Source: a virus (Duplodnaviria; Caudoviricetes). Taken from it: a stretch of 64,000 bases of DNA. The stretch is from the IMG/VR virus record IMGVR_UViG_3300025018_000093; one strand, 5' to 3'. The translations under genes were made by a program, and so were the position numbers. Shown here piece after piece: positions 1 through 64,000 of this stretch; within the stretch, counting starts at the first letter, position 1; each line of letters starts with the position of its first letter. The notes under the pieces are model-generated. The model did no database searches. It worked only from the letters and a program-made list of their open reading frames with translations, and had not been told where the DNA came from.

Positions 1-131
1 TTTTTCGAGGGCTTTCGTCGTTTTTGCTCCAAATTGAGTATGCTCGCAGGGAAGAGTGGTTGCATAGCACCTACCCTTCCCTGCCGTTGACCCGGTATAC
101 TAGCACTGGCTGATTTCCCCGAGGTCTGGAG

Positions 132-902
132 ATGCAGAGAGACAAGCTAATCCGATATGGTGTGCTGACAACGACCTCGGACGTGGCCCGAGCATTAGAC
201 CGTGCCGCAAGTCTTGCCCAGGAGAGTGGCTTCAAGATTGACTTCCAAAGGCCATCTCCTACTGAAGACACTCCACCCTCACTGTCGATGATTTCCGCTG
301 GAAGGTGCGTTCACATGCGCGCAGTGTTCCCAGAGGACGTGCCCCTCCCCGTACGTCTGGCGAGTCTCTGGTCTGTCGTGGTACCTCTCCACTTTACCCC
401 CTGGGATAGAGATCCCCTCCCCTCCGCAACGGAGCACGTCTTTCACTATCTTGGTCCCTGGCAAACGCTCTATGAACGCCTCATAGCATCAGGTCTGGGT
501 GAGCATGCTTGGGTCTCTGCTTGCATTGCAGCACAGTGCGACGTGGGTGTCTGGGAGGGAGACCGAGAGGTTGAACGATTTGTGCAGGCACAGCTTCATC
601 GGATAGGTCAGAATCCGGGACCCGTGGATGGTCGGATTGGAGTGCAGACAGTGGCTGCTATCCAGGCTCTGGGGCGGAAGTTCATACAGGATTTGAACCT
701 GCTGGCTGTAGAGCTTGCACAGGAAAAGACAGGTACGCTTACACGAAGCGGCAATCGCTCCTACGGGCATGTGGTCATACCTGAGCGAGAGCTTTCTGTT
801 GCGGCCTTTGGGAAGGTTCGTGCAACAGGTACAACAAACGGAGTTGCTCTGACCGTGGATGGTCCTGGGAGGATCATCATTGACATTGGAGAGAGCAAAT
901 GA
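132..902 (+). CDS. Hypothetical protein with a peptidoglycan-binding-like motif
   Basis: QAQLHRIGQNPGPVDGRIGVQTVAAIQ resembles the PG_binding_1 motif; 256 aa ORF whose stop overlaps the next start (ATGA). Confidence 0.5.
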   Translation: MQRDKLIRYGVLTTTSDVARALDRAASLAQESGFKIDFQRPSPTEDTPPSLSMISAGRCVHMRAVFPEDVPLPVRLASLWSVVVPLHFTPWDRDPLPSATEHVFHYLGPWQTLYERLIASGLGEHAWVSACIAAQCDVGVWEGDREVERFVQAQLHRIGQNPGPVDGRIGVQTVAAIQALGRKFIQDLNLLAVELAQEKTGTLTRSGNRSYGHVVIPERELSVAAFGKVRATGTTNGVALTVDGPGRIIIDIGESK

Positions 903-1264
903 TGGTCTTGTTTCGGTTCTATCTGGAGAGAGCGGGGGATCCGTTCTGGGAAGAAAAGTACAAACGAGGGGAGACGCCCCCAATTCCACGGATGGGGGAG
1001 AAGGTAGCTCTCGGGGATGAGGTGTACATGGTGGTAGAGACCCCCACACATTACTTTGAGCGCACGCATGAGGTCGCTCTGACGTTGAAGCCTTTGCATT
1101 TGGTAGATGAGAGTGGCGAAGTAGTCGATCCTGCGACCCCTGTCTCCCAAGCACTTCCCCCTTCCACAGGCCCACGCACAGCTGAGGGTCTGTGTGCCTA
1201 CTGTGGAGACTCCGAGTGCCCCGGTGGAGAAGAGTGTAACTTCTACGATGGGACTCTGGGATGA
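899..1264 (+). CDS. Hypothetical protein with C-terminal Cys cluster
   Basis: 121 aa, overlaps neighbours at both ends (ATGA); CAYC..C...C near the C-terminus. Confidence 0.6.
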   Translation: MMVLFRFYLERAGDPFWEEKYKRGETPPIPRMGEKVALGDEVYMVVETPTHYFERTHEVALTLKPLHLVDESGEVVDPATPVSQALPPSTGPRTAEGLCAYCGDSECPGGEECNFYDGTLG

Positions 1265-4035
1265 CACAGATACCGGCAGAGCTGGCAGCGATCTACGCAA
1301 AGCTCCAGGGCATTCGCCAGAGGAAAGACCTCAAACTCAGACCCACACATCATCTTGTGGAGACGTTTCGAGGTCTTGATAAGGTCGAGCGTCCCTTGAA
1401 GCTGCGGTACTACCAGGTGCAAGGTGTGTTTCACCTGCTGGCGATGAAACGCTTTGTTCTGGGCGACGATACCGGGCTTGGGAAAACTTTGGAGACTATC
1501 GCAACGCTTTGCTACATCTGGGAAAAGGACCCCCAGCGCAAGGTTGTGATTCTCACGACCAAGTCTGCTGTGAACCAGTGGGCTAAGGAGTTCTCCCGGT
1601 TCACGAGGGAAGTGGACGTGACAGTTGTCAAGGCACTCACTCCAGTGAAGAGGGCCGCCGTGCGAGAAGCCTTCTACACGGCTCAAGGAAGTCATCCGCA
1701 AGTGCTGGTGATGAACTACGCTCTGGCCCGGACAGACTTCTCGTTTCTCCAAGAGTGGACAGATTACGTCCTGATTCTGGATGAATGCTTCCACTATCAC
1801 ACTCCGGTTACTTTGGCGGATGGCACGATGGAGCTGATCGGGAAAATTGTATCCCAGAGACAGCCTGTTGAAGTGTTATCCTGGAATGTCGAGAAGGGCT
1901 GCGTAGAACCTTGTAAGGTCGTCGATTGGCATCGAAATCCGTTGGTACGAGGCAGCCGGAAAAGTCTTTTGAGTCTCTCGTTTCAGTATGGGGGCAACGT
2001 CCGGGTGACTCGGAACCATAAGTTTGCTCTTCTTGACGGGACTGAAGTGGAGGCAGGTAAGCTTCAAAAGGGAAGTTCCGTTTCTTTTCTCTGCCAGAGC
2101 ACCCCCACGAAAGAGCAGTGGCAGATAGTTCTGGGCGGCCTTCTCGGGGATTCCTGTCTTTCACACCCGGATCGAACTCTCTCCGGCGTGGTTTTCTGTC
2201 ATTCTGAAAAACAACAGACCTACCTGGAATACAAGAGAGAGGTTCTGTCTTCGCTGGGGGTCTCTGAGATCCGATTCGAGCCCTCCGGGTATAATGCGGA
2301 CGCGGCGAAGGTGGGGCGATTTCGTTTACATGGAAATCCAGCTTTAGCTTCCTTTTTCGAGTCGGCTAGGATCTGGTCGGGTAAGAGAAAAAGAGTAACC
2401 TTATCGTGGCTGGACCGCATTAACCCTCTCGGGCTTGCTGTTTGGTATGCTGACGATGGGTCTTTAAGCACGCACACCACCCTTGAAGGAGTAGATAGAT
2501 ACAGTATTTCGATACACACTTCTGGGTTCTCCCTCGCAGAGCAAGAGCTTTTATGTGGGTGGCTCAGATGGAAATGGGGAGTTCATGCAGAGATTAAGAG
2601 CACGAAAGAAAGATCGGACAGAGAGGGTGTTTCACGGAAATCCTACCCGTACCTGTACCTTCCGCATGACTCTGCGGTGCTATTCCTATCTCTGCTCCCA
2701 GGAGCTTTCCCCGGAGTGGAATACAAGTTTCCTGGCCGGAATCTGCTAAACTTAGGGTTGCAAACTCCTGTGCTCTCGCTAATACTCGATCACGTTGTCG
2801 AAAAGAAGGTCTGGGAGCCGGCGGGAAACAGTTCCAAGTACGTGTACAATTTGGAAGTTGAGGGAAATCACAACTACTTTGCGAATGGGCTACTGGTTAC
2901 CAACTGCACCGCCGTCAAGAATCCTAGTGCCCAGATACACAAGGTCTGCAAACATCTAGCGGGAAAAGCCCAGCGGGTGTGGGGTCTCACTGCAACACTC
3001 ATCAAGAACAACCTGATTGAAGGGTACGGCATCTACAAAGTAGTTGCTCCCTGGGTGTTCGAGATGAGCAAGACAGACTTCATGCGTCATTTTTGCGTGA
3101 CGAAGATGCAGCGGATTGCGGGAAGCAATCGCCAAATCCCTGTTGTGGTGGGGTACCGTAAGAAAGACATTCTCCGATTCAAAGAGACCATTGACCCCTA
3201 CTTCATTGGGAGAGCCAAGCACGATGTTGACGATGAGCTTCCCACACTTCTCTGCCATCAGGTGGATGTGGGGCTCACCAGTGCCCAGCAGGAGCTATAT
3301 GCGGAAGCTTTGTCTGGGGTGCTCCAGGTGGGGGAGGGGGACAACGCCGACCACAAGGAGGTTTCCCAGCTCACTGCAATCATCTACTGCCAGCAGGTAG
3401 TGAACCATCCGAGTTTGCTTTCTCGGGAGGGGGACTCCAAGAAGTTCGAGGCTCTCCTCGATATGCTTACAGAGGGAGACTTAGCGGACGAGAAAGTGAT
3501 CGTGTTCTCTCGGTTCCGCAAGATGATTGATCTCATCGCCCCGGCGCTGAATGCTCGACACAAGGGCAAGAAGAAGTATTGTGTGCGTATCACTGGGGCG
3601 GAGACCTCTTTGGAACGAGAGGAAGCGCAGGATGCTTTCCAGGACTTGGAGTCGGATACACGGGTGGTCTGCATTACGATGGCGGGGTCGGATGCGATCA
3701 ACTTGCAAGCCGCTAAGGCGATCATCTTCTATGACACCCCTTGGTCTGCAGGAGACTATTTGCAGATTTTGGGTCGAATGATTCGAATTGGTTCTCTGCA
3801 CAAGAGTGTCTTTGCCATCCACCTTATCTCCCGTGATACCGTAGACGACCGCGTGATGGCGGTGCTACTCTCCAAGATGGGACTCGTCGAAAGCGTGCTC
3901 GGGAAAAAGCTCAAGGGCTTGGAAAATGATGGGGACCCCTTCCAGATCGCTCAGGAGAGTGGGACCAAACAATTGTTCGAGTCTCTTTGGGAAGACGCTT
4001 CGAAGCTAGCAAAGAGGGCGAAGGGTGGAGTATAA
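1261..4035 (+). CDS. SNF2-family (SF2) helicase/ATPase with one intein
   Basis: Walker A GDDTGLGKT, DE-C motif II split by an intein, LTAT motif III, FSRF, NLQAA, QILGRMIRIG motif VI. Confidence 0.93.
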   Translation: MTQIPAELAAIYAKLQGIRQRKDLKLRPTHHLVETFRGLDKVERPLKLRYYQVQGVFHLLAMKRFVLGDDTGLGKTLETIATLCYIWEKDPQRKVVILTTKSAVNQWAKEFSRFTREVDVTVVKALTPVKRAAVREAFYTAQGSHPQVLVMNYALARTDFSFLQEWTDYVLILDECFHYHTPVTLADGTMELIGKIVSQRQPVEVLSWNVEKGCVEPCKVVDWHRNPLVRGSRKSLLSLSFQYGGNVRVTRNHKFALLDGTEVEAGKLQKGSSVSFLCQSTPTKEQWQIVLGGLLGDSCLSHPDRTLSGVVFCHSEKQQTYLEYKREVLSSLGVSEIRFEPSGYNADAAKVGRFRLHGNPALASFFESARIWSGKRKRVTLSWLDRINPLGLAVWYADDGSLSTHTTLEGVDRYSISIHTSGFSLAEQELLCGWLRWKWGVHAEIKSTKERSDREGVSRKSYPYLYLPHDSAVLFLSLLPGAFPGVEYKFPGRNLLNLGLQTPVLSLILDHVVEKKVWEPAGNSSKYVYNLEVEGNHNYFANGLLVTNCTAVKNPSAQIHKVCKHLAGKAQRVWGLTATLIKNNLIEGYGIYKVVAPWVFEMSKTDFMRHFCVTKMQRIAGSNRQIPVVVGYRKKDILRFKETIDPYFIGRAKHDVDDELPTLLCHQVDVGLTSAQQELYAEALSGVLQVGEGDNADHKEVSQLTAIIYCQQVVNHPSLLSREGDSKKFEALLDMLTEGDLADEKVIVFSRFRKMIDLIAPALNARHKGKKKYCVRITGAETSLEREEAQDAFQDLESDTRVVCITMAGSDAINLQAAKAIIFYDTPWSAGDYLQILGRMIRIGSLHKSVFAIHLISRDTVDDRVMAVLLSKMGLVESVLGKKLKGLENDGDPFQIAQESGTKQLFESLWEDASKLAKRAKGGV
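1786..2904 (+). mobile_element. Intein (373 aa) with LAGLIDADG homing endonuclease, in SNF2 motif II
   Basis: Starts CFHYHTPVTLADG after LILDE; LGGLLGDS and WYADDGS blocks; ends YNLEVEGNHNYFANGLLVTN followed by Cys+1. Confidence 0.93.
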
Positions 4036-4073
4036 CCTTCGGGAAGTGCTGGAGACCCTTTCGGTAAGGTGGT

Positions 4074-5039
4074 TTGATGACAAAGCGAGTTCCCTTTGAC
4101 AAGACAGGGACGCCTGTTCGCAACGCAGACTACGCGCCCACGTATGACTACGTGGGGGATGGTAAACGAGATTGTCCAGATTGCGGGGGTCGCGGAGTGG
4201 TGCGTGTGAAGGAGGAAAATTGCAAAACTCCGGTCTTCATGAACTGCCGCTGCGTGCAAGCTCGTATCGTTGCCTACAACGTGGAGAGGGCCTGGAAAGG
4301 TTTGATGCGAGCACCCCGTATTGAATCCTCCCCACTGCTGGAGTACACGAGATCAAACATGTGGGTGCGCGGGCGCCAGCTAACTTTCCAGAAACACCTG
4401 AAGCACGTAGCTATTCGGCACATCGCCAAGTACGGTCCTTGGTTTTTCAAGGTGGCTACTGACGCAGACCTGATAACCGCCTGGCTGGCGACCACCATCC
4501 TGCGGGGTGGGGAGATTTACGACCCCGATGCGCAGAACCCCTCTATGGAGCACTTGACCCTAGTGGACCTGATACTCCCTCCTGACCTGCTGATCATCCA
4601 TCTGGGCATCAAAAGAGCATCCAACAAAGAGATGGCGGGGGTTCTGCACGAAGCTTTGTCCACGAGATACCATGAGGACAAACCCACATGGTTGTTTGAC
4701 CAACCCTATGCTCCCCTCGCTCCCGGCCACCTCTGCTACGATATGTCCCTGGAGGACTCCCTGGCAATGTGGGGGTACAAGGGTCCTGTGCAGATTGGAG
4801 CAGAGGAAGAGGACGTGCCCAAGTATGGGTTCTTCGAGCTTCATGGGGGAGACGAGGGTGAGACTGAGGAACCGACCCCGGTACGAAAGTCAACGTCGCG
4901 GGGTACAGCGGAAGAGAGTGGGGGCGGTGACCTCTCGGAAGCCTTCTTCGGGGGTGGGACCGCTCCCAGGTACAATAACGAGAGTGAGGGCAAGAGTAAG
5001 GGCAAGAGTAAGGGCAAGGGCGGTAAGGGACAGCGATAA
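4074..5039 (+). CDS. DnaC/IstB-like protein, possible helicase loader with degenerate ATPase
   Basis: N-terminal CPDC...CRC Zn finger; PDLLIIHLG strand then KPTW; directly upstream of DnaB; no clear Walker A. Confidence 0.5.
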   Translation: MMTKRVPFDKTGTPVRNADYAPTYDYVGDGKRDCPDCGGRGVVRVKEENCKTPVFMNCRCVQARIVAYNVERAWKGLMRAPRIESSPLLEYTRSNMWVRGRQLTFQKHLKHVAIRHIAKYGPWFFKVATDADLITAWLATTILRGGEIYDPDAQNPSMEHLTLVDLILPPDLLIIHLGIKRASNKEMAGVLHEALSTRYHEDKPTWLFDQPYAPLAPGHLCYDMSLEDSLAMWGYKGPVQIGAEEEDVPKYGFFELHGGDEGETEEPTPVRKSTSRGTAEESGGGDLSEAFFGGGTAPRYNNESEGKSKGKSKGKGGKGQR

Positions 5040-5051
5040 CGAGGAGAAGGG

Positions 5052-7865
5052 ATGCAAACTTTACTTCGCTCAACCTTCAGAGCGGACCCACGAGATGATG
5101 CTAACTTGCTCCTGAGCAATGCTCTGGAGTTACGGCAAGCCAGGCTAGAGTTCCTCACCCCGGAGCACTCTGCTGTGTGGTCGTTCGTGGAGGCGTTTGT
5201 CTCCGACCACAACCATGTGCCCGATATCTCTTCCCTGCAACTCCACTTCACGCAAACGGAGCCGGACCCCGACGTTATCAATCAGCTCCAGCTACTTCGT
5301 AGTCTGCCTGCCATCACACGCGGGGACTTCAAGAAACGACTGACGATCAAGGTAGAGGAGCTTAAGACAAGAGAGGTAGAGGAGCTTCTCAGTTACGCCA
5401 ACATCATCAATCGCAAGGGGGTCGAGGAGAAGGAAGAGGGGCAACGGGGTCGCGGGAGAATCCTGAAGGGGTATCGAGATGCACTGCAGCATATCACTCG
5501 GAAGTCCCTGGACATTATCCGGCCCACTGCGGGTGTTCGCAAGGAAGGTGAGGTCACGACTGACACGCACCTGTTCATTGAGGATTACGACCGCAGAAAG
5601 AACGATCCAACATATGGCAAGGGACAGCTCTGCGGGCTTCCGCAGATAGATGAAACTACGGGTGGAGCGAGAAAGGACCAGCTCTGGACACATGCTGCCT
5701 TCACGGGAGAGCTGAAGTGCTTGACCTCAGAGACCCTTATTCAGGATGCGGAGACAGGTACTTTTTCTACTATTGAGGAACTATACAGGGGAGGACTTCG
5801 TCCCTTGGTACAATGCCTTGATGAAGTAAAGTGGGAAACAACGTATGCTCGTGTGGGGCATGTCGAGCAGAATGCCAGGGTACCAATTTTCAAGATTACG
5901 ACTAACGCAGGTCGGGTGATTAGGGCATCGGGTAACCATCCTTTCCTGACCGTAACGGGATGGAAAAATGCGGAGGACCTCAATACAGAGCAGGACTTCC
6001 TGGCTATCCCTGAGAAGTGGTCTACCCTCCCCTTAGAGAGTACCCTTCGGGATGAGGAAGTGAAACTTCTCGGCTATCTCCTCGGAGATGGATGCCTGAA
6101 GGGGTACATCGACTTTACCAACACCAACCCCAGCATCCAGGAGGACTTTGTCCAATGTTTGGAGGCTTTGGGATACGCAGAACGTACACAAGCAAATGTA
6201 AATCAGCCCACGTACCATTGTATTGCAGACCGTTCGTGCTACCGAGTCTCGCATAACCTTGGGGATCGCTTTCATCCTAACCGTGTTTCTCCGCTGAGAG
6301 TTCTTCTGGAGAATCTCGGCCTTTGGGGTCGGGGATCTTACGAGAAACACATTCCAAGGACTCTTTGGCAAACATCCGATGCACAGATTTGGATGCTTTT
6401 AGGGGCGCTTTGGGCGACGGATGGAAGCATTTCTACCCGGAGGTACTGCGGGAAGCGCAAGGTAAATCTTTACTATGCCTCCGTGAGTGAGAGCCTCGCT
6501 CGGGATGTGTATCACCTTCTGCACCGTGTAGGTGTACAAGCAACCGTTCGACGGCATGCCTTGCAGTACAAAAATAGTACCAGACATTGCTGGCAGGTCA
6601 AAGTCATGTCCTGTTCCTGGTGGAGGTTTCTAACCTACTGCCACCCGGCAGGTAAGGTCGATCAAATGGCTACTGTTTTGGAGGTACTCTCGAAAGAACA
6701 GAGAGACCCTCGTATGCCATCCTCTTTGCTGAAAGATGTGGATGATAGTGTTCGCTGGTGGACCAAAGCAGGGGGGTGGAGATACGCCCGCTGGGCAAAG
6801 AGACGCAAGACCCTGTTGCGAGGAACCCTACACGAGGTGGCTAAGAAACTTGGAAGTGCAGAGTTGCTTCGTAAATGTGAGGGAGATATTCTTTGGGAGA
6901 AGGTTGAATCTGTCGACCCCGATGGTGTCGAGATGACATATGATCTGAGTGTTCCTGCGGTTGGGAACTTTGTGGCAAATGGATTCCTCGTCCACAACAG
7001 TACGTTTGCTTTCAACTGGGTCTACAACCAGGCCATCTACTTTGGTGAGAGTTCCTGCTACTTCAGCCTGGAAATGCCCTATGAGCAGTGTCAGCGCATC
7101 ATCTACACGATGCATTCCATGCACGAGAAGTTTCGTGACGTGCGGATGGCATTGGGACTACAGAAGGATCCCGATAATGCTGTTCCTCTGACCTACCATT
7201 ACATCCGGGATGGGAAGTTGCCCCCGAATGAGGAGCGTTTCCTGAAGGAGTTCGTGCTGCCCGACCTGGAGGAGGGGGCCGCCAACGGAATCTATGGGAA
7301 GATGCACTTCCGAGGGTATGACCCTGACAGTGATTACTTCCGCATCTCCGATATGCGAGCGAAGGCAGAGACGCTGTACCGGGAGAGTTCTTTCTCTCTT
7401 CTGGTCGCAGACCACGTTCTCTTGATTGACGCCAAGAAAAACCATCGAAGCACGACGGAGTCTGCCAATGAGGTAGTGCGGGATCTGAAAAAGCTCTCCG
7501 AGGTCTTCAATGCTGGCGAGGGCATTGCTGTTCTGGCGTTGTTTCAAATCAGTCGTGAGGGAAAGAAGAGGGCGGACAAGGCTGAGGGACGGTACAGCCT
7601 ATACGATCTGTCCTACTCGAATGAGATTGAGCGCAGCAGCGATGTTATCACGGGCAGCTACCTGAACGATGAGCTTCGCAAACGATGCCGTGCCTTGTTC
7701 CAATTCTTGAAGTCCAGAGACGGTGGGATGTGTGACCCCTTCTACACTCGCGTCGACTGGCCCTCTCGCATGCTGTTCACCTGTCATGAACGGCCCGGGA
7801 CGGAAGCAGAGTCTGTGGTAGAGGAAGTAGAGGGTACTCTCTATGAGGAGCTATTTGACCCCTGA
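5052..7865 (+). CDS. dnaB: DnaB-like replicative helicase with one intein
   Basis: P-loop AAFTGELK|ST split by intein; YFSLEM, LVADH, LALFQISREG, SNEIERSSDV. Confidence 0.85.
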   Translation: MQTLLRSTFRADPRDDANLLLSNALELRQARLEFLTPEHSAVWSFVEAFVSDHNHVPDISSLQLHFTQTEPDPDVINQLQLLRSLPAITRGDFKKRLTIKVEELKTREVEELLSYANIINRKGVEEKEEGQRGRGRILKGYRDALQHITRKSLDIIRPTAGVRKEGEVTTDTHLFIEDYDRRKNDPTYGKGQLCGLPQIDETTGGARKDQLWTHAAFTGELKCLTSETLIQDAETGTFSTIEELYRGGLRPLVQCLDEVKWETTYARVGHVEQNARVPIFKITTNAGRVIRASGNHPFLTVTGWKNAEDLNTEQDFLAIPEKWSTLPLESTLRDEEVKLLGYLLGDGCLKGYIDFTNTNPSIQEDFVQCLEALGYAERTQANVNQPTYHCIADRSCYRVSHNLGDRFHPNRVSPLRVLLENLGLWGRGSYEKHIPRTLWQTSDAQIWMLLGALWATDGSISTRRYCGKRKVNLYYASVSESLARDVYHLLHRVGVQATVRRHALQYKNSTRHCWQVKVMSCSWWRFLTYCHPAGKVDQMATVLEVLSKEQRDPRMPSSLLKDVDDSVRWWTKAGGWRYARWAKRRKTLLRGTLHEVAKKLGSAELLRKCEGDILWEKVESVDPDGVEMTYDLSVPAVGNFVANGFLVHNSTFAFNWVYNQAIYFGESSCYFSLEMPYEQCQRIIYTMHSMHEKFRDVRMALGLQKDPDNAVPLTYHYIRDGKLPPNEERFLKEFVLPDLEEGAANGIYGKMHFRGYDPDSDYFRISDMRAKAETLYRESSFSLLVADHVLLIDAKKNHRSTTESANEVVRDLKKLSEVFNAGEGIAVLALFQISREGKKRADKAEGRYSLYDLSYSNEIERSSDVITGSYLNDELRKRCRALFQFLKSRDGGMCDPFYTRVDWPSRMLFTCHERPGTEAESVVEEVEGTLYEELFDP
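5718..6998 (+). mobile_element. Intein (427 aa) with LAGLIDADG endonuclease, in DnaB P-loop
   Basis: CLTSETLIQ start, SGNHPF block B, LGYLLGDG and LWATDGS, ends YDLSVPAVGNFVANGFLVHN followed by Ser+1. Confidence 0.95.
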
Positions 7866-8497
7866 TGCATGCCGAAGATGTAAAAGGTAGGATCAAGGAG
7901 AGAGTTGCCCGTATCCACAAGCATGTTCCGATCCTGGAGGTGCTTGCTCGTTACGGGTACACCATCCATGAGGATGCCGAAGGACGAGAGCAGCAGTTCT
8001 CCTGTGACTTGCATGGAGATGGGCAGGACGGGAAGCCCTCCGCAAGAGTGTACCCTGCTTCCGCCTCCTGGTATTGCTTTGGGTGCAGTCTTTCTCGGGA
8101 TGCTATCAAGACAGTGCAGGAGAAAGAGGGCCTTAGCTTCAGCCAGGCATGCTACAAGATTGAAGAGCGATTCAACCTCCCACACCCGGCAAACTGGAAC
8201 ACAGGTGACTGGGACCAGGGGGAACGCTCAGAAGAAAACCCTGGAGACGTCATTAGGATTGACGAGACGACGACTTTCGAGTCCGAGGAAAGACAGACAG
8301 GGAACTTGCTCCTGTACTTGACGCGGGAGCGAATCTTGGAAAGGAAAGTTTGCCTGCTTCTCTGGGAGTTGTACGACCGAGCAGTCTGGAGTGTCCACAA
8401 GGAAGTTTGGTCGGAATCCCGTGGAAAGGAGGCTGTGGCGAAATTGCGAGCAAAGGCGATAGCGTTGGGCGCAAAGGCCCTGCAGGAGGCGTCGTGA
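7865..8497 (+). CDS. Stand-alone primase-type CHC2 zinc-finger protein
   Basis: FSCDLHGDGQDGKPSARVY...WYCFGC...DAIKTVQEKEGLSFSQA matches the DnaG Zn-binding domain; no TOPRIM domain follows. Confidence 0.8.
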   Translation: MHAEDVKGRIKERVARIHKHVPILEVLARYGYTIHEDAEGREQQFSCDLHGDGQDGKPSARVYPASASWYCFGCSLSRDAIKTVQEKEGLSFSQACYKIEERFNLPHPANWNTGDWDQGERSEENPGDVIRIDETTTFESEERQTGNLLLYLTRERILERKVCLLLWELYDRAVWSVHKEVWSESRGKEAVAKLRAKAIALGAKALQEAS

Positions 8498-8934
8498 GTG
8501 GACTCGTGCCGCTTCAAGTTGAAATCGACGCCTGGGGTACGTTTCGCTTCCTCCGTGCCCTTCCACAACGAGACAATGATTGGGGGTGTCTTGCTTTTTT
8601 CCAAGGTACCCCTTGGGAACGAATCGTAACTGTCGTACCAGGGGAAGCGCTCTCCCATGCACTTCAGGGTCACCCGTGGCCTCTTCTTAGGAGTCTAGGA
8701 CCGAGCCCGGATGAGCTTTGCAAGCAGCTCCCCCCGGAAACGGGGTGTGCTTATCTCCTCGACAAGAGTTGCCACACAAGGGATGCCAAGCGTTGCCTTC
8801 CCGGAAGTAAACTCCCAACTTGCTACAAGTCGACGTTGGAAGGGGAGCAAGCAATTGTAGTCTATGAGGTCGCTCTTGCACTACGTGAGGGGCGCTACAT
8901 TCTTGTCACCGAAGGGAAAACCTTCACGTTGTGA
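8494..8934 (+). CDS. Hypothetical Cys-containing protein
   Basis: GTG start overlaps upstream TGA; stop overlaps polymerase start. Confidence 0.6.
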   Translation: MSGLVPLQVEIDAWGTFRFLRALPQRDNDWGCLAFFQGTPWERIVTVVPGEALSHALQGHPWPLLRSLGPSPDELCKQLPPETGCAYLLDKSCHTRDAKRCLPGSKLPTCYKSTLEGEQAIVVYEVALALREGRYILVTEGKTFTL

Positions 8935-11900
8935 GGAAGAGCATGCTTCCGTCCCGAATGCTACCTGCCAAAAAGATAGACGTCCAACTCAAACCTTGGA
9001 TGGACGACTATAGCTTTGCTCTGGTGACCACCGAGAACATCAACCAGGTGGTCGAAGAGTGCATTGCAGCAGGTGTCTATGGACTTGACCTGGAGACTAC
9101 AAGTCTCGATACGCGGATCTTCCCTCGGACTACAGAGAACGGAAGTGTGCAGGAGGTCACCACGGACATCGTGGGTATCTGCCTGTCACCAGGAAAGAAA
9201 CGGAGCTACTATCTCCCCATCCTGCACCGCCCCAACGGGGTACCCTCTCCGCACAACGTACCCTTCTCTGTCTGGGATGTTGCGGTTCGACGTCTGCTGC
9301 AATCCTCTGCAAAGCCTGTTGTCCACAACTGCAAGTTCGAGGGTGAGATCCTGAGCTTCCCCAAGGGGTCTGCCGCGTTTGGGGATTGGGATGACCTGAA
9401 GTGGTGGGAAGACACACAGATCCTGGCATACCTGGAAGACAGCAATCGCAAGGCTCTCGGACTCAAAGCTTTGTCGAAAGAGTTCCTGGGGAGGGAGCAG
9501 ATCGAGTTGGATGAGCTGTTTCCCCCGAAAACCACTCGTCTGGACTACTCCTTGTTGAACCCAGCGGACCCAGCGGTCCTCGCTTACGGTTGTAGCGATG
9601 CCGTGTGCACTTTGGAGTTGTACTATGTGCTGAAAGACCGAGCTGTTGACATGGAGGGGTCCGAGGGGAAGTTCAATCAGAACTTCATCCTAGGCTTGGA
9701 GAAGCTGTGCGTTCCTGCGATTCGCTGGATGGAGCGGGCTCGCCTCCCGATTGACTTGAACCTGGCTGCCGAGTTCATGCGCAAGGCCAGGTTGGAGTTG
9801 ATGGAGTCCCTCAAGGAACTGTACAGAGGAGCCTCCGAGATCCTGGGTCGTGACATCATGCCACTGTCCTTCTACTTTGTCTGCCAGGAATGGGAATTCA
9901 ATCCTGCTTGGCGAGACATTCAGGAGGATGAGAGCCAGGATGCACGGTCTCTTCGGGATCTGTTTGACGAGTGCAAGCGTAAGGCAGATGATTACCAGAA
10001 GAGATACCGGAAAAGTGACCTATCGATCCTGAAGGACTGTGACGACAATCCAGAGCTAGAAGTTCTGTTGAAGAGAGAGCCCCCACCCCCTCGCTCTTTC
10101 GGGAAAGACACCATCATACTCCAGGCTGAGTATGATGTAATGTCACCCACCCAGCTAGGGAAACTCCTGTTTGACTTGGGGGTGAAGGGTCTCCACAAAA
10201 CCGACTCGGGACAGATACAGACCAGCAAAGAAGTTCTGGACGAGGTTATCGAGAACAACCAGGACACGCTTCCTTTCATGAAGCGAGTCAAGATGTTCCG
10301 GGGGAATGAGCAGGCCCTCAAGAATCTGGTCAGCATCTGGAAGGATACGGATCGAAGAGATAACAGCCTTCGCATCAGCTTTCGGGCTTATGCCGCCGGC
10401 ACAGGGCGTTTCAGCTCCAAGGGTGATAAGAATCCAGAGGCCACCGGGGGCACAAAGTTCAACCTCCAATCCATGCCGGCAGGTAAGGATCCTCGGAGCC
10501 CAGAAGCTTTGCTTCGCATTCGCGAGTGCATCCGTGCCCGTGATGGCAAAGTCATGGTGGTCATCGACTTCTCTGGTGTCGAGCTGCGTATCCTTGCAAA
10601 CATGGCCGGGGAAACGAAGTGGATTGACCAGTTCTTTCTATGCAGTGATTGCAAGCTGGTCTTCAACCGGGATACGGTCCCACCGAAGTTCTGTCCCCGC
10701 TGCGGATCTGACAAGATTGGGGATATCCACACCCTGACAGCTATCCAGATTTACGGGGCGGACGCTCCGTCAAAGCCGGAGTGGAAGGTTTATCGCGCAC
10801 GAGGCAAGAACACGAACTTCGCGTTGAACTATGGGGGTGGCCCGCAGGCAATCCAACGGCAGACAGGAACCTCTTCGAACGAATCGCATCGTATCCACAA
10901 GAAGTTCAAGTCTTCCTATGACTTCCTGACGAAGTGGCAGGGCAATCGTGTGGCCTTTGCCAAGAAGCATGGGTACGTGATGACTGCGTTCACACGTCGC
11001 TATCGTGTGCCCGACATCGCTCACGAAATCCCTTGGATTCGGGGAAAAGCAGAACGCAATTCCATCAACTCCCCCATCCAGGGGACCTCGGCGGACATCA
11101 CCAAATTGGCGATGGGGCTGGTGTACAAGAAGTGCAAGCAAGCAGGTTGGTTGGACAAGGTTCACATGCTTTTGACCATGCATGATGAGTTGGTCTTCGA
11201 GGTGGACACGGACATTCTCGAAGAAGCGGTCGACATGTTTGTGAATGTGATGTGCGACAATGCGGCGATACGTGCTCGAAAGTGGCCTGTCCCCTTGACG
11301 GTGGATGTAGAGCTGGGGGTGTCGTGGAAAGCCAAGATCAACCTGGAGGGGGTGAGGTACTCTGTCCAGTTGCGTCGTTTGCTCCAGAGACCCGGGCAAT
11401 CGGATGAGGAGATCAAAAAGCTTCTGCGCTGCGTGAATGGGTTCTACGGGGGTCCTGCTGGGGTCCGTAAAAGTCTCAAGTCTTTCGAGGACATTCAATG
11501 GCCAGAGCTTATCCGTCCCCATTTCAAGAGCGGACGGGAGGAGAAGCCCTTTACGGTAGAGGAGCGACAAGCACTTGCGCATGCCTGGGCGCTCTACTTT
11601 GGGGAAGCAGACGTAGCGGTACCCTCCGCCGCAGAGGAGCCCCAAACAGACGTCATCGAGATCGCCCCCACTCCGTCGCTCACCTCCCTTGCAGACCCCA
11701 TTCCGGCAACCCCTGCCCTTGACAAGGATACTTCTCCTGCGACTTTCGAGTACCGTGTTCCCCAGCTATCCATCAGCTCTTCCCAGGCGCTGGCAGCGGT
11801 GTTGGTGGCCTGCCAGGGTACGGGAAAGCATCGTCTGGTTCTCATTGCACCCTCTGGGGAGGTACTACAAGGGTGGGATTCTTGGGCGGGTTCGGATGTC

Positions 11901-11951
11901 TGCGTGGATCCCGAGGTGTTTACTCGTGCCATGCGGGAACGCAATGTCTGA
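8931..11951 (+). CDS. polA: Family A DNA polymerase with 3'-5' exonuclease domain
   Basis: Exo motifs LDLETT, HNCKFE, YGCSD; polymerase motifs A DFSGVELRIL, B RARGKNTNFALNYG, C MHDELVFE. Confidence 0.95.
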   Translation: MRKSMLPSRMLPAKKIDVQLKPWMDDYSFALVTTENINQVVEECIAAGVYGLDLETTSLDTRIFPRTTENGSVQEVTTDIVGICLSPGKKRSYYLPILHRPNGVPSPHNVPFSVWDVAVRRLLQSSAKPVVHNCKFEGEILSFPKGSAAFGDWDDLKWWEDTQILAYLEDSNRKALGLKALSKEFLGREQIELDELFPPKTTRLDYSLLNPADPAVLAYGCSDAVCTLELYYVLKDRAVDMEGSEGKFNQNFILGLEKLCVPAIRWMERARLPIDLNLAAEFMRKARLELMESLKELYRGASEILGRDIMPLSFYFVCQEWEFNPAWRDIQEDESQDARSLRDLFDECKRKADDYQKRYRKSDLSILKDCDDNPELEVLLKREPPPPRSFGKDTIILQAEYDVMSPTQLGKLLFDLGVKGLHKTDSGQIQTSKEVLDEVIENNQDTLPFMKRVKMFRGNEQALKNLVSIWKDTDRRDNSLRISFRAYAAGTGRFSSKGDKNPEATGGTKFNLQSMPAGKDPRSPEALLRIRECIRARDGKVMVVIDFSGVELRILANMAGETKWIDQFFLCSDCKLVFNRDTVPPKFCPRCGSDKIGDIHTLTAIQIYGADAPSKPEWKVYRARGKNTNFALNYGGGPQAIQRQTGTSSNESHRIHKKFKSSYDFLTKWQGNRVAFAKKHGYVMTAFTRRYRVPDIAHEIPWIRGKAERNSINSPIQGTSADITKLAMGLVYKKCKQAGWLDKVHMLLTMHDELVFEVDTDILEEAVDMFVNVMCDNAAIRARKWPVPLTVDVELGVSWKAKINLEGVRYSVQLRRLLQRPGQSDEEIKKLLRCVNGFYGGPAGVRKSLKSFEDIQWPELIRPHFKSGREEKPFTVEERQALAHAWALYFGEADVAVPSAAEEPQTDVIEIAPTPSLTSLADPIPATPALDKDTSPATFEYRVPQLSISSSQALAAVLVACQGTGKHRLVLIAPSGEVLQGWDSWAGSDVCVDPEVFTRAMRERNV

Positions 11952-12366
11952 TGAGATTCAGCGGAGATTGGAGATCCTTGAGATGGCTCTCGGTATCGAG
12001 ACGCCAGACCGGGAGCATTGCCTTTCACAGGAAGGTCCCATCTTCTCCTGTTCTTCCTGTGATCCCGACGTCTGCCCCGTCGTCAACAATCTTCTGCAAG
12101 CCACCGCGAATGAGACACAAGCTCTGGGTGGTCGGGTTCGACGCCTGGAATTGTGGCTAGACCAGATTGACTCGGCGGCACGGCCCCGAGAAAGGGCTAC
12201 TCTACTGGAGCAACGCGAACGGTTACTGGCGAACATTGCGGACGTGGAGAGGTCTGTACAGCAGTCTCGCGGTGTAGTAGCACACAACCTGACGCAGTTT
12301 CTGAGTGACCAGCGGGATAAGCTGGAGCGCCTCAACAAGCAGATAGGACAGTTGCAAGATGGGTGA
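11944..12366 (+). CDS. Hypothetical coiled-coil protein with Cys cluster
   Basis: ATG at 11944 overlaps polA end; CSSC..C; helical C-terminus. Confidence 0.6.
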   Translation: MSDEIQRRLEILEMALGIETPDREHCLSQEGPIFSCSSCDPDVCPVVNNLLQATANETQALGGRVRRLELWLDQIDSAARPRERATLLEQRERLLANIADVERSVQQSRGVVAHNLTQFLSDQRDKLERLNKQIGQLQDG

Positions 12367-13237
12367 CGATTCTACAAAGGAATGCTTGCGAGACATGCAA
12401 GCGAAGTTTCCTCAGTTCAGTTTGCAAGACCTGCGGACTGTCTTCTGCTCAGAATGTCGAAACTTCGGCTGTAAGCATGCGAAGCTAGCAGGTAACCCCT
12501 GGGAGCAGCGGATGGCCACGCAAGTGGATCGTCTACTCGAAAATCCGTTGTTCGCTAATCTTCAGGATCCTCGGTGGTCGCACCTGCGGGAGCTGGACTT
12601 CCCGAGCTTGTTCCAGGAGTCCATTCGCCTGCACCTGGCGGAGCAACGGGGGGATTGGTCACTTCCATCACAGCGCGAAGTTGATGCGGCGATGGGTGTG
12701 ATTCCAGACCAGTCCGCGACGGAACCGAATCCAGAGGTGGAACGTGCTGTTAAGGCTTTGAAGCGTTTGCACACGGTCATCCAAATCAATTCCCAGACAC
12801 ACCCAGGGGTGGTCTACGAAGTCACGCTAGATGACGAGGGAAAGGCGGTATCCTGCACTTGCTTGGCCGGGCGGCATAAGCGACGTTGCACGCATCGTCT
12901 CTGGGCGGAGAAAGAGTACCAGAGAAGACAAAGGGACTCTGAGGAGAACACCTCGGAGAAGACGTCTGAGGAGCCTCAGAATGCGCTTGCGGAAAAGGGT
13001 GGGGAAAGCCCCCTCCCAATTCTGGGAGTGCGTCAGGGACCCCCTGAGGGCCGCCAGGGACCCATCCAGGGGTTGGCTCGTAACACCGCACTTCCTAACC
13101 AGGGGATGCTGCTAGAGGGTGCCCCTGCGGACGGGTTGCGGAAAATCACACGAGATCCGTGGGCACCTGTGTTGGAACGTTCTAGTGTTGTCCCCTCGGG
13201 AGTTCAGATCACGATAGGGAAGAAGAAAGATGAGTGA
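12359..13237 (+). CDS. SWIM zinc-finger protein
   Basis: YEVTLD...SCTCLAGRHKRRCTH (CxC...CxH); N-terminal CxxC..C.H. Confidence 0.7.
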   Translation: MGDDSTKECLRDMQAKFPQFSLQDLRTVFCSECRNFGCKHAKLAGNPWEQRMATQVDRLLENPLFANLQDPRWSHLRELDFPSLFQESIRLHLAEQRGDWSLPSQREVDAAMGVIPDQSATEPNPEVERAVKALKRLHTVIQINSQTHPGVVYEVTLDDEGKAVSCTCLAGRHKRRCTHRLWAEKEYQRRQRDSEENTSEKTSEEPQNALAEKGGESPLPILGVRQGPPEGRQGPIQGLARNTALPNQGMLLEGAPADGLRKITRDPWAPVLERSSVVPSGVQITIGKKKDE

Positions 13238-14279
13238 CGACAAGCGGAGCCTTTACGAAGTAATGGAGGAGGCCCTTCGTAAGCATCCACACTTGCGGGC
13301 TATCTCCGAGTTTGTGGACAAAGAGGTGTCCTCACATGTGCGCGAGGGGACAATGACCCTTCCCGAGGCCCTGGCGAGAATTCGTAGCTTGTCGGAGGAC
13401 AAGACTTTCAATGCCTTGGTCCAGCAGGAAATGGGAGACCCGGAGGGGGATCTTCTTTTCCAGGAAGAAGAGAACCAGCAACCTGGACTCAACCCTCTGC
13501 TCCTGGGGCAAATCATGGAACGTCTCCAGTTTGATGGGGATGTTCCTGAGATGCGGTCCGGTCATATGCTAGAAGGAGGCACTCCGGCTGTTCCCGTGGA
13601 CACGAACGCAGTCAATCCCATTGCTCTGGGAGTGCTCCTCACACAAGCCTCGGAAGAGGTCGCACGGGAGTTCGATGAGAATGCTGCCTCTTTGGCACTC
13701 CGCGTACAGGAGGAGATGCTGCATGCTCTGGAGGCAGGGGTGGAAGCTTCGCCACCAGAGGATGGGTCCTTAGTTGTGTCCGCAGAGACCAGTGGTATCC
13801 TTGGGGTGTACGAAAGGCCAGAAGTGGATCCCAAGGGGTATGCTCGTGGACAGCTTCCCGCGTTACGTGGTGTTTCCACTCCCTCAGGTTCTGCGTTGGC
13901 TTCACTGTCAGTGGAGGCTCAGCATGAGATGGCGTGGAAGGCGCTCGCGACAACGCAAGGGAGAAGGTCTTCACTGAGCCCCATTCAATCGTTTCTGTTG
14001 CGGGAGTTGTTTGCGGAAGGGTTGACTGTGACCTTGGGGACGGGGGAGCTTCTCGTAGCCTCTCACGAGTGGGTCATTCGTTTGGATGGACCCCAAGCAA
14101 CGCAAGTAGGGTTCTCTCCTGCCGCAGTGGCGCGTGCTGTACTCTCTAAGCAATTGCTTCAAAAACTGCCGGTGGAGTGTCGCTCGGAACCTCTTCTGTT
14201 GTCTGTGCAGACGGTGGACAACATTAGCCAACGCTTGGTAGGGTGGTCGGCACAGCTTTACGTCAGGAGTGATCCGTGA
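13230..14279 (+). CDS. Hypothetical protein
   Basis: 349 aa ORF overlapping neighbours at both ends. Confidence 0.7.
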   Translation: MSDDKRSLYEVMEEALRKHPHLRAISEFVDKEVSSHVREGTMTLPEALARIRSLSEDKTFNALVQQEMGDPEGDLLFQEEENQQPGLNPLLLGQIMERLQFDGDVPEMRSGHMLEGGTPAVPVDTNAVNPIALGVLLTQASEEVAREFDENAASLALRVQEEMLHALEAGVEASPPEDGSLVVSAETSGILGVYERPEVDPKGYARGQLPALRGVSTPSGSALASLSVEAQHEMAWKALATTQGRRSSLSPIQSFLLRELFAEGLTVTLGTGELLVASHEWVIRLDGPQATQVGFSPAAVARAVLSKQLLQKLPVECRSEPLLLSVQTVDNISQRLVGWSAQLYVRSDP

Positions 14280-14731
14280 CGGGCTTGGTCAAAGCAAGAC
14301 GTTTGCTCTGGACGCTCCTCATTCGTGGAGAGTCGGCGTTGTGTATGAGAGTGCAGCATGGGCCACCGTTACAACACAATGGTGGTGAGACACTCTGGAA
14401 AGTCATCCTCACCCCTTCTGAAATGGATGCTTTGGAAAGGAGCATCCAGGAAAAGGGCCTCCGTGTTGTGCGCATCCGTCAATCTCGGAATGAGATTCGA
14501 GAGAGCCAGCCAGAGGGTGTTCACTTCACGGCTTCTCTGAGCGACTTCGACCCCACGCAGATAGTGTATCGCACACCAGACTGTCCTTTTTGCTTTTTCT
14601 TCTTCCCTCAGGGGGAGGAGCAGTGCGGAGTCGACAACTGGCCAGCAGAGTCCGTTGTAGCGGCACAGAAGGTTGTCAAAGCACAAGCAGACCTCGTCAA
14701 GTGTTCTCTGCATGGAAAGGGATCAGGATGA
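14276..14731 (+). CDS. Hypothetical protein
   Basis: 151 aa, GTGA overlap with upstream gene. Confidence 0.55.
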   Translation: MTGLVKARRLLWTLLIRGESALCMRVQHGPPLQHNGGETLWKVILTPSEMDALERSIQEKGLRVVRIRQSRNEIRESQPEGVHFTASLSDFDPTQIVYRTPDCPFCFFFFPQGEEQCGVDNWPAESVVAAQKVVKAQADLVKCSLHGKGSG

Positions 14732-14767
14732 AAGAGGGGTATCATCAGGATGAAAGAGGGGTATCAT
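14724..14767. repeat. Perfect 22-bp tandem duplication (CAGGATGAAAGAGGGGTATCAT x2) covering a stop/start junction
   Basis: Read directly from the sequence. Confidence 0.9.
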
Positions 14768-15607
14768 GTAGAGGAAGCTTTGGCTGGTCTCCAATCTCTT
14801 CCCAGTGGGTCTGTGAACCTCGTGGTCACGGACCCCGCTTACAACACGATGGAGAAATGGCGAGCGCAGGGTACAACGACACGTCTCTCGCATTCGAAGT
14901 CTTCTTCGAATGATTGGTTCCCCGTTGTGGATATGGAGTACCTTGGAGATTGCATTTCGGAGTGCTACCGGGTGCTACAGAACAACAGCTACCTCTTCGT
15001 GATGTGCGACTTCTTCACAGGGATAGAGGTGCATTCTGCAGCGATTGCTGCGGGGTTCGATCCGAAGAAGCCACTGATTTGGGAAAAGGTTGGCAAGAGA
15101 ATGACAGTGGTCTGCCCGACGTGTCATGTGAAGGTGACGGAGATCGAAGGTCGGGGTTCTCCAGGTATGGGGTACCCCTTTCGCTCCGGGTACGAGATGA
15201 TCTACTTTGCACAGAAGGGTAAGCGCAAACCGCCGCAGAATAAGTCCATTCGGGATGTTCTTCGGTACCCGCGTCTTAAAGGGGATAATCTGTGGCCCAC
15301 GCAGAAACCGATAGACCTTTTGAAGGTCTTGATCGAGCTTTCCAGTGCTCCCGGTGATCTCGTCCTGGACCCGTTTGCAGGTAGTGGTTCTACGCTAGTG
15401 GCGGCTGCTCTTCTTGAGCGGAAGTATCTGGGGTTTGACGTGGATTGTAAGGGGAAGGACTACTTCCAGACCTTGCTCGGAGAGCACATACCCAAGGTTC
15501 TCCCTTCTTTGCTGCCCAAGAGAGACGGCGTTTCCGCGCGAAAGAAAGCTGCCCCCATCTTTAGAATGTTTAGCGGGCAGCGGACGGAGTCGGGTGAAAA
15601 TGGGTAG
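14750..15607 (+). CDS. N6-adenine/N4-cytosine DNA methyltransferase, beta class
   Basis: VVTDPAY catalytic motif precedes PTQKP and SAM-binding LDPFAGSGST. Confidence 0.92.
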   Translation: MKEGYHVEEALAGLQSLPSGSVNLVVTDPAYNTMEKWRAQGTTTRLSHSKSSSNDWFPVVDMEYLGDCISECYRVLQNNSYLFVMCDFFTGIEVHSAAIAAGFDPKKPLIWEKVGKRMTVVCPTCHVKVTEIEGRGSPGMGYPFRSGYEMIYFAQKGKRKPPQNKSIRDVLRYPRLKGDNLWPTQKPIDLLKVLIELSSAPGDLVLDPFAGSGSTLVAAALLERKYLGFDVDCKGKDYFQTLLGEHIPKVLPSLLPKRDGVSARKKAAPIFRMFSGQRTESGENG

Positions 15608-15628
15608 GTTCTGCGGAGAGGGGAATGC

Positions 15629-16663
15629 ATGACTTCCAAACGTCGACAACTAGATTCCCAGTATGCAGAAGCTCTGCTGCGCGTACCGCATACCCGTAAC
15701 GGTGTTGCGAGCCATGATGGAGAGTCTCTGTTTCAGTACATCGCACGTCTCCGTGCGGAGTTGGAGGAGTCCCTGTCTCTTGCCGAGAAGATGTTGCAGA
15801 GCAACCCTTTGACGGCGCTGGTTGTACAGAAGGTAGGAGGGGATCTGGAGAGCCCCGCATTGCAAGTGGGTTCCGAGGGAGACCTGTGGGTGGTGGGTGT
15901 AGAGACCAGAGAAGAGACCAGAGAAGAGACCAGAGAAGAGACCAGAGAAGAGATCCTCCAAGTACCGACATCGAAGTCTTCTCGGGAGAAACGATCCTAT
16001 GCTTCGGAGCTTCCCCTGAAGAGCGTGCTAGATGAGATGGGGGTCCTACTGGGGTGCGACTTTTCGGAGTTAGGCCGGGCAAGACGCCCCAGGTATGACT
16101 TGATCAAGCAAGAGCTAGAATCTTCCGTGGCTGCAGGTCTTCCTGTACATCCGATTTTCATCGAGTTTGGGATGGTGTCGACAGACACTGTGCAAGTTCT
16201 CCCCATTGTAGAGGCGGTTCCTGTCGTAGAGGCGGTTCCTGTCGTAGAGGCGGTTCCTGTCGTAGAGGAGGCCCCGGTAGAGGAGGCCCCGGTAGAGGAG
16301 GCCCCGGTAGAGGAGGCCCCTGTCGTCGAGGTGGCCCCTGTCGTCGAGGTGGCCCCGGTAGAGGAGGGGGTGGAGACTTCTGTGTCAATAGCAGTTCCCG
16401 TCCCACCCCCTCCGGATAAGGGGGAGTCTTTGGACCTTATGGACTTGATCAATGACTCTTTGGAAGGGGACCTTGTACCTGTCGAAAAGGAGGAGGTATC
16501 CCTTGTGAGCATGATCCTTAAACGCCGTCGAAAGGGTTTGTCTGTAAGTACACCTACCTCTGGAGTTGCTCAGAAGATGTTGCAAAGGGCTGCTTCCTTT
16601 GATGTGGAGGCAGAGATTGCGTCGTTCCAGTCTCAACACGCATCACACGTCAAGTCTCACTAG
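15629..16663 (+). CDS. Hypothetical acidic protein with tandem-repeat linkers
   Basis: ETRE x4 (12-bp unit, 15902-15949); VVEAVP/VEEAP/VVEVAP repeats (15-18 bp units, about 16205-16365). Confidence 0.7.
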   Translation: MTSKRRQLDSQYAEALLRVPHTRNGVASHDGESLFQYIARLRAELEESLSLAEKMLQSNPLTALVVQKVGGDLESPALQVGSEGDLWVVGVETREETREETREETREEILQVPTSKSSREKRSYASELPLKSVLDEMGVLLGCDFSELGRARRPRYDLIKQELESSVAAGLPVHPIFIEFGMVSTDTVQVLPIVEAVPVVEAVPVVEAVPVVEEAPVEEAPVEEAPVEEAPVVEVAPVVEVAPVEEGVETSVSIAVPVPPPPDKGESLDLMDLINDSLEGDLVPVEKEEVSLVSMILKRRRKGLSVSTPTSGVAQKMLQRAASFDVEAEIASFQSQHASHVKSH

Positions 16664-16709
16664 CAATTCTATAGCCCTTCTCTTGCAGGGAATGCTCGGG
16701 GGGTCTCGC

Positions 16710-17153
16710 ATGGCTTTCTGGTGGATCAACAATAGCGGACAGAATACGTTGCGTGGAGAGCCTGCCTATGAGGCAGAGGACGGCACCGTGTTCCGAGTCC
16801 TGCAACAAGCAGAAGACTACTCTGCAATGACAGGGCTGAGCTTTGGTGTGTGGTTGGATGACTATGGGAATCCAGGGGACCCAAGCAACCCCATACAACT
16901 TATCAACAGCTTCGTCTTGCACTGCCTCTACATGATTCCTCAGGCAAAGTCGGACTTCTTCAAGATGGTCCCTAGCCTGAATCAAGCGGAGCAGACCAGA
17001 TTCCAGCGAATGTTGGAGCGGGCTCCGTTTATCTCAAGAACCTTCTATCAAGATGAGCAGACTCGGACGGATGCTTTCACGCGGCGCTTCAATGGGGCCG
17101 GGGTACGAGTGACTGGTAGATATGGAGGGACAAGAAGTGGCGGAAACTGCTAA
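16710..17153 (+). CDS. Hypothetical protein
   Basis: Likely ATG at 16710 (MAFWWINN) within the listed ORF. Confidence 0.55.
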   Translation: MAFWWINNSGQNTLRGEPAYEAEDGTVFRVLQQAEDYSAMTGLSFGVWLDDYGNPGDPSNPIQLINSFVLHCLYMIPQAKSDFFKMVPSLNQAEQTRFQRMLERAPFISRTFYQDEQTRTDAFTRRFNGAGVRVTGRYGGTRSGGNC

Positions 17154-17496
17154 AGAAACACCTAGTATCCCTGCGACAGACACCTTCGAAAAAACCCCGC
17201 TCAGCAGCAAAAAGTTCATCGCCTACTTGGTTGCGGACATTGGTTGGTCTGCTTTCCTCGCGTTCGTTCTCTTGGTGTACCAGGAGCAGTTGACCCCTCT
17301 CGTCTGGGGTCTCCTCATGGGGACCGTCTTGGTGAAAGGGTTCGTGCAGGTGGGGGTCATTCTCGGCCAAAACTCTTTGGACAAGTTCATCCGCGTGGCT
17401 AGGATCAACGCTACTCTGGGAGTGCCGACCGTACTTGAAGGACCCACGAAAAGGAAAAGCACTCGACCTGAGAAGGGTGCTTCCGAGAAAGAGTGA
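17122..17496 (+). CDS. Two-TM membrane protein (holin-like, unproven)
   Basis: SKKFIAYLVADIGWSAFLAFVLLVY and LVWGLLMGTVLVKGFVQVGVILG hydrophobic segments. Confidence 0.55.
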   Translation: MEGQEVAETAKETPSIPATDTFEKTPLSSKKFIAYLVADIGWSAFLAFVLLVYQEQLTPLVWGLLMGTVLVKGFVQVGVILGQNSLDKFIRVARINATLGVPTVLEGPTKRKSTRPEKGASEKE

Positions 17497-17518
17497 GCTA
17501 TCCCAGGAGGAGGGAGAC

Positions 17519-17977
17519 ATGGGCCATTTCACGCCACCATTCATGAGAAGATTTCAGCGGACTTTCCCGCAACCCGCAAAGGCTCCTGAGGAAATACCTG
17601 TAAAGGTGTCCCTCGAAGATGCGATGCACGAGTGGGAGAAAACCACGGGGGCTCTCGCGAAGTCCGTCGTCGAGGAAACCCCCGTCGTCGAGGAAACCCC
17701 TGTTGTCGAGACCCCTGTCGTCAAGACCCCTGTCGTCGAGACCCCTGTTGTCGAGACCCCTGTCGTCAAGACCCCTGTCGTCGAGACCCCTGTCGTTGAG
17801 GACAGCGAGGATGGTGAGGATATCGAAACGGAGGCCCAGAGTGAGGAGGAGCTGGCCAACCTGCTGCGTTTTTCTCGGAAGAGATTGGTGCGCATGGCAC
17901 AGGTGAAGTCTATCGTTCTCCCAGCACGAGCTACTAAAAAGCAGATCGCGGAGCTTCTCCTGGAGCCCAAAGAGTAA
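17519..17977 (+). CDS. VVETP-repeat protein with C-terminal Rho-N/HeH-like domain
   Basis: Strong SD AGGAGG before ATG 17519; 15-18 bp repeats about 17665-17800; LLRFSRKRLVRMAQVKSI...ATKKQIAELLL. Confidence 0.6.
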   Translation: MGHFTPPFMRRFQRTFPQPAKAPEEIPVKVSLEDAMHEWEKTTGALAKSVVEETPVVEETPVVETPVVKTPVVETPVVETPVVKTPVVETPVVEDSEDGEDIETEAQSEEELANLLRFSRKRLVRMAQVKSIVLPARATKKQIAELLLEPKE

Positions 17978-17981
17978 CCAA

Positions 17982-18416
17982 GTGCCTACCAAGATGTTCG
18001 TGTATAAGTACCTCGCACGGGGTATGTATGGATTTCTCCGAGACACCCTGGGACGTGAGGTGTTCTTTCATCTTGGAGCCTTCCTCCCAGGTACTGCGGA
18101 AGAGGAACCCATTCCTCCAATTCCGGGAGAAGAGGTGGAGGTGGAGGTGGACTTCTCGGCGGGTACTGCGGAGAAAGCTCCCCGTGCTGAAAGGGTTTGC
18201 CGTTTGTTCGTTCCTCTTGCGAAGACGGGTATGGTAGAGATGTTCGATTCCGCTTCGGGATACGGATTTGTCCGTTGCGAGGGGGAGATGTTTTTCCTAC
18301 ACAAGAGTGAGATTCGGGATGGGAAGACGCCCCTCTTGCAGGATACCGTCAAGTTCTATCCTGGAGTCCGGGAAGGAAAATCACGCGCTTGCCATGTAAC
18401 CGTGCTGAGGGACTAA
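17982..18416 (+). CDS. Tandem cold-shock-domain protein
   Basis: Two RNP1/RNP2 pairs: GMYGFL..EVFFH and GYGFV..MFFLHKSEI. Confidence 0.8.
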   Translation: MPTKMFVYKYLARGMYGFLRDTLGREVFFHLGAFLPGTAEEEPIPPIPGEEVEVEVDFSAGTAEKAPRAERVCRLFVPLAKTGMVEMFDSASGYGFVRCEGEMFFLHKSEIRDGKTPLLQDTVKFYPGVREGKSRACHVTVLRD

Positions 18417-18973
18417 TGAGCGAGACAAACATCTTTGGTGGACTGAACAGGAACTCTCTCTACACCCCCATGTCAGAGGACGAGCAGGAAGTCCTAGCTA
18501 GGTTGATTGAAGCGGATGACCTGGAGATCCATGTCAAGCAGTGGGGCATCGTGAACAAGTTCATCGAGAAGCCTCGATTTGGGGATAAGGTCATTGACAT
18601 CAAGTTCTGGGTGCGATTCTCGAAGCCAGACGTGCTGATACCTGTGTACTATTTCGATCTGGAGCTTCGCACCCGAGCAGGGCTCCTGCTTTTTGCGGAA
18701 CGGCAGGCTATCAAGGGTGCCGAGGGTGGACCTCTGCTGGTGGGAGCGGGAGTGACCATACCCTTGGGGTGGTCCATTGCGATTCATGCGATGAATCCCG
18801 ATGTGGTTCGGTCGATCAAGCCGGGAGCCCACGGATTGACTACTCGTGAAGGGAACAGGCACCTCACAGAAGCAGAGCAGGCTACCATGCGAAATCTGCG
18901 CAAGTCGGAGAAGAAGGTACGAGAGTTGACACAACAAGAAGCAGCTGAGGCAGCCAAGAAAAGCTTGTACTGA
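18416..18973 (+). CDS. Hypothetical protein
   Basis: TAATG overlap with upstream gene. Confidence 0.65.
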   Translation: MSETNIFGGLNRNSLYTPMSEDEQEVLARLIEADDLEIHVKQWGIVNKFIEKPRFGDKVIDIKFWVRFSKPDVLIPVYYFDLELRTRAGLLLFAERQAIKGAEGGPLLVGAGVTIPLGWSIAIHAMNPDVVRSIKPGAHGLTTREGNRHLTEAEQATMRNLRKSEKKVRELTQQEAAEAAKKSLY

Positions 18974-18981
18974 GGTCGAGG

Positions 18982-19338
18982 ATGAAAAGCATAGAGGAAC
19001 TCTGGGCAGACCGCCCCTCCCGTATTGAGAGAAAACCCGCTCGAAGTTCCGCTGTGCAGAACCCCAACCACGTCATCTTAGGTAGTGTGGAAGAGGTCCG
19101 TCGGAGAGCCCGAGAGTTAGCACAAGACTCGCTCACGACACGTCTTCATCGTCTTTACCAGGCTGCCCGCATGGCTTCCGAGCAGTCCTCTTCTGCACGG
19201 GAGCGGAGAGAAGCACTCTGGACGGTAAACTTCGTGACTTCTCTGCGTCGAAAGATAGGGAGTCTCGGAGAGTCTCCCAAAGTCGAAAAGGTCTTGCGAC
19301 AGAGAGAAGCTCTGCATGCTCCCTGGGCCAGGACTTGA
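18982..19338 (+). CDS. Hypothetical protein
   Basis: 118 aa, GAGG SD, fits the operon. Confidence 0.55.
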   Translation: MKSIEELWADRPSRIERKPARSSAVQNPNHVILGSVEEVRRRARELAQDSLTTRLHRLYQAARMASEQSSSARERREALWTVNFVTSLRRKIGSLGESPKVEKVLRQREALHAPWART

Positions 19339-19596
19339 ATGACTATGAGCAAACCGAATGAGAGACAGGTACTGGGGGCTAAGATACGAGCAGAGGCAGA
19401 GCGCTATGTGAAAGAGCGTCGAAAGCCTTTTGCAGGAGGGTGGAGCGGACCATCTCAAAAAGAGGTACAGGCCCACCTCGCGACTGTTCTGCGGATGGAC
19501 CCACAGGAAGTGAGTCGTTACCTGACATGGTCAAGGTACTGCACGCACGCTTGGTCAGATGGAGCCTGTCCACAATGCCCGGACCCAGGAAAGTGA
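19339..19596 (+). CDS. Hypothetical protein with C-terminal CxH..CxxC
   Basis: 85 aa abutting upstream stop. Confidence 0.55.
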   Translation: MTMSKPNERQVLGAKIRAEAERYVKERRKPFAGGWSGPSQKEVQAHLATVLRMDPQEVSRYLTWSRYCTHAWSDGACPQCPDPGK

Positions 19597-19612
19597 GATG
19601 CTGGAGGAAAGC

Positions 19613-20146
19613 ATGCCAGGTGTGATTGAGGTCATTGTAGGTGGAATGTACTCTGGAAAGACAGAGGAGTTAGTTCGCCGCTTGCGTCGGGCTCGCTTCG
19701 GGAAGAAGAAGGTGCTTCTGTTCAAGCCCAAGATCGACAATCGCTATAGTGAGACGGATGTGGTGTCGCATGCCCTAAACAAGTTCCCCGCCATTCCCGT
19801 CATGACCATTGAAGAGATCGAAGGGCACCTTCAGGAGGATACCGAGGTCATCGGTATTGATGAGGCTCAGTTCATCCCTGAGCTTCTTCTGTTCTGCCAT
19901 CGCATGGCGAATCTGGGAAAGCGTGTCGTGATCGCAGGGTTGGACATGGATTGGAGGGGGGAACCCTTTGGGGACATTCCAGCTCTAATGGCGACTGCGG
20001 AGAAGGTCACAAAGCTGAGGGCCATCTGCGTGGTTTGCGGTGAGGACGCAGGATTCTCGTACAAGAGGAAGGGAAGCCAGAACCAAGTGGAGGTCGGGGG
20101 AACCGATATCTACGAGGCGCGCTGTCGACGCTGCTTCTTCTCTTGA
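19613..20146 (+). CDS. tdk: Thymidine kinase
   Basis: GGMYSGKTEEL, FKPKIDNRY, IGIDEAQF, AGLDMD, Zn ligands CVVC and CRRC; SD GGAGG before ATG 19613. Confidence 0.95.
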   Translation: MPGVIEVIVGGMYSGKTEELVRRLRRARFGKKKVLLFKPKIDNRYSETDVVSHALNKFPAIPVMTIEEIEGHLQEDTEVIGIDEAQFIPELLLFCHRMANLGKRVVIAGLDMDWRGEPFGDIPALMATAEKVTKLRAICVVCGEDAGFSYKRKGSQNQVEVGGTDIYEARCRRCFFS

Positions 20147-20384
20147 TACCCACTAAATATCAGCTACTTCCAGCTGAACTTCCGAGACCCTGGAAACTCA
20201 CAGGGGTGCCAAAATCGGACTTGAAGGGGCCAGGTAGCATATGTTGTCCCCAAATGACTCTGCTACCCTGAAAGCTTCCCCTAGAGCCCCCGTATTAGGA
20301 ATATTCCGTGGTATCTCAAGAGTTTGGCAAAGGGGTGGGTCATCACTAGGGTTCCCAGACCCTTGCCCTAGGGGTGTGCATCGC

Positions 20385-21407
20385 ATGCGATACCTTGTGG
20401 ACCCCCATCCAGAGTATGCAGTACCCCAAGGGGTGAGTCGGGACTCTGTACTCCAATTAGATGCTGGGTTTTTGCAACCCCCGTTGAAAGGTAGGGGTTC
20501 CCTTTCGAAACCCTATGCCCAAGTCCTTCACACCTTGGGTCCGCATACACGACAGGTGATAGAGGAGCGATATGGTTCGCTCTGCAAGGAGCGTTGTACT
20601 CTCCACCCGCTACCCTGGTTTATTTCCCTGAGTCGATATGACCACGCACGCGAACCGGACACGCTACTCCACCAGCATGACAAGAGTTGGGGGCAACCGG
20701 ATAAGGACTGGGAAGCCTTCACGGCGCAGGGACGCTGGTGCGATGCAATGCTTCGTCTGGTGAGCGGATGGAATGAGAGCGGAGAGTTCAGTCGTGTCCC
20801 AAAGGACTGGATCAGTTTGGATGAGTTCAGCATCGGGATTGCGCACTACTGGGCAGACACCGCTCCGAAACTCCTGGCTGACTTTGTGGCGGCGTTCCCA
20901 GAATTGTCGGCAGAAGCCTGGGGTGAGGCAAAGGCTATTCAGATGCGGGAGGAAATCTGGCTTCGATCCCAGATCCGTGCTCTCACGGGGAAGCGCGCCC
21001 ATCAGGCAAAGTACAACTGGCTCTGTGCGGGCTGGTGGTTTGCAGCTCGGAAGCCGCAGGCTATCTCCTGGCAAGCAACGGAGTGGCTCCAAAGGTATGG
21101 TCGCTCTGCAAAGCGGACGATTCAATACTTTGGCTGGATGGAGCATCTCGGGGGAAGCGATGGTGGGCGTATCCTTGCGGCGGTCATCCGAATGGTCAAT
21201 TCGGGGGGTGCTAGGGGTAAGATACGGGCCGGGCACCGTCTTGTGGGAGAGAAGGCAACTCCCATGAAGGTGCTGGAAGCCGCCTACAATGCTCCGAAAG
21301 GGGAGGGTGGATACGGTCAGCCGGATCGTTGGCTGCACATTACGCAGTGGCCTGGATTTGCAGGCTCTGCACCACCTTCGCTCACGGTGCCGCTACCCGA
21401 GAAATAG
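20385..21407 (+). CDS. Hypothetical protein (possible lysozyme-like fold, unproven)
   Basis: About 340 aa ORF; DEFSIGIAHYW segment loosely resembles glycan hydrolases. Confidence 0.5.
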   Translation: MRYLVDPHPEYAVPQGVSRDSVLQLDAGFLQPPLKGRGSLSKPYAQVLHTLGPHTRQVIEERYGSLCKERCTLHPLPWFISLSRYDHAREPDTLLHQHDKSWGQPDKDWEAFTAQGRWCDAMLRLVSGWNESGEFSRVPKDWISLDEFSIGIAHYWADTAPKLLADFVAAFPELSAEAWGEAKAIQMREEIWLRSQIRALTGKRAHQAKYNWLCAGWWFAARKPQAISWQATEWLQRYGRSAKRTIQYFGWMEHLGGSDGGRILAAVIRMVNSGGARGKIRAGHRLVGEKATPMKVLEAAYNAPKGEGGYGQPDRWLHITQWPGFAGSAPPSLTVPLPEK

Positions 21408-21408
21408 C

Positions 21409-22164
21409 ATGTCAAGAGTCAAGATTGGGCAGCCTGTGGAAATAGGTCGTAAACCCAGAGGAATCCTTGTCGTCATTGAGGGGATGGACGGGGTTGGGAA
21501 GAGTACACTCACAACAGCTCTTGAAGAGGCACTCATCGCACAGGGCATCCCAGTACACCGCACGCGGGAGCCTACCAATGGTCCGTTCGGGACAATGCTG
21601 CGTGAACGGCAGGCCAGCGGCATCCGGTACACCCCGTGGGAGGAATATTGGCTTTTCATGCTCGACCGGGCAGAACACGGACGGGAGATACGTCAACACT
21701 TGGTACAAGGGAGTGTTGTTCTTTCTGACCGATACTGGCATAGCACCTGGGTTTATCAGGTTCCACGGATGATGGAGCCCCAGAGTCTGTCAGAACTGCT
21801 GGAGCAGGAGGTACTCTCCGAGGTGCTGCGGCAAACTACGTGTACAGACACGAAGTGGGATGCGACTTATGAAAGGAGGGATATCCTTGTCAAAGAGGCC
21901 GCAAAGATTACGCCTGTCCCGGATCTACTCTTCATTCTGGACCTGAGCGTGGAGAAGGCTCAGAAGCGAATTCTGGAGTCTCGTGGTGCCCTAGATGTTT
22001 TCGAGACAGAGGAACTTCTCACGCAGTATCGTGCCGACTACCAATGCTTGGCTGCGAAGCAGGGGGGTATCCTTATGTGTGCGGATCGTCCTATAGATGT
22101 GCTGGAGGAGAAGGTTCGCAAACGTGTGCTGAGCCTCCGGGATAGCTCAATAGCAGCGTTATAG
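21409..22164 (+). CDS. tmk: Thymidylate (dTMP) kinase
   Basis: VIEGMDGVGKST P-loop, REPT, DRAEH, SDRYWHST, PDLLFILD. Confidence 0.92.
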   Translation: MSRVKIGQPVEIGRKPRGILVVIEGMDGVGKSTLTTALEEALIAQGIPVHRTREPTNGPFGTMLRERQASGIRYTPWEEYWLFMLDRAEHGREIRQHLVQGSVVLSDRYWHSTWVYQVPRMMEPQSLSELLEQEVLSEVLRQTTCTDTKWDATYERRDILVKEAAKITPVPDLLFILDLSVEKAQKRILESRGALDVFETEELLTQYRADYQCLAAKQGGILMCADRPIDVLEEKVRKRVLSLRDSSIAAL

Positions 22165-22239
22165 CGAACGGTAGAGAGTTTGAGGCAGGGGCTTGGAAAA
22201 CAGCGCCAGACCATAGCGCTAGGCCACTAGGATGAGAAC

Positions 22240-25200
22240 GTGAGAAACAAAAACGCAGCTCGTAAGCAATCACCCTCCCCCACGGCAGCTTCGGAGCTGA
22301 AGCCCATCAAGCCAGAGCGGTTTGTTGATCTTTCGGTATTCTACCTGAGTCTCTCCTCATTTCTCTCCGCGCAGGGCAACAAGCATCCCCATAGCAGAAA
22401 GGGGATGGTCCTTCTTCGAAAAGCGCAATCCCAGATGGAGAGCGGACTGGAGTTGATCGTGCGTCCACTTGTGGATACGCAACGAGTCCCTCAGTTGAAG
22501 TCTCACTTTCAGAAGGCGATGGTGGGGGCCAGTGTGGAGTCCGCCCTCGACAAAGCGCAGTTTCTGTCCGCGTTTTACCGGAAGCTGAGCACTCGCATGG
22601 AGGTTGTCCAGGACGTCTTTTCGGGAAAGTCTCGGACCCCCATCATGCAACTGGTAGACGTGGTGCAGCAGGAAACTCCGGCTGCGATCCTGCACAATTT
22701 GTCCGCCATAGCCCCTGTTTCAGGCATCCAGACCTTCCACCAGTGGGTTGTGGAGGCGGCGAGTATCCTGGGTGCTAGCTTGACTCCGATGGAGTCTATC
22801 GTTGTAGACACAGCCTCGGCAGTTAGCCTTGCTCGACAGATTCGGGATGTGGATGCCAACCTGGCAACCACAAGTCCCGTGTCTGAGGAAGCTGCGAATC
22901 TGCAAGGGGAGAAGCAAAGACTCTCTCGGAAGTTGGAGCAAGTGGTCGAAAACTCGGACAACCCTAACGTGGTTCTCAGCGGAGCTGTCAACGAGATCAA
23001 CAAGAACAAGGAAACAGGGTACCTTACCGAGATTGGGAAGCGTTTGGGGCACACCCCGGATCAAGAAGCTGCAATGATGGTTAGTGGAAAGTCCATCATC
23101 GCTGCCGGAGCGGGCTCTGGTAAGTGCGTTACAGGAGAGACAATCGTTTCTACCCCCAATGGTCCAAAGCGTATCGACGAATGTGCAGCGGTTTCCACTA
23201 CACTTTCCGTGGACGTCTCTCATTTGAGTACGGGGTGGAAAGAGGCACAGTGGCTAGATATGGGGGTGAGCGAGACACTGGAAGTCCAAACCAGGTCAGG
23301 GATTCTTCTGCGTGGTACCCCGGAGCATCCACTTCTTGTTTGGGGTAGCGAAGGGAAAGCTATCTGGAAGACTTTGGCGAGTCTTGAACCCGAAGTAGAT
23401 CATGTGCTTCTTTTGCCAGGTTTTGCGCGAGAGACAGGTACAACGGCCGTAGACCATGAGGAGGCATACTTGTATGGCCTTCTTATGGGAGATGGATGGG
23501 TCGACGTCAAACAAGGTCGTGTATCTTGGTCGCGTGGCGGAGAGTACTTGCCTCCGCATTACTACCGCCTGATGGCTGACATCTTTGAGGTCACTCCCAA
23601 GGCACATCCCAAGCGGGATACCCAAAGTGTGACGCATGAGGTGTGGTCACGGAAACTCGTAACGTTGCTTCAGGAAAAAGGTCTTGCTTTCGCATCTGCT
23701 AGGGACAAGAGCATACCTGCGTATCTAGTCTCGGCAACGGACGCGGAACGTATTCGGTTCCTGCAGGGACTTTTCGATACAGATGGCACGGCTACAGGTG
23801 ACCGCGAATTTGAGTGGCTTTCTGCCTCTGAGACGTTAGCTCGACAAGTACACCAGATGCTTTTAGGTCTTGGTGTAGTGGGTCTCTTGCGACCGAAACA
23901 TGTGAAGGAGTACCCCGACCATACGTACTGGAGAGTTTTTATCTCCGGTGAGCACCTTAGAACTTTCCAGGAAGTTGTGGGTTTCCGCTACGAGTTCAAG
24001 AAGAGTGCCGACTTGCAGGACCTTTGCCAAAAGGATTGCAACCCCAATATCGGAACGTATCCCCATGTTGGAAACCTGCTGAAGGAAGTGCGTGAGACCT
24101 GGAAAAGCCAACAACGCTGGGACGGTAGAAAGCAGTCACTCCTTATGGATGAGCGTTGGGTACAAGTTAAGCATTACCTACTAGGTAGTAGGGAACCTTC
24201 TAGGGAGAAACTCCAATCGCTCATACAGGGGTGTGAGAGTGAAGCCACTACTACTTTAGGTAGCTTGCTTCAGTTCTATCCAGATGCCGTTGTTGCAGTG
24301 AAGCCCTTTGGTAAGCAAGCCGTCTACGACTTCACAGTTCCTGAAACGCATAGCTTTATCGCCAATGGAATCGTATCGCACAACACCCGAGTCTTGGCTT
24401 CAAAGGTTGCCTGGCACATCGAACAGGGGGTTGCTCCCAGTCAAATCATAGCGACCTCCTTCGCACAGAAGTCGGCGGCAGAGCTGTTTGAACGCATTGA
24501 GAAGTACGGGTCACCCATAACGGATGACGTGGCGAAAGAGGGGTACGGGACCACGCACAGCGTTGCTCGTAGCCTCATTAAGCGCTTCGCGCCCAACATC
24601 ACCATGCGACCCTTGATTGAGAAGGGTCTTCAATCAAAGCTCATTCGCCTGGCGATGGAGCAGGTGCAGATGACGCCCCTGCGAGCTGGGGTCGGAGATC
24701 CGGACCCCGAGGAATCCTTCTTTCCTCCTGTTGGGACTGCCGGTCCTGGAGGTCCTGCGGGTGACATTGCGGCGGAGGACCCCGAAACACCCGACATGGG
24801 GACGGAATACGAGAGAGCCGTGCTTCAGGCTCTGCAGTACCATCAGCGGCTGGATGCTCGCATTGGACCCCAGGGTTGGTTGAACTGGACGCTTGGTTTC
24901 CTGAATGACATGCTCGACCAGGATCCCGCCAAGTTCACTCCCAGTATGAAAGCTTCTCTGAATAAGGCCCTGGGCCGTGTCAAATCCGTTTCCTACCGCA
25001 TTGCAGGTGCATCACAGGGTGCCGACAAGAGCTACTTCTACAAGAACCCCGCTAATCAGTGGTTCAACATCGGGCGAAAGCCTTTGATGGACGACATGAG
25101 TAGGCCTATTGGGGCTCGTCGTTTCGGAACAGCGATCAGTGGGTACAAAGCTAATCTTGAGACCCCTGGGAAGCTCTGGGCGGAGACGGGTGGCAACCAC

Positions 25201-28071
25201 AAAGGTGAAGCAGCTCTCTTCACTGCTGTGTATGGAGCCTACGAGTGGTTGAAGAGCAACGATACGCAATTTGGCGGAGGGTATGATCACGATGACACGT
25301 TGATCAATGCCGCCAAGGTTTTGGTCGGAAATCCGAAGGCTTTGGAGTACGCCCTGGCGCGTTGGAAAGTCGTGCTTGTTGACGAGGCGCAGGACTTGAA
25401 CCAGTGCCAGCACGTCATTTTCGGCCTGATCTCCGGGTACTTTGATCCGAATACCCAGAAGCCCTACGAAGATGGAAGATTGCACGCGGACACGTACACC
25501 TTCATTGGGGATGACAAACAATGCGTGGCTGATGACACTCCCGTGCTAACACCCTCTGGGCCAATCCTTGCAAAAAATCTTCGTCCTGGCGACAAGGTTC
25601 TGTCCTATCGGAATGGGGAAGTAGTTCCGCAGACAGTTCGTCACAACATGAGAAGTGATTGGGACCATGGACTTCGGGTGATAACAGAGTCCGGTAAAGA
25701 ACTTCTGATGTCTCCAAATCACAAGCTGTGGGCTACAAACCCGCAGTTGGAGGACGAACAACACATCGTGTATCTGATGTGGCGAGAGGACTTTGGATTT
25801 CGAGTGGGTGTCACCAATAATGGACGGGATGACTCGCATCTCTATCTCTACGGGCAACGCCCTGTCGCTGAAAAAGCAGATAAGTTCTGGGTTCTCGATA
25901 TCACAGAGAACCGAGATTCTGCGCTTCTCCTCGAAGACTGTTATTCTTTGGAGCATCAGATACCCAAAGCAGTCTACCACACGAATCATCGGAATGGTTT
26001 CAAGGGTTCCTACGAGAAGCACATTCAGAAGATTTTTGCTCGCTTCGGCCACAACGGAGTCTGCCTCCTTGAGAAGAAAGAACTATCTTTCGATCTCCCA
26101 CATTGGGTTGCTCGAACCTTCGTGAAAGCGAAAAAGTACACAATCCAAGTGGTCGCACATGGTCCAAAGGGAACGCAAGTCAACCTGGAATGTGGACCGG
26201 AAGTAGACTTGGGAGCTATCTCCTTCAAGAAGCGCCCACAGGATAGAAAACTCATTCGCAAGTGGTTCGGCAACTATCGTGAGGCTCTGCAGTTTGTAGA
26301 CGTGTTGCAGAAACAGACAGGTGCGCTGGTAGCAAAACACTTGTCTTCACCTGCGGGGTCCCTTCGGATGTTGACAGCCTCTGCGTTGTATCCGGGGATG
26401 GAGCTTGTCCTCTATGACGGGGAAGACGTGGAGATGGATGCGATTATCTCCGTGGATCCTGTGGATCCTGCGGAGGGGGTTGTGTTTCTGGACTTGGATG
26501 TAGAGGATGCCTCCAACTTCTTTGCCTGTAACCTGTTGGTTTCCAATAGTATTTACGAATTTCGTGGTGCAACCCCGGAGAAGTTCATCGAAATGTCTGA
26601 CCTGGTGCCAGGAGGTGCTGGGTTCACGACGAAAGTTCTGGAGGTCAACTTCCGTTCCGGCGCCGCGATTGTGGACGCAGCAAACAGGTTGATTGCTCAC
26701 AACACGAAGCAGATCCCGATGGTTTGCCGTGCTGCAGAGCGGAATGGCATGGGGTCTATCAATTACGTAGACGTGGCCACGCATGCCAGCGGGGCTGCTT
26801 TTGCTGCTGAGCGCATTCAGGAGCTGACCAGTGGGGACAACCCCCAATTTGGAGTGCAGGACTTTGGTGTGGCTGTGCGAACGAATGCCGAGGCATTTGC
26901 GTTTGGCGTTGAGATGTTGAAAAGGGGGATGCCCTTCCGTTCTCGAATGAGTTTCTTCGGGGATGACACGACCAAAGCACTGGTGGCGTGGATGCGCATT
27001 GCGGATGCCGCAAGCCTCCGGGAAATCAACCAGGGGGTTCTGGAGGCACATCGCACCCCTCGATTTGGTTTGGACGATGTCTTCGGTTCGCAGCTGCAAA
27101 AGCAAGCTCGGGGGAAAAACTACTATGAGTACCTAGTCAGTGGTGGATGGCGAAACATCTACACAGGAGAGCAGGGCTGGCGAAATGCCAAGCTCGTAAA
27201 ACCCTATGTGGACGCACTCCAGCGGGTACAGGCCCTGAAGTCTACTGCTTCACCCCAGGAGATCCTAGACTTCATCCTGAATATGGAAGGGGCACCGTTA
27301 CCTGGTGGAAAGCCACCGCAATCTACGATTACGTCCTTGATCGAGAAGGTAAAGGGATCTCCTGATGCTATGGACCTCCTCGTGCAGGAGGTTGATGGCG
27401 GGGAAGTCACTGAGGATTCCATGCGTGGGTTGGCCCTCGCCCCCGTGGCTCCGCTAATGGGGTTGCTGGAAGGTTACGAGGACATCGGTCCTGCGATGAA
27501 GTTCATCCAGAAGCTTCAGCATGCTAATGAAAAGAAGCACAAGCAAGACAGCCCAAATGCATCGGACTACGCGGAACCTGCAGTCGTCATCGATACCGTC
27601 CACGGTTGGAAGGGGTTGGAGACGAAGAACCTGTTTATTCCCATGGCAAAGGATGTCTTCCCGCATGTACGCTCGAAGGAGTCCGAGAGGGATATGGCCT
27701 CGGAACGTCGTCTTGCTTACGTGGCCATCACACGCGGGAAGGAATCTGTCACGATCATCGCCCCTGCGGAGAGTCACACTGGAAAGCCAGCCGGTCCGAG
27801 TGAGTTTGTGTTCGAGGCTTGCATTCCCTCGGTGACCAGTCTTGCTGAGGAGAATCCAGCGTTGGCGCAGGAAATGGGAAAAGAGCCCGCAGTGGAAGTT
27901 CCTGCAGAGGAAGCACCTGTAAAGAAGCCTCGTCGCCGCACCCGAAAGCAAAGCTCCCGCACCTACACGGAGGCTGAGTTTGAGGCCTATCTTCGAGGGG
28001 ACACCGCATTCTTTGAGTCGATGGACCTGGAGAAGCAGTGGAACAAGCCGTATGTGGAGGAAGAGGAATGA
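22240..28071 (+). CDS. UvrD/REP-family SF1 helicase with N-terminal extension and two inteins
   Basis: AAGAGSGK|T, VDEAQD, GDDKQ|SIYEFRGA, NFRS, TVHGWKGLE, ERRLAYVAITR. Confidence 0.93.
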   Translation: MRNKNAARKQSPSPTAASELKPIKPERFVDLSVFYLSLSSFLSAQGNKHPHSRKGMVLLRKAQSQMESGLELIVRPLVDTQRVPQLKSHFQKAMVGASVESALDKAQFLSAFYRKLSTRMEVVQDVFSGKSRTPIMQLVDVVQQETPAAILHNLSAIAPVSGIQTFHQWVVEAASILGASLTPMESIVVDTASAVSLARQIRDVDANLATTSPVSEEAANLQGEKQRLSRKLEQVVENSDNPNVVLSGAVNEINKNKETGYLTEIGKRLGHTPDQEAAMMVSGKSIIAAGAGSGKCVTGETIVSTPNGPKRIDECAAVSTTLSVDVSHLSTGWKEAQWLDMGVSETLEVQTRSGILLRGTPEHPLLVWGSEGKAIWKTLASLEPEVDHVLLLPGFARETGTTAVDHEEAYLYGLLMGDGWVDVKQGRVSWSRGGEYLPPHYYRLMADIFEVTPKAHPKRDTQSVTHEVWSRKLVTLLQEKGLAFASARDKSIPAYLVSATDAERIRFLQGLFDTDGTATGDREFEWLSASETLARQVHQMLLGLGVVGLLRPKHVKEYPDHTYWRVFISGEHLRTFQEVVGFRYEFKKSADLQDLCQKDCNPNIGTYPHVGNLLKEVRETWKSQQRWDGRKQSLLMDERWVQVKHYLLGSREPSREKLQSLIQGCESEATTTLGSLLQFYPDAVVAVKPFGKQAVYDFTVPETHSFIANGIVSHNTRVLASKVAWHIEQGVAPSQIIATSFAQKSAAELFERIEKYGSPITDDVAKEGYGTTHSVARSLIKRFAPNITMRPLIEKGLQSKLIRLAMEQVQMTPLRAGVGDPDPEESFFPPVGTAGPGGPAGDIAAEDPETPDMGTEYERAVLQALQYHQRLDARIGPQGWLNWTLGFLNDMLDQDPAKFTPSMKASLNKALGRVKSVSYRIAGASQGADKSYFYKNPANQWFNIGRKPLMDDMSRPIGARRFGTAISGYKANLETPGKLWAETGGNHKGEAALFTAVYGAYEWLKSNDTQFGGGYDHDDTLINAAKVLVGNPKALEYALARWKVVLVDEAQDLNQCQHVIFGLISGYFDPNTQKPYEDGRLHADTYTFIGDDKQCVADDTPVLTPSGPILAKNLRPGDKVLSYRNGEVVPQTVRHNMRSDWDHGLRVITESGKELLMSPNHKLWATNPQLEDEQHIVYLMWREDFGFRVGVTNNGRDDSHLYLYGQRPVAEKADKFWVLDITENRDSALLLEDCYSLEHQIPKAVYHTNHRNGFKGSYEKHIQKIFARFGHNGVCLLEKKELSFDLPHWVARTFVKAKKYTIQVVAHGPKGTQVNLECGPEVDLGAISFKKRPQDRKLIRKWFGNYREALQFVDVLQKQTGALVAKHLSSPAGSLRMLTASALYPGMELVLYDGEDVEMDAIISVDPVDPAEGVVFLDLDVEDASNFFACNLLVSNSIYEFRGATPEKFIEMSDLVPGGAGFTTKVLEVNFRSGAAIVDAANRLIAHNTKQIPMVCRAAERNGMGSINYVDVATHASGAAFAAERIQELTSGDNPQFGVQDFGVAVRTNAEAFAFGVEMLKRGMPFRSRMSFFGDDTTKALVAWMRIADAASLREINQGVLEAHRTPRFGLDDVFGSQLQKQARGKNYYEYLVSGGWRNIYTGEQGWRNAKLVKPYVDALQRVQALKSTASPQEILDFILNMEGAPLPGGKPPQSTITSLIEKVKGSPDAMDLLVQEVDGGEVTEDSMRGLALAPVAPLMGLLEGYEDIGPAMKFIQKLQHANEKKHKQDSPNASDYAEPAVVIDTVHGWKGLETKNLFIPMAKDVFPHVRSKESERDMASERRLAYVAITRGKESVTIIAPAESHTGKPAGPSEFVFEACIPSVTSLAEENPALAQEMGKEPAVEVPAEEAPVKKPRRRTRKQSSRTYTEAEFEAYLRGDTAFFESMDLEKQWNKPYVEEEE
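23125..24384 (+). mobile_element. Intein 1 of UvrD (420 aa, LAGLIDADG) in Walker A
   Basis: CVTGETIV start, TPEHP block B, YGLLMGDG and GLFDTDG, ends VYDFTVPETHSFIANGIVSHN followed by Thr+1. Confidence 0.95.
25522..26547 (+). mobile_element. Intein 2 of UvrD (342 aa) in motif III, with a non-LAGLIDADG insert
   Basis: CVADDTPV start, SPNHKL block B, ends FLDLDVEDASNFFACNLLVSN followed by Ser+1; insert IVYLMWREDFGFRVGVT. Confidence 0.9.
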
Positions 28072-28865
28072 TAGCCCCAGAGAAACTATGGGATTACCCT
28101 CCCATGCAACGAAGGCAGTCCGCAACCACCTACGTTCAGATCAGTCGAGAGGAGTTCGAGGACTGGTTGGACACGCTAGGGCGGTGGCAACAAAAGAAGG
28201 GGACGGCGGGCATCTATCAGGTCCCTCTTTCTGCCAATGTTGCGGTACAGATTTCGTCTACCATGGCCTCTCAAGGGCAGGCAATGGGATACGCCGATGC
28301 GTCCATTCAGATGCGTCTGGTGAGTCTGATTACGGGACAGGTGCTGAATAAGAAGGCGCAGGGTGTCTCTCATTTCAAGCGCACCAAGAACTGGCGGAGT
28401 ACCCTGGAGAAGGCGTTCCAGACGTTCAAGGGTGTGTACCTGAAGTCCCAGTCTTTCTACGATTCCATCGCAGTGGTGAGCGACCGGGATGCTTATAAGA
28501 CGGACATGCTCCAGGCTATCGAGAGCATCTCTGGATGGGAGAGCATGAAGATCCTCAAGGACTTCCATGCGCAGGTGTCTAAAGGGGCTATCCTGTCTTC
28601 CAAGCAGAAGGCTGTAGTTGACCGAATCAAGGAAGATGAGGGTGGAAGGAAGCCGGAAGTCGAAATAAAGCCGGAGGCAGCTCCCCAAGTCGATGAGGAC
28701 TTACTACAGCGTCTGCGCCAGCTCTGGCTGGCAGCTCGGAAGGAAAGCGACACCTGGACGATGGAGTTCACCCGTTCTGTGGGTGAGCAATACAAGCGTC
28801 GGGGCACCCTCACCGAAAAGCAGATGAAGGTCTTGGAGGGGAAGTTCAAGGCGTTCCGAGTGTAG
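28068..28865 (+). CDS. Hypothetical protein
   Basis: ATGA overlap with UvrD stop; two similar helical modules (ILKDFHAQVSKGAILSSKQ / FTRSVGEQYKRRGTLTEKQ). Confidence 0.7.
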   Translation: MIAPEKLWDYPPMQRRQSATTYVQISREEFEDWLDTLGRWQQKKGTAGIYQVPLSANVAVQISSTMASQGQAMGYADASIQMRLVSLITGQVLNKKAQGVSHFKRTKNWRSTLEKAFQTFKGVYLKSQSFYDSIAVVSDRDAYKTDMLQAIESISGWESMKILKDFHAQVSKGAILSSKQKAVVDRIKEDEGGRKPEVEIKPEAAPQVDEDLLQRLRQLWLAARKESDTWTMEFTRSVGEQYKRRGTLTEKQMKVLEGKFKAFRV

Positions 28866-28973
28866 CGCTCTGCTGGTGACCTGCTGCTCTTGGAGGGATG
28901 CGTCCCGTAGCCTGATTTGATACTATTTACTACAAGAGGATACCTCATCCTCTCTTCTCACTGAGGCTTTTTC

Positions 28974-29420
28974 TTGGAAATCCAGCGAGCATACAAGGTC
29001 GAGTTAGACCCAAACAACGAGCAGCTTACCGCTCTGCGGTGCCATGCCGGTTGTGCGCGTTGGGCTTACAACTGGGGACTCCAGCAGAAGATCACTTCCT
29101 TCAAAGAGACCGGGAAGTCCCCTAGTGCTACCGAGCTGCACAAAGAGTTGAATAAACTCAAGGGTGTAGACCTCGCAGATGGCGGTGTCCACTGGATGTA
29201 CAATGTTTCGAAGTGTGCTCCTCAGGAGGCATTGCGGGACCTGGACAGAGCCTTCCAGAACTTCTTCCGTCGGTGTCGTAAGGGTGCAGGACAAAAGGGG
29301 TTCCCCAAGTGGAAGTCCCGACACAATCAGCTACACTCTCTGAGCGAGCTGGCAGGCTGCCTCATTGAAGCAGGAACCAAACTCAATCGCTACTCAGTAG
29401 CAATTGGTAGGTTTTGGTGA
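28974..29420 (+). pseudogene. tnpB: Truncated IS200/IS605 TnpB (N-terminal HTH/WED part only)
   Basis: RAYKVELDPNNEQL..L..HAGCARWAYNWGL...ELNKLK...QEALRDLDRAFQNFF...GFPKWKSR, then similarity is lost; no RuvC motifs. Confidence 0.85.
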
Positions 29421-29701
29421 ACGGTGACTAGATCAAGTTGGTTCATCGAACTTTGGAGAACATGGTGGTAGCTGAATCCTGTTCGGATGGTTACGTGAAC
29501 CAGGTCATTTCCGTAGGCTTTGCGGTCGGCACCCTTCCCTCGCAGCTCGCCCTTCTTTCGAACGATCAGCTCTGTGATGGTGTTCTCGTCGGCATCCGCG
29601 ACCACGGCTGCGGTCTTTGTGTTGGTTGCATTTGTATGTCCTCGTGTGTCCATTTCCTGCTCCGTGTTGCGGGAAGTCAAGCTTCTCTTGATTATACCCA
29701 T
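29390..29701 (-). CDS. Small hypothetical protein
   Basis: Protein-like composition; possible SD GGAG before an internal ATG. Confidence 0.35.
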   Translation of the reverse strand: MGIIKRSLTSRNTEQEMDTRGHTNATNTKTAAVVADADENTITELIVRKKGELRGKGADRKAYGNDLVHVTIRTGFSYHHVLQSSMNQLDLVTVHQNLPIATE

Positions 29702-29827
29702 TCCCGAGGCGAAGTGTCCTTCAAAAAGGAAGGCGGTAGACCCTCAATAGATCTGGAATGGTAGTACTGGCTTGTGGCTTGTACCTAAGTCTCCCCACGG
29801 GGAGTGTGATTCACCGGGAGGAACAAT

Positions 29828-30469
29828 ATGCTTACGCCATACCAGAGCAACCGCATTGCTCGTCGCATGGTCTTTCAGAGTCTTCGGTCTTTGCAGGCGG
29901 CGGGTCCAATCCCAGAGGGTACGACCTTCGAGAATGACCACATTCGTGTACATCGGTACCGGCACGCCATTCGCGTTTGGGACCTGACCAACGCAGGTCG
30001 ACGAGGGAAAGTGGTCTCCATCTTTGTGATCCATGATCTGGATTATCTGCCCGATGAACAGGTACCCCTGGTAGACGCTTTCTCTGCGAAGCTGCGGCGG
30101 TCGGACTATGCCAAAGCAGACCAAGAGGCGAAGAAATTCATGTCTCTTCTAGGGGAGCGGTCCCCTGCCAAGATGCAGCACACCCAGGAGAAAGGCATCG
30201 CGGTTGATCCTCCAAATCAACCTCCATTGGAAGTGAAGGGACCGAGTATTTCCGTGCGAATTGAGCGTCAGAGCTTCTGGGTACGAGACTTGACGGACCC
30301 GGCAAACGAGCCCACTCTGATCCCCGGAAAGAGAAAGGCGACCACCAAGTTACTGTACGCGTGGGCCTTGCAAAACGAGGCCGCGATCAAACGGATGACC
30401 TTTCGGCAGATAAAAGACCTGATGGTATCCCTTGGAGTGGACTATCACTTCTACCTAGCGATGGACTGA
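29828..30469 (+). CDS. Hypothetical protein
   Basis: SD GGAGG before ATG; N-terminal RIARRM motif. Confidence 0.7.
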   Translation: MLTPYQSNRIARRMVFQSLRSLQAAGPIPEGTTFENDHIRVHRYRHAIRVWDLTNAGRRGKVVSIFVIHDLDYLPDEQVPLVDAFSAKLRRSDYAKADQEAKKFMSLLGERSPAKMQHTQEKGIAVDPPNQPPLEVKGPSISVRIERQSFWVRDLTDPANEPTLIPGKRKATTKLLYAWALQNEAAIKRMTFRQIKDLMVSLGVDYHFYLAMD

Positions 30470-30521
30470 TCAGCCGACAAGACTGGGCATCGTCGAGAAG
30501 CAAGACAATTGGGGAGTGGTA

Positions 30522-31520
30522 ATGAGTAAGCAGCAGGACCGAAAGCAAGCTCTTGTACGACTGGCATGTACACACCGGATGGCTCAGCAGCTGCTCGAAA
30601 AATGGAAGACGCTACCCAAAGGATGGACTGAGGAGAGCTTCAAGAAGTTCTGGGATACCATCAGCGAGAAGTCGAAGCATCCCGTCACAGTCTGCATAGA
30701 GAAGATGAAAGACACGATGGATGACCCCGGGGCGTTCTGCGCTTCTGCACAGGACCGTGCAAAGGGAAATACCTCCTGGAGGGGTCAGAAGAAGGCTTTC
30801 CTGGAGTGGAGGCGACAAGCCAAGGTGGACCCCGAGAAGCAGTGCAAACTCCTGATGCGGAACTTCCGCACAATGCTCAATGCAGCCCTCAAGAAGGGCG
30901 GCAATGGTGGGATGGAGGAGTTGGGTGCTATCGGGGATGGCTTGAATTGGATCAAGAGCATCAAGAGTGAGGACAAAGCCGAGGAATACCTTGCTCGGGC
31001 TACAGAGTCGTTCAAGGGGATTCGCAGCAGCGGCGCCTTTCTCAAGGCTGTTCGAGAACTAGTCACGGCTGCGAGAAAGATCCCTCCCAAGAGATACCCT
31101 TCGATGGGTCAGACAGCAATCAACAACGCTCTCTATGACCTTTCGGATGCGTTTGTGTCAATGGTCATGGCCAAGAACAGAGCGCAGCGTGCTCTGTCGG
31201 AGCCTGACCACTATGACAGCAACCTAAAGTCGTCCTACCACAACGCCCAGCAGCGCTTGAATGGATTTGTCTCTCGGCATCTGCTGCAGAGTGCTGTCGA
31301 AAGCCCCAAACCAAAGTCGAAGACTCCTGTGAAGTCTGAGCCCAAGTCTGCACCAGCTCCAGCTCCCAAACCTTCCTCGAAACCCGAGACTGCACCCTCC
31401 CCAGAACCTGAAATGGACAGCTTTGGATTGTCGGGACGATACAAAGACAGAGCGGAGCAAGGAAATCCCAAGGCCAATAACCCAGGGAAGAAGAAGAAGT
31501 CGCACTATTGGGGAGCATGA
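30522..31520 (+). CDS. Hypothetical basic protein
   Basis: About 330 aa; ALVRLA near N-terminus; Pro/Lys-rich C-terminus. Confidence 0.7.
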   Translation: MSKQQDRKQALVRLACTHRMAQQLLEKWKTLPKGWTEESFKKFWDTISEKSKHPVTVCIEKMKDTMDDPGAFCASAQDRAKGNTSWRGQKKAFLEWRRQAKVDPEKQCKLLMRNFRTMLNAALKKGGNGGMEELGAIGDGLNWIKSIKSEDKAEEYLARATESFKGIRSSGAFLKAVRELVTAARKIPPKRYPSMGQTAINNALYDLSDAFVSMVMAKNRAQRALSEPDHYDSNLKSSYHNAQQRLNGFVSRHLLQSAVESPKPKSKTPVKSEPKSAPAPAPKPSSKPETAPSPEPEMDSFGLSGRYKDRAEQGNPKANNPGKKKKSHYWGA

Positions 31521-31523
31521 ACG

Positions 31524-32639
31524 ATGCAGCTATGCGAAGTGATGCAGGATGTTCTGGCCCAGAGAGTGGCGTCGCGTCATTGTCTGGCAGTGCAGAAAAT
31601 GGATTTCTTCCACGGGACTGGCTTACACAACCTCAAGAGTATTGTGAAGCAAGGGCTGGTAGCCAACTCCGGGGCTGTCTGGAGCGGTGGTTATTCCACG
31701 GCCCTCACAAAGGACCAAAAGGCTGTGTACCTAACCTCGGACTTCGAGGTGGCAGCGCGGTATGGACAGGGATCCAACCGAAGCTACATCCCTGTGGTGC
31801 TTGAAGTTCGGATCACAGCACCCCGCCGATTCCGCAAGCTCAAGTATGATCCCCTAGACCGCCACACGGACTCTTGGAAAGTAGAAGAGTCCTACGATGA
31901 CACTGCGGAAACAGCCTACATGGAAATCATGGAAGGCATGCGAGAGATCGCAAAGGAACTGACAGGGGAGCGCTTCTACCAGACAGTAAACTTCCCCGAG
32001 GACCTCGAAGAGCTGGATGGGAGCAACGTGTTCAAGTACGTTGTTGGGTATCTGGTCAAGGTATTGGGTCTGAGCAGGGCTCAAAGAAAGCTTGCCATGC
32101 AGAAGGCACAAGCTAGGTTCAGGGGTAGGCGATGGGAGTACCTGGAAGTTCGTAGAGACGGGACCTTGAAGTTGACCGAGGAATACTTCTACACTCGGGA
32201 GCAACTCATGTACATGAGAGGTCTGCCACCCTCTACAATCAAAGGTGTGTGGGTGCGACTTCAAGACTTCAACATTCCAGAATCACAAATCAAAGAGACT
32301 CGGGAGGGAGGGCACAAGGAACTTCCTGGGGAGTCCGCAGGTAGATTCGAGAACTTGCAAGACTTGTTTGGCATACTCCGTTGGACCACTCCGGATGAGT
32401 TGGGGGATGACCTAGAAGACTTCGCCCAGCAGGCTCAGAGATTGGATTACCCTGAGTTGGCCGAATATCTTGAAAACGTCGCTAAGATGGACCCCGAGGA
32501 ACGCTCCGAGGTAGAGGATTGGGACACAGAGTTAGAGGGGTTCGAGGAGGGGTTGCATGACGATTGGATGCAGGATCGTGTCCAGGGGTCTGGGTTGTGG
32601 GCGAAAGTAACATTACAGGTCGCGGCAAAGCTGTCCTAG
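31524..32639 (+). CDS. ADP-ribosyltransferase-like protein (H-Y class)
   Basis: FFHGT..NLKSIVKQGL, AVYLTSDFEVAARYG, VVLEV. Confidence 0.65.
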   Translation: MQLCEVMQDVLAQRVASRHCLAVQKMDFFHGTGLHNLKSIVKQGLVANSGAVWSGGYSTALTKDQKAVYLTSDFEVAARYGQGSNRSYIPVVLEVRITAPRRFRKLKYDPLDRHTDSWKVEESYDDTAETAYMEIMEGMREIAKELTGERFYQTVNFPEDLEELDGSNVFKYVVGYLVKVLGLSRAQRKLAMQKAQARFRGRRWEYLEVRRDGTLKLTEEYFYTREQLMYMRGLPPSTIKGVWVRLQDFNIPESQIKETREGGHKELPGESAGRFENLQDLFGILRWTTPDELGDDLEDFAQQAQRLDYPELAEYLENVAKMDPEERSEVEDWDTELEGFEEGLHDDWMQDRVQGSGLWAKVTLQVAAKLS

Positions 32640-32660
32640 TGCTACATCGGAGAATGCAGA

Positions 32661-33416
32661 ATGAGCTATCTAACACCCAATTCTGAGCTGAAAGGGATAC
32701 GGGACTCTCTGAAGGCTACGGTCCGGGTTGCCACAACAGGAAATATCAACCTGGGCAGCACCTTGACGACTATCGACATGGTGTCCTTGGTGGACAAAGA
32801 CCGAGTCCTGATCAAGGACCAGAGCACTCCCTCCCAGAACGGTATCTATGTGTGGTCTAGCATCACGAGCATGCTTTCACGTGCCCGTGATGCTCTGGAA
32901 CTCTTTGACGGTCTGCTGGTGACAGTGACTGAGGGACTTGTCCATGCCGATACTGCCTGGAACCTCATCACGAACAACCCCATCACTGTAGGTGTAACAG
33001 GGTTGGAGTTTGTGAAGCAGGGTGGAGGGACGATTGTCCCACTAGTGGTGGCGAACAACGAGTCCGTGGATGGTGTGGTGTCCACATTGGCGCTGGGTGC
33101 CTTTGCTTTCAACCCTGCAGAGTACGGGGGCAGCTCTACTTTCGAGTTTGAGGTAGTGCTAAGCGCCAGCACGGGTACGTTAACTGCGACGGCTTTGTTG
33201 TACAACCTAACCGATGCGGAGGACGTGACCGGGGCAACACTCACCACATCGAGCACGACACCTGTGAAGCAAAACTCTGGGTCGCTCACAGTAGGAACTG
33301 CTGCCGGGAACCTGAAGAGCACAGAGAAGATTTATGAGGTGCAGATCATGAACAGTGGGACTTTGAACACGGACCAGACCTATCTTGGCATTGCCGTGCT
33401 GAGGGTCCTCGGGTAA
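32661..33416 (+). CDS. Tail-fibre/virion-associated protein
   Basis: KATVRVATTGNINL...DRVLIKDQSTPSQNGIYV is a common phage fibre N-terminal module; beta-rich C-terminus. Confidence 0.65.
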   Translation: MSYLTPNSELKGIRDSLKATVRVATTGNINLGSTLTTIDMVSLVDKDRVLIKDQSTPSQNGIYVWSSITSMLSRARDALELFDGLLVTVTEGLVHADTAWNLITNNPITVGVTGLEFVKQGGGTIVPLVVANNESVDGVVSTLALGAFAFNPAEYGGSSTFEFEVVLSASTGTLTATALLYNLTDAEDVTGATLTTSSTTPVKQNSGSLTVGTAAGNLKSTEKIYEVQIMNSGTLNTDQTYLGIAVLRVLG

Positions 33417-33421
33417 CTTGA

Positions 33422-33832
33422 CTACCCCTTCTGCGCTGACTTCTGTGCCTCTTGCGCTTCGCGCAGTGCTTTCAAGATGTCGCCTTTGGCGCTTTTTGCG
33501 TTCACATCTAGCCCAAGCTTCATCGCGACTTCCAAGAGGTCCCTCTTTAGCATCTTGGGCTCCCACTGCAGAAGTGCTACTTCGGGAGCCACAGGAGCCA
33601 CAGGAGCCACTGGAGTCACTGGAGCCACTGGAGTCACTGGAGTCACTGGAGCCACTGGAGCCACTGGAGCCACTGGAGCCACTGGAGCCACTGGTACGGC
33701 TTTGGTTGCGGGCGCTGCACGGAACAGGTTGGTCTTGAAGCACTGGCCACACTGGATTCGGAAAAACCCCGTTGCAGGGACCTCTATCTTCTCGCCACAA
33801 TGAACACAACGGACAGTTCGCAACAAGCTCAT
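33422..33832 (-). CDS. Zn-ribbon + VAP/VTP repeat + Rho-N/HeH-like protein
   Basis: CVHC...CGQC; 9-bp repeat GGAGCCACT about 12 times (about 33584-33693); [28 protein letters not shown]. Confidence 0.7.
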
Positions 33833-34018
33833 CTTGTTCTCCTCTGGTCAGTGCAGCCTGGTCTTGCCCCAAGTATCGAAAACCAGTGCTGAGGATGTGG
33901 CGGGTGGCGCCTGTGTAGTGGGTAGGAAAGCGGCAGGAATGGTAAGACGAAAGACGTTGTGGTGAGGCGTCATGGTAGGATTCTATTGGCGGGCAGGTAC
34001 CACCCTATCGGATGCCAC

Positions 34019-34459
34019 ATGGGCAAGCAAAAGCACAAAGGAAAGAAGCTAGTTCGGAGCCTACGTCGCAAGCCCCAAGGAGGATATCCTCAGGAGCAAG
34101 TCGAGAGGTTCGTCCTTGACGGTCACTATACCTTCTGGTTGGCGCACGGTGCCAACTATTTGGCATCCTCTTTGGAAAGTGGTTTGTGGAGACCCATCTT
34201 CAACATCTACTCGGGTGCTTGGAAAGAAACGCCCGAGAGAATATCCCTTGAGGTGTTCACGCTCTATCAGACCTCTGAGGGACTGGTCCACCCTGGCCCC
34301 GCTATTCTGGGGTGGTGTGGCCTGAAGCCTTCCAAAGTGTTTGGCTTCTACCAAGAGTTGCATGATAGTGCGACTACCGAACAATGTGCGCACCTACGAG
34401 ACCCCCATGTGGAGTACGTGTGGCGCGCCTTCCAACCGCTGTATCACGTTCATTTGTAG
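34019..34459 (+). CDS. Hypothetical protein
   Basis: Likely ATG 34019 (MGKQKHKG). Confidence 0.55.
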   Translation: MGKQKHKGKKLVRSLRRKPQGGYPQEQVERFVLDGHYTFWLAHGANYLASSLESGLWRPIFNIYSGAWKETPERISLEVFTLYQTSEGLVHPGPAILGWCGLKPSKVFGFYQELHDSATTEQCAHLRDPHVEYVWRAFQPLYHVHL

Positions 34460-34469
34460 AGGAACCAGC

Positions 34470-35477
34470 ATGAGCAATCTACAGGACTTTGGATTTGACC
34501 CACACAAAGCATCTGCCTTCAACGAGAAAAACGCAGCGTCCATTGGTTGGCTGGGGAGCATCCCACAGAAAGCTCTGGAGGCGGAACCACAGTTGAAGCT
34601 CGACTATCGCACCTTGGACTTCGCAGAGGGTGTCCATGACATCCAGAGGGTGTTATTTCCCGGGGATGAGGTTTCCTGGGATGGGAAGCTCGGCAAGGGT
34701 ACCTGGAAGGCTATACTGTCCAAGTACGACAGGGTGGAAGGCAACTACATCATCTTCCAGGGACGCCGCATCCAACTTCCCAAGAGAGACAGTTACATCG
34801 TGGTGTCCTTTGACCAGCCTGGTGGTCTTGACTTGCATCGTGAAGGGGACTTCCAGAGGGGGCGAGAGGCGGGGCGTCCGCTCAATGCTCTGATGTGGCA
34901 TTGGGGCGCGCATAGTGCAAAAAGCTTGTACAATGCGTTTGAGAACGCAGTCTTTGATGGCAAGGGGAAGATCATCGAGGACCCCCGTGAGGTGTCCTCA
35001 CACGGTGGCATCGAGCTGGGTGCCGATGGCGTGGTCCGTTTCTACCAGTTTCTCGACTTCTGGCATCGTGCCTGGCACGCCGGGGTAGGAAACCCACAGA
35101 CCATCGGGTTGGATATCTGTCAGCAGCCCACAGAGCGCGAGTATGCGAAGCTCAAGGGAAAGGGGTGGGACGTTCAACTCATTGACAACCCCTCCAATCC
35201 ACGTCGAGGTGACCGTAAGATTGTCACCCTGGAACCGAGGATAGCAACGGCTGCGCGGCACCTGACGGAAGACCTCTGCGCTGTCCTAAGCATTCCCTTC
35301 CAGATTCCTAAGGGGACGGACGGCTTGCTAAAGACAGGTGACGCTTTCTATGGAGTCATCCCAGAGAAGGTCTGGAAGTCTGGGAAACCCACTGGAGTCT
35401 TTGGCCATCACCACTGCTCTTCGGGGAAGTGGGATATTGCTCCTTGGTGGCACCAGCTATTCGGGGACTTGCACTAG
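34470..35477 (+). CDS. N-acetylmuramoyl-L-alanine amidase (Amidase_2-like), probable endolysin
   Basis: MWHW, SSHGGI, AWHAG..N..TIGLDIC, VFGHH..SSGKWD; N-terminal PG-binding-like DGKLGKGT. Confidence 0.8.
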   Translation: MSNLQDFGFDPHKASAFNEKNAASIGWLGSIPQKALEAEPQLKLDYRTLDFAEGVHDIQRVLFPGDEVSWDGKLGKGTWKAILSKYDRVEGNYIIFQGRRIQLPKRDSYIVVSFDQPGGLDLHREGDFQRGREAGRPLNALMWHWGAHSAKSLYNAFENAVFDGKGKIIEDPREVSSHGGIELGADGVVRFYQFLDFWHRAWHAGVGNPQTIGLDICQQPTEREYAKLKGKGWDVQLIDNPSNPRRGDRKIVTLEPRIATAARHLTEDLCAVLSIPFQIPKGTDGLLKTGDAFYGVIPEKVWKSGKPTGVFGHHHCSSGKWDIAPWWHQLFGDLH

Positions 35478-37537
35478 ATTGTCCGGCTACCTCTATAACG
35501 ACACAGTTCTGTGGTGTCGTTATAATCTCCCCTTCGTACAACTCCCCGCTAAACATTTCAACAACGTGTGCGCCCGAGTCTCCGCCCGCCACAAGCGCTT
35601 TGAGACCCGCAGAGTGCAGTCCTCCCAGTCGAGACAAGCGGTCAACATCGACGATTACTTGTGCACCTGCGACGGATGCGGACTGAGTGAGCGCTCCGTG
35701 TCGGCGCGCATCCGTGAGCCCAGCGAACCACCGAGCTGTCTTCTCTCTCGTTGACCATTGCTGGTATTTCCCAATCCTGGGCCACGAGTCACCGACTTTC
35801 GGAAGGTCCCTTCCAGTTGCACTCCATAGAACAGTGCGGGGTAGGATGGAAGATTGACGTGCTCCGAGAGCCATGCGCGAAGCGCACGGTCCTTCGTCCA
35901 GCGCTTTCCCACCTCGATTAGGTGGACCACTTTGACGTTTCCCATCCAGAACGCCAGGTCAATCATGAATCTTCGTAGGGACTCACGTAAGGGAGGATCC
36001 GCCGCACTGAACGGGTCCTGCACGGACTGGGCTAGTCGCATCACTTGCTTTCCGTAGAGACCAGAGATAGAAAGAGCCCTCTGCATGCGGTATTTGGCAT
36101 TGCTGCTTAGGGCACCTGGGTTGGCGAGGAAGGCCACGAAGGATTCCGCGAAGTCTTCCTTCTCGTTGGTCTTGGCATACTCTGAGGGAACCCCAAGAGC
36201 AGCAGTGGTTTCTCTGGGGAGGCTGGGTGTGCGTCATCTTCCCCCCAGGCGATTTTTTGCAGCAGAGCTAGATTCTGGGGGGTGCTGAGATTTTTCCGGA
36301 TTGTCGCCTCGGACTTGAAGCGTTTCCACTTCTGAACCTGCTGCAGAATGGAGTTGAATCCTTGGAGGTCTTTGCGGATCTGTTCCCAGGAGATTTCTGT
36401 TCCAAGACGAAGGCGCGCCAGGCGCAAGGCAGACTTTGCGAATCTCTGCGGGACTAGCCAGTCCTCATCCCGTGCATCCAAGTCTAGCATCTGTCGCCCC
36501 GATTGCTTTGCATGGGGGTGCTCCCAACGCACGTTCACCACGTCAGTGGAGCCCAAGACAACCACCTCTTGCAAGGGGGTGTGTGCGATACGAGTTCCTG
36601 GGACGAGAAGCAGCCTTTCTATTGGAATGACCGCTCCCAAGGTTACGCCACCTTGGAGAGCTTCTGCGAGAGACAGAGACCATGCGCTGGCTTCTCTGGT
36701 GAAGGTTGTGAGCCACCTAGATTGTATCGTCTGCTGGTAGATGCTGCGATAGACCTTCACCGTCTTTTTTCCGGTTTGCTCCAGGAGGGCTTGTAGGAAA
36801 GCATACTGGTGTTCGACAACTTCCTGCATGCGGTCGTTCAGACCCACTTCCCGCTGCTCTTCTGAATCACTCTCCAGGGGCCTCCCAGACACCCCCAGTT
36901 TCGATAGGAAGCCACACAGGTGGGTAGCTGGGGGTGAAGACGTGGACGCTTCCCAGGCCCCCCACAGAGCTTCGTGTGCCTCTTCCAGTTCATGCAGCTT
37001 CAGGTGCTGCTCGAAGAGCGCCGAGAGTTCAGGAGCCGTCAGCAGATCACGGGTACGAGGATATTGCCGGTCCAGGTTGGCGAACTCTTTTGTGTAGAGC
37101 GCTCTGCATTGTTCCTGGATGCGAAGAATACCGGGTGTCTCCAGGGACCACGGGGAGTCGATTCCGGTTAGATTCAGAATCTGATAGGGGCGGTCCCACC
37201 GGATGGTGACGATCCCATCGTACCGCAAGCGATGCAGAAATTGTGTGCTCTCGGGTCCTTTGCGTTGGAGGAGTCGCCAGAGCTTGTAAGCCCAGGATTT
37301 TGGACCCCTCCAGGAGCCCCAATCCAACACCAGGGGGCGCCTGAAACGCAACCACCCATCGTTTTCCTCCGCCTCCGTAGCCAACACCAGCCACTCCCCG
37401 GAGGGATCCTCAGGGGTTTCTGGCCAGAGTCGTGTTTCCCGGTAGCTGAACCGTATCGGCTGCTCGGTTTTCCACAGTCTTCCCGCATAGAGTACTTTGC
37501 GCAATGGCAACTTCAGGATGTTTACTGGCATGCTCAT
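35356..37537 (-). pseudogene. Polyvalent multi-ART protein split over three frames by two apparent 1-nt deletions
   Basis: Frame 1: KVYRS..SAWS..QEVVVLG. Frame 2 opens at 36233: SEYAKTNEKEDFAESF...PALFYG. Frame 3 from about 35810: QQWST..ARWFAG..EGEII. Confidence 0.6.
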
Positions 37538-37598
37538 TCCCCCACGTCACTACGGTAGAGCCGATAGAAAGTCTATCCGTTCTCCGTAGCGGAGTGAG

Positions 37599-38258
37599 GT
37601 GTCGAGGAGGGTTGGCATGGTGAACATGGCAAATCGGAAACAGCTTTTGGACAGTGCTCTCAAGCAGATCAAGAGTCCGTCCGCATGGGGAAAGATGACA
37701 GGGTTGGTCACAGTGCTCGTGCTGCTGCTCCAGGCATATCACGACATCCGCACGGACGTGCAGAGTGCGCGTGAGGGCGCCCAGGAAGCGAAGGAGGAAG
37801 TCGGGCAGACCGAGGAGAGTCTCCAACGAAAGGGGAAGCTTTCGGAGAAGGAAACGGAAGCAGCTGTCGTGGATTTGCAGGACAAGCTGCAATTTCTCTA
37901 CACTGAGAGCACACTACTCAAAGACCGCGTGGAAGACCTAGAGCTGGAAAACAGGAGACTGTTTGCCAGACTTAAACGTTACTATGATCTTCCTGGGAAG
38001 CCTGAGAGGAACTTGCGGAACTCTGCGAGGCTCTCGGGAGGCGCAGGTGCAGGGGGAGGCGCAGGTATGGGAATGAGTTCTGCGTCGGGAACTATCTCGG
38101 AGGACTCGGAGGACTCGGAGGACTCGGTTAGCCCCCCTCCCCCGGAGAACGAGGGTGGATTTCTCCCAGAGGCATTGCCCCAGATGTCCGCAGAGAAGTC
38201 CGAGTATGTGGACTCGAACGGAAATCTCAGGTTCGAGCCGTATCAGGGGACGTGGTAG
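37599..38258 (+). CDS. Membrane-anchored coiled-coil protein
   Basis: One TM (GLVTVLVLLLQAY), long heptad region, acidic tail with CTCGGAGGA x3. Confidence 0.65.
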   Translation: MSRRVGMVNMANRKQLLDSALKQIKSPSAWGKMTGLVTVLVLLLQAYHDIRTDVQSAREGAQEAKEEVGQTEESLQRKGKLSEKETEAAVVDLQDKLQFLYTESTLLKDRVEDLELENRRLFARLKRYYDLPGKPERNLRNSARLSGGAGAGGGAGMGMSSASGTISEDSEDSEDSVSPPPPENEGGFLPEALPQMSAEKSEYVDSNGNLRFEPYQGTW

Positions 38259-39129
38259 TGTCTTCCGCTACGGCGGAGAACAGTTCTTCGATAGTACCTC
38301 GCCAGGTGAAGCCACCGGCTTGCGGATGTCCCCCTCCACCGAGAGAGCGTGCAAGTTCTCCGCTGTTGGTGTTCTGGGAACGAAGGCTACAAGCGTAGAC
38401 CTTCTCCCTGGCGAGGTACGTCCAGACCAGGGATACGTCAACGTCGCTACCCTCCTGTCTTGCCAGCGCGTTCCCCAACTCGGAGTACCAGGGGACGTGC
38501 CCGTTATACATCCATGCTCGAATGCCCAGTGGGTGGATCTGCACCAGGACAGCCTGCCGGAGCCCTCTCTTGACCTGCAAGTCCACATAGTCACAAAGCA
38601 TCGTTCCTCTCAGCAGAGTGTGCTCAATGTCTGTGGTGATGGCCAGGTCGAATTCCGGCAGTTGTTCGACTTTCCAGGGGATGCCCTGGGTACCGTAATA
38701 GAAAGCGCGGGTGCGGTCTAGTTTCCATTGCCAGAGGTCATAGTCCTGAACGAAGAGCAAGGCGGGAGGTACTTCGACTCCAGGGTGAAACCACTCCCAG
38801 GAGAGCACCGCACCAGAGTGGTCCAAGTCGAGGACAAGATTCGGGTGGCCTTCCGGGAAGTCTTTCAAAATAGTTTTGTGGTGGTCCAAGACAATGAGGC
38901 TTGAAGCCTGTTCCACCAGTTGGTCCATGGGACTCGGTTTGAAGCTGAAGTCCACGACAGCAACGTGCTTTCCTGCCAGACCTTCTGGCAGCTTCCCTCC
39001 GTACTGTACAGGGCTGTACGCGACTTTGTCTCCAAGCCTTTTCCATGCTGCCCAAGCGGCAGCGAAGCCGTCCAGGTCACGGTGGTAGAGCACCAGGTTG
39101 ACTTGGTCAGGGGTGGGGATAGGTGTCAT
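38227..39129 (-). CDS. DHH/DHHA1-family phosphoesterase
   Basis: YHRDLDG, VVDFS, LDHHK, GGGHPQAGG. Confidence 0.9.
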   Translation of the reverse strand: MTPIPTPDQVNLVLYHRDLDGFAAAWAAWKRLGDKVAYSPVQYGGKLPEGLAGKHVAVVDFSFKPSPMDQLVEQASSLIVLDHHKTILKDFPEGHPNLVLDLDHSGAVLSWEWFHPGVEVPPALLFVQDYDLWQWKLDRTRAFYYGTQGIPWKVEQLPEFDLAITTDIEHTLLRGTMLCDYVDLQVKRGLRQAVLVQIHPLGIRAWMYNGHVPWYSELGNALARQEGSDVDVSLVWTYLAREKVYACSLRSQNTNSGELARSLGGGGHPQAGGFTWRGTIEELFSAVAEDTTTSPDTART

Positions 39130-39278
39130 GCAATTCTCCATTTGTCTCTCACTCTTCCCGGGACTCCACCGAGACATCCTGCGACATTGGGTGCGGTGCG
39201 ACTGGGATACCCGCTTTCTGCATAGCTTCCAGGATGTTTCGCCCTAGCAACATGATCGCTCTTCCCCAGAAGGGTGTT

Positions 39279-39671
39279 TCACAAGCTGACGTAACGACTC
39301 TGCTTTCTACGGTTGTCCGCTTCGGCCTGCGTTTCGCAGTACTCTGTTTCACCGTAACTGCTAATTTGTGTTTTTCGAGGTGCCAGCTTGAAGTCTTCGA
39401 AGAATACCTCAGTGTAGGCCCAGTCGATAATCTGCTGCAGAGTGTAACCGAAATCCAACGCATCACGGGTCGCCTGAGCTAGTAACCGTCGTTTCTTGTC
39501 CTGAGCTTCTCTTTTTTCAGACTCTTCCAGCTCTAGGAAGATGGCTTCCTGCTGCTTCCTCTCTTTGTCTGCAATGCGTTGGAGCTGCTTTCGTTCCTCG
39601 AATGCGCGGTCCCACCTTCCCAGAAGGTACCCCGTTACGAGTGCAATGCCGCCGATGAGTATTTTCCACAT
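39279..39671 (-). CDS. Hypothetical protein with N-terminal membrane anchor
   Basis: MWKILIGGIALVTGYLLG followed by charged coiled coil; SD GAGAG. Confidence 0.6.
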   Translation of the reverse strand: MWKILIGGIALVTGYLLGRWDRAFEERKQLQRIADKERKQQEAIFLELEESEKREAQDKKRRLLAQATRDALDFGYTLQQIIDWAYTEVFFEDFKLAPRKTQISSYGETEYCETQAEADNRRKQSRYVSL

Positions 39672-39721
39672 GGTGCTCTCTCTGCGGACGACACCAGAGA
39701 CCCTGGTGTCGTTTGTCTCGG

Positions 39722-40570
39722 CTAGACTGCCTGACTGAGGTCCACCTTCAATTCTCCCCCGTCCACCGTGATGGCGTACTTGTCTCCGGGTTGCAGGGGG
39801 AGGTTCGGGGGGGTGACCAGGACACGACCACGATACTTGGCTAGATCGTACTTTGCGGTGCCCGGCTTCGCGTCCAGAGAAATGACCAGGGTGTTGCCAT
39901 CGAAACGGACGTACACGGGATCACCCCCACGCATGACATGGTTCAATGCCAGGACGAAAGCCTCGAAGGCTCCCCTGGCCACGCACAGTCGACCGTCGAT
40001 GTGTACGGTGGCGTTCGGGATTGTCCCGGGGGCAGCCGATCCTGTGACTTGCACGGGGGTGCGGGTCTGACCACTCGGAGGGTGGACTCCACTGCTTTGG
40101 GCTGTCAGCGCAGCGGGGGTTCCTCCGTTGCTCGGGAGGCTTTGAACGGGATTGCTGTTGCTGGCGACGCCGGGGAGCGGGATGTCCACCTCGAAGGGGT
40201 GACCCTGGCAGGTCACGGGATCGGGTCCATACACGAAGACAATCTGCCCAGCCGGAGTACGTCCAATTCCTTGGGTGGTACAGGGGATCTGGCAGGGAGG
40301 AACGAGTCCTCCCATGCCATCATCATAGAGGTCCATGGCCCCTGCATAGAACATGTCTCGCACAAAGTCTCCGAGAGCGATCACGCTGAAGGCCAAGTCG
40401 GGTCGGTGTGTTCGAAGCTCTGCGGCCAGCTCCCCGGAACTGAATGGGAGATTGCTTTCGATCTTGTGTGCGATGAACGCGGACACGGCGGCGCGCCAGT
40501 TCTTGGTATCCGCCGCAGCTAGCACACTCTTTGGAAGTTTAACGCTTTTGCTAACAAGTGCAGTTGTCAT
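39722..40570 (-). CDS. Hypothetical protein with possible tandem AbrB/MraZ-like C-terminal domains
   Basis: ATVHIDGRLCV..GDPVYVRFDGNTLVI and RGRVLV..LQPGDKYAITVDGGELKV; SD AGAGGAG. Confidence 0.5.
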   Translation of the reverse strand: MTTALVSKSVKLPKSVLAAADTKNWRAAVSAFIAHKIESNLPFSSGELAAELRTHRPDLAFSVIALGDFVRDMFYAGAMDLYDDGMGGLVPPCQIPCTTQGIGRTPAGQIVFVYGPDPVTCQGHPFEVDIPLPGVASNSNPVQSLPSNGGTPAALTAQSSGVHPPSGQTRTPVQVTGSAAPGTIPNATVHIDGRLCVARGAFEAFVLALNHVMRGGDPVYVRFDGNTLVISLDAKPGTAKYDLAKYRGRVLVTPPNLPLQPGDKYAITVDGGELKVDLSQAV

Positions 40571-40649
40571 GAGTATCACTCCTCTTGGGGTTGACAGAGT
40601 ACAGCGTCCCGTCTCGTGGGACTGTGGGGCGAAGGCCCCTTTCGCTCTT

Positions 40650-41027
40650 CTATACACTTTCCTGGGGCGTTCTGTCCGTGCTGAGGCACATCTCACGTAG
40701 ATCGATTTGAACCGTTGTTCCCAGGGGGTACTTCTCCCGTGCGTTCTCCACCTGGAGGATTGTGGCCCCTTCGCTCACCTGTACTAGGTGCGCAAAGGCG
40801 CCCCCCACCTCCGTGATCACTGCCAGTGCCGAGTGTGCCGCCATGACATAATCAGGGCTAGCGTAGGGAATGACAGCGATGCAATGGGGCGCAACCAGGG
40901 TGTTTTTCCCTGGGTGCACTACGGGACCTGTTAGCTGCTCTAGAGCACCCCGCGACAAGATTGTGAAGTCGGTTTCGTACTCATGTTGCCACACAAGACT
41001 TCGTTCGCGATACCCCAATGCAGTCAA
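40650..41027 (-). CDS. Stand-alone PEP-utiliser mobile (phosphohistidine swivel) domain
   Basis: VIPYASPDY..ALAVITEVGGAFAHLVQVSE..ILQVENA....G..V.ID. Confidence 0.7.
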   Translation of the reverse strand: MTALGYRERSLVWQHEYETDFTILSRGALEQLTGPVVHPGKNTLVAPHCIAVIPYASPDYVMAAHSALAVITEVGGAFAHLVQVSEGATILQVENAREKYPLGTTVQIDLREMCLSTDRTPQESV

Positions 41028-41099
41028 GCTTGCAGCTCCGCCGCCACTTCACGGAGTGCCGCAGGCTTGCAGCTCCGCCGCCACTTCACGGAGTGCCGC
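41028..41099. repeat. Tandem duplication, 37-bp period (35 bp identical)
   Basis: GCTTGCAGCTCCGCCGCCACTTCACGGAGTGCCGC at 41028 and 41065. Confidence 0.9.
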
Positions 41100-41216
41100 T
41101 GGACCGCAGCTCTCACAGGTTTGGACCACGGAAGAGCTTTGGTACCCTGTTGGAGCGGTGAACTGGTAGGCTAGCGAAACTCGAAGCGGCTTTCCGCAAT
41201 GGCAGATGCCTTTCAT
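41049..41216 (-). CDS. Small Zn-ribbon protein
   Basis: SD AGGAGG; MKGICHCG...CESC. Confidence 0.55.
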   Translation of the reverse strand: MKGICHCGKPLRVSLAYQFTAPTGYQSSSVVQTCESCGPAALREVAAELQACGTP

Positions 41217-41338
41217 GCTGTCCCTCCTGGGGTTAGCGTCTGTAATCTGAGTGCTGGGTTGCAACTCAGTTCCTAGGCTCATACGCAACTTTCGGCAACC
41301 CTGTCCTGTGTCGCCTGGGTGCAGCGTCTGCAAGCGTA

Positions 41339-43009
41339 TCAGTCGGTACTGCCTTCAATGATGTAGCGAATGCGCTGATAGTCGGGGTTGAAGATGATGT
41401 GCTCATCGTTGACCAGAGTACGCATGAAGTCGGGGTAGGCAGCAATACTATCGCAGCCGTTAGGGGGTGTCTGCCAGGAACCCGTTTGCGTTGCGCGGTA
41501 TGCCTCTCCCATGATGATATCCTGGAGAAACATGAACCATCCTCGACCTTGTATGTGTCCGCCACCGCCATAGTATGCTCCCTGGTACGAGCAATAGCCC
41601 AAACTCTTGGCATAGTCGGTAGCTGCATAGACCCCTCCACCGAAGGCTGCACCCGAGATGTGAACACCTTTCAGCGACTTGGGGAGTCGTAGATTCGTGC
41701 TGATGATTGGCTGGACATTGACGCTTCGCGTGCCATGAATGCCCAGGAAGCAGTTGGCTTTCCCGTACAGGTCCGAGATGTCTCCAACATCTGGTCGCGA
41801 AGCTGGTTGCAGCCGAGCTTTCAATGTAGCACTACCTTGTCGCTTTGCGGCGACGCACTTGACGGCTTCAACGAACTTGGAATCTCTGTCAGGACGCTCG
41901 ACAGAGAACATGTTGAGGATTCGAGTCTGTCGTCCTCGGAGATGCCCATGCCGGTTGTTCGTCATGCTCAGGTAGGTCTTGGCCAGCCACTGCCCCAAGT
42001 CGGAGCGGGGCTCGATGTAGCGGATCTTGGCACCGAGTAACTGGTCCGGGTCCACCGTCTGGGGAGCGGCCTCTGCCTCGAAGTCCTCGTTGAGGAGTGC
42101 CGCCTCGAAAGCATCCAGATCCTGCTGTCGCTGAAGGATGTTCTCCGCGCTCAGGATAGTCATGCGCTCCCGTTCTGTCTGGGATGCCGTCCTGGGAATC
42201 ACCGTTGGGACCATCGCGGCGACCATTTTCGAGATGCCGATCAAGTCGGCGTCTGACACCTGCGCGTCGATGCTGTCCCCCACAACCTGGATCCTCTGGA
42301 GGGCCAGGGGAAGGAGGTCATCACGGACCTTGTTGATGGCGTCCATCGTGGGTACGACGCCAGTGGCCGCAGAAGCGGCTCTGGCATAGCTCACGGTGCC
42401 TCCCACGAGGGCCTGGGCCAAGGAGACCTCCGCCGAGTGGAAGCGCTCTGTGACGATGCTAGGTGCCTTCCTGGCAGTCTTCTGAGGCTGCACCGGAGAA
42501 GCTACGACTCCCGAGTCGTCTTTGATGGTGTAGGCGTCTGGAAGTCCACGCTCGCGCGTGGCCAATGACTGGACGATGTAACCGTCTTTGCTTTTCCCGT
42601 CCTTGTCCGTTTTACTCACCCAGATCGTGGTCCCACCCAAGTCCTTCCGTTCGAGGCGGGCGGTGTTCTTCGAGTTCATCTGCGTGGCGAAAAAGGATCG
42701 GGCCTCCGACTCCGAGGCACACTGGACGAATTGATAGTCTTGGCCGCTGAACGACCCGTTCCAGCTCTTCCCCGCCTTGATGCGTCCCCACTCCAGGTAG
42801 ACCCACCACTGCCCATCACCTGACTGGAGGACCCCAGCGTGGTAGTATTTCGCGTTGTTCGCGTCTCCAAACTGGTTCACGCACGCGGCGTCTGCGATCC
42901 CGACTTCCGTTCCAAAGTCTCCCTGGTCTCTGGCAGGGCGCCCTTTGTAGGTGAAGTCTACGACGTTGTAACCAGAGGGGACTTGCTTTCGATTCAACTT
43001 TGTAGGCAT
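41339..43009 (-). CDS. WGR-domain PARP-like poly/mono(ADP-ribose) polymerase
   Basis: NNAKYY...EWGRI (WGR), helical regulatory region, HGTR, AFGGGVYAA....KSLGY, NDEHIIFNPDYQRIRYII (H-Y-E triad). Confidence 0.88.
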   Translation of the reverse strand: MPTKLNRKQVPSGYNVVDFTYKGRPARDQGDFGTEVGIADAACVNQFGDANNAKYYHAGVLQSGDGQWWVYLEWGRIKAGKSWNGSFSGQDYQFVQCASESEARSFFATQMNSKNTARLERKDLGGTTIWVSKTDKDGKSKDGYIVQSLATRERGLPDAYTIKDDSGVVASPVQPQKTARKAPSIVTERFHSAEVSLAQALVGGTVSYARAASAATGVVPTMDAINKVRDDLLPLALQRIQVVGDSIDAQVSDADLIGISKMVAAMVPTVIPRTASQTERERMTILSAENILQRQQDLDAFEAALLNEDFEAEAAPQTVDPDQLLGAKIRYIEPRSDLGQWLAKTYLSMTNNRHGHLRGRQTRILNMFSVERPDRDSKFVEAVKCVAAKRQGSATLKARLQPASRPDVGDISDLYGKANCFLGIHGTRSVNVQPIISTNLRLPKSLKGVHISGAAFGGGVYAATDYAKSLGYCSYQGAYYGGGGHIQGRGWFMFLQDIIMGEAYRATQTGSWQTPPNGCDSIAAYPDFMRTLVNDEHIIFNPDYQRIRYIIEGSTD

Positions 43010-43091
43010 GGCTTGCTTGCGTTGCGTGATCCTCAGTGATCCGCAGCTCTCCAACACCTCTACGCAACGGCGAGCAAAACTGTCCTGCCGG

Positions 43092-43823
43092 TCACGTCAA
43101 TTTGGGGTTCACAAGAAGACGTGGGTCGAAGTCCTCATTCACCTTGAATTCGAGGTATCCAAAGGGATTGCACAGTACGAGCGTTTCCCCGAAGGTGTAT
43201 CGCATGCTCTCGTGCGTGTGCCCGTGCACCCAGACTGCGGCTTCCCCCTGGTACAAGAGGGGTTCCAGGTCGCAAACAAAGAACCGGGACAGGGGGTCGT
43301 TCTGGTAGTGTTTGTTGCTCCTGTGCGTCGGCAGGTGATGCGTCACCACGAAGTCACCCGGACGAAGATTGTCCCTCAGAAACTCTGTGGCGCGTTGATT
43401 CTCTTGGTAATTCCAGGTGCGAAACTGGGGGATCTGGTGAAAGTCATTGAGGGACTTTGCGTACACTTCGTTGAGGGGATGGTCTGCGAACCACAGCGGG
43501 GTCCCGATGAAACGCTGCCCCAAAATCTCCACCGTACTGTTGTGGAGCCAGTGTAGGTTGGGTAGCTCTGCGCAGAGTTTCTGCAGTCCCTGGTGGACCT
43601 GCAGGAGGGTGGCTCGGTAGTAGTCGTGGTTGCCTAGAACAAGCACCACATGGGGGTATTTCGCGCACAGAAAGCGAAGCGCTGTCTCGTGTTGCTTTGA
43701 CGTACCCACGTCACCGGCTAGAACCAACACGTCCACACCAGTTGCATCCAAGAGGCCTATGAACTGCTTGCCGCCATCTAGGTGAAACTCCAGGTGTATG
43801 TCAGACATGACTTGCACGATCAT
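43092..43823 (-). CDS. Calcineurin-like metallophosphoesterase
   Basis: SDIHLE, LAGDVG, GNHDYY, THH, HGHTH. Confidence 0.92.
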   Translation of the reverse strand: MIVQVMSDIHLEFHLDGGKQFIGLLDATGVDVLVLAGDVGTSKQHETALRFLCAKYPHVVLVLGNHDYYRATLLQVHQGLQKLCAELPNLHWLHNSTVEILGQRFIGTPLWFADHPLNEVYAKSLNDFHQIPQFRTWNYQENQRATEFLRDNLRPGDFVVTHHLPTHRSNKHYQNDPLSRFFVCDLEPLLYQGEAAVWVHGHTHESMRYTFGETLVLCNPFGYLEFKVNEDFDPRLLVNPKLT

Positions 43824-43825
43824 CG

Positions 43826-44035
43826 TCAGTTGTCCTTGCTTGTATCTCTGCTGTAAGTGAGATGGACATGCGCAATCAGGGTGTCGATGTCCGGGACCGT
43901 CATTCCCATGTCGATCCCCGTCTTGAATACCGTGGAAATTAGCCCAAGCATCACTTCTCGTTTCGACAGTCCATCCTCATGGACTTGGTTGATCACTTGC
44001 CAGAGCATGACCAGAAAAGGGTAGAGTCGATCCAT
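43826..44035 (-). CDS. Small hypothetical protein
   Basis: 69 aa, SD GGAGA, abuts the phosphoesterase. Confidence 0.55.
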   Translation of the reverse strand: MDRLYPFLVMLWQVINQVHEDGLSKREVMLGLISTVFKTGIDMGMTVPDIDTLIAHVHLTYSRDTSKDN

Positions 44036-44228
44036 GGTTGTTCTCCAGGGGCTAACAACGCAGGTGTTGTCCTCTCCCCAGTGCTTGTTGTCATTTCTCC
44101 CTAAAGGGCCAACTCTCCCAAGTATTTCCAGTCAAGGAGTAACCCTCCAGCATAGCTAACAGGAAGGGGCACTTGTTGCGTCAGGTGGTCCCAAAGCCGC
44201 ATCCGTTGCCATTGCCTTTCCTCGTTTT

Positions 44229-44666
44229 TTACGGTGTTCGGGGCCACGCTGAGCATTCTCTCGGCGGCAGTCCCATAGTTTCCCTGTAGAAGGTTGTGTA
44301 CGCCCTGCACGAAATATCTCCGCTGCTGTCGATCTCTTGCAGTATCAGGTTCCGGTACCCAAGCTGATACATGACATTCCGCAAGGGACCCCGCACCATT
44401 TGTGGGGTCTGACCTGGCCAATGCAAGAAGATCAGCTCTTCGCGGTCGGGGTAGTGGCGAAGGAAACCACGAATAAATGCAAACGTGTCTGCCTGTGGGT
44501 AGCTTCGCAGGGTGCTCTTGAAATGTTCCCAGGAATCCTTCCAGCACCCCCCGTGGCGGGACACGTAACGCGCCAAAGCAGACCATGCCTCCGAGTCTTC
44601 GCAGTCACTCAGGACCTGTGCTTGTAGGCGGGATTCTTCATATTGGGCTTCTTCGTAGGTTCTCAT
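44229..44666 (-). CDS. Hypothetical protein (3' end may be frameshifted)
   Basis: 145 aa ORF; an overlapping frame running to 44101 also looks protein-like. Confidence 0.45.
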   Translation of the reverse strand: MRTYEEAQYEESRLQAQVLSDCEDSEAWSALARYVSRHGGCWKDSWEHFKSTLRSYPQADTFAFIRGFLRHYPDREELIFLHWPGQTPQMVRGPLRNVMYQLGYRNLILQEIDSSGDISCRAYTTFYRETMGLPPRECSAWPRTP

Positions 44667-44717
44667 GGTGGGCTCCCCCTTCCGAGGAACCTACGCAGAG
44701 GCAGCCCGTTTTGTCCG

Positions 44718-44999
44718 CTATGGCCAGGAAACAATGATGCCGAAGTCCTGTGCCATTTCTCGATAGACCTCCGCTTGCCATCCTGCCGAGCGGTATCTTG
44801 CTGCCAAGACTTCCAGGATATCGTGGTTGAACCCCTCACGAACGAAGGAGAAGTCAAGTTCCCCACCCCGCTCCAGAAGCCCCAGGCGACCATTGATCAT
44901 GGTCGTGGCCTTATTCAACTGTTCGATGCTGACGAGTTCTTTTTCCAAGCGGCGAGCGTTCACCTCGTCTGGAGTGATGGCTTTTACGATGTTCGGCAT
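44718..44999 (-). CDS. Hypothetical protein
   Basis: 93 aa, SD GAGG. Confidence 0.55.
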   Translation of the reverse strand: MPNIVKAITPDEVNARRLEKELVSIEQLNKATTMINGRLGLLERGGELDFSFVREGFNHDILEVLAARYRSAGWQAEVYREMAQDFGIIVSWP

Positions 45000-45350
45000 G
45001 TCTTTTCCTCATCTGTAGGGACCCGCCTTTTCGGGCTGGTCTTATCGTACCACGGGAGAGGGTACTATGAACGCGGAACTGTGGGTAGCAACCCTGGGTC
45101 CGCGTGTGTTTGACGGCACCCTGTAGGATTTCAGGGTAGTGACGCAGAAGGAAAATGACAAGCAAGAGAAGCCCGAGGACGAGGTCTATTTGCATGACGT
45201 CCCCCCCTTTCAGAAGAAGCCCAGAACATGCAAGGAAAGATCATAGGGAATCAACCGGACAAGTTGGACCCCAAACTGCGTAATGCCGAAGAACTAGCAG
45301 CAGCGACATGAGACTACCTCACGCTGCTCTACCATCCAAGAGACCGAAGC

Positions 45351-45695
45351 ATGACTTCTCAAGTGATTTACGTTGCCGGACCCTTGACGTCGAGCGGGCT
45401 TGTCTGGCATAACGTCAGGAATGCGATGCTCGCAGCGGACGCCATCATGAAGAAGGGACATACCCCGCTCATCCCACACTTGAGCGCCATCTGGGCGATG
45501 AGCACGGAAGAGGCTGCTCACTTCCCCGAGCAAGTCTGGCTTGATTGGGGATTGCGTTTACTGGAGCGTTGCGATTCTCTTTACCGTATTGCTGGACTTT
45601 CCCGTGGAACTGAGGGAGAAGTGAAGCACGCCCAATCCCTCGAATTGACCATCTACTATAACTTGGATGACATCCCGGTAGTGAAACAGGTGTAG
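45351..45695 (+). CDS. DUF4406/DUF1937-like (nucleoside deoxyribosyltransferase-fold) protein
   Basis: IYVAGP...N...A......GHTPLIPH...LLERCD..Y...G.SRG...E...A. Confidence 0.7.
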   Translation: MTSQVIYVAGPLTSSGLVWHNVRNAMLAADAIMKKGHTPLIPHLSAIWAMSTEEAAHFPEQVWLDWGLRLLERCDSLYRIAGLSRGTEGEVKHAQSLELTIYYNLDDIPVVKQV

Positions 45696-45697
45696 GC

Positions 45698-46714
45698 ATG
45701 ACGACGGACTTACAGGACCATTTTGCAGGGTGCCTTCTGGGCTGTGCTATTGGGGATGCCGTGGGGGCTCCCGTAGAAGCACGCGACTTTGAACACTGCC
45801 AGAAGTACGTGCGTAACTATGTCCGACCTCAGCACCTGGAGCACATCCAGCGTCCGGCCATCCACGAGGAACCCGCGTATCGCTTTGGGCAGATCACAGA
45901 CGACACGCAGCTCACGGTGCTCCTGGCAATCACCATCATGAACACAGGAAGAGCAGACCCGGAGCACTTCGCAAAGCTCTTGGTTCGCGCTTTCGATAAC
46001 GGGATCGTCGTGGGATCTGGGAGAGCTACTCGACAAGCCGTGCAGGCACTCTCCCAGGGTGTGCCCTGGAGTGAAGCGGGGGCGCCTGCCCCAATGGCGG
46101 GGAACGGCACCGCAATGCGTGCCGCCCCCCTTGGGATGCTCCACTACCAGGACCCGGAGGCGTTGTCGCAAGCTGCCTACCAGACCAGCATAGTGACGCA
46201 TCAGGACCCGATCTGCACAGCCGGGACAATCGCCATTTCGCTGGCTGTCGCGATGGCGCTCCAGGGGCAGAATCCAGAAGAGGAACGATGGGCACACCAG
46301 ATGGATAACTGGGTGCGTCCCTACAGTCTGCGGATGGCGGATGAAATTCTGGATGTCTGGGAGAATCGAAAGCGAGATCCCGAGACGATGTCCGAACGTA
46401 TCTCCAAGCACAACATCGACACAGGGGGTCGTGTGTGGGACCGAATCAGCCCCTATGTACTCCCCTCTGTGCTCTGGTCCTTGTACTCTTACCTGCACAC
46501 TCCAGAGGACTTCTGGGAGACGATCTGCACAGCCATCTGCCCTGGCGGGGACGTGGATACCACGGGGGCTATGGCGGGAGCGATTTCAGGAGCACACAAC
46601 GGAACTCCGGGGATGCCCCCGAAGATTATCGCCGCTCTGCAGGACAGGGGGACTTTCTTAGCTCCCATCCTGCATACTTTGGCCTCTTCTATCTGGGACT
46701 TGATCCATGAGTGA
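45698..46714 (+). CDS. ADP-ribosylglycohydrolase (DraG/ARH family)
   Basis: GCAIGDAVG, ITDDTQ, GNGTAMR, THQD, GGDVDTTGAMAGAISGA. Confidence 0.95.
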   Translation: MTTDLQDHFAGCLLGCAIGDAVGAPVEARDFEHCQKYVRNYVRPQHLEHIQRPAIHEEPAYRFGQITDDTQLTVLLAITIMNTGRADPEHFAKLLVRAFDNGIVVGSGRATRQAVQALSQGVPWSEAGAPAPMAGNGTAMRAAPLGMLHYQDPEALSQAAYQTSIVTHQDPICTAGTIAISLAVAMALQGQNPEEERWAHQMDNWVRPYSLRMADEILDVWENRKRDPETMSERISKHNIDTGGRVWDRISPYVLPSVLWSLYSYLHTPEDFWETICTAICPGGDVDTTGAMAGAISGAHNGTPGMPPKIIAALQDRGTFLAPILHTLASSIWDLIHE

Positions 46715-46949
46715 CATTGAATCTGTGGAGTCCTCTTCGGTTCTACCACACCAGAAAATCCAGAGTGCGTTTGCCGAGGGGTGGAGTGCGGAGCTTTCCA
46801 CCGATGACATCGGGAAACTCCTCTTCAGATTGGGGATCTGCCTGGGAACCGTGATCGCGGAACTCACGAAGAGGGGTGTGCACTGGGAAGTCATTGACCG
46901 TAACATCAAGAAAGCGACTCTTCGAGGTGTGGATCAGAGCTGGGGGTGA
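46707..46949 (+). CDS. Hypothetical protein
   Basis: 80 aa, overlaps neighbours. Confidence 0.55.
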   Translation: MSDIESVESSSVLPHQKIQSAFAEGWSAELSTDDIGKLLFRLGICLGTVIAELTKRGVHWEVIDRNIKKATLRGVDQSWG

Positions 46950-47257
46950 CAATGGCTCCGCAATCCAAACTCCCCTTCCGGTGTTGGCATTGCTGGGCTC
47001 GGTTCTCCTGGCACGTCCCGCCTAGTGACCGCTACTGTCCTCGCTGTGATCGTGTGGGCCTGTTCCTAGACAAGGATCGGCTAAAGCGCAACAAGAGTTA
47101 CCGAAAGGACCTCCTGTGCCACTGTGATGGGTATTGGTTTCCGCACAGGAAGGGATCCCTGCAATGCCGGGAGGGAGCGAACTATGCGGGGATGCAGCAG
47201 GAACCGGAAGTCGTCAAGGACTATGTCGACCCAGAGGATGATGACTTACCCTTCTGA
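46946..47257 (+). CDS. Small Cys/His-rich Zn-finger protein
   Basis: CWHC..CPRC..CHC...H...C. Confidence 0.6.
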   Translation: MTMAPQSKLPFRCWHCWARFSWHVPPSDRYCPRCDRVGLFLDKDRLKRNKSYRKDLLCHCDGYWFPHRKGSLQCREGANYAGMQQEPEVVKDYVDPEDDDLPF

Positions 47258-47499
47258 GGCAGATCGGGTGCGAAAAGCAGGACAGTTTCGCTCAAAGCTG
47301 CGTAGAATAGTGGGATGGGTTCGAGTGCTCCAGTGGTGGAGCAAACCCTGGGGAGCGCTCGAACCCAACAGTTTCAGGGGGTTTGACACGCAAAAAGTTC
47401 GTTGGAGAGCGTGGAACTCCTCTGTGTCCTGCCCTGAAATGGGACCGCTCGAAAAGCAGTGCCCAAGTGGTCGTAACTCTTTGGAATCTGAATAGCACT
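47258..47499 (+). promoter_or_regulatory. Putative CRISPR leader
   Basis: 242-bp non-coding segment upstream of repeat 1, with TTGACA at 47382-47387 and inverted repeats. Confidence 0.5.
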
Positions 47500-47780
47500 C
47501 TTTCCCAGTCTTCTAAGACTGGGCACCGTTGAAACTCTCCTTCGGGTTGCGCACCCTCTGTATTGGTGCGGCTTTCCCAGTCTTCTAAGACTGGGCACCG
47601 TTGAAACGCGACTACCTGTCGGCCTTGGGCACACCCCTCGGGTGCTTTCCCAGTCTTCTAAGACTGGGCACCGTTGAAAGAAACAAACAAACAAACAAAC
47701 AAACAAACCGGCGATCTTGGCTCGGATGGCCTTGATACGCAGTCCTTTCCCAGTCTTCTAAGACTGGGCACCGTTGAAAC
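47500..47780 (+). CRISPR. Orphan mini CRISPR array: 4 repeats of 36 bp (CTTTCCCAGTCTTCTAAGACTGGGCACCGTTGAAAC), 3 spacers
   Basis: Repeats at 47500, 47572, 47645 (last base G) and 47745; 8-bp stem CCCAGTCT/AGACTGGG; 3' TTGAAAC; spacers of 36, 37 and 64 bp (36 + (AAAC)7); no cas gene in the window. Confidence 0.93.
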
Positions 47781-47804
47781 AAAGAAACAAAAGGGAGAAC
47801 AGAT

Positions 47805-48917
47805 ATGTCCAATACACAAGAGCTAGCACAGAAAGTCGAGGCCGCAAGGGCGGCATACTACAACGCGACCCCCCTCATGTCGGATGCGGGGTTTGATGCT
47901 CTGGAAGAGGAGCTGCGAAAACTCGATCCCGACCACTGGCTGCTCAAGGTAGTGGGGGCTCCCCCTGGAGACGCAGGCTGGCCCAAGGTGAGACACTCCA
48001 TTCCGATGGGTAGCTTGAACAAGGCGCAAGTTTACCAGGAGATGGCGAAATGGTCGCAAGCCCTCGGCAACCAGGAGCTGTTCCTGACTGAAAAACTCGA
48101 TGGCATAAGCGTCAGTTTGCGGTACTTGGACGGTCATTTCCGTCAAGCCATCACCCGAGGGGATGGTCTCATTGGGGAGGACATCACCCGCAATGTCTCC
48201 CTGATGAAGGGCGTCGTTCCAACTCTCGGTAAGAGCCCGTTCGATCCCTTCAAAGAGTGGTCCGGTCACCTGCGTGGGGAGATTGTTTGTTTCAAGTCGG
48301 ACCACGTCAAGTACTTTCCCGGGGAGTCCAATCCTCGAAATACCGCGAGCGGAACGGCCAAGCGACAAGCAAACCCCGAGAAATGTCAACACTTGACGGT
48401 GCTGGTGTATCAGGTGCTCCCAGACTCGGGGACACTTCCGACAACCAAGCAAGAGGAGCTGGCTCTCGCACGTGCGATGGGGTTCACCACTCCGCACCAT
48501 GCGATTTGTCCAGACTTGACGAGGGTGGAGAACATCTACCAGCGATATGTGGCCACCGCTCGTGAGAAGCTCGACTACGACATTGACGGGCTGGTCCTGG
48601 AAGTCAACTCTGTTTCCAAGGCAGAAGACCTGGGTCTTCTCAATGGTAGGCCCAAGGGTGCCATCGCGTACAAGTTCCCGCACGACCAGAAAGAGACCAT
48701 CCTGGTGGATGTCATCTGGCAAGTTGGAAACTCTGGCAGGATCACCCCAGTGGCTGTTTTCGAGCCTGTGGACCTGGCTGGCGCCAAGGTAACCCGAGCG
48801 TCCCTCCACAACGTCAAACGGTTCAACGAACTTCAACTCACACGCGGCTGCCGCATCCTGGTTTCACGCCGGAACGACGTGATCCCGGCTGTGGAAGCGA
48901 ACCTGTCAATCTCATAG
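47805..48917 (+). CDS. ligA: NAD-dependent DNA ligase, N-terminal subunit (adenylation + OB fold)
   Basis: AYY...SDAGFD.L, PMGSL, EKLDG, TRGDG..GEDIT, RGE, DIDGLV, AYKF, WQVGNSGRITPVA, LHN. Confidence 0.95.
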   Translation: MSNTQELAQKVEAARAAYYNATPLMSDAGFDALEEELRKLDPDHWLLKVVGAPPGDAGWPKVRHSIPMGSLNKAQVYQEMAKWSQALGNQELFLTEKLDGISVSLRYLDGHFRQAITRGDGLIGEDITRNVSLMKGVVPTLGKSPFDPFKEWSGHLRGEIVCFKSDHVKYFPGESNPRNTASGTAKRQANPEKCQHLTVLVYQVLPDSGTLPTTKQEELALARAMGFTTPHHAICPDLTRVENIYQRYVATAREKLDYDIDGLVLEVNSVSKAEDLGLLNGRPKGAIAYKFPHDQKETILVDVIWQVGNSGRITPVAVFEPVDLAGAKVTRASLHNVKRFNELQLTRGCRILVSRRNDVIPAVEANLSIS

Positions 48918-48926
48918 GGGATTTTC

Positions 48927-49760
48927 ATGTCAACTAACATCCTGACCATGTTTGGGCCACCGAAGCCCAAAGACCCCCCGCTGCAAGTCCCCACGCATTG
49001 CCCTGAGTGTAGCTTTCCCACTCGGATGGATGGGGAGTACCTGATTTGCGTTAACACGCAGAGATGCCCCGCTCAGATTGCAGGGTCCATCAAGACCTGG
49101 ATTCAGAAGCTCAACGTTTTGGACTGGGGCGACAGTCTCATTGAAGCGCTTTGCAGTGCGGGCTTGATCGCCACCATTGAGGACTTGTACCGGCTCAGGG
49201 AAGAGGATATTGCATCCCTACTGTTGTCTGGTCGCCGGGTGGGGGACAGCACAGCCAAGAGAGTTTTGGAGAATCTCCACGCGAAGAAAGAGCTGCCGCT
49301 GGCATCCCTGGTGGGAGCCCTGGGCATCTCGATGGTTGCTCGGTCGATGACCAAGACCATCACCTTGGCTGGATTTGACACCCTAGACAAGATGTCCTCC
49401 GCGACGGTGGACGACATTGCAGCCATTCCGGGTGTGGGACAGGCAAAAGCTGCGAGCTTCGTGCAGGGTATCCAGGAAAGGATGAACTTGATACGTGCTC
49501 TGCTGGCAGCCGGGGTTCGAGTCAAGGCCCTCAGTGACGGACCTCTGAATGGGAAGCGTGTCTGCATGACAGGATTTCGGGATGCCGAAATGGCTGACGC
49601 TATCGAGGAAGCAGGCGGTATCGTGAAAAGTGGTGTGTCGAAGGATTTGGACTTCCTTGTGGCCGCAGACCCAACAACCAGCACAAGTGGGAAAGCTCAG
49701 AAGGCTCGCCAATATGGCATTACGATCATCAGCCAAGAGCAGCTGTGGGATATGCTTTGA
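48927..49760 (+). CDS. NAD-dependent DNA ligase, C-terminal subunit (Zn finger, HhH, BRCT)
   Basis: PTHCPEC..C.N...C, HhH repeats (IPGVGQAKA), BRCT GKRVCMTG..GVSKDLDFLV..SGKAQKARQYGI. Confidence 0.92.
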   Translation: MSTNILTMFGPPKPKDPPLQVPTHCPECSFPTRMDGEYLICVNTQRCPAQIAGSIKTWIQKLNVLDWGDSLIEALCSAGLIATIEDLYRLREEDIASLLLSGRRVGDSTAKRVLENLHAKKELPLASLVGALGISMVARSMTKTITLAGFDTLDKMSSATVDDIAAIPGVGQAKAASFVQGIQERMNLIRALLAAGVRVKALSDGPLNGKRVCMTGFRDAEMADAIEEAGGIVKSGVSKDLDFLVAADPTTSTSGKAQKARQYGITIISQEQLWDML

Positions 49761-49948
49761 GCGACTGCACTCGGTGTAAAGAACTCGAAAACTGCATTCG
49801 GGAAATACTGGCCTGGAAAGACTCCCCTGGCGTGACATCCGCTTTTTTCAATGCGTGGATGCACGGCCAGGTAGCCACAAAGGAAGAGGCAAGTAGCGCG
49901 GAGAGAATGTGGGAACGTGCCAAGAAGTTGGCTGGGGACCCCGAGTAG
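49745..49948 (+). CDS. Small hypothetical protein
   Basis: About 65 aa, overlaps ligase end. Confidence 0.4.
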   Translation: MGYALSDCTRCKELENCIREILAWKDSPGVTSAFFNAWMHGQVATKEEASSAERMWERAKKLAGDPE

Positions 49949-49982
49949 ACGTGCGAGAAAGCACAAACCTAGAGGAGATGCG

Positions 49983-50372
49983 ATGAACGATAACACAAAT
50001 GAACTACAAGTGGACTTGCAGACACCCGAGACGATGCTGGACTTGATACAGCGTCGCTCCGCAGCTATTGCGTCTTTTCGCAAACAAGGGAAGAAGGGCA
50101 TCATGGGTTGGCTGCAAAACAGCCCCTGTGGGGGGATCGTAAGTGAGGGGATCATGGAGTGCTTTCGAGCTTCTATCGAGAGCGCAGACGGAACCTGGAA
50201 GGTTCACTACAACCGCCCGCACACCAATGCACCTGTGGCTCCTCCACCCAAGGGTTCCATGGATTTCATCCCCGTGTCCGCTGCTTGCTTGACAGGTGTG
50301 CTGATTCTCCATGTCGATGGACAGGTGTACCCTGGACCCAATTTCCCAAGACTGCCCGAAGCCAGAAGATAA
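49983..50372 (+). CDS. Hypothetical protein
   Basis: SD GAGGAG before ATG 49983. Confidence 0.6.
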   Translation: MNDNTNELQVDLQTPETMLDLIQRRSAAIASFRKQGKKGIMGWLQNSPCGGIVSEGIMECFRASIESADGTWKVHYNRPHTNAPVAPPPKGSMDFIPVSAACLTGVLILHVDGQVYPGPNFPRLPEARR

Positions 50373-50431
50373 CCTTCCTGGCCCTCTCCGCACCAGGCTC
50401 CCCTCACTACACTTCAGAGGTCTCGCGCACG

Positions 50432-53400
50432 ATGATGGATAGCAAGCAGCTGACGATAAATCCCTATCGGTTCTATGACCTGGTACAAGTCCAGCAGAGA
50501 ATGACCCCTGGGATGTCTGAGTTCCTGGATGACTTCGGTGGCAAACTGGCGGAGAAGCGGGTACAACTCGAAGCCGACTACGACGATATCAACGAGTTGT
50601 ATGATCGTTTCGTTCAGGAATCCGAGAAGGGTGTGCGGGAGCGCCTTCAAAGCGATTGGGCCACCTCGGAGGAGCACGGCAAAGCTCAGGACCCTTACCG
50701 AAACACCCTGGCGGGCGAGAGCTTCCTTCATGTCATCCTTACGCTGTCCAAGTTATCTCGGGACATGCATCTGGAACTGCAAACCCTTGTGGAGCTTCTT
50801 CGCCCAACACCCCTTATTCTGCAAGAGGGGGCATCCTTGCGGGACCCTTGGTCCTTCAAGGCGAGTGACTTGCAGCAGCTATCCTATGAGATACAGATCA
50901 ATTCGGAGTCCGTCACGCAATTCACTTCAGGTGTCTTGGGAGTGCGCGATGGACGCAAGAGCATCCTCAAGTATTTGGACCAGACGATTCGAGTTCTGGA
51001 CAATTTCTACACCGCACTGGTGCGGAGACATATGACAGAAGGGGTGCCAATTCTCGTGGACCCCCTCCTGACCGACGTTGCCCTCTGCATCTACGAAAAT
51101 GTGGACAGTCATGGGGAAATCGAGAACGGGTCCGATCCCAACAAGGTGTCCGCGTACTCGGTCCGAAAAGCTAAGCTCCTGATTGAGGCGACCAGTGTGG
51201 GGAGAATTGGTACGTTCCTCCGAGAGCCGGCTTCTTTTCTCGACTATGTGCGCAACACCTTTCGGTCGTTGTGGGCAGACATGGGGGTCCTGGAGGAGCA
51301 CTTCGACAAAACCATCGAGGATGTACATCGCATCGTGAATCCCTATGCGATCTATGCCCCGCTTCTCGATTCCAATCTGGCGTCTGGCTTGCGTGTCCTG
51401 GACACTATGGACCCTCGCAGTGTCACCTATCGAGATCCTGGAAAGTTGTTGTCCCCCGAGGAGAGAAAGGCGCACAACTTTTGGGTGGACACTCTCCAGG
51501 GTATCGTAGAGAAACTCTCCAATGAGACACCCTCCTCGGAACTGGTGCAGTACATCCTTCAACGCAAGTTCGAATTGCGAGGGTGGCAGCAGGACGAGAA
51601 CAGTTTCTACGTGTGCCGCATCGGTTCCGGCAATCAATTTCGGGGAGTGGCCCCAGGGGCGCTGGAGGTGGTCCCCGGAGCCCGTCCCACGGTCAAGCTC
51701 GACGAGATCATTGGGGCCGGATTCGACGACGTGCGCGCCTTCGTGGAGCAAGTGGAGTCTGCCGCCAAGTGGCATGACCTCTTTGTAGCCACCTCCCCGA
51801 GTCGCACCGCCGACAAGTCGAATGTGCTACTCATAGGTCCTCAAGGATGCGGGAAATGTGTCACCGGAGATACTCGGGTCTTTACTTCCCGTGGGCTTTG
51901 TCGCATTAAGGACTTACATCCTGGGGAGATCGACTCCGATGGGTATGCTCCCCTGGAAATGGCAGTTCGTTCTTTTACCCACAGAGGGGTCTCCTCACAT
52001 TTCTACGACTCCGGTGTCCAGCCCACTTTCAAGGTAGAGACGAAGCATGGCTACCAAGTTGAGGGGACGGACAAGCATCAAGTCATTGTGGCCACGGCAG
52101 GGGGTCCTGCCTGGAAACGCTTGGATGCTATCTGCGAAGAGGACCTGGTGGGGATCATTCGCTACCCGGACATAGGGGTAGCGGATCCTCAGGAAGAGTG
52201 GTTCCCTATGGGGCCGGATGATGTGGACGAGGAGGACGCATATCTTCTAGGGTACTGGATCGGAGACGGTTCCTATTCTCAAAAAACCACCCCTCGGTTC
52301 TCTGTTGGGGCGCAGGACATGGACTACTTCAAAGAGTTTGTACTACCTGCGCTGGAAAAGAGGTGGGGTGTCCCACATGTCTATCAGGACAAGCGTGGGC
52401 TCTACGACGTCCAGGTCTTCCACATGCACTCCGGTGCAACAGCTCTAGTAGCAGAATGCGGATCTGGGGCTTCCCACAAAAGAGTCCCGGAAACGATCCT
52501 GCGTTCCAGTAAGAGAGCCTGGCGGGGGTTCTTGTCGGGACTGTTCGATGCGGATGGATCGGCATATCAAAGTCGTGTGGAATGGGCGTCCAACAGTGAG
52601 GACCTCATCCGCACTGTGCAAACGATGCTGACAGCTTTCGGGATTGTGTCCGCCATCACTTCCCGGACCCAGCCCGGTCCGGGGGCGAAAGAGTATGTTT
52701 CCTGGCGAATGTTTCTCTATGGGGAGAATGCTCGGAGATTCTTCCACCAAGTGGGATTCCGGCTGAAGCGGAAGATGGCCAAGCTAGCGCCACTTTTGTC
52801 TCAGAAACGCAACGATAACTGGGATTGCATCCCTGTCAGTCGAGAGCTTTGGAAAGCTCTCAAGAGACAAGCTGGTAAACTCCCCCGAGCAATACACAAA
52901 GCGCTGGACCCTTACATGAGAGGGCACTACCCATCACGGCACACCTTGAGTGCACTACTGGCGTTGGTGGGGGTCACCGAGGGGGTGGCTTTTGAGGCAA
53001 TCCAGCAGCTGGCAGACCCCAAGTGGTTCTGGGATAGAGTCCAGGCGGCAGGAGCTACGGGGGCGTCCAAGCAAGTCTATGACTTGGTTGTCCCTGAGGA
53101 GCAGAGCTTTGCAGCCAATGGTTTCATGAACCATAATACGGAGATTCTTCGCGGGGTTGGAGCAGACAAGAGGTCGATCAGCATCTTCGCGCAGGGGTCC
53201 GACTTCAACACTTGCTGGCTCGGGGAGGCAAGCAAGAATCCCAAGCGCCTGTTTCAGGCCGGCTTGCAGCTCCAGAAGAAGGCCAACAAGCATGTGCACT
53301 TTCTCATCGATGAGATTGACGCCATCTTGAACAATGACCGTCAGAACGCAGGGTACATCAACCTCACCCTGGAGTTCCAAATCCTGATGGACGGTGTGGT

Positions 53401-53950
53401 GCAGTACCCTCATCTCTCGGTGTGGGGAACGACCAACAGCCCCAACCGAATCCCGATGCCGATGATTCGTCGATTCTCGAAGGTGGCCATCGTAGGTGAG
53501 CTGGACCAAAGTGACCGTATCCGACTACTCAAGCACTTCACCAGCTTCCTCCCTTGCGCGGAAATCACAGATGAGTCCTGGAAACTTCTCGCAGACAAGC
53601 TGGAGGGAGCCACTGGGGATGTGATCCGAAAGGTCGTGGATACGGTGTGGCGGGAGACGATGACCCGATTCGTGATGCAGGACCCCGGGAATGCGGAAAC
53701 TCTGGTGCGGTGGCTCAACCGCAATGCGAAGTTTGACATTGGAAGTTTCGAGGGAAAAGAGCGGCGAGGGTTCCAAGAGATCCTGCGAAAGCATTTCGGA
53801 ATCACCGCAGAACAGTTGGACGTCTCCGTCGAGAAAGCCCTCGACAACGTGGCGATCCTACACGAGATTGAGACGGCGAAGATGGTTTACCGGGATGCTC
53901 AGCTCTTCATGGCTTCCGTGACGGAAGACCGTGGTGGGTGCCCCGTATGA
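50432..53950 (+). CDS. AAA+ ATPase with large N-terminal domain and one intein
   Basis: LLIGPQGCGK|T, FLIDEIDA (Walker B), TTNSP, MIRRF (Arg finger). Confidence 0.9.
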   Translation: MMDSKQLTINPYRFYDLVQVQQRMTPGMSEFLDDFGGKLAEKRVQLEADYDDINELYDRFVQESEKGVRERLQSDWATSEEHGKAQDPYRNTLAGESFLHVILTLSKLSRDMHLELQTLVELLRPTPLILQEGASLRDPWSFKASDLQQLSYEIQINSESVTQFTSGVLGVRDGRKSILKYLDQTIRVLDNFYTALVRRHMTEGVPILVDPLLTDVALCIYENVDSHGEIENGSDPNKVSAYSVRKAKLLIEATSVGRIGTFLREPASFLDYVRNTFRSLWADMGVLEEHFDKTIEDVHRIVNPYAIYAPLLDSNLASGLRVLDTMDPRSVTYRDPGKLLSPEERKAHNFWVDTLQGIVEKLSNETPSSELVQYILQRKFELRGWQQDENSFYVCRIGSGNQFRGVAPGALEVVPGARPTVKLDEIIGAGFDDVRAFVEQVESAAKWHDLFVATSPSRTADKSNVLLIGPQGCGKCVTGDTRVFTSRGLCRIKDLHPGEIDSDGYAPLEMAVRSFTHRGVSSHFYDSGVQPTFKVETKHGYQVEGTDKHQVIVATAGGPAWKRLDAICEEDLVGIIRYPDIGVADPQEEWFPMGPDDVDEEDAYLLGYWIGDGSYSQKTTPRFSVGAQDMDYFKEFVLPALEKRWGVPHVYQDKRGLYDVQVFHMHSGATALVAECGSGASHKRVPETILRSSKRAWRGFLSGLFDADGSAYQSRVEWASNSEDLIRTVQTMLTAFGIVSAITSRTQPGPGAKEYVSWRMFLYGENARRFFHQVGFRLKRKMAKLAPLLSQKRNDNWDCIPVSRELWKALKRQAGKLPRAIHKALDPYMRGHYPSRHTLSALLALVGVTEGVAFEAIQQLADPKWFWDRVQAAGATGASKQVYDLVVPEEQSFAANGFMNHNTEILRGVGADKRSISIFAQGSDFNTCWLGEASKNPKRLFQAGLQLQKKANKHVHFLIDEIDAILNNDRQNAGYINLTLEFQILMDGVVQYPHLSVWGTTNSPNRIPMPMIRRFSKVAIVGELDQSDRIRLLKHFTSFLPCAEITDESWKLLADKLEGATGDVIRKVVDTVWRETMTRFVMQDPGNAETLVRWLNRNAKFDIGSFEGKERRGFQEILRKHFGITAEQLDVSVEKALDNVAILHEIETAKMVYRDAQLFMASVTEDRGGCPV
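51857..53137 (+). mobile_element. Intein (427 aa, LAGLIDADG) in AAA+ Walker A
   Basis: CVTGDTRV start, LGYWIGDG and GLFDADG, ends VYDLVVPEEQSFAANGFMNHN followed by Thr+1. Confidence 0.95.
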
Positions 53951-54371
53951 GTCGAGAAGGAGATCCCTCCTGACTATCGTAAGGTTCCAGAGGATTCCTG
54001 AGGTAGTTTCAATCCCAGGGAAAGGGCGCGGGGTCATAGCAAAGTGCTCATTTGAACCTAGGGACGTGATCGAAAAATGCCCGTTGGTTTTCCTGCGGGA
54101 AGAAGAAGAAGCGGCATTTGTGAAGCAGCACGGGGTGCTCTGGTACTACGCGATAGACCTCACGGCCGTAGGTCGCACCGCGCTGCACCTTGGGCTGGGT
54201 ATGCTCTACAACCACAGCAGCACACCCAACAGTGAAATCGTGTACCAGGCCGGGGATGACTTTCTTTTGTTTGTGGCAACTAGCAGGATCCTACCCGGAG
54301 AGGAGATCGTCTACGACTACGAGTTCGAGGGTGAGCCCGAGTACTTGCCGCAAGGGGGTGAAATAGCATGA
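53931..54371 (+). CDS. SET-domain protein (putative lysine methyltransferase); start uncertain
   Basis: GKGRGVIA...G.GMLYNHSSTPN...FVATSRILPGEEIVYDY. Confidence 0.85.
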   Translation: MVGAPYESRRRSLLTIVRFQRIPEVVSIPGKGRGVIAKCSFEPRDVIEKCPLVFLREEEEAAFVKQHGVLWYYAIDLTAVGRTALHLGLGMLYNHSSTPNSEIVYQAGDDFLLFVATSRILPGEEIVYDYEFEGEPEYLPQGGEIA

Positions 54372-54805
54372 ACGAGGCAGAGCTACAGGAGCTTCTCCAG
54401 CAGGTGTCCAACACAACCCCAGAGATACGACAAGAGAAGCTTTCAGGAAAGCTTCTGTCGGATGCCTTCAATGTGGTCGAGCGCAAGGGACCTGTGTTGT
54501 ACCTGGTGCTGCCGCTTTCGACTCGACCCGTACTAAGGAGTTGGACGACCCTGATCGTCGATCAATATCTGTGGGGCGCGCGCATCCTGTTTACGGAGGC
54601 AATACCGGAAAACGTGGGGTACGTTTTCTCCGCTGAGGACTTCTCTGTGTGTTTCGCGTGGGGTACAACTCCCGATCCTCTCCCAATCCAGGAATCTGAG
54701 GAGCCACTCACAAGCCAGGAAGCGGAGTCGTTGCCGTTGGAATCTGTTGCCCGGTGCCCTCATTGTGGAGGGGAAGTCCTCGTCACCCTACGCAGCAAGG
54801 GGTGA
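54368..54805 (+). CDS. Hypothetical protein with C-terminal CPHC ribbon
   Basis: 145 aa, ATGA overlap. Confidence 0.6.
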   Translation: MNEAELQELLQQVSNTTPEIRQEKLSGKLLSDAFNVVERKGPVLYLVLPLSTRPVLRSWTTLIVDQYLWGARILFTEAIPENVGYVFSAEDFSVCFAWGTTPDPLPIQESEEPLTSQEAESLPLESVARCPHCGGEVLVTLRSKG

Positions 54806-55007
54806 CGTGAGCCTTAACTTGATTTTTGTGTTCCCGGTTGATCGGTTTTGGTGGGAGGACTTTCCCTTCCAGACTCCCACGGACCTGACGCGGAAAGTTA
54901 TCGCCGCAGAAGGCAACCTCGGTGGGGTTCTGAGGAGAAGCGGAGATTGGTGGCGCTGGTGCGAACCAAGCTTGATGCAGGGTGGCGCTTTCAGGCAGTG
55001 TAGCTAA

Positions 55008-55100
55008 GGAGTCTGCATGCGAGAAGCAGTACAACGGTATCGTCAGCACTTGATGGAGTCTGCATGCGAGAAGCAGTACAACGGTATCGTCAGAACTTAG
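55008..55100. repeat. Tandem duplication, 47-bp period (39 bp identical)
   Basis: GGAGTCTGCATGCGAGAAGCAGTACAACGGTATCGTCAG at 55008 and 55055. Confidence 0.88.
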
Positions 55101-55280
55101 TTGCTATTGGGATTGGCAAGCGGGTACACGATCTCCGTACAGATTCAAGGGGCTGGGCTTAGCGGTGACTGTTCGAGCGGAGGTCCTCTGCAGATAACGC
55201 TGCACGACGTGAGCCGCCGCACGTTCCCGCCAATTCTTTGACATTGCTTCCTCCAGAAGGGACCCGCGCCATGCGAGTCA

Positions 55281-55823
55281 CTAGAGCCACCCAATTTTTG
55301 CTAGTACAGGTTTGACGCCAAAGTGCAGACGATAGCTCTTTGTCTCTTTGCGCCGCACCCAGGCCCAGTCTACGTTCTCCCAGTTCAACCTTGGTCTCCA
55401 TTTTTCCGGGACGCTTTCATCGACCTGCGCGATGAGGGTTGTGTACTGGAATCCTCCATCCTTGAAGACGAACTTCCCCACGATGCGATACGGTGGGACA
55501 CTCCCAAGTTCTTCCAGGGCCTCTCGGTGAGCAGCAACCTTGGGGTCTTCCCCCTTTTCGACGGCGCCTCCCACTACTCCCCAGGTGTTGGGCTCGTTTA
55601 CATGTGGCGACCTGTGCATCAGCAGCACACGAGTGGGTGTGCGGAGGAGGAGCCCAGCCCCTTCCTGCCCCCAGTACACCCTCTCGTCGTCATCTTCGAA
55701 GTCATCTTCGTCGAGGTCACCCTCGTCGAAGTCCTCCTGAAGGTCTTCGGTTCCCAAGGGGAGCTTGTGCTGCATGGCGTATCTTCGCAAGATGCGAAGG
55801 GTCATTTGATGATTCATGGCCAT
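55281..55823 (-). CDS. NUDIX hydrolase
   Basis: Nudix box GGAVEKGEDPKVAAHREALEELG. Confidence 0.92.
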   Translation of the reverse strand: MAMNHQMTLRILRRYAMQHKLPLGTEDLQEDFDEGDLDEDDFEDDDERVYWGQEGAGLLLRTPTRVLLMHRSPHVNEPNTWGVVGGAVEKGEDPKVAAHREALEELGSVPPYRIVGKFVFKDGGFQYTTLIAQVDESVPEKWRPRLNWENVDWAWVRRKETKSYRLHFGVKPVLAKIGWL

Positions 55824-55839
55824 TTGGCAGCACTCTCGG

Positions 55840-56676
55840 CTAGGAGCCTAGGATCAGGGGGAGTAGCCGCTTTCGAAGTTCCGGTCGTTGGTATGCCAGA
55901 CGAACCACGCGACCTTGGAGGGTGGAAGCTTTACGATAGGGAGGGTTCCAGTCGACGTCACCTTTCTGGAGTTTCTTGGCTGCGATGGGCACTTCCTCGG
56001 GATCAATTACCGGCATGTCTGCACGGTCAGGTGCCCAGGAGGGCACCTTCTTGGGAATCAGTCCCGCATTGTCAGCGATGCTGTTCACACCCTCGGCGAC
56101 GCTGCCGAAGGTGGCCTCCAGAACTTTCTGCACATCCTCGGAGGACCATGGGAAGGCTCCTCCAATTCCGTTCGCCACGAAATCTTGGAGCATGTCTCTC
56201 ACGTTGCTCGACGTGTACGTCGCAAGGCTCCCCTTTCCAGGGTTGCCATGGTTTTTCTTAAATGTGCCCTTGGTCAGGATGTTCAGGACGCGGACCAGAT
56301 CCTTCCCTGGTAGCGCAGCCTTGTACCCGGCGACTTTGGCGGAACTCCCGCCCGCGAGGATCGCAGCGGACCAGCGGTGGTGTCCGTCCATGATGTAGTT
56401 GTCCATTGACACGATGGCCCCAAGGTCACCGCCGATCTTTCCCGTGCGGAGCATGAACAGGGCCATCCCCAGCGACTTTCCTAGCACCATGGTCGTCTGG
56501 GACGGTTTCAAGGAAGCCGCTGCAGCGGTGAAGCTCTTGACAGCTACCTTGTCTTTCGTATCCCCACTTTCCACCATGACTTTGGCGATGTCTGGGGAAA
56601 CTTGGCCCAGCCTATCCGCTTCTTGAAACTGCTTCTCGTGCAAGGACCCGTCTGCTCGTTTACACGTCTTCTTCAT
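55840..56676 (-). CDS. ParB/sulfiredoxin-like domain protein
   Basis: LKPSQ...IVSMDNYIMDGHHRWSA; C-terminal RVVRLAYQRPELRKRLLPLIL. Confidence 0.65.
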   Translation of the reverse strand: MKKTCKRADGSLHEKQFQEADRLGQVSPDIAKVMVESGDTKDKVAVKSFTAAAASLKPSQTTMVLGKSLGMALFMLRTGKIGGDLGAIVSMDNYIMDGHHRWSAAILAGGSSAKVAGYKAALPGKDLVRVLNILTKGTFKKNHGNPGKGSLATYTSSNVRDMLQDFVANGIGGAFPWSSEDVQKVLEATFGSVAEGVNSIADNAGLIPKKVPSWAPDRADMPVIDPEEVPIAAKKLQKGDVDWNPPYRKASTLQGRVVRLAYQRPELRKRLLPLILGS

Positions 56677-56763
56677 TTCTCACCTGCTACCTGCGGAGGA
56701 GGACACGACGATCCTCGGTTTCCCGATCATACGGATGTATAGGAAGTCCACTGAGGCAAACGT

Positions 56764-57072
56764 TTACACTTTTCGATGCAGAGCGTGGAGCGCCTTGCGG
56801 CCTGCATCTGTAAGGTCCCACCCTGGCCCCTTTTCCCCTGTCACAAGCACTTGCTCGTTGCTTCCCCGTAGAACGATGAGCCCCCGGAGTCGGAGAATTG
56901 GCAGGAGGATCTTCGCTCGGCAAGGTCCCGAGGGGACATATGCTTTTCCAGGGGTAGCCTCTGCGATGGCTTTCAACTCTTGGATCATGCAGGACGTCAG
57001 CTTCAGGATCATGGGCATGTTGTCGCTCCTGTCTGGCCACACCCACAACAGAGGGGATAGGATAGTTACCAC
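56764..57072 (-). CDS. Small hypothetical protein (possible winged helix)
   Basis: LRLRGLI....GWDLTDAGRKAL pattern; start uncertain. Confidence 0.45.
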   Translation of the reverse strand: MVTILSPLLWVWPDRSDNMPMILKLTSCMIQELKAIAEATPGKAYVPSGPCRAKILLPILRLRGLIVLRGSNEQVLVTGEKGPGWDLTDAGRKALHALHRKV

Positions 57073-57076
57073 TGAG

Positions 57077-59212
57077 CTACCACTGTTGAATGACTTGTTC
57101 TGTCAGCTCTCTGGAGGTCAGCTCCGGGGAGTTCAGAAGAAGCCTCCGCGCTAATGGTACAATTCGACCCCGTTCTTTAGCCTCCAGGCCCAGTCTCTCG
57201 ATGATTTGCATGTTATCCACCGGGGGCTTCTGGAGCTTCTCCAGATAGGCATTGGCTTCGTCCTCTGCCATGGGAGCAAGGAGGCTGCGAACCTGCTTTC
57301 TTTGCTGTGCCGTGAGAAAGGATAGTGGGGTTCGCACAGGCATACCCCGGTCTAGGATGTCCAAGAGAAGTGACTTGTATCGGGGACTCGACAATTCCCG
57401 CGAAAGATACGCGGAGAAGCCTGGGTTCTCCCCAATCATTTCGGAAATAACGTCCAAGATCCCTAGCTCGTCCATCAAGTCCAACATCTTCGAGGCATTC
57501 GATTGCATGAGGATGTTGTGCACCAGGATGCTCGCGATGGCCTCGTAAGGCATTCGCTTCATCTTGGGAGCGTGCTTCCGCAGCGCAGCCTCGGTCTTGG
57601 GTGTCATTTGGAACCCGTAGCGACCGATGAATTTGATGGCCCGCAGGATGCGACTGGGATCATCCGAGAAGGTTTGATTGGGATCGGAGGGGCATTGCAT
57701 ACGACGCTCTGTCAAGTCCCGGAGTCCGCAACCTGTCAAGTCGATAATCTCCGCCTTCTCTGGCCCGTCCACCAAGTCGAATAGCCGCCACATCAAGCTG
57801 TTCCACGTAAATTCTCTGCGACGCACATCATCTTCAATGGTTGCCTGGGAGACTTCCGTGGGTTTGTATCCCTTTCCACCTTCGCCTTTGCCGTAGCTTT
57901 CTGTCCGAGCGTTGGCCACCTCGATGACTTCACCTCGTAGGTTCTCCCCTTCTAGCTCCCAGTCCCCTTTCACGCTCAGGATGGCCACCCCATACTGATT
58001 GGTTGTCACAGTTGTGGGTGTGGGTATCTTGTGGGACACCAGCTTCGCAAAGTCTCCGGAGTCCATACCTGCTCGCACGCTGTCTATCACCACGTCAATG
58101 TCCTTGATTGGCTTGCGGAGAATGAAGTCTCGCACCGCTCCCCCGACTACATAGACATGCTTGGCGATCCTGGCCTCCCGTGCGATTGCGGAGAGAAACT
58201 TCATGAGAGCGATGGACCGCTTGTGTTCCTTGGATTCCAGGTACCGGGTAGCCACTCGCACAGAAGAGGGTCCGAGTTGAAAGTAGAACCGCTGCCCGTT
58301 TGAGATCCCAACGGTGCCGGACAGGACAGGACCATTGACTTTGCGAAAGCCCCGGGCTAGCAGTTTGTTTGCTTCTTTGGGGCTCGCTCCTTCCGTGGCT
58401 ACCGTGACGTGCGGAACGTCGTTGTCCACAGGAAGTCCTCCTGGGTCCACAGCGACGACTTGTAGGCTTTCATCTGAGGCGATCCCTGTGACCTTGACTT
58501 GGGCCTTGGCACCAATGGGAAGCGCTTCTAGTTCCTCCGGCGTGAGGCGGAACTTCATTGTCATGTGGTTAGCCCAGGCCGTGGGGAGAACACCTCCGAT
58601 ATCCTGCACCCACCACTGCAGCAATGTCTTAGGATTGTCGAGAACCAGACCTACGTACACTGCTTGCTTCACATCCGGGAGTTGCCCAAGGTCTTGCGGT
58701 CCACAGTTTACCTCTGCGGGTTTGGACCTCACAGGGTGCGCGCGAACCTCGTAGCCAGCTCGCTGAAGCATCTGGGCGTAGCTCTGTAGCAAGTCGCGTT
58801 GGTCATCCCACAATTCTACCTCAGACACGAACGGGAACTTGCTCAGAGTGTCACGAAGCACCTTTCGTTTGAAGGCTCCCGTGGATTCCAACCCCCCTCT
58901 AGGGTTCAAGTGGACCTCGTCGAAATCGAGATTGGCACCTCGCAGAATTTCGGGTATCCGCCATCGAAAGATTCTGTCGCTGCGCCCGGTGCAGAGAATG
59001 GCATAGGTGTTTGGGTCTGCGATGGCTCTTCGAGCTTCCTGAAGTACGGAATTGACCCACCACTCGGATCCCGGTCGAAGGGGAACGCAGGGTGGGCTCA
59101 AAGACAGATCATCCACATACCAACCGCGCTCATACCAGGGGGGAGGAGCGGGCGAGCGAAACAGAGTACCGTCGAAGTCGAACATTGCTAGCGTGGGCAT
59201 TACCACCTCCAT
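57077..59212 (-). CDS. Three-domain RNA end-repair protein: HAD phosphatase + 2H phosphoesterase + tRNA nucleotidyltransferase (CCA/poly(A) polymerase family)
   Basis: FDFDGTLF..LCTGR..LWDD (HAD); NHMT and PHVT (2H); VYVVGGAVRD...KDID, DDVRRREFT.N, FSDDPSRILRAIKF (class II NTase). Confidence 0.88.
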   Translation of the reverse strand: MEVVMPTLAMFDFDGTLFRSPAPPPWYERGWYVDDLSLSPPCVPLRPGSEWWVNSVLQEARRAIADPNTYAILCTGRSDRIFRWRIPEILRGANLDFDEVHLNPRGGLESTGAFKRKVLRDTLSKFPFVSEVELWDDQRDLLQSYAQMLQRAGYEVRAHPVRSKPAEVNCGPQDLGQLPDVKQAVYVGLVLDNPKTLLQWWVQDIGGVLPTAWANHMTMKFRLTPEELEALPIGAKAQVKVTGIASDESLQVVAVDPGGLPVDNDVPHVTVATEGASPKEANKLLARGFRKVNGPVLSGTVGISNGQRFYFQLGPSSVRVATRYLESKEHKRSIALMKFLSAIAREARIAKHVYVVGGAVRDFILRKPIKDIDVVIDSVRAGMDSGDFAKLVSHKIPTPTTVTTNQYGVAILSVKGDWELEGENLRGEVIEVANARTESYGKGEGGKGYKPTEVSQATIEDDVRRREFTWNSLMWRLFDLVDGPEKAEIIDLTGCGLRDLTERRMQCPSDPNQTFSDDPSRILRAIKFIGRYGFQMTPKTEAALRKHAPKMKRMPYEAIASILVHNILMQSNASKMLDLMDELGILDVISEMIGENPGFSAYLSRELSSPRYKSLLLDILDRGMPVRTPLSFLTAQQRKQVRSLLAPMAEDEANAYLEKLQKPPVDNMQIIERLGLEAKERGRIVPLARRLLLNSPELTSRELTEQVIQQW

Positions 59213-59274
59213 CCTGGGAGTGTAGTCATAGTCTCAATAGCGTTTTGATACGCAGGCATTGGTGGGAGGTGTGT

Positions 59275-59808
59275 ATGCCCACGATGTCTGAGTCTGCAAG
59301 GACGGCTATCGCCCGTTTGGCTCCTTCCATGCTGTTACAATACGCTCTGCGTCATGACTTTGTCACAGCTCCAGCTTTGGACTGGGGCTGTGGTCGTGGT
59401 GCTGACGTACAGTGCCTGCGGGAGAGGGGTATTGAGGTGCACGGGTATGATCCTCACTGGCAACCCAACCTCCCCCCACATCGAGATTTCGCTTTCGGAC
59501 AATGCATCTACGTGATGAATGTGCTTCGAGGCACAGAGGAACGTCTACAGAGCCTCCGACAGCTCAAGAGCTACTTGGCTCCTGGAGCGGTACTCTGGGT
59601 GGCTGCCCGGTCGCAGCAGTCCGTGCTGGCAGCGGCCACACGGGGCGCGTGGAGCCCACTGGGTGAGGGATTTATGACCAGCCGTAAGACGTACCAGGAG
59701 GGGTTCACGGACCAGTCCATGCAAGCTCTCCTCGTGTTGGCGGAGTTTTCTGACGTGCAGACAAGCAGCTATCGAGACACCGTGTTTGGGTTTGCTAGCA
59801 ATGGGTAA
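59275..59808 (+). CDS. Class I SAM-dependent methyltransferase
   Basis: ALDWGCGRGADV, GYDPHW, YVMNV..ERL; SD GGGAGG. Confidence 0.8.
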   Translation: MPTMSESARTAIARLAPSMLLQYALRHDFVTAPALDWGCGRGADVQCLRERGIEVHGYDPHWQPNLPPHRDFAFGQCIYVMNVLRGTEERLQSLRQLKSYLAPGAVLWVAARSQQSVLAAATRGAWSPLGEGFMTSRKTYQEGFTDQSMQALLVLAEFSDVQTSSYRDTVFGFASNG

Positions 59809-60289
59809 TCCAAATCCTGTTGGGCGTTGCCCTCAATTGCACCGTGCTTTCGGTGAGTTCAAGTCCCTGCCAGAATGGGCAGTGGACGAGAGGTGCGTCT
59901 GTTCCTACTCTCTGCTCCGAAAACGTGTGGAGGAGAGGGGATGGGAGGTGGTACGGGCGCTGACGCAACCTGCCAGGCAATATCTGAGCAAAGATGTGCG
60001 TCGCCTGCAGCCAAAGAAAAAGCCCAAACCGCAAGGGCACATTGTCTCGGCATGGGGTTTGTCAATGTCGCTTTCGGCATGGGCTGCACAGAGCTACGTG
60101 CCTGTGTCTGTTGCCACTCTCTGGCGTCGCATTGTCAGAGATGGGTGGCCCCCCGAAAAAGCACTCATGTTCAAGCCAGGCGTGCCCTATAGAGTGTCTG
60201 CACCCGCTTCCCCCTGGGACATCTCCCTGGGAGAGTATCTGCAAAGAGGGCTCACCAAGCAGGGTCCCCGCCGTTTCTCGCGTGGCTAG
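59801..60289 (+). CDS. Protein with two copies of the DNA-binding tail motif found on phage HNH endonucleases
   Basis: AFGEFKSLPEWA..LLRKRV.ERGW...RAL.QP and AWGLSMSLSAWA..TLWRRIVRDGW..EKAL; no HNH motif. Confidence 0.6.
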   Translation: MGNPNPVGRCPQLHRAFGEFKSLPEWAVDERCVCSYSLLRKRVEERGWEVVRALTQPARQYLSKDVRRLQPKKKPKPQGHIVSAWGLSMSLSAWAAQSYVPVSVATLWRRIVRDGWPPEKALMFKPGVPYRVSAPASPWDISLGEYLQRGLTKQGPRRFSRG

Positions 60290-60612
60290 CGCTTTCGTTC
60301 CCACTCCAATTCTAGGATGGAGCGCACCGTTGAAATGGTGGTCAACGCCCAAGTTTCTAAGTGCGTGAACAAGCGCGACCTCGAAGTGTCCTCCATGACG
60401 GCCACTGCCAGGTATACCTGGATGTTTCCGATTGCCTCTCCCAGGTAGCGCATCGTGTCCCAGGGATCTCCCTTCGTGAGAGAGGTGTGCGCTCGTTGTA
60501 GAGCCTGCGCTGCCAGAGGGCATTCTATCTCTGTCTCCTGTTGCAGCTCTTGGAGTTCAATGAATGCCTTGGTTCGCAGGCCGATTCTCGCCTCATGCTC
60601 TTTTTTTGACAT
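60286..60612 (-). CDS. Hypothetical helical protein
   Basis: Likely ATG at 60612 (MSKKEHE). Confidence 0.5.
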   Translation of the reverse strand: MSKKEHEARIGLRTKAFIELQELQQETEIECPLAAQALQRAHTSLTKGDPWDTMRYLGEAIGNIQVYLAVAVMEDTSRSRLFTHLETWALTTISTVRSILELEWERKR

Positions 60613-60785
60613 GACTTTCTCCGATGGTTGTCGAAACGCAACGCGCCCCCACACTATACCGTCTGCATCTTTCTTTTGCCGTGTGGTATGGTTTGTTGAT
60701 TTCCCTTGAACCGCATGGGTTCTCGGGGTACAGACGCGGACCTAGCACACTCCAGAGGGTGTGCAATTCACACGGGAGCAGGAAC

Positions 60786-61064
60786 ATGACCAAAGCTGAT
60801 TTCATCAAAGCCATCGCAGAGCAGCACCAGGATCTTTCCAAGTCCAAAGTCGAAAGCATCCTGGACAGTGTCTTCGACACTATTTCCGCCAATCTGGATG
60901 ATGGTGAGAAGGTGACCTGGGCTGGATTTGGAAGTTTTGAGACTTCCAAGCGTGCTGCGCGTCAGGGGCGTAACCCTCAGACAGGGGAAGCTCTGCAGAT
61001 CCCTGCGAGCACCCACGTCAGCTTCAAGATTGGCAAGAAGCTCAAGGACTACTTGAACAGGTAG
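60786..61064 (+). CDS. hup: HU-family DNA-binding protein
   Basis: MTKADFIKAIA...GFGSF....RAARQGRNPQTGE...IPA....F..GK.LK. Confidence 0.97.
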   Translation: MTKADFIKAIAEQHQDLSKSKVESILDSVFDTISANLDDGEKVTWAGFGSFETSKRAARQGRNPQTGEALQIPASTHVSFKIGKKLKDYLNR

Positions 61065-61132
61065 TCGTCGATTGTCTCGCCTACGCCAAACGGGGTCTGG
61101 ACATTTTCCATGATCCCCGCGTAGGACTGTGG

Positions 61133-61438
61133 TTGGGGGTGTACCTCAACCACAGGAGGGACCATGAGGACGCGCATCAAGTTGTACTGGACACCGTAGA
61201 GGGAACCTTCAACGTCGAAGTGAGGGTCTGCGGGGAATATCACCCTGCAACTTGGGGGTGGAATGGGGTTTTTCCCGAGGAGTACCCCGCAGTCAAAGTG
61301 CTCTCTATCCAGGGAGAGCACGAGAATCTTTACACGTTAGAGGAACTCGCCACTCTGCTGGAGAGCACACCCGAAAAGGTGGAAGACCTCATCATGGAGT
61401 TGCTACCAGACCTTCTTGAAGAGGATGCTCCGTTCTGA
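61133..61438 (+). CDS. Acidic hypothetical protein
   Basis: 101 aa ORF; start uncertain. Confidence 0.55.
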   Translation: MGVYLNHRRDHEDAHQVVLDTVEGTFNVEVRVCGEYHPATWGWNGVFPEEYPAVKVLSIQGEHENLYTLEELATLLESTPEKVEDLIMELLPDLLEEDAPF

Positions 61439-61597
61439 TTCCTGGAGTACCTGCCGTCCTAGGCAGTATGCAAAAAGATTCTGATCCCAGCACCAAAGTG
61501 GAGTTGGGTTAGTAAGCCCTTCGAGTGCGTAGGACTCTAGGGCAGTATGCAAAAAAAGATTCTGATCCCAGCACCAAAGTGGAGTTGGGTCAATAAG

Positions 61598-61666
61598 ACG
61601 CTCAAGCCCTGAGCGGAGGTCCCTCGGGATCTCGTGTGGAATTGGGTGTCTGTCAGGGCAGGCACC
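61598..61666 (+). ncRNA. Circularly permuted pistol-like ribozyme, copy 1
   Basis: ACGC-UCAA-G-CCCUGA-GCG, 7-bp P3, GU at 61634-61635, GUGG, linker, P1 GGUGUCUG/CAGGCACC with UCAGGG loop. Confidence 0.75.
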
Positions 61667-61708
61667 GCAGGGAGGCAATCAAGCCTCACACAACCAAGGA
61701 GAATTGCT

Positions 61709-62239
61709 ATGCCGAACGAACCTTATGTGCATCCTACTCCCATCGCCAATCTCGGGGACGCGAACTTTCTGAATTACGGGGGGCGCCTGGTGTTTCCCGG
61801 TGTCTCAGAAGGGGATGAATTCTACATGGAGGCCATCTTGGAGCCCCCGGAGGACTGCGAGGAAGACGAGGAAACGTGGACGGTCTACCGCTTCGACCTG
61901 GAACGTTTCCAGGTCGTGGAAAAGGGCAACCACCTTTACCTCGTCCCAGAGAAATGGGAGGCGCCATGGCCGCACGCTCTCTCGCGGTATGATGAGTGGT
62001 TTCATCAGGACTTGAAAGCTGTCGCGGAGTCCCAGGGCACCACAGTCCAAGAGCTTCGAGCAGCTTTCTGCTCGGAGGATCCTGTGAAGCGAGCCTGGGC
62101 CTGGTGTGCTGTGAGTGACCACCACGGATTCCACGAGCTTTATCCCTTGAGGCTGTCTCAGCACGAGGCCCACAGTCGCTACGGACTCCTGGAGAATTGC
62201 TACTGTGAGTCCTGTGTGCCGTGCCAGGACAACGACTAG
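61709..62239 (+). CDS. Acidic hypothetical protein (cassette gene)
   Basis: SD AAGGAG, ATG 61709; stop abuts the next ribozyme. Confidence 0.75.
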   Translation: MPNEPYVHPTPIANLGDANFLNYGGRLVFPGVSEGDEFYMEAILEPPEDCEEDEETWTVYRFDLERFQVVEKGNHLYLVPEKWEAPWPHALSRYDEWFHQDLKAVAESQGTTVQELRAAFCSEDPVKRAWAWCAVSDHHGFHELYPLRLSQHEAHSRYGLLENCYCESCVPCQDND

Positions 62240-62312
62240 CCGCTCAAGCCCTGAGCGTCCCACCCTGAAGGAGGTGGGGGTGCGGAACGATTTTCAGGCT
62301 GTCAGGGCAGCC
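62240..62312 (+). ncRNA. Circularly permuted pistol-like ribozyme, copy 2
   Basis: CCGC-UCAA-G-CCCUGA-GCG, P3 UCCCACC/GGUGGGG, GU at 62280-62281, GCGG, P1 GGCUG/CAGCC with UCAGGG loop, then A tract. Confidence 0.82.
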
Positions 62313-62396
62313 CGAAAAAAGATTCTGATCCCAGCACCGGAGTGTGGTTGCTGGGGTAGGAGGCAATCTCGCCTCCCGTAACCAATGGAGACAACC

Positions 62397-62747
62397 ATGA
62401 ACTCTGACCAACATCTGCGAACGGTTACCCTCCAGGGGTACGAGCTGACCACCTGGGACACCTACAGGACCGGCGCCTTCAGGGAGTCGATCCTGGGGTA
62501 TCGATTCGCTGCTCCCAGGGGCGAAGTCCTCTTCACGGGGGAGGACTTCTGCTGCTCGCCGCTGCTCGACATCGACAGCGATGAGGCGGTGCGAAGCCTC
62601 CTGGGATTCCTCTGCCTCCGTCCTGGGGACACGGACTCGGAGTACTTCGAGAACTACACGCCAGCACAGCTCGCCTTCGCAGAAGGGGATGCGGAGCAGC
62701 TCTCAATGTACGCCATGGAGGAGGACCCGTTCCCCTTCGACGAGTAG
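62397..62747 (+). CDS. Acidic hypothetical protein (cassette gene)
   Basis: SD GGAG before ATG 62397 (alternative start 62385). Confidence 0.72.
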   Translation: MNSDQHLRTVTLQGYELTTWDTYRTGAFRESILGYRFAAPRGEVLFTGEDFCCSPLLDIDSDEAVRSLLGFLCLRPGDTDSEYFENYTPAQLAFAEGDAEQLSMYAMEEDPFPFDE

Positions 62748-62751
62748 CTAG

Positions 62752-62825
62752 CCGCTCAGGCCCTGAGCGCTCCACCCCTCCTGGGTGGGGGTCGGAACAA
62801 TCCGAGTACCTGTCAGGGCAGGTAC
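62752..62825 (+). ncRNA. Circularly permuted pistol-like ribozyme, copy 3 (one G missing in P2 3' strand)
   Basis: CCGC-UCAG-G-CCCUGA-GCG, 8-bp P3, GU at 62791-62792, CGG, P1 GUACCUG/CAGGUAC with UCAGGG loop. Confidence 0.7.
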
Positions 62826-62833
62826 AATCTGGA

Positions 62834-62857
62834 GTGCCTTCCGGGCACGTCTTTTTT
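62834..62857 (+). terminator. Possible intrinsic terminator
   Basis: GTGCC-TTCCG-GGCAC stem followed by GTC and T6. Confidence 0.5.
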
Positions 62858-63001
62858 GTGGCATAGGATGAGAGGAAGGCACAGCGGGACGCACACTCCT
62901 GCTGTGCAATACTTTGATTTTATTCCATACTTGACGGCAAGATGGTCAAGTTCTCGCAGAGCACCTGCGTTACGGCGGGTGTCCCTCAAAAGGAGAAGAG
63001 G

Positions 63002-63682
63002 ATGCATTTACTCGTATCCGTGCTGCTGTCAATTGTTGCCTACAGCAGTGAAGCCCCGCAAGAGACCTTGGAAGCAGAGATGGAAAGGCAGCTTTTTGTG
63101 CTGCACATGAACCTGGCTGTAGGTCTGCCAGCCGAATATGGCGCCGCATTGTATGATGCAGCTGCAGACAATCAGGTGGACAGATATGAGTTGGCGGCTG
63201 TGCTCATTGCAGAGCATGCCGGACCCGACTACGATTTCTCGCTGGGGAGTGCTAGAAAATACAGGACGCTGAACTTTGATCCCCTGTCTGAGGGCACCTC
63301 GAAAGAGCGAGGTCTGTTTCAAGTCAAGCCCTCGTGGGCAAAGAAAGCTGGGGTGAGCAAGGACGACTTGTTTGACCCAATAGTCAACATCCAAGTCGGG
63401 GCTTTCATCGTCCAGACAAACCAAGCAAAGCATGCCAAAGCATGCGCCTCCTCAAAGTACGTATGGCATTCGTGGTATGCCCACTACACATGCCATCGTC
63501 GGGAGCGGAACAAGCTCCAGGGGTTCTGCCGGTTCAAGCAGTTGCGCTACGAGAAGATATTGCATTCGTTGACAGAAGCCACACCTGATTTCAAAGCCTT
63601 GACGTCTGCATACAAGCTCAATTTGAAGAGGACGCTCAAGCGTGCGCAGAAAGCGTCTGCGGCAATCCCAGAAGAGGAGTAG
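63002..63682 (+). CDS. Lytic transglycosylase (SLT-like) with signal peptide
   Basis: SD AAGGAG; hydrophobic N-terminus; LAAVLIAE (catalytic Glu), RGLFQV, LFDPIVNIQVGA. Confidence 0.75.
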   Translation: MHLLVSVLLSIVAYSSEAPQETLEAEMERQLFVLHMNLAVGLPAEYGAALYDAAADNQVDRYELAAVLIAEHAGPDYDFSLGSARKYRTLNFDPLSEGTSKERGLFQVKPSWAKKAGVSKDDLFDPIVNIQVGAFIVQTNQAKHAKACASSKYVWHSWYAHYTCHRRERNKLQGFCRFKQLRYEKILHSLTEATPDFKALTSAYKLNLKRTLKRAQKASAAIPEEE

Positions 63683-63761
63683 TCCTCCTGTCAGGGCAGC
63701 ACGAAAAAAGATTCTGATCCCAGCACCAAAGTGGAGTTGGGTCAGTAGAGGGGAAGACAAG

Positions 63762-63835
63762 CCGCTCAGGCCCTGAGCGTCCCTGGCCGAAAGGCCAGGG
63801 GGTGTGGAACGAAGTCGTGCTGTCAGGGCAGCACG
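63762..63835 (+). ncRNA. Circularly permuted pistol-like ribozyme, copy 4
   Basis: CCGC-UCAG-G-CCCUGA-GCG, 9-bp P3 with GAAA tetraloop, GU at 63802-63803, GUGG, P1 CGUGCUG/CAGCACG with UCAGGG loop, then AAAAUAA. Confidence 0.85.
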
Positions 63836-63889
63836 AAAATAAATTCTGATCCCAGCACCAAAGTGGAGTTGGGTCTGGAGGTCTAAGCC

Positions 63890-64000
63890 ATGAGTTGGTG
63901 GATTAATGACAGCGAGGACGGATGGCGGTACACCGACCCCGGAAGAAGATGGGCTCCGAAGGAGCCGACGGCGAAGGAAGTCGCGGCCAATAACGCGGTG
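63890..64000 (+). CDS. Start of next cassette gene (truncated by window edge)
   Basis: SD GGAGGT, ATG 63890, open to the end of the window. Confidence 0.6.
   Translation, partial: MSWWINDSEDGWRYTDPGRRWAPKEPTAKEVAANNAV

Follow-up and report, generated by a model that had tools for sequence, protein, structure and literature searches.

A genuine class 1 CRISPR array is carried by the large phage whose DNA was analysed here, and the genes adjoining a second copy of its repeat and leader place it in type I-G. The array lies in the last 64 kb (the whole stretch that was analysed, henceforth the window) of a 261,416-bp contig from an uncultured huge aquifer phage with about 55% GC, and the window encodes a DNA polymerase, intein-bearing helicases, a PARP, an ADP-ribosylglycohydrolase and a CCA-type enzyme. 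A 20-mer of the repeat led to one metagenome contig, Ga0210043_1000312 (the same as ENA k141_224098; 52,151 bp; hereafter locus B), in which the same repeat and a near-identical leader of about 240 nt directly follow the stop codon of a cas8g gene. On balance we favour the explanation that the element is a genuine and probably active satellite array of type I-G, for which Cas proteins of the same phage lineage act in trans, and that a type I-G system circulates in this lineage of huge aquifer phages. No tRNA genes were detected in the 64-kb window, despite its gene for a CCA-type tRNA repair enzyme, and searches for close relatives of the phage, by megablast against GenBank phages and through a ligase-based locus search in IMG/VR, returned nothing. 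The features of the array and its surroundings are as follows:

47262..47499, + strand: CRISPR leader, 238 nt (blastn and alignment against locus B, L001; homology starts exactly at 47262)
47279..47308, + strand: sigma-70-like promoter, AGGACA, 18-nt spacer, TAGAAT (promoter scan; identical in locus B)
47316..47367, + strand: 16-bp leader hairpin just 3' of the predicted transcription start (inverted repeat I7, 94% complementary; identical in locus B)
47500..47535, + strand: repeat 1 (36 nt), with hairpin at 47504-47523 and a predicted Csb2 cut between 47527 and 47528 giving an 8-nt handle, GTTGAAAC
47536..47571, + strand: spacer 1 (36 nt), unique; 24-mer without IMG/VR match
47572..47607, + strand: repeat 2 (exact-copy search)
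47608..47644, + strand: spacer 2 (37 nt), unique; without IMG/VR match
47645..47680, + strand: repeat 3, last base G
47681..47708, + strand: (AAAC)7 microsatellite separating repeat 3 from spacer 3 (8 copies with period 4 in Tandem Repeats Finder)
47709..47744, + strand: unique part of spacer 3 (36 nt); without IMG/VR match
47745..47780, + strand: repeat 4, perfect (exact-copy search)
47781..47804, + strand: A-rich trailer with a GGGAG ribosome-binding site, running directly into the ligase start codon
47805..48917, + strand: N-terminal half (adenylation and OB) of a split NAD-dependent DNA ligase (Pfam PF01653, PF03120)

The 35-nt repeat core, CTTTCCCAGTCTTCTAAGACTGGGCACCGTTGAAA, occurs in four exact copies on the + strand, starting at 47500, 47572, 47645 and 47745, with no further copy within the 64-kb window and none in 100 shuffles. 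The full repeat is 36 nt long and ends in G in repeat 3 and in C in the other three. Positions 5-24 of each copy fold as a hairpin with a stem of 8 bp and a loop of 4 nt (-12.6 kcal/mol, z -3.1); 3' of the stem, which ends at position 24, come CACC and then GTTGAAAC, the end of the repeat. The spacers measure 36, 37 and 64 nt, the third being a composite of (AAAC)7 and an ordinary unique spacer of 36 nt, and all three are unique in the window and in all loci compared. In general, an array is recognised as CRISPR when at least three nearly identical direct repeats of 23-50 nt alternate with unique spacers that are similar in size; here there are four repeats of 36 nt with unique spacers of 36, 37 and 36 nt, plus the 28-nt insert. 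The preliminary description had counted four repeats and three spacers and had pointed out a Cas6-type hairpin and a 3' handle, all of which hold, the third spacer now being resolved into its two parts; its reverse-strand reading of spacer 3 as LRIKAIRAKIA is likewise correct. The array is identical in two independent assemblies, including the same (AAAC) count in the ENA assembly. No Rfam family, those for CRISPR repeats included, was matched at its gathering score, and the matches with E up to 1 were all to microRNAs and ascribed to chance. An intrinsic terminator or a set of tandem promoters was rejected as the identity of the element, there being no T-run on either strand and the cas adjacency deciding the matter, and a 7-nt leader-repeat complementarity, considered as tracrRNA-like pairing, was dropped as chance, as type I systems need no tracrRNA.

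The distal unit departs from this regularity. The (AAAC)7 tract continues the AAAC at the 3' end of repeat 3, the final G of repeat 3 is the same as in the degenerate last repeat of locus B (...GTAGAAAG), and the 12 nt after repeat 3 resemble the 12 nt after repeat 4 (family D1, 94% identical over 50 nt). Based on this microsatellite extension, the D1 likeness and the terminal-type G, the distal unit looks like the product of a later duplication or recombination.

The array sits between a 103-aa ORF ending at 47257 and the ligase gene starting at 47805, all on the + strand, and its last repeat ends 24 nt 5' of the ligase ATG. The leader promoter is the sole promoter-like site within 46900-48000, no terminator-like site was found between it and the ligase gene, and the arrangement suggests that the ligase is probably co-transcribed with the array. 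The RNA spanning 47312-47499 folds at -74 kcal/mol (z -3.2; none of 200 shuffles folds as well), and the 16-bp hairpin forms part of this minimum-free-energy fold. A long-range helix pairing about 47369-47390 with 47470-47492 was also observed in the leader, which has no Rfam match. Such structure is unusual among CRISPR leaders and could be a regulatory or stabilising element. The five substitutions seen between the leaders of the window and locus B all fall within 47399-47432, a weakly paired middle stretch, so that these differences provide no evidence of covariation.

The second half of the ligase (HhH and BRCT) occupies 48927-49760, and a TAG stop codon and a GGGGA ribosome-binding site lie between the two halves in the same frame. 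Homologs of about 360-390 aa and of full length (about 630-650 aa) are both frequent, which indicates that a split ligase is widespread among these phages. The closest ligase relative (90% identical in amino acids) has no repeat in the 157 nt 5' of its ligase, implying that the cassette is a lineage-specific insertion. As the homology with locus B begins right at the cas8g stop codon, the cassette was most likely copied from a cas-adjacent array.

In locus B the operon upstream of the leader has the order cas7g-csb2-cas3g-cas8g. Its Cas8g1/Csx17 protein matches TIGR04113 with 219 bits (NCBIfam cutoff 150), its Cas3g matches TIGR02621 with 595 bits (cutoff 400) and its Csb2 matches TIGR02165 with 89 bits (cutoff 45), while its Cas7g matches Pfam PF09617 (Cas_GSU0053) and scores 27 bits with TIGR02570, under the cutoff of 38. 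Since the genes upstream of this leader score above the NCBIfam type I-G cutoffs, we assign the array to type I-G, a subtype that had been left open when the repeat was first described as class 1-like. The locus B array consists of four copies of the window repeat, the last degenerate, with spacers of 39, 35 and 10 nt that are unlike those of the window. The type I-G Csb2 protein, in a manner unusual among Cas6 enzymes, cuts a 36-nt repeat 4 nt 3' of the hairpin and leaves an 8-nt handle (PMC9638904), and the geometry of the window repeat (36 nt in all, with stem, 4 nt and 8 nt) equals this published cut pattern. No Cas1, Cas2 or Cas4 Pfam family is on record for the genes called across the 52 kb of locus B, and none of the three was found in the window.

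Tiling of locus B over its 52 kb uncovered genes for a Ro60 protein, a HAD_SAK_2 protein, thymidylate synthase (ThyA), DHFR, dCMP deaminase, topoisomerase IB and an HNH nuclease, many small ORFs without a Pfam family, and 16 tRNA genes found by ARAGORN, with one more tRNA match in Rfam. The tetranucleotide correlation with the window is 0.92-0.95 for locus B, compared with 0.94-0.95 within the window itself, 0.88-0.91 for the related phage C described below and 0.2-0.6 for bacterial loci. By this signature and by its gene content, locus B is identified as huge-phage DNA of the window phage's lineage and not as host chromosome. The tRNA genes form a cluster (L017 4411-14313 and 20483-20556) with small ORFs in between; the Ro60 (TROVE) gene is a few kb away and the type I-G operon about 10-20 kb. 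Locus B encodes, on the minus strand of L031 (737-1516), a 259-aa homolog of a 251-aa protein of unknown function encoded at 32661-33416 of the window; local segments of the two are 38-54% identical, and this pair is the sole protein-level match between both contigs, apart from a methyltransferase fragment.

Among the best 120 matches, the nearest relative of the locus B Cas3g is 43% identical and lies on a 17,972-bp Logan contig (L033), here termed phage C, where an operon of the same four genes is found along with the beginning of an array. Its Cas8g1/Csx17 matches TIGR04113 with 251 bits and its Cas7g matches TIGR02570 with 63 bits; signature proteins of type I-G are accordingly present in locus B and in phage C, and not in the window. 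In the repeat of phage C, the stem (8 bp) and the loop (4 nt) keep their length and position, and the flanks CTTTCC (5') and CCGTTGAAAC (3') are common to it and to the repeat of the window and locus B. Between these two distinct repeat sequences, on which the covariation rests, five of the eight pairs are changed on both sides, which points to compensatory change that has maintained the hairpin. Near the first repeat, the phage C leader likewise retains the motif GCGCTCGAAA...TTCTTTG..TGAATA. A NUDIX protein of phage C is 62% identical to the one in the window (55281-55823), and no Cas1, Cas2 or Cas4 family is on record in 14.6 kb of its 17,972-bp contig. In phage C (observed in L033 1-7100), the operon is a few kb away from genes for the NUDIX protein, a large protein resembling C39 peptidases, an HU-like protein and an SNF2-type helicase of 1497 aa; genes of these kinds are also found in the window phage genome, in another order.

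No Cas family was found among the window ORFs tested, a six-frame comparison of the window with the locus B operon matched in the leader and array only, and a 7-kb portion of locus B showed nothing else that matches the window; the preliminary description had likewise seen no cas gene in the 64 kb. No Cas homolog of at least 90% identity occurs on the 261,416-bp contig, and none of the best 120 Cas3g homologs lies on it. In clusters of at least 90% identity, all four Cas proteins reach the 52,151-bp contig at most, whereas the ligase cluster reaches 261,416 bp. Whether the window phage has cas genes of its own depends on whether locus B is an unassembled part of its genome or belongs to a sibling phage in the same cells, and we regard these two possibilities as roughly even. 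The 261-kb contig ends at a repeat, by coordinate conversion within 14 nt of the end of a 130,348-bp contig in the independent assembly ERZ27293386, which also contains locus B; this shared break point suggests that the contig may be incomplete and is probably not closed. Both loci are present in the same aquifer runs, at depths of 43 versus 53-63, 2.7 versus 3.5 and about 3-5 versus about 4 in three runs. Relatives of Ro60 up to 82% identical are found on other contigs, with none of the best 120 Ro60 homologs on the 261-kb contig, and the gene contents of locus B and this contig look complementary. The shared break point, the like composition, the tracking depths and the complementary gene content thus speak for one genome. 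Conversely, the depth gap of about 25% in the deepest run (43 versus 53) and the record of small locus B proteins in 6-7 contigs, as against 3 for two genes beside the window array, argue against a single molecule. The two-genome side further draws on the search from the terminal genes of locus B, which found no bridging contig, and on the comparison of locus B with the last 3 kb of the window, which showed no end overlap. One end of locus B is extended by contig L021, which crosses a region rich in iterons before reaching genes with no relation to the window. This region (L021 6200-7640; also L020 1-400) comprises about 1.4 kb of non-coding sequence with several families of short tandem iterons (units such as CCCTCAAGTAC, GGCAAGGCCCTG and GCTGCCGCGCAGCGGCTAGGCTCAGG), at which the assemblies break; it may act as replication origin of the cas-bearing phage, or else as its packaging or terminus region.

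The window, locus B, L021 and L033 gave no protospacer for spacers 1-3, the best ungapped identity of 23/36 being at chance level; the spacer 24-mers have no match in IMG/VR, and GenBank phages gave one 25-nt chance match only, the search covering this limited set of databases. The array may target competing phages or host genes, as the preliminary description inferred, but no protospacer from these databases bears this out. The impression by eye that no spacer matches within the window agrees with this result. Of the checks proposed with the preliminary description, the repeat search delivered the subtype and no host identity, and the spacer search delivered neither a protospacer nor a PAM.

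Based on these observations we infer a route by which the array could be transcribed, processed and used. Among the sequencing runs listed as containing this stretch there is no RNA run. Transcription would start at the leader promoter (47279-47308) and run through the structured leader and the four repeats, probably on into the ligase genes. Csb2, a Cas5-Cas6 fusion acting in trans, would bind each 8-bp repeat hairpin and cut 4 nt downstream, with cuts predicted after 47527, 47599, 47672 and 47772. The expected products are two normal crRNAs of 72 and 73 nt, each with the handle GUUGAAAC, a guide of 36-37 nt and a 28-nt 3' hairpin tag, along with an aberrant third crRNA of 100 nt whose guide would start with (AAAC)7, and the last cut would give a ligase mRNA beginning 32 nt 5' of its ATG. 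Bound by Cas7g and Cas8g, the crRNAs would then direct Cas3g to DNA that matches their guides. All these Cas proteins would most likely be supplied by the locus B operon, which has the same repeat and a near-identical leader, and the cassette would be a copy of an array beside cas genes, placed in the gap 5' of the ligase. Several findings count against this explanation: the 28-nt microsatellite disrupts the third unit; the searches found cas genes neither in the window nor, as close homologs, on the 261-kb contig; no protospacer was found, and hence neither a target nor a PAM; and neither locus has Cas1, Cas2 or Cas4 on record, which leaves the origin of the spacers unaccounted for.

Cas-less compact arrays in huge phages are usually read as borrowers of host Cas proteins. 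The preliminary description followed this reading in suggesting that the array borrows the Cascade of its host, and in its fullest form a type I-G Cascade of the bacterial host would process and use the crRNAs, and host Cas1-Cas2-Cas4 would add spacers. The lack of cas genes in the window and of close Cas homologs on the 261-kb contig is what it would predict, and an adaptation module of the host, acting on the intact leader, would explain how spacers came to differ between two phage loci that both lack adaptation genes. It also has precedents in archaeal viruses (PMC6858448) and in huge phages (PMC7162821). However, the sole matching cas operon found is on the phage-like 52-kb contig from the same aquifer samples, and the repeat search recovered no representative genome with the repeat: a 31-mer had no match in 185,579 representative genomes, and an 18-mer gave 10 single matches in unrelated bacteria, about the number estimated by chance, of which the one examined (L003) is not an array. 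Furthermore, in run X1 the leader depth of 95 is close to the sum of 43 and 53 for the two phage loci, and the repeat unitig depth of 348 agrees with the approximately 324-355 expected from about 7 copies in these two loci, so that the two phage loci account for the repeat in this run. There is no other abundant carrier of the repeat in run X1, with which a rare host is compatible. The nearest outside Cas3g (43% identical) has a phage-like context, and bacterial ones are about 40% identical or less among the best 120 matches. We accordingly regard dependence on the host as quite unlikely. Different in kind is the possibility that the window phage has no cas genes at all and that its copied leader and array load its own guides onto the Cascade-Cas3 of a sibling phage, represented by locus B, in co-infected cells. 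This Cas piracy is conceivable but unlikely; if true, it would mean that a cas-less phage steers or blunts the weapon of a rival, the array being a free-riding parasite of a phage-borne CRISPR system.

The array might instead do little or nothing with its spacers. As an inert hitch-hiker it would be a recent recombination copy of leader and array that is decaying and serves at most as a promoter for the ligase genes. Its tiny size, the terminal-repeat-like change and microsatellite expansion at repeat 3, the resemblance of the segment after repeat 3 to a duplicated trailer (family D1) and the lineage-specific insertion suggested by the closest relative (90% identical ligase, no repeat in the 157 nt upstream) would all fit such a copy. 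Yet none of the four repeats deviates within the 35-nt core, the promoter and the leader stems are intact, the five substitutions are all confined to one weakly paired stretch, and two independent assemblies agree on the array; we thus consider an inert copy unlikely. A decoy comparable to RNA anti-CRISPRs, with repeats that would sponge Csb2 and Cas7g of a type I-G system of a competitor or the host and with merely incidental spacers, appears very unlikely. Cas-less repeat mimics are known phage anti-CRISPRs that often lie just 3' of a promoter (PMC10651486), the repeat is identical to that of the cas-bearing and possibly competing locus B, and one unit is aberrant through its (AAAC)7 insert. 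Nevertheless, those RNA anti-CRISPRs (Racrs) are solitary repeat units, whereas here a 240-nt leader is followed by four perfect repeats and three canonical spacers of type I-G size; moreover, no acr-like gene context was identified and no spacer matches locus B. The reading we favour remains that of an active satellite array served by Cas proteins of its own phage lineage. An exact search of IMG/VR with the repeat gave no match, and the family-level pattern of CTTTCC, 20 free bases and CCGTTGAAAC gave 23 single matches there, none with a hairpin and all ascribed to chance.

Comparable arrays have been described in several systems. Huge phages carry compact arrays (median six repeats) in which adaptation genes are missing and some of which are without interference genes nearby, as stated in part of the report by Al-Shayeb et al. 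2020 (PMC7162821). The window array is like these in coming from an environmental huge phage, in its small size and in the lack of Cas1, Cas2 and Cas4. It is unlike the cases in that part of the report in that the matching interference operon is on another phage-like contig of the same samples and not in a host, in that its subtype is I-G where an I-C variant, types II and V and Cas-phi are described, and in having the complete leader of a cas-adjacent copy. The mini-arrays of the Sulfolobales viruses SPV1 and SPV2 (Medvedeva et al. 2019, PMC6858448) are similarly intergenic, with a promoter-bearing leader, few spacers, no adjacent cas genes and spacers that differ between relatives; however, their repeat and leader match host arrays and their spacers target the sibling virus, whereas here the matching locus is phage-borne and no host match or target was found. 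The type I-G system (formerly I-U) of Thioalkalivibrio sulfidiphilus (PMC9638904) shares with the phage loci the proteins Cas7g, Csb2, Cas3g and Cas8g, the 36-nt repeat, and the hairpin followed by 4 nt and an 8-nt 5' handle. The phage version differs from it in having no cas1, cas2 or cas4 on record and in its divergence, the Cas3g being at most 43% identical to any other protein among the best 120 found and the locus B Cas7g scoring 27 against a cutoff of 38 bits, and the window holds the RNA part only. With the Racrs or solitary repeat units of Camara-Wilpert et al. 2023 (PMC10651486) the window array shares the phage-borne repeat mimic, the lack of cas genes and the position 3' of a promoter, but in place of a solitary repeat it has a complete array, with leader and canonical spacers.

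The array thus belongs to the known kind of compact huge-phage arrays, and what is particular to it is its subtype I-G, a divergent and adaptation-less phage operon, and the presence elsewhere of a second array with a full leader. Its repeat and whole leader trace to a phage-borne type I-G interference operon without spacer-acquisition genes. The case illustrates that a phage lineage can maintain a CRISPR repeat family of its own, with a hairpin that covaries, and spread arrays to second sites or genomes. The operon adds a very divergent type I-G effector, its Cas3g being no more than 43% identical to the other proteins found (best 120). Together, the four Cas genes and the two arrays offer a concrete and testable pair for the acquisition of spacers without adaptation genes and for the sharing or theft of arrays between co-infecting phages.

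Follow-up and report, generated by a model that had tools for sequence, protein, structure and literature searches.

A single open reading frame in a 64-kb stretch of phage DNA (analysed over its whole length and referred to hereafter as the window) raises the question of why a virus would join a phosphatase, a phosphodiesterase and a nucleotidyltransferase in one polypeptide, and on what substrate the three might act. The frame lies on the minus strand at positions 57077–59212 and is open throughout, with 711 codons plus a stop, in agreement with the coordinates and intact frame of the initial annotation. Translation probably begins at the second ATG (59200–59198, M5), giving a protein of ~707 aa, because GGAGG stands ahead of it at a spacing of 5 nt (59210–59206; start and GGAGG together span 59198–59210) and orthologues begin at the equivalent position. 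The public gene call on the same DNA starts at V185 (527 aa), so that the HAD domain described below is missed. Full-length orthologues (698–728 aa) are 42–51% identical over 97–99% of their length and, judged by this sequence conservation, the three-domain architecture is far beyond chance. In the phage GenBank collection, matches are partial and cover the nucleotidyltransferase domain alone; neither an exact 42-mer nor close-relative peptide patterns returned a match in IMG/VR. The sequencing runs containing this DNA are aquifer metagenomes, with no RNA run among those listed.

The N-terminal domain (~residues 5–180; 58673–59200, on the minus strand like every feature of the ORF given below) is a HAD phosphatase of the SAK-1 family, Swiss-Army-Knife (SAK) proteins being reportedly RNA repair proteins. 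Pfam HAD_SAK_1 (PF10307) matches residues 48–155 with 61.9 bits (cut-off 25.6; E 9e-17), and the four-motif set is complete: motif I reads D12-F-D14-G-T16, supplying D12, D14 and T16 of DxDxT, and is accompanied by T75, K115 and the D136–D137 pair. No substitution occurs at D12, D14, T75, K115 or D137 across 33 HAD–2H relatives. Among the matches listed, the T4 Pnkp 3′-phosphatase (5uj0_B; Z 14.9, rmsd 2.8, 135 aa) lies nearest to the predicted fold, and Pnkp1 of the Pnkp1–Rnl–Hen1 repair complex (4xrp_A) scores Z 14.6. We assign this domain as a SAK-type phosphatase whose predicted Rossmann-like fold resembles that of polynucleotide 3′-phosphatases, and predict that it is a phosphomonoesterase acting on the 2′ or 3′ position of RNA ends.

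The 2H phosphodiesterase domain that follows (~residues 181–315; 58268–58672) carries its two motifs as H216-M-T218 and H268-V-T270, both HxT elements being invariant in the same 33 relatives. Its Pfam match, tRNA_lig_CPD, reaches 19.1 bits against a cut-off of 23 (E 1e-3), which falls short of membership in that specific family. Assignment to the 2H superfamily, in the CNPase/Trl1-CPD branch, stands despite this score because both HxT motifs are invariant and because mouse CNPase (Z 12.0, rmsd 2.4, 127 aa; closest among the matches listed) and the fungal Trl1 KIN-CPD structure (6u05, residues 640–832; Z 11.3) resemble the predicted fold. The anti-CBASS 2H enzyme Acb1 was absent among the 50 VIA matches listed, a result with which kinship is still compatible.

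The remainder of the protein (residues 331–711; 57080–58222) is a class II nucleotidyltransferase of the CCA-adding type. Its PolyA_pol head (PF01743, residues 353–505) scores 63.7 bits against a cut-off of 23 (E 3e-17) and PolyA_pol_RNAbd 26.4 bits against 22; PHROG 2244, a tRNA nucleotidyltransferase family, matches at E 5e-34. The motifs read G357-GAVRD, D371-I-D373, R465-R-E467 and D517-DPSR521, so motif A of the class II head domain (GGxVRD … DxD) is present, and GGAVR, KDxD, RRE and DDPxR are invariant in the 26 nucleotidyltransferase cores of the clade. The structural model (pLDDT 93.4) has as its top Foldseek matches the full-length CCA-adding enzymes 3h38, 6qy6 and 1miv (E ~1e-12), and 407–451 columns align with these and with tRNA-bound 5hc9, spanning head, neck, body and tail. 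By sequence and model this is a full-length class II enzyme closest to CCA-adding enzymes, and it may add CCA. The three catalytic motif sets recognised in the initial annotation are thus all complete, and its three domain identities hold up whether judged by profile matches, by conservation of the catalytic residues or by the folds predicted.

Do the three domains belong together functionally? The nucleotidyltransferase defines a clade of at least 309 IMG/VR loci, confined to phages and metagenomes and no more than ~34% identical to cellular proteins (185,579 cellular species genomes). A survey of the fusion's distribution, which the initial annotation had proposed, found it on many contigs. 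Among 119 homologues a HAD domain occurs in 37, a 2H domain in 42 and both in 11, arranged (NT, nucleotidyltransferase) as HAD–2H–NT, NT–2H–HAD, NT–HAD–2H(LigT-type), HAD–NT–2H(LigT-type) and HAD–NT–2H; IMG/VR supplied a sixth order, 2H–NT–HAD. The three-activity fusions draw on two unrelated 2H families, and in other members of the clade the partner is instead a PAP2 phosphatase or an inorganic pyrophosphatase. Compact proteins of 560–730 aa hold only these end-processing activities, in several orders. Since the same three activities recur in six orders with two 2H families, the fusion argues for functional coupling, in which an end would be healed and then extended. The earlier view of the domains as one pathway is accordingly strengthened in its coupling of activities; the tRNA substrate and the CCA addition that it specified are not established by the recurrence. 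A literature search, of incomplete coverage, returned no description of this fusion.

On balance, and with moderate confidence, we favour the reading that the protein heals and extends RNA 3′ ends for the phage, most likely those of tRNAs with a clipped or blocked CCA end, as a counter-defence. The 2H domain would act first, opening the 2′,3′-cyclic phosphate that a metal-independent RNase leaves behind; CNPase and Trl1 CPD open a cyclic phosphate to a 2′-phosphate, and the product here would by analogy be a 2′-phosphate and a free 3′-OH. The Pnkp-like HAD domain would then remove the remaining 2′- or 3′-phosphomonoester, and the class II nucleotidyltransferase would add nucleotides to the clean 3′-OH. 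Because the nearest 2H relatives yield a 2′-phosphate, the HAD step would need a 2′-phosphatase ability beyond that of a 3′-phosphatase, which corrects the initial annotation on this point. The outcome would be to keep translation running while host defences attack the acceptor ends of tRNA, at which several toxins and defence RNases are directed. A CCA-adding enzyme restores positions 74–76 only, and deeper acceptor-stem cuts would stay unrepaired, which counts against the proposal. It is from the observed domain identities, conserved catalytic residues and recurrent fusion, together with the folds as predicted, that we infer the order of steps, an RNA or tRNA substrate, specificity for CCA and a role in counter-defence. 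For each of the two N-terminal domains the top structural matches are enzymes that heal RNA ends, which counts for the proposal, and MenT3, a toxin of tRNA ends, is countered by over-expression of a class II CCA enzyme (PMC11541572); PMC13000451 reports nothing on tRNA-end cleavage. Also in its favour, and detailed below, are the missing PcnB signature, the PTP-SAK gene next to an orthologue, the precedent of E. coli Cca and the many tRNA genes, largely CCA-less in two of three cases, of huge phages with the clade. Against the proposal stand a tie between profiles and the readings of motifs B and E, which leave specificity open, the scarcity of tRNA genes near the loci, one carrier record with no tRNA genes and another whose tRNA genes nearly all encode CCA, the existence of stand-alone HAD–2H genes and unrelated fusion partners, each taken up below.

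A broader form of this reading, which we offer tentatively as possible though doubtful, would make the phage-only CCA-type clade the hub of a modular tRNA 3′-end repair kit, with swappable healing domains (a CPD-type or LigT-type 2H, a HAD or PAP2, a pyrophosphatase) and an address motif on each member. Delivered with the virion or made early, such a kit would pre-empt abortive-infection systems (HEPN, CdiA-like, MenT-like) that clip or block acceptor ends, and would constitute an undescribed, ligase-independent counter-defence.

The motif that might serve as an address also bears on whether the protein persists as one chain. RVATRY (residues 319–324; 58241–58258), a conserved basic motif directly ahead of the nucleotidyltransferase core, sits exactly at the 2H/nucleotidyltransferase junction and is also N-terminal in stand-alone members of the clade; within the window the address-like motif is seen again, N-terminally, in three further ORFs, an ART and a NUDIX among them. 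The downstream genes on the same strand, mentioned for context, are a NUDIX hydrolase that carries RILRRY close to the N-terminal end (55281–55823, minus) and a 278-aa gene with a DGHHRW (ParB/Srx-like) motif (55840–56676, minus). In a close syntenic relative HAD–2H is a separate gene of 326 aa, and beside four stand-alone HAD–2H genes neither a nucleotidyltransferase nor an RNA ligase was found. The “one chain” of the initial annotation is therefore correct for the ORF, whereas the mature protein may be split, as the junction motif and the separate HAD–2H gene suggest.

Members of the clade are also fused to SOD, topoisomerase IB, ART (ART-PolyVal) and DUF5661, and relatives lie inside polyproteins of 1,500–3,100 aa, so the fusion may in part reflect co-delivery rather than a pathway. 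Taken to its limit, co-delivery would mean that the ORF bundles counter-defence enzymes which work independently and are joined so as to be expressed or packaged together, in the manner of polyvalent proteins, and perhaps later separated; 2H and HAD would destroy host nucleotide signals (2′-5′ or cyclic oligonucleotides, 2′,3′-cNMPs, ADP-ribose derivatives) while the nucleotidyltransferase worked separately. The unrelated partners and giant polyproteins, the RVATRY junction with its recurrence at the N-termini of other window ORFs and the close relative with HAD–2H alone all fit this alternative, as does the argument of Iyer et al. (2017, PMC5512222) that 2H domains in polyvalent proteins are never found with an RNA ligase and may act as RNases or break down nucleotide signals. 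We nevertheless consider it unlikely: the compact proteins, in their several orders, with two 2H families and PAP2 as an alternative phosphatase, amount to a selective enrichment of end-processing phosphoesterases, and the nearest folds are those of RNA-end healers, not of signal-degrading enzymes.

A heal-and-extend enzyme need not act on tRNA, and we therefore consider the specificity of the nucleotidyltransferase separately. In NCBIfam it scores 91.3 bits with pcnB (TIGR01942; cut-off 305.65), 91.0 with actinobacterial CCA (TIGR02692; cut-off 438.8), 80.7 with the CCA model NF009814 (cut-off 290) and 60.2 with NF008137, the E. coli-type multifunctional Cca (cut-off 451), all below the respective cut-offs, and as the pcnB and CCA models tie, these scores do not tell a CCA-adding enzyme from a poly(A) polymerase. 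Motif B, which serves ribose recognition in class II nucleotidyltransferases as RRD and is RRD in both E. coli Cca and PcnB, reads RRE without exception across the 26 clade members. In motif D, whose [ED]DxxR forms the amino-acid template for CTP/ATP, the sequence is DDPSR, with D, D, P and R invariant; the motif is common to poly(A) polymerases and so non-discriminating. Motif E is divergent in this family. What is reportedly a poly(A) polymerase signature, [LIV][LIV]G[RK][RK]F…, is carried by E. coli PcnB as LVGRRFRLAHV and is absent here, the family having TNQYGVAIL at that place, and in the Foldseek ranking E. coli PAP comes below the CCA-, A- and CC-adding tRNA enzymes. Of the CCA-adding enzyme proposed in the initial annotation, then, the class II assignment and a CCA-enzyme-like fold are upheld, and CCA specificity is not, given the profile tie, RRE and the divergent motif E.

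This ambiguity bears on a second alternative, in which the protein would, after healing by 2H and HAD, put oligo(A), poly(A) or other tails on the 3′ ends of mRNAs or small RNAs, including cyclic-phosphate (>P) ends made by permuted pistol ribozymes of the phage or by host RNases. Candidate >P-making pistol ribozymes do lie 2.4–4.6 kb away, the nearest ~2.4 kb from the 5′ end of the ORF, although the link to them suggested in the initial annotation is conjectural; over the whole window Rfam gave no match at gathering thresholds and, at relaxed thresholds, only three partial Pistol matches (22–25 bits against a cut-off of 34.5). There are, moreover, no tRNA genes within the window, and a tRNA gene lies within 10 kb at just 1/60 related loci. 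We judge tailing of non-tRNA RNAs improbable all the same: the equal pcnB score and the divergent motifs B and E speak for it, whereas the missing PcnB signature, the Foldseek ranking and a model with full body and tail speak against it. That the enzyme serves housekeeping maturation, adding CCA mainly to phage tRNA transcripts from CCA-less genes with the healing domains as minor accessories, is the least probable reading and in our view very unlikely: four of five huge-phage records with the clade encode 49–70 tRNAs, and CCA is encoded in only 15/45 and 7/33 tRNA genes of two huge phages, yet it is encoded in 63/66 of a third, one carrier record is devoid of tRNA genes, this window likewise has none, and the pervasive phosphoesterase fusions would be left unexplained.

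The protein contains neither an RNA ligase nor a kinase domain, and neither was seen next to the ORF. The divergently oriented neighbour (59266–59808, plus strand; syntenic in L081) encodes a methyltransferase; that it might be a Hen1-like RNA-end methylase was considered and is unsupported, there being no PDB sequence match below E 0.7. On an orthologue contig, the gene immediately upstream is a PTP-SAK phosphatase by a weak Pfam match.

Should the favoured heal-and-extend reading be true, healing followed by CCA addition would be a second, ligase-free phage repair route aimed at the tRNA acceptor end, and the protein a compact single-chain enzyme for RNA-end chemistry (>P to 2′-P to OH to +CCA); were ribozyme-cut messages tailed instead, the link would be a different one, and also new. 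The wider result may matter more, namely an extensive clade of nucleotidyltransferases that is specific to phages, has fusion partners indicative of its function and suggests that such kits are common in huge phages.

The closest analogue among known systems is E. coli Cca, annotated as a fused CCA nucleotidyltransferase/phosphohydrolase (multifunctional CCA addition/repair protein), which likewise unites a class II nucleotidyltransferase and phosphate-clearing activities in one polypeptide; its HD domain reportedly has 2′,3′-cyclic phosphodiesterase, 2′-nucleotidase and phosphatase activities. That HD domain is C-terminal, whereas the phage protein has an N-terminal 2H and HAD pair and no HD match in Pfam; the two nucleotidyltransferases are only ~30% identical, and the phage clade is not cellular. 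The phage fusion is hence an analogue of the E. coli-type multifunctional Cca and not a member of that family. T4 Pnkp (with Rnl1) and the bacterial Pnkp1–Rnl–Hen1 system share the 3′-phosphatase fold and DxDxT chemistry of the phage HAD domain and are, like the role proposed here, phage or bacterial answers to RNase damage. Their repair ends in ligation, by which T4 Pnkp/Rnl1 and relatives mend anticodon-loop breaks; here it would end in nucleotide addition, and 3′-terminal damage rather than anticodon-loop breaks would be fixed. With the CPD of Trl1 and with CNPase the phage 2H domain has its two HxT motifs and fold in common, although the Trl1 CPD is joined to ligase and kinase domains and the phage 2H to HAD and a nucleotidyltransferase.

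Phage polyvalent proteins, too, hold several conflict-related domains in one polypeptide. A head-locus polyprotein of another huge phage, built of 2H, CCA-type and topoisomerase IB modules, has a nucleotidyltransferase of the clade described here, likewise paired with a 2H domain and with an address-like sequence separating the modules. Polyvalent proteins are typically linked to head or packaging genes, whereas this ORF is located among replication and ADP-ribose genes; compared with that head-locus polyprotein, it is compact (~707 aa), adds HAD, has a 2H of CPD type instead of LigT type and does not lie next to the portal gene. SAK HAD domains, 2H domains and CCA-adding enzymes have been listed as RNA-repair parts of jumbo phages, the three being treated separately and the SAK HAD usually standing alone (Iyer et al. 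2021, PMC7824862). Parts that are separate in that review are here in one chain, and permuted across a wider clade; what the locus offers is a known idea of repair realised through a new combination of domains, and the principle itself is not new.

The ORF at 57077–59212 (−) is a single uninterrupted frame of 711 codons that contains each of the motifs which the initial annotation had read as three catalytic sets: D12-x-D14-x-T16 of a HAD phosphatase, H216-x-T218 and H268-x-T270 of a 2H phosphodiesterase, and GGAVRD, D371-x-D373, RRE and DDPSR of a class II nucleotidyltransferase (NT). Pfam places HAD_SAK_1 (SAK, Swiss-Army-Knife RNA repair) at residues 48–155 (E 9e-17), the PolyA_pol head domain at 353–505 (E 3e-17) and PolyA_pol_RNAbd at 533–589, with an under-cut-off match to the fungal tRNA-ligase cyclic phosphodiesterase (CPD, 2H) domain at 235–290 (E 1e-3); PHROGs assigns the C-terminal half to tRNA nucleotidyltransferase (E 5e-34). 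The protein is probably 707 residues long, as the second ATG (59200) lies 5 nt after a GGAGG and where the orthologues begin; the public gene call on the same DNA begins at V185 and thus misses the HAD domain.

Full-length orthologues (698–728 aa) are 42–51% identical. All catalytic residues (D12, D14, T75, K115, D137, H216, T218, H268, T270) are invariant across 33 aligned HAD-2H sequences, and GGAVR, KDxD, RRE and DDPxR are among the invariant columns of 26 aligned NT cores. AlphaFold gave high-confidence models of both halves, with pLDDT 93.6 over residues 1–335 and 93.4 over 331–711. Ranked by VIA-align, the HAD domain matches the T4 Pnkp 3′-phosphatase (residues 3–164; Z 14.9, rmsd 2.8, 135 aa aligned) and Pnkp1 of the Pnkp1-Rnl-Hen1 repair complex (3–163; Z 14.6, rmsd 2.6, 135 aa), and the 2H domain matches CNPase (180–306; Z 12.0, rmsd 2.4, 127 aa) and the fungal Trl1 CPD domain (179–306; Z 11.3, rmsd 2.8, 126 aa). 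These nearest 2H relatives yield 2′-phosphates, so by analogy the HAD step should be that of a 2′-phosphatase, an activity of which T4 Pnkp is reportedly capable (as Das and Shuman are said to have found in 2013). Over its whole length the NT model aligns with CCA-adding enzymes from Thermotoga, Planococcus and Geobacillus (E about 1e-12); enzymes that add A or CC, and the E. coli poly(A) polymerase, rank slightly below.

The NT core (~380 aa) defines a tight family (mean column identity 58%) represented in IMG/VR by 309 loci, many of which sit on 200–536-kb contigs. Its best matches in cellular genomes (one per species, 185,579 species) reach only ~26–34% identity and are ordinary bacterial enzymes, making the clade phage-specific within these collections. 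Some members stand alone (~400 aa) and others are fused. Of the 119 best homologues, 37 carry a SAK HAD, 42 a 2H domain (CPD or LigT type) and 11 both, and 2H is present at 31 of 80 IMG/VR loci of the clade. A survey of distribution, proposed in the initial annotation, finds the fusion to be recurrent, with the three activities joined in six orders—HAD-2H-NT, NT-2H-HAD, NT-HAD-2H (LigT type), HAD-NT-2H (LigT type), HAD-NT-2H (CPD type) and 2H-NT-HAD. Further partners are PAP2 phosphatase, SOD, topoisomerase IB, ART, DUF5661 and inorganic pyrophosphatase, the last fitting a pathway in that it removes a product inhibitory to nucleotide addition. Five proteins of 1,000–1,800 aa (P0129, P0126, P0153, P0072, P0015) combine HAD_SAK_1/2H/NT modules with Fe/Mn superoxide dismutase, eukaryote-type topoisomerase IB and P-loop kinase. 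The HAD-2H pair also commonly stands free as a module of 310–345 aa, with 1,125 representatives recovered at an E-value limit of 1e-3, and is occasionally fused to a P-loop kinase. Homologue P0085 and the 948-aa ORFs of loci L069–L071 each hold two NT cores in tandem, reminiscent of bacteria that split CC-adding and A-adding between paired enzymes. On L082, the contig of orthologue P0003, the HAD-2H-NT gene has immediately upstream of it a gene for a cysteine phosphatase of PTP-SAK type (2892–3527 (+); its precomputed Pfam match is weak), and two metallophosphoesterase genes are close by, in what looks like a small group of end-processing phosphatase genes.

The case for a pathway is made most strongly by the repeated, independent fusion of a 3′-OH-dependent NT to enzymes removing cyclic and monoester phosphates, and we lean towards a phage RNA 3′-end heal-and-extend enzyme, probably acting on tRNA CCA ends. 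The competing view, that the chain is a bundle of independent counter-defence modules, we regard as unlikely. Bearing on it is RVATRY (residues 319–324; 58241–58258 (−)), at the 2H/NT junction just before the NT core: if the protein is processed there, the mature enzymes could be separate. Stand-alone members of the clade have R-V-A-x-R-[FYW] at their N-terminus, sometimes in 2–3 copies before the core (for example P0050, P0053, P0061), and R-[VI]-[AL]-x-R-[HYMFW] lies near the N-termini of other, unrelated window proteins (ART, NUDIX and another ORF; basic motifs at 31563 (+), 29852 (+) and near 55780 (−) in the NUDIX N-terminus). A close relative encodes HAD-2H without NT, as its own gene.

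As to substrate, the heal-then-extend part of the initial interpretation is supported by the recurrent fusion and its CCA specificity is not, the NCBIfam pcnB and CCA models scoring equally on the NT, both far under their cut-offs. Motif B is RRE across the whole clade and motif E is divergent. PcnB membership was ruled out, since the PcnB signature (LVGRRFRLAHV in E. coli PcnB) is missing from the NT; this is still compatible with a tailing activity, and we judge tailing of non-tRNA RNAs to be rather improbable. Least probable is plain maturation of phage tRNAs. Evidence from tRNA genes points both ways: they number zero in the 64-kb window, and just 1 of 60 related loci has one within 10 kb; of five whole carrier records, four encode 49–70 and the fifth none; and encoded CCA differs sharply between three huge phages of the clade, at 63 of 66 tRNA genes (G004, the record with L019) versus 7 of 33 and 15 of 45 (G001, G002).

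Three partial Pistol matches (62240–62285, 62749–62796 and 63762–63807, all (+); 22–25 bits, cut-off 34.5) each fall right after an ORF stop and cover model positions 22/24–68 only, a pattern consistent with circularly permuted pistol ribozymes. Cleavage by such elements would leave 2′,3′-cyclic phosphate ends; proximity is the sole link between these putative ribozymes and the heal-and-extend enzyme.

The window DNA occurs in aquifer metagenomes. Inteins, each with a LAGLIDADG nuclease, interrupt four of its replication or repair genes, SNF2, DnaB, UvrD and AAA (1261–4035, 5052–7865, 22240–28071 and 50159–53950, all (+)); UvrD has a second, weak Hint-domain match (Hint_2, 20.7 bits against a cut-off of 28.4). 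Other genes encode a family A DNA polymerase, two PARP-domain proteins, a SET protein, an HU protein and NUDIX. The HAD-2H-NT gene is first in a minus-strand run that includes a ParB/Srx-like protein and NUDIX; the former, the 278-aa product of 55840–56676 (−), has a ParB/sulfiredoxin-like DGHHRW motif, a C-terminal RLAYQR and a partial PHROG 2859 match, with no Pfam match. Divergent from the gene is a methyltransferase-HNH-HU block, syntenic in the related contig L081. Two related phages both keep a small Methyltransf_23-like gene (59266–59808 (+); L081:1514–2065) beside HAD-2H and divergent from it; a PDB sequence search gave it no match below E 0.7.

Toxins that cleave tRNA 3′-acceptor regions are known (PMC9071432), and there is precedent for a CCA enzyme able to counter a tRNA-end toxin (PMC11541572). 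On the heal-and-extend reading, the phage protein would work as does E. coli Cca, which joins an NT to an HD domain, but with HD swapped for 2H and HAD.

Follow-up and report, generated by a model that had tools for sequence, protein, structure and literature searches.

Four intergenic elements, packed into 2.2 kb on the + strand of a 64,000-nt stretch of phage DNA (the window), raise the question of whether a pistol ribozyme can occur in nature with P1 on the 3' side of its cleavage site. The canonical-order pistol, reported by Weinberg in 2015, is a self-cleaving ribozyme; it runs from P1 through a linker to P2a, the junction, P3 and P2b, an order that we did not find here. A preliminary description read the elements as natural, circularly permuted pistols. 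Judging from sequence comparison, we give a probability of about 0.8 to the reading that all four are active circularly permuted pistol ribozymes, which would cut phage polycistronic RNA just past stop codons.

Our own indexing placed the four elements and their predicted G/U junctions (Table 1) exactly where they had first been described. Each runs 5' to 3' from P2a through U-C-A-R-G, CCCUGA, GCG, P3, the G/U junction and P2b to a linker of 5-11 nt and a P1 hairpin with the loop UCAGGG, as previously outlined. No two copies share the stems of P3 (7-9 bp) or P1 (5-8 bp), yet all of these stems pair, and the one GAAA loop on P3 belongs to copy 4. Within the 64 kb, GCCCTGAGCG occurs exactly four times and CTGTCAGGGCAG exactly five times, always inside the four-element region, and none of 100 shuffles contained as many as six matches to CTGTCAGGGCAG at one mismatch or fewer. 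P2 is less uniform than had been proposed. The pairing of CCGC with GYGG, assigned to all four, holds for copies 2 and 4, the only window copies with a full 4-bp P2; copy 1, the weakest of the four, has ACGC/GUGG (3 bp including one G-U), and copy 3 is limited to CCG/CGG (3 bp) because its P2b is one base short. In copy 3 an alternative hairpin can also form, in which the linker UCCGA pairs with U+1 and P2b (UCGGA). Copies 2 and 3 begin 1 and 5 nt past the stops of the preceding ORFs, so that, as the preliminary description stated, only coding sequence lies upstream of them.

Table 1. Positions of the permuted elements and neighbouring features in the window (R1, covariance model built for the permuted order)
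Feature	Position	Strand	Remarks
Copy 1, whole	61598-61666	+	R1 41.1 bits, E 2e-8; no Rfam partial match
Copy 1, 5' part	P2a 61598-61601 (ACGC); J UCAA 61602-05, A32 equivalent 61605; G33 61606; pseudoknot strand 61607-12	+	
Copy 1, middle	G40-C41-G42 61613-15; P3 61616-33; predicted scissile G61634/U61635; P2b 61636-39 (GUGG)	+	
Copy 1, 3' part	linker 61640-44; P1 61645-52 and 61659-66; loop UCAGGG 61653-58	+	
Copy 2, whole	62240-62312	+	Rfam Pistol 23.7 bits, model positions 24-68; R1 97 bits
Copy 2, 5' part	P2a 62240-43 (CCGC); J UCAA 62244-47; G33 62248; pseudoknot strand 62249-54	+	P2a directly 3' of TAG stop 62237-39
Copy 2, middle	GCG 62255-57; P3 62258-79; predicted junction G62280/U62281; P2b 62282-85 (GCGG, 4 bp)	+	
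Copy 2, 3' part	linker 62286-96 (11 nt); P1 62297-01 and 62308-12; loop 62302-07	+	
Copy 3, whole	62752-62825	+	Rfam Pistol 22.3 bits; R1 53 bits
Copy 3, 5' part	P2a 62752-54 (CCG) and unpaired C 62755; J UCAG 62756-59; G33 62760; pseudoknot strand 62761-66	+	
Copy 3, middle	GCG 62767-69; P3 62770-90; predicted junction G62791/U62792; P2b 62793-95 (CGG)	+	
Copy 3, 3' part	linker 62796-805; P1 62806-12 and 62819-25; loop 62813-18	+	
Copy 4, whole	63762-63836	+	Rfam Pistol 25.2 bits; R1 104 bits
Copy 4, 5' part	P2a 63762-65; J UCAG 63766-69; G33 63770; pseudoknot strand 63771-76	+	
Copy 4, middle	GCG 63777-79; P3 63780-801 (9 bp, GAAA loop); predicted junction G63802/U63803; P2b 63804-07 (GUGG, 4 bp)	+	
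Copy 4, 3' part	linker 63808-14; P1 63815-22 and 63829-36; loop 63823-28	+	
Leader motif, copy 1 of 5	61472-61512	+	A-run, GAUUCUGAUCC, imperfect hairpin, UAG(A/U)A
Leader motif, copies 2-5	start at 61558, 62321, 63710, 63842		
Candidate decayed ribozyme remnant	61500-61546	+	AAGCCCU..GAG.GCG-like stretch, then CUCUAGGGCAG; P3 and P2b absent
ORF, 176 aa	61709-62239	+	between copies 1 and 2
ORF, 116 aa	62397-62747	+	between copies 2 and 3
Terminator-like hairpin and U-run	62834-62857	+	9 nt 3' of copy 3
ORF, 226 aa, weak SLT transglycosylase domain	63002-63682	+	PF01464, E 4.5e-5; between copies 3 and 4
Degenerate P1-like hairpin CUG-UCAGGG-CAG	63688-63699	+	3-bp stem only; just 3' of SLT-like ORF stop

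The Rfam Pistol model (RF02679; 68 positions, gathering cut-off 34.5 bits) gave no match at gathering score in the window, in line with the expectation that standard covariance models would miss the permuted order. Below the cut-off, copies 2-4 matched it at 22-25 bits over positions 22-68 only, and relatives of the elements gathered elsewhere reached 33.8 bits. The model aligns P2a through P2b (from positions 20-25 to 67-68), and the best of these partial scores lie just below the cut-off despite the absence of a third of the model, which bears out the proposed pistol-like core. Canonical pistols (RF02679; env25 structure 5K7C; PMC4604425) share with the elements P2, P3, a 6-bp pseudoknot in which the P1 loop pairs with the strand joining P2 to P3, a 2-nt junction holding the scissile bond between P3 and a P2b that pairs with P2a, a phage intergenic location, and the equivalents of U29, R32, G33, G40, C41, G42 and U+1, all present in the four window copies. 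Position 30 is C in all window copies and U in the pistol consensus. The elements also differ from canonical pistols in having P1 3' of P2b rather than 5' of P2a, in missing the P1-to-P2a linker, in scoring below the Rfam cut-off, and in their host context, since they lie in GC-rich phage contigs from aquifers and other environments, not in Firmicutes.

Relatives were gathered by a metagenome scan and with R1, as the preliminary description had suggested, and together with the window 13 other loci yielded 34 distinct sequences of the same order. All 34 have P1 on the 3' side of P2b, after a linker of 5-12 nt, and no copy has a usable P1 within 120 nt upstream; the placement of P1 downstream of the cleavage site, first noted in the window, is thus general among them. 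One locus, L130, carries at least six permuted copies in 8 kb. Another, L143 (element at 6744-6818, - strand), is an unrelated IMG/VR contig whose P2, P3, P1 and pseudoknot sequences all differ from those of the window, the pseudoknot being of the env25 type (CCCUAA/UUAGGG); it scored 33.3 bits with the Pistol model. Eight of the 19 metagenome-scan loci lacked a P1 stem and were rejected as chance matches (L122, L124, L132, L134, L135, L136, L138 and L140), as were the species-genome matches L141 and L142. Pattern searches of IMG/VR returned more than 116 chance matches with a loose pattern, the structure being present in none, no match with three clade-specific or consensus-based patterns, and only the chance palindromes L144 and L145 with two further ones. 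A protein search of IMG/VR with the SLT-like ORF found no relatives, and no DNA similar to the window was found among phage records. The sequencing runs that contain the locus are aquifer-metagenome DNA only, with no RNA run listed.

In the aligned sequences, standard pairs fill 96.2% of 837 pair cells, compared with 73.3% after shuffling and 34-48% in the slid controls, and compensatory changes occur at 22 of 26 pairs, although these counts overstate the independent events because many of the relatives are paralogous copies from related phages. P3 is 94% paired and all 9 of its pairs covary; P2 is 90% paired and all 4 pairs covary (CCGC/GCGG, ACGC/GCGU, GCCA/UGGC, GCCA/UGGU, CCCG/CGGG, GCCG/CGGC and CCUG/CGGG), with only 3 bp in 16 of the 34 sequences and poor pairing in four relatives. 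A strain variant of copy 4 (L119) has a different P1, fully compensated. The model, which was used to align the nested helices, left out the pseudoknot; the latter nevertheless pairs in 33 of the 33 sequences, and two of its positions covary (C-G to U-A in 5 sequences, G-C to A-U in 1). It reads CUCUGA/UCAGAG in 5 aligned sequences, and with the env25-type pair in L143 the compensatory exchange of U-A and C-G noted in the preliminary description is upheld. While the stems diverge, the equivalents of U29, purine 32, G33, G40, C41, G42 and U+1 are near-invariant over the 34 sequences; their roles in pistol catalysis have been described (PMC6154101, PMC6795133). The junction is GU in all window copies and GU, CU or AU among relatives at a constant length of 2 nt, and in pistols this GU was termed 'modestly conserved' and its length strictly conserved (Harris 2015, PMC4604425).

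Predicted folding complicates this picture. For all four copies, the fold of lowest predicted energy contains a local hairpin, CGCUCAG/CUGAGCG, that displaces P2 and the pseudoknot; by a rough sum the active fold lies within ~3 kcal/mol of it, a gap small enough for misfolding to be possible. Transcription of the permuted RNA produces the pseudoknot strand ahead of its partner. Dominance of the competing hairpin would suit a pistol-derived structured RNA that does not cleave, or cleaves too slowly, and instead binds protein or stabilises the phage transcript as an intergenic element, as would the short P2 in half the copies, the C at position 30 and the company of a second conserved motif, the leader. 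We nevertheless consider such an RNA rather unlikely, since catalytic residues held near-invariant over diverged sequences whose helices change freely form a pattern expected only if the chemistry is under selection. Moreover, the competing hairpin has no compensatory changes and is broken in 9-13 sequences at each of three positions, whereas P2 and the pseudoknot, with which it is mutually exclusive, do covary.

The same contrast speaks against three independent hairpins (CGCUCAG/CUGAGCG, P3 and P1) forming a REP- or terminator-type repeat with a coincidental likeness to pistol. Such a repeat would match the minimum-energy fold, and the elements are indeed repeated and apparently shuffled between intergenic sites; recognition of the core by the Pistol model and recurrence of the order in L143, with every helix and the pseudoknot changed, make it very improbable. 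Least credible of all is that these are canonical pistols interrupted by long inserts, with each core drawing on the P1 of the preceding unit across a gene or in trans. P1-like hairpins do occur upstream of later array copies, and a degenerate one sits 62 nt upstream of copy 4; this hairpin is a duplicated 3' half of P1 plus leader unit. But the upstream hairpins are hundreds to thousands of nt off while the downstream one is always within 5-12 nt, and no partner exists upstream of copy 1 or L143. In four tandem cases (L130, L137, L127 and L128), the preceding UCAGAG loop would give a C-A mismatch with CCCUGA, which fits its own downstream UCAGGG loop.

The leader motif matches 5 times in the window, against 0.07 expected by chance, and 29 instances are found in the window and its relatives, often directly 3' of P1. 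A sigma-70 promoter was rejected as its identity for lack of a consensus match, and it matched no Rfam family. From its letters and alignment, the stretch at 61500-61546 is probably a decayed ribozyme remnant. The ORFs between copies 1 and 2 and between copies 2 and 3 gave no match in protein family searches. The source contig ends ~14 nt beyond the window.

If the elements are active permuted pistols, the canonical 3' end (P2b) would be joined to the canonical 5' end (P1) through the 5-12 nt linker, usually AA-initiated, and the canonical P1-to-P2a linker would be open, so that the RNA begins at P2a, right after the stop codon. We know of no test of a broken P1-P2 linker in canonical pistols. 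The fold would be that of the canonical ribozyme, with the UCAGGG loop and CCCUGA forming a 6-bp pseudoknot stacked between P1 and P3, and with P2 closing the three-way junction. If catalysis proceeds as described for pistol, the equivalents of G40 (61613, 62255, 62767 and 63777) would activate the 2'-OH on the G of the junction; the leaving group would be protonated by a water bound to Mg2+ and held by G33 and purine 32, and the chain would break between the G and U of each junction in Table 1. Cleavage would leave the P3 hairpin and a 2',3'-cyclic phosphate at the 3' terminus of the upstream product, and the downstream product would open with a U bearing a 5'-OH, followed by P2b, the linker and P1. 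In ~40% of sequences, U+1, P2b and the linker are predicted to be able to form a 5'-terminal hairpin on that product. Polycistronic phage transcripts would in this way be divided into mRNAs the size of single genes, each new end carrying a hairpin; this is the role suggested for ribozyme-flanked phage genes.

An engineered circularly permuted pistol (Mustafina et al. 2021, ACS Synth Biol; summarised in PMC10353319) is active and shares the P2b-linker-P1 join, which is thus sterically allowed. Its break lies in the P3 loop and its P1-P2 linker is intact, whereas in the natural form P3 is closed and the P1-P2 linker open. Hammerhead types I-III and twister P1, P3 and P5 likewise present one catalytic fold in varied 5'-to-3' orders with a different helix open (PMC10085705; PMC6765202), although they are other ribozyme classes, and the pistol break falls in a single-stranded linker rather than at a helix end. 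The only self-cleaving ribozymes that Eckert et al. 2023 (PMC10085705) list as circularly permuted in nature are hammerhead and twister, and in the literature to late 2026 we found permuted pistols only as engineered constructs, in agreement with the preliminary description. Ribozyme-flanked genes are established in prophages and phages, with a proposed role in processing long transcripts to gene-length mRNAs (Perreault et al. 2011, PMC3088659). They too have several self-cleaving motifs punctuating a run of small same-strand genes; those motifs are hammerheads or canonical pistols and twisters, whereas here all units are permuted pistols, often with the leader motif.

Taken together, we think it somewhat probable that pistol is a third naturally permuted self-cleaving class after hammerhead and twister, with a permuted form that is catalytically active and occurs in phage lineages unrelated to one another; the fold would then not need the P1-P2 linker, and P1 would stay with the downstream mRNA. 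The topology, which would leave P1 and often a 5'-terminal hairpin downstream, may be under selection as a means of capping the following cistron at its 5' end. If the reading is true, the pistol fold tolerates an open P1-P2 linker, and ribozymes are undercounted by covariance-model annotation, as all copies here fall below the Rfam cut-off. With most of the ribozyme 5' of the predicted cut and P1 3' of it, the elements would offer a natural scaffold for ribozyme-based switches, and their dense arrays, four in 2.2 kb here and at least six in 8 kb in L130, would be a clean system for ribozyme punctuation of phage mRNAs.

The four elements lie where the preliminary description had placed them, all intergenic and with one shared 5'→3' order of parts. 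The 5' half of each copy consists of P2a, a 4-nt junction (UCAA or UCAG), G, CCCUGA, GCG and a GC-rich P3 hairpin, and the 3' half of GU, P2b, a linker of 5-11 nt and a P1 hairpin with a 6-nt loop, UCAGGG, that complements the CCCUGA strand in all four. Independent indexing reproduced the G/U junctions at 61634/5, 62280/1, 62791/2 and 63802/3. A 4-bp P2 holds for copies 2 and 4 only; the same claim fails for copy 1 (ACGC/GUGG) and copy 3 (CCG/CGG), with 3 bp each. The window contains exactly four occurrences of GCCCTGAGCG and exactly five of CTGTCAGGGCAG, none of them outside 61.6-63.8 kb; about 0.75 matches to CTGTCAGGGCAG at ≤1 mismatch are expected by chance.

The window is the terminal part of a 130-kb metagenome contig (ENA) with phage-like gene content, including a family A DNA polymerase and DnaB, SNF2 and UvrD helicases, of which several contain inteins. 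The region 61400-64000 falls within a series of small + strand ORFs; copy 2 starts 1 nt and copy 3 starts 5 nt past a stop codon, and a stop codon lies at or beside P2a in most relatives too. The replication module is unusually intein-rich: inteins with LAGLIDADG endonuclease domains interrupt an AAA ATPase and the three helicases, with two intein matches in UvrD. A further protein of the phage (41339-43057, -) combines a PARP catalytic domain with a weak WGR domain.

Candidate ribozymes and neighbouring features in the window
Feature	Coordinates	Strand	Remark
Copies 1-4	61598-61666, 62240-62312, 62752-62825, 63762-63836	+	candidate permuted pistols
Leader motif	61472-61512, 61553-61595, 62316-62360, 63705-63750, 63837-63880	+	conserved intergenic motif
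Core-like stretch without P3	61500-61546	+	probable decayed ribozyme piece, from sequence reading
P1 with 3-bp stem only	63688-63699	+	decayed P1-like piece
ORF	61709-62239	+	between copies 1 and 2
ORF	62397-62747	+	between copies 2 and 3
ORF	63002-63682	+	SLT-like protein, between copies 3 and 4
ORF	start 63890	+	in small-ORF run
Intein-split genes	1261-4035, 5052-7865, 22240-28071, 50159-53950	+	SNF2, DnaB, UvrD helicases, AAA ATPase

As anticipated for a permuted order, no family was called when the whole 64 kb was scanned with Rfam at curated thresholds. At permissive thresholds, the top three matches in the region were all Pistol (RF02679; 22-25 bits against a cut-off of 34.5 bits), spanning model positions 22-68 of 68, that is, P2a through P2b, with the P1 part unmatched; cores of relatives reached up to 33.8 bits over that same stretch of the model. 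Purine 32, G33 and the GCG (equivalents of G40, C41 and G42), claimed as kept, were all found, as was an equivalent of U29, which pairs with U+1; structural and biochemical studies link all of these residues to catalysis (PMC6154101, PMC6795133). The scissile junction is 2 nt long; its length is strictly conserved in pistols, with GU only 'modestly conserved' (Harris et al. 2015, PMC4604425).

Relatives were sought in JGI metagenome contigs with a pattern requiring the permuted order. Among 19 loci, 11 carried genuine copies, complete with stems P1 and P3; the rest were rejected as chance matches. A covariance model built from five copies (R1), an approach already proposed, recovered further permuted copies beyond reach of the pattern. 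The final set, L143 (below) included, comprises 34 distinct permuted sequences, one interrupted by a contig end. An independent example lies in an unrelated IMG/VR contig (L143, 6744-6818, -); it scores 33.3 bits against the core of the Rfam model and 55 bits against R1. It has P2 CGGA/UCCG, junction UUAA, an env25-type pseudoknot (CCCUAA with loop UUAGGG), a UUCG P3 loop, a GU scissile junction, a 7-nt linker and a 7-bp P1 with a Shine-Dalgarno sequence and ATG directly 3'.

In A7, a model-guided alignment in which nested helices are favoured by being aligned to the model (equally perfect stems are visible in the raw sequences) and the pseudoknot was entered by hand, 96.2% of 837 pair cells were standard pairs, compared with 73.3% in shuffles and 34-48% when the 3' partner was slid by 1-3 columns. 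Both sides changed in 22 of 26 pairs, and P2 occurs in seven different complementary combinations. The pseudoknot, absent from the model, is paired in 33/33 sequences, and its compensatory change was borne out at two covarying positions, one of which has U-A instead of C-G in five sequences and the other A-U instead of G-C in L143. Locus L119, from another strain of the window phage, has a different and fully compensated P1 in copy 4. The SLT-like protein is the same in both strains, but L119 1055-1134 and window 63760-63838 differ in the linker and throughout the P1 stem. This variant P1 is also found in L137, another related locus, which suggests cassette exchange between copies.

P1 does lie 3' of the cleavage site. 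Each of 34 parsed copies has the downstream hairpin at a distance of 5-12 nt, and in none did the 120 nt upstream yield a hairpin that matches; the 3-bp remnant before copy 4 is the nearest to an exception. A core might instead use the P1 of the preceding unit, split or in trans. At L130, L137, L127 and L128, a unit with a UCAGAG loop precedes the CCCUGA core; pairing would leave a C-A mismatch, and each of these cores has its own UCAGGG loop downstream. Given these loop mismatches, the lack of an upstream P1 and the constant nearby downstream hairpin, the split or trans reading is excluded. A different competitor is the local hairpin CGCUCAG/CUGAGCG, predicted in the minimum-energy fold of all window copies, which ties up P2a, the junction, part of the pseudoknot strand and G40. 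Because relatives show no compensatory change and three positions are broken in 9-13 sequences, this hairpin is, judged by sequence comparison, not under selection. It could act as a kinetic trap, since by a rough sum the predicted active fold lies within ~3 kcal/mol of it. Linker bases (CCGA) are able to pair with U+1 and P2b in 13/32 sequences, including copy 3. As a lead only, such pairing would compete with P2 before cleavage, and afterwards would give a 3' product with a hairpin from its first base, beside P1.

The leader motif (29 instances across the window and relatives) comprises an A-run and GAUUCUGAUCC, then an imperfect hairpin with stronger conservation in its 3' strand (GUGG..UU..GGG) than in its 5' strand, and lastly UAGAG. 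Often directly 3' of P1, it is also found without a ribozyme; it gave no Rfam and no sigma-70 match and may serve as a promoter in the phage, as a leader or as an RNA bound by protein. The decayed pieces suggest that ribozyme-plus-leader cassettes were duplicated and have decayed. In L130 (minus strand), a (GA)n run of ~30 nt sits just past the leader motif 3' of copy 7933-8011, between two ribozymes separated by only ~80 nt of gene-free sequence. An intrinsic-terminator-like hairpin and U-run (62834-62857, +) begin 9 nt past copy 3, so that cleavage by copy 3 would detach this hairpin from the transcript that holds the ribozyme.

Conservation and covariation support the conclusion that copies 1-4 are homologous to pistol, permuted and under selection for structure; we put the probability that they are catalytic at about 80%. 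The case is weakest for copies 1 and 3. In an engineered permuted pistol, a P2b-P1 join was compatible with activity (PMC10353319); P3 was opened in that construct, whereas it is a closed hairpin in copies 1-4. The conserved residues point to standard pistol chemistry, by which the upstream mRNA product would end in the P3 hairpin with a cyclic phosphate and the downstream product would begin with 5'-OH-U, followed by P2b, linker and P1. At 2.4 kb from the candidate ribozymes, which would generate cyclic-phosphate ends, a 711-aa protein (57077-59212, -) carries an RNA-repair HAD domain, a CCA-adding or poly(A) polymerase head and a weak 2',3'-cyclic phosphodiesterase match.

Hammerhead and twister have been described as the only self-cleaving ribozymes that are naturally circularly permuted (Eckert et al. 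2023, PMC10085705). The suspected novelty of a natural permuted pistol is supported by full-text literature searches to late 2026, mostly outside subscription journals: only the engineered form was found. In phages, genes flanked by ribozymes have been described before, and processing of transcripts is the role proposed for them (PMC3088659).

What the first reader, a model, noticed from the sequence alone, without database searches (positions are those of the whole stretch)
61598..64000. Ribozyme-punctuated gene-cassette array
Seen: the repeating unit is ribozyme, A tract/hairpin, SD, one gene, stop codon, next ribozyme; stops lie 0 and 4 nt before copies 2 and 3. Inference: self-cleavage cuts a polycistronic (probably early) transcript into single-gene mRNAs. 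Because of the permutation the cut is mid-ribozyme, so each mRNA keeps a 5'-OH end with the P1 hairpin and a 3' P3 hairpin with cyclic phosphate, protecting both ends without host RNases. The array continues past the window edge.
Basis: inference. Interest (0 to 1): 0.78.

Follow-up and report, generated by a model that had tools for sequence, protein, structure and literature searches.

The report
Permuted pistol ribozymes between phage genes
At the end of this huge-phage window, four copies of a self-cutting RNA (a pistol ribozyme whose parts are in a rearranged order) each begin at or just after a stop codon or lie just before the next gene, most likely chopping one long transcript into single-gene messages; ribozyme arrays in phages are known, but this ribozyme form and this tight packing are new.

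Summary
Window 61598-63835 carries four same-strand copies of an approximately 70-nt RNA element. Gene 1's stop lies 0 nt before copy 2 and gene 2's stop 4 nt before copy 3.

The element has the pistol catalytic core: P2, pseudoknot strand, P3, an N|U cleavage junction and the P2 return strand. Its P1 hairpin lies downstream instead of upstream, so it is a natural circular permutation. Rfam's Pistol model therefore matches only its 3' two-thirds (22-25 bits, below the 34.5 threshold).

A covariance model finds 36 copies in the window and 11 further metagenome contigs, one from a second sample of the same phage:
- 97% of cells form standard pairs, and 18 of 25 pairs show double changes.
- The pseudoknot, which was not in the model, covaries C-G to U-A with the same unit's downstream P1.
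- All catalytic residues are invariant.
- In most of the 35 units where it can be judged, the upstream ORF's stop lies within about 12 nt of the start of P2. The next start codon follows 14-21 nt later, or 72-77 nt with an A-tract/hairpin module.

Cleavage and transcript processing remain inferred, because no RNA data exist. Clustered ribozymes around phage genes have been known since 2011, and this scan found canonical arrays on other DNA. I class this as a new variant of a known kind. Continuation past the window edge is unproven.

The parts
61472..61510 (+). A-tract + long irregular hairpin module (M_c), copy a. It is preceded by a decayed P1-like hairpin (61451-61466) with no ribozyme core.
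61551..61591 (+). M_c copy b, preceded by a decayed P1 (loop word differs at 2 positions).
61598..61666 (+). Permuted pistol copy 1. P2 5' 61598-61601; pseudoknot strand 61607-61612; P3 61616-61633; predicted cut 61634|61635; P2 3' 61636-61639; P1 61645-61666. This is the weakest copy: 44 bits, 3-bp P2, no A-run after P1.
61671..61688 (+). Small conserved hairpin (M_d) in front of the SD of gene 1. A second copy lies at 62359-62376.
   Evidence: family D5
61709..62239 (+). Gene 1, 176 aa, no Pfam family. Its TAG stop abuts copy 2.
62240..62312 (+). Permuted pistol copy 2. P2 62240-62243; P3 62258-62279; predicted cut 62280|62281; P2 3' 62282-62285; P1 62297-62312. Rfam Pistol partial match 23.7 bits; model R1 73 bits.
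62315..62358 (+). M_c copy c (A-run 62315-62320 directly after P1, then the hairpin). The stem differs from the other copies but keeps its pairing.
62397..62747 (+). Gene 2, 116 aa, no Pfam family. A homologue with 62% aa identity in L060 is also preceded by ribozyme + M_c.
62752..62825 (+). Permuted pistol copy 3. P2 62752-62754 (C62755 unpaired); P3 62770-62790; predicted cut 62791|62792; P2 3' 62793-62795; P1 62806-62825.
62834..62857 (+). Intrinsic-terminator-like hairpin with T-run, 8 nt after P1 of copy 3. It is the only such site on the + strand of the array.
63002..63682 (+). SLT-domain (lytic transglycosylase) gene, 226 aa.
63628..63699 (+). Decayed unit. The core remnant lies inside the SLT 3' coding end and has lost its pseudoknot strand. 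An orphan P1 (63688-63699) has only a 3-bp stem.
   Evidence: 19.6 bits, E 0.0036
63704..63745 (+). M_c copy d.
63762..63835 (+). Permuted pistol copy 4. P2 63762-63765; P3 63780-63801; predicted cut 63802|63803; P2 3' 63804-63807; P1 63816-63835.
63836..63875 (+). M_c copy e.
63890..64000 (+). Gene 4, which runs off the window. Its link to the array at 63874 is polymorphic or ambiguous in the source metagenomes.

Best explanation
The last 2.5 kb of the window is part of a phage operon-like gene array. Its intergenic spacers consist almost entirely of a natural circularly permuted pistol self-cleaving ribozyme.

**Layout of each unit.** A unit starts at or within a few nt of the upstream stop codon, and runs in this order:
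1. P2 5' strand
2. a 4-5-nt joiner
3. pseudoknot strand with the catalytic G40-C41-G42
4. P3 hairpin
5. N|U scissile junction
6. P2 3' strand
7. a 6-14-nt linker
8. P1 hairpin, whose 6-nt loop forms the pseudoknot
9. usually an A-run

**Proposed mechanism (inferred).**
- Once P1 has been transcribed, the pseudoknot forms. The RNA then cuts itself by the usual internal transesterification of pistol ribozymes.
- The upstream message keeps its stop codon and ends about 40-45 nt later in the GC-rich P3 hairpin, plus one nucleotide bearing a 2',3'-cyclic phosphate.
- The downstream message starts with a 5'-OH uridine and carries P1 in its leader. In about half of the units it also carries a second long hairpin (M_c), ahead of the Shine-Dalgarno site.
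- The phage thereby turns a polycistronic transcript into single-gene mRNAs with fixed, structured ends, without a host endonuclease. This is the job that RNase III sites do in T7 early RNA (established knowledge, recalled).

**Shown here:** the structure, its conservation, its permuted topology and its position relative to genes.

**Inferred:** catalysis, co-transcription, and any effect on stability or translation.
For: **Match to pistol.** Rfam Pistol (RF02679) matches positions 22/24-68 of 68 in copies 2-4 at 22-25 bits. It aligns the joiner, pseudoknot strand, G-C-G, P3, GU and P2.

**More copies elsewhere.**
- A metagenome scan retrieved 10 further contigs with 1-4 copies each.
- Model R1 finds 36 copies at E<1e-6.

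**Covariation.**
- 97.1% of cells form standard pairs, against 34-47% when partners are slid.
- 18 of 25 pairs show double changes; 0 of 500 shuffles reach this.
- The pseudoknot was not part of the model. Its pair 17-99 reads 27 C-G and 5 U-A with none unpaired.
- Where neighbouring units differ in this pair (L059, L062, L057), the core matches its own downstream P1 rather than the upstream unit's P1.

**Conserved residues.**
- A31, purine-32, G33, G40, C41 and G42 are invariant in 34/34 units, and U54 in 35/35.
- N53 varies, as in canonical pistols (PMC4604425, PMC6154101).
- An A-run follows P1: AA in 27/33 units and AAA in 19/33. This is where canonical pistols keep the conserved A19-A21 that dock into P1 (PMC6101554).

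**Position relative to genes.**
- All units lie on the coding strand.
- In most of the 35 units where it can be judged, the upstream ORF's stop lies within about 12 nt of the start of P2, and always 5' of the cut.
- The next start codon lies 14-21 nt after the model end, a few nt past P1, or 72-77 nt after it with M_c.

**Other support.**
- A strain variant of copy 2 changes 8 bases of P3 and keeps, even extends, the pairing: A-U becomes G-C at 62262/62275.
- No sigma-70-like promoter lies within the array (the one weak match in the scanned 60500-64000 sits upstream at 60874-60902, inside the HU gene), and only one terminator-like site lies on the + strand of the array.
- Precedent: clustered hammerheads flanking phage genes cleave in vitro and in E. 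coli (PMC3088659).
Against: - No cleavage assay exists, and no RNA run was available.
- The units score below Rfam's gathering threshold, because P1 is not where the model expects it.
- The canonical P1-to-P2 joiner is broken in this topology. Six of 33 units, including copy 1, lack the A-run.
- In many units the P2 3' strand is one nt shorter than the 5' strand. One unit has a 3-nt junction.
- All copies found by the pattern scan share one pseudoknot word by construction. All come from one phage group in a few metagenomes, so they are related and the shuffle statistics overstate independence.
- Copy 3 is followed by a terminator-like site, so not every gene here needs cleavage.
- The core word is nearly palindromic and can form a competing 7-bp hairpin.
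- The benefit of 5'-OH and cyclic-phosphate ends depends on the host.
Confidence: 0.55

Rival explanations
1. The units are mainly selfish or recombinogenic intergenic modules. On this reading, ribozyme + hairpin blocks spread and are exchanged between intergenic sites. They act as crossover points that shuffle gene cassettes among related phages. Cleavage would be incidental, or would serve the module rather than the operon.
For: - A 116-nt ribozyme + M_c block is 97.4% identical between the window (63760-63875) and L059, where different genes flank it on both sides.
- In another sample, the otherwise 99% identical SLT locus carries a patch that replaces the linker and P1 with the version found in L062. 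A different downstream leader follows it (L050).
- One contig lacks the 132-nt unit 63744-63875, a deletion between two M_c copies. Several alternative continuations start exactly at module borders: 63743/63750/63754, 63760, 63841 and 63874.
- Decayed copies exist at 61448-61596 and 63628-63699.
Against: - Catalytic residues are invariant, and pairing is maintained by compensatory change in 36 copies. This indicates selection on the RNA fold, not only on DNA homology.
- The register with stop and start codons is tight.
- No transposase or integrase lies next to the units in the stretch examined.
- This rival is compatible with the main reading rather than exclusive of it.
Confidence: 0.15
2. 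The A-tract/hairpin module carries a phage-specific promoter or transcript start. The ribozyme in front of it then serves only to trim read-through RNA, acting as a 3'-end-forming insulator. Genes would be transcribed singly, and cleavage would not create the 5' ends of the mRNAs.
For: - The 5' half of M_c (A-run plus an 11-nt word) is nearly invariant at the DNA level.
- M_c lies at a fixed distance from the start codon: the start follows 72-77 nt after the model end.
- M_c also occurs without a ribozyme: 61472 and 61551 in the window, and L061 and L062.
- Earlier notes on this genome suggest that the phage encodes its own sigma-like and NusG-like factors (unchecked).
Against: - About 13 of 36 units have no M_c, and only 14-21 nt separate the model end, a few nt past P1, from the next start codon.
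- The M_c stem covaries, which points to an RNA-level role.
- No promoter consensus was detected, although only the sigma-70 type was tested.
Confidence: 0.1
3. The excised single-gene RNAs are circularised. After two cuts, an mRNA carries the P2 3' strand + P1 at its 5' end and the P2 5' strand + pseudoknot strand + P3 at its 3' end. These two halves can pair into one complete pistol fold in the canonical order, with the ORF sitting in the P1-P2 joiner. That would place the 5'-OH and the cyclic phosphate together, ready for re-ligation by the ribozyme or by a host RtcB-type ligase.
For: - P2 and the pseudoknot word are almost invariant across all units, while P1 and P3 vary freely. Halves from different units are therefore mutually compatible.
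- The only pseudoknot variant (U-A) would still give a G-U wobble in one of the two mixed combinations.
- Circle formation from ribozyme-flanked RNAs is established in viroid-like RNAs and retrozymes, and it was considered for phage hammerhead clusters (PMC3088659).
Against: - Pure inference; no RNA data exist.
- Pistol is not known to favour ligation.
- Perreault et al. looked for circles from hammerhead clusters and found none.
- Invariance of P2 and the pseudoknot is also explained by catalytic constraint, by recent common origin, and by my search pattern.
Confidence: 0.07
4. The elements are conserved structured RNAs that do not cleave. On this reading they would be binding sites for a phage or host protein, or translational couplers at gene boundaries, which merely resemble the pistol core.
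For: - The score lies below the Rfam threshold.
- The topology has never been tested in nature.
- Several ribozyme-associated motifs found by comparative genomics failed to cleave in vitro (PMC6765202, PMC10085705).
Against: - Every nucleotide known to matter for pistol catalysis is invariant: purine-32, G33, G40, C41, G42 and U54.
- The junction is 2 nt in all but one unit. The pseudoknot is 6 bp and the P1 loop 6 nt, all as in canonical pistols (PMC6154101).
- From recall: an engineered circularly permuted pistol is active (Mustafina et al. 2021, cited in PMC11494654). I could not read that paper.
Confidence: 0.1

Closest known systems
Clustered hammerhead ribozymes flanking single genes or short gene blocks in prophages (Perreault et al. 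2011, PMC3088659)
   Same: - Several self-cleaving ribozymes lie on the coding strand between small, mostly unannotated phage genes.
- The same proposed role applies: cutting long phage transcripts into gene-length mRNAs.
- The same open alternatives apply (splicing, circles).
   Different: - The ribozyme class differs: pistol, not hammerhead.
- The topology is permuted.
- The density is much higher, with nearly every junction occupied: 6 units in 7 kb in L059.
- The unit begins at the stop codon, or contains it.
- A second conserved hairpin module accompanies about half of the units.
- The hammerhead clusters were shown to cleave in vitro and in E. coli. These units were not tested.
Canonical pistol ribozyme (Rfam RF02679; Weinberg et al. 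2015; Harris et al. 2015, PMC4604425; structures 5K7C/5KTJ as reviewed in PMC6154101)
   Same: - P1, P2 and P3 are present, with a 6-bp pseudoknot between the P1 loop and the P2-P3 internal loop.
- The residues A31, R32, G33, G40, C41 and G42 are invariant.
- A 2-nt N-U junction is present.
- An A-run lies 3' of P1.
- The elements occur in phage genomic context.
   Different: - The strand order is P2-P3-P2'-P1 instead of P1-P2-P3-P2'. The chain is closed between P2 3' and P1 5' and opened in the P1-P2 joiner.
- The cut therefore leaves P1 on the downstream product.
- In the literature held here, only hammerhead and twister are reported with natural circular permutations (PMC10085705, PMC6765202).
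RNase III processing sites between phage T7 early genes (established knowledge, recalled)
   Same: - Both are intercistronic structured RNA elements.
- They cut a polycistronic phage transcript into individual mRNAs.
- They leave a stabilising hairpin at the 3' end of the upstream message.
   Different: - T7 depends on a host protein enzyme and yields 5'-phosphate and 3'-OH ends.
- Here the RNA would cut itself and yield 5'-OH and 2',3'-cyclic phosphate ends.
Engineered circularly permuted pistol ribozyme (Mustafina et al. 2021, ACS Synth Biol; cited in PMC11494654; not readable here)
   Same: It shows, from recall, that pistol tolerates re-connection of its natural ends.
   Different: It is a synthetic scaffold for mammalian riboswitches. 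I could not check where it was opened.

Membership tests
Pistol self-cleaving ribozyme (RF02679) | P2 and P3 stems flank an internal loop, supported by covariation. | tested here: met
   All 7 P3 pairs show double changes, with 95.8% of cells paired. In P2, 3 of 4 pairs show double changes, with 90.8% paired.
Pistol self-cleaving ribozyme (RF02679) | A P1 hairpin whose 6-nt loop forms a 6-bp pseudoknot with the P2-P3 internal loop. | tested here: met
   All 7 P1 pairs covary. The pseudoknot is 100% paired, and one pair switches C-G to U-A in 5 units. The pseudoknot was not part of the search model.
Pistol self-cleaving ribozyme (RF02679) | Conserved catalytic nucleotides: purine-32, G33, G40, C41, G42 and A31. 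| tested here: met
   invariant in 34 of 34 distinct units. Position 32 is A in 11 units and G in 23; both are active in env25 according to PMC6154101.
Pistol self-cleaving ribozyme (RF02679) | [quoted passage not shown] | tested here: met
   The junction is 2 nt in 34 of 35 units. U54 is present in 35/35. N53 is G in 17, C in 13, A in 3 and U in 1.
Pistol self-cleaving ribozyme (RF02679) | A conserved A-A-A lies in the single strand 3' of P1 and docks into the P1 minor groove. | tested here: inconclusive
   AAA lies within 8 nt after P1 in 19 of 33 units, and AA within 7 nt in 27 of 33. It is absent in 6 units, including window copy 1. Docking cannot be tested here.
Pistol self-cleaving ribozyme (RF02679) | Strand order P1, joiner, P2, P3, P2'. 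| tested here: not met
   P1 lies 3' of P2' in every unit. Copies 2 and 3 have coding sequence directly upstream. This is why I call it a permuted variant rather than a plain member.
Pistol self-cleaving ribozyme (RF02679) | Score at or above Rfam's gathering threshold (34.5 bits). | tested here: not met
   Scores are 22-25 bits, covering model positions 22/24-68 only.
Pistol self-cleaving ribozyme (RF02679) | Site-specific self-cleavage that gives 2',3'-cyclic phosphate and 5'-OH ends. | not testable with these tools
   Needs in vitro transcription or end-specific RNA-seq. No RNA run was listed.
Ribozyme-punctuated phage operon (clustered self-cleaving ribozymes, Perreault 2011 type) | Two or more ribozymes on the coding strand flank single genes or short gene blocks in a phage genome. 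| tested here: met
   The window has 4 units around 3-4 genes, and related contigs have up to 6 units. The phage identity rests on PHROG hits to polymerase and helicases.
Ribozyme-punctuated phage operon (clustered self-cleaving ribozymes, Perreault 2011 type) | The flanked genes are co-transcribed. | tested here: inconclusive
   - Many spacers are filled entirely by the ribozyme.
- No sigma-70-type promoter and only one terminator-like site were found.
- No transcript data exist.

The most novel reading that the evidence does not exclude
The permutation exists so that each excised message can close on itself.

- After two cuts, an mRNA carries the P2 3' strand + P1 at its 5' end. At its 3' end it carries the P2 5' strand + pseudoknot strand + P3.
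- All units share the same P2 and pseudoknot words. The two ends can therefore pair into one complete, canonical-order pistol fold with the ORF in the P1-P2 joiner.
- That fold would hold the 5'-OH next to the 2',3'-cyclic phosphate.
- Re-ligation, by the ribozyme itself or by an RtcB-type ligase, would give translatable, exonuclease-proof circular mRNAs during infection.

A nearby gene (57077-59212) fuses an RNA-repair HAD phosphatase, a weak cyclic-phosphodiesterase match and a CCA/poly(A)-type nucleotidyltransferase. It could alternatively heal and tail the cyclic-phosphate ends.
Probability: 0.08. Interest if true: 0.9.

Novelty: new variant of a known kind. Interest (0 to 1): 0.64.

Why it matters
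What self-cleaving ribozymes do in bacteria and phages has been an open question since 2011-2015. This phage group offers an unusually clean case.

- One ribozyme type fills nearly every gene junction, in fixed register with the stop and start codons.
- There is enough natural variation (36 copies, compensatory strain variants, presence/absence polymorphism of single units) to design direct tests.

It also adds pistol to the very short list of ribozymes with a natural circular permutation; so far only hammerhead and twister are on it.

The permutation has a functional consequence. It decides which hairpins stay on which cleavage product, so it may explain why a permuted form was selected.

If cleavage is confirmed, the units are compact, host-independent operon-processing parts that synthetic biology could use.

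Tried and rejected
- **Rfam.** At gathering thresholds there was no hit in the window or in 10 related loci. Only sub-threshold partial Pistol matches appeared.
- **Own genome.** None is held, and the ENA record behind L048 is not searchable. I therefore could not count units genome-wide or read past 64000.
- **IMG/VR scans.**
  - The 16-nt core word gave 45 single matches. It is nearly palindromic, so these are chance hits. Model R1 found only a false positive in a coding region (L035), with no P1 and no Pistol hit.
  - The M_c word gave 2 chance matches.
  - The gapped core-plus-P1 pattern gave none.
- **Other collections.** INPHARED phages gave no match. The scan of species genomes gave 2 single matches (L064, L065), which model R1 does not support. 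L052 and L056 from the metagenome scan are chance matches.
- **RNA evidence.** No RNA holder was listed in either search.
- **Extending gene 4.** tblastn against the fetched loci found nothing.
- **Promoters.** The sigma-70 scan found none inside the array; its one weak match lies upstream in the HU gene at 60874-60902. This says nothing about phage-specific promoters.
- **M_c as a hammerhead or other known ribozyme.** I considered this and rejected it. It lacks the core motifs and has no Rfam match.


Full report
**What is in the sequence**

- The last 2.5 kb of the window is built from a few repeated modules, all on the + strand and found nowhere else in the 64 kb.
- *Module M_a* is an approximately 45-nt core, found at 61598, 62240, 62752 and 63762.
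- *Module M_b* is a hairpin with an invariant inner stem and a 6-nt loop. It lies 6-14 nt downstream of each core. One extra orphan copy lies at 63688-63699.
- *Module M_c* is an A-run followed by a long irregular hairpin. It has five copies, starting at 61472, 61551, 62315, 63704 and 63836.
- A small hairpin (M_d) precedes the Shine-Dalgarno sites of genes 1 and 2.
- The genes are a 176-aa and a 116-aa ORF without Pfam families, an SLT-domain gene, and a fourth ORF that runs off the window.
- Gene 1's stop codon touches copy 2.
- The window as a whole is phage DNA: polymerase, helicases, inteins. Earlier notes of this scan place it in a huge phage.

**What the repeated element is**

- Rfam has no hit at curated thresholds.
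- At relaxed thresholds, copies 2-4 match the Pistol ribozyme model, but only over model positions 22/24-68 of 68, at 22-25 bits against a cut-off of 34.5.
- The matched part covers the P2 5' strand, the 4-nt joiner, the pseudoknot strand with G-C-G, P3, the G-U junction and the P2 3' strand.
- The missing part is P1, which canonical pistols carry at the 5' end. Here, coding sequence lies directly upstream of copies 2 and 3.
- M_b, downstream of the core, has a 6-nt loop exactly complementary to the pseudoknot strand. The element is therefore a pistol whose chain is closed between P2 3' and P1 5' and opened in the P1-P2 joiner. That is a circular permutation.

**Test with related sequences**

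- A scan of JGI metagenome contigs for core-plus-downstream-P1 returned 12 loci. Ten are real, with up to four copies each.
- I built a covariance model from 12 of these copies, none from the window and without the pseudoknot.
- The model finds 36 copies at E<1e-6 in the window and 11 contigs. These include copies that my pattern could not have found.
- On the model-fitted alignment:
  - 97.1% of cells are standard pairs, against 34-47% when the 3' partners are slid by 1-3 columns.
  - 18 of 25 pairs show changes on both sides. No shuffle out of 500 reaches any of the five measures.
- The alignment is fitted to the model, and the copies are related, so these numbers overstate independence. The pseudoknot result is independent of the model, however.
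  - Five units changed the second pseudoknot pair from C-G to U-A. None is unpaired.
  - Where neighbouring units in one contig differ in this pair (L059, L062, L057), each core matches the P1 downstream of it. It does not match the P1 of the unit upstream.
- Nucleotides known to matter for pistol catalysis are invariant (roles from PMC6154101 and PMC6101554):
  - A31, purine-32, G33, G40, C41 and G42 in 34 of 34 units;
  - U54 in 35 of 35.
- N53 varies, and the junction is 2 nt in all but one unit. This fits the description of the class (PMC4604425).
- Canonical pistols keep a conserved A-A-A just 3' of P1, which docks into P1's minor groove (PMC6101554). Here an A-run follows P1 in most units: AA in 27 of 33 and AAA in 19 of 33.
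- A DNA contig from another sample carries a variant of copy 2 with eight changes inside P3. Pairing is kept and even extended: A-U becomes G-C at 62262/62275, with a new UUCG loop.

**Position relative to genes**

- All 36 units lie on the coding strand.
- In most of the 35 units where it can be judged, the upstream ORF's stop lies near the start of P2:
  - 3-4 nt before the first P2 base in about half of them;
  - otherwise 5-12 nt before it, or inside the core. There the UAG of the joiner or the UGA of the pseudoknot strand serves as the real stop, as in L058 at 1992.
- The stop is always 5' of the predicted cut, so cleavage never removes a stop codon.
- The next start codon, with a good SD, follows 14-21 nt after the model end, a few nt past P1, when M_c is absent. 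It follows 72-77 nt after it when M_c is present.
- In the first class, the spacer is nothing but ribozyme plus SD.
- The flanked genes are mostly small ORFs of unknown function. They also include an SNF2 helicase of 757 aa, a SprT-like protein and a P-loop kinase.
- A homologue of gene 2 (62% aa identity) in L060 is likewise preceded by ribozyme plus M_c.
- In the window, no sigma-70-like promoter lies within the array. The single + strand terminator-like site follows copy 3.
- I therefore read two units:
  1. M_c, M_c, ribozyme 1, gene 1, ribozyme 2, gene 2, ribozyme 3, terminator.
  2. SLT, a decayed ribozyme, M_c, ribozyme 4, M_c, gene 4.

**How it most likely works**

- From the established pistol mechanism, the cut falls between N53 and U54. 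In the window that is 61634|61635, 62280|62281, 62791|62792 and 63802|63803.
- The upstream RNA would end in the GC-rich P3 hairpin, plus one nucleotide with a 2',3'-cyclic phosphate.
- The downstream RNA would begin with a 5'-OH U, then 10-18 unpaired nucleotides, then P1, and often M_c.
- The predicted products are 646 nt for gene 1 and 511 nt for gene 2.
- Functionally this parallels the RNase III sites of T7 early RNA, without needing a host enzyme.
- What the ends do for stability is inference. A 3' hairpin without a tail is a known barrier to 3' exonucleases. A 5'-OH avoids 5'-monophosphate-dependent RNase E, but in Bacillus it is a signal for RNase J1 (recalled).
- M_c is a covarying RNA hairpin with a nearly invariant 5' half. 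Its role is open: a second processing site, a leader stabiliser, a protein site or a promoter.

**Modularity**

- The units behave as exchangeable blocks.
  - A 116-nt ribozyme + M_c block is 97% identical between the window and L059, in different gene contexts.
  - A second sample of the same phage has a patch-wise replaced P1 and a different downstream leader (L050).
  - One contig lacks the 132-nt unit between the two M_c copies.
  - Alternative continuations start at module borders.
- The public megahit (k141-named) contig of this phage ends 140 nt after one such branch point, at 63874. Whether gene 4 really follows ribozyme 4 in the main genome, and whether the array goes on, is therefore unresolved.

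**Comparison with what is known**

- Perreault et al. 2011 described multiple hammerheads flanking single genes in prophages. They showed cleavage and proposed the same role.
- A 2019 review repeats that role as an untested idea.
- This scan has reported canonical hammerhead and pistol arrays in other phages.
- The arrangement is therefore a known kind.
- New here:
  - the ribozyme form. The literature I could search reports natural circular permutations only for hammerhead and twister;
  - the density of units and their register with the stop codon;
  - the fact that the permutation changes which structures each product keeps.
- A first-stage note of this scan (e1-5406992) on the same stretch also read the elements as permuted pistols.

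**Verdict**

- Structural identity as a permuted pistol is about 0.9.
- The processing role is about 0.55.
- Novelty: new variant of a known kind.

Noticed in passing
window 57077-59212 (- strand): A 710-aa ORF combines three domains: HAD_SAK_1 (RNA-repair phosphatase, E 9e-17), a weak fungal tRNA-ligase cyclic-phosphodiesterase match (E 0.001, below cut-off), and PolyA_pol head + RNA-binding domains (CCA/poly(A) nucleotidyltransferase). It lies 2.4 kb from an array that should produce 2',3'-cyclic phosphate ends. A link between the two is speculation.
   Followed up: partly
window 62261-62275: A low-depth contig in run X4 carries 8 clustered differences, all inside P3 of ribozyme copy 2. Pairing is kept (A-U becomes G-C) and a UUCG loop is created. 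This is population-level compensatory change, or a gene-conversion patch.
   Followed up: partly
window 63743-63875: - A contig in run X3 joins the first M_c directly to the gene 4 leader, so it lacks the 132-nt spacer + ribozyme 4 + M_c.
- Run X2 shows the reciprocal 'goes back 132' joint.
- In all four runs, another contig gives gene 4 a different upstream sequence, starting at 63874.
- The ENA assembly ends 140 nt after that point.
   Followed up: partly
window 61599-61615, 62241-62257, 62753-62769, 63763-63779: The core word is nearly palindromic. The RNA can form a 7-bp hairpin that ties up P2 5', the joiner and the pseudoknot strand. This may be a folding trap, or a switch that holds the ribozyme inactive until the downstream P1 is transcribed.
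   Followed up: no
L058 1992-1994; L054 528-530; L059 and L062 units: The ribozyme core carries built-in stop codons in two frames: UAG in the joiner and UGA in the pseudoknot strand. Several upstream genes actually end on them, so coding sequence overlaps the ribozyme by up to 14 nt.
   Followed up: partly
window 63628-63699: The 3' coding end of the SLT gene contains a decayed pistol core that has lost its pseudoknot strand. An orphan P1 follows the stop codon. The unit looks like a fossil into or next to which the SLT gene was placed.
   Followed up: partly
L059 about 7890-7860 (- strand): A (GA)n microsatellite of about 10 repeats directly follows an M_c hairpin. The same continuation appears as a loose end in run X1 at window 63750.
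   Followed up: no
window 61472-63875 and related loci: M_c is an RNA hairpin of about 17-20 bp with internal mismatches. Its stem covaries between phage groups, and its 5' flank (A-run plus an 11-nt word) is invariant. It also occurs without a ribozyme. It has no Rfam match and its function is unknown.
   Followed up: partly
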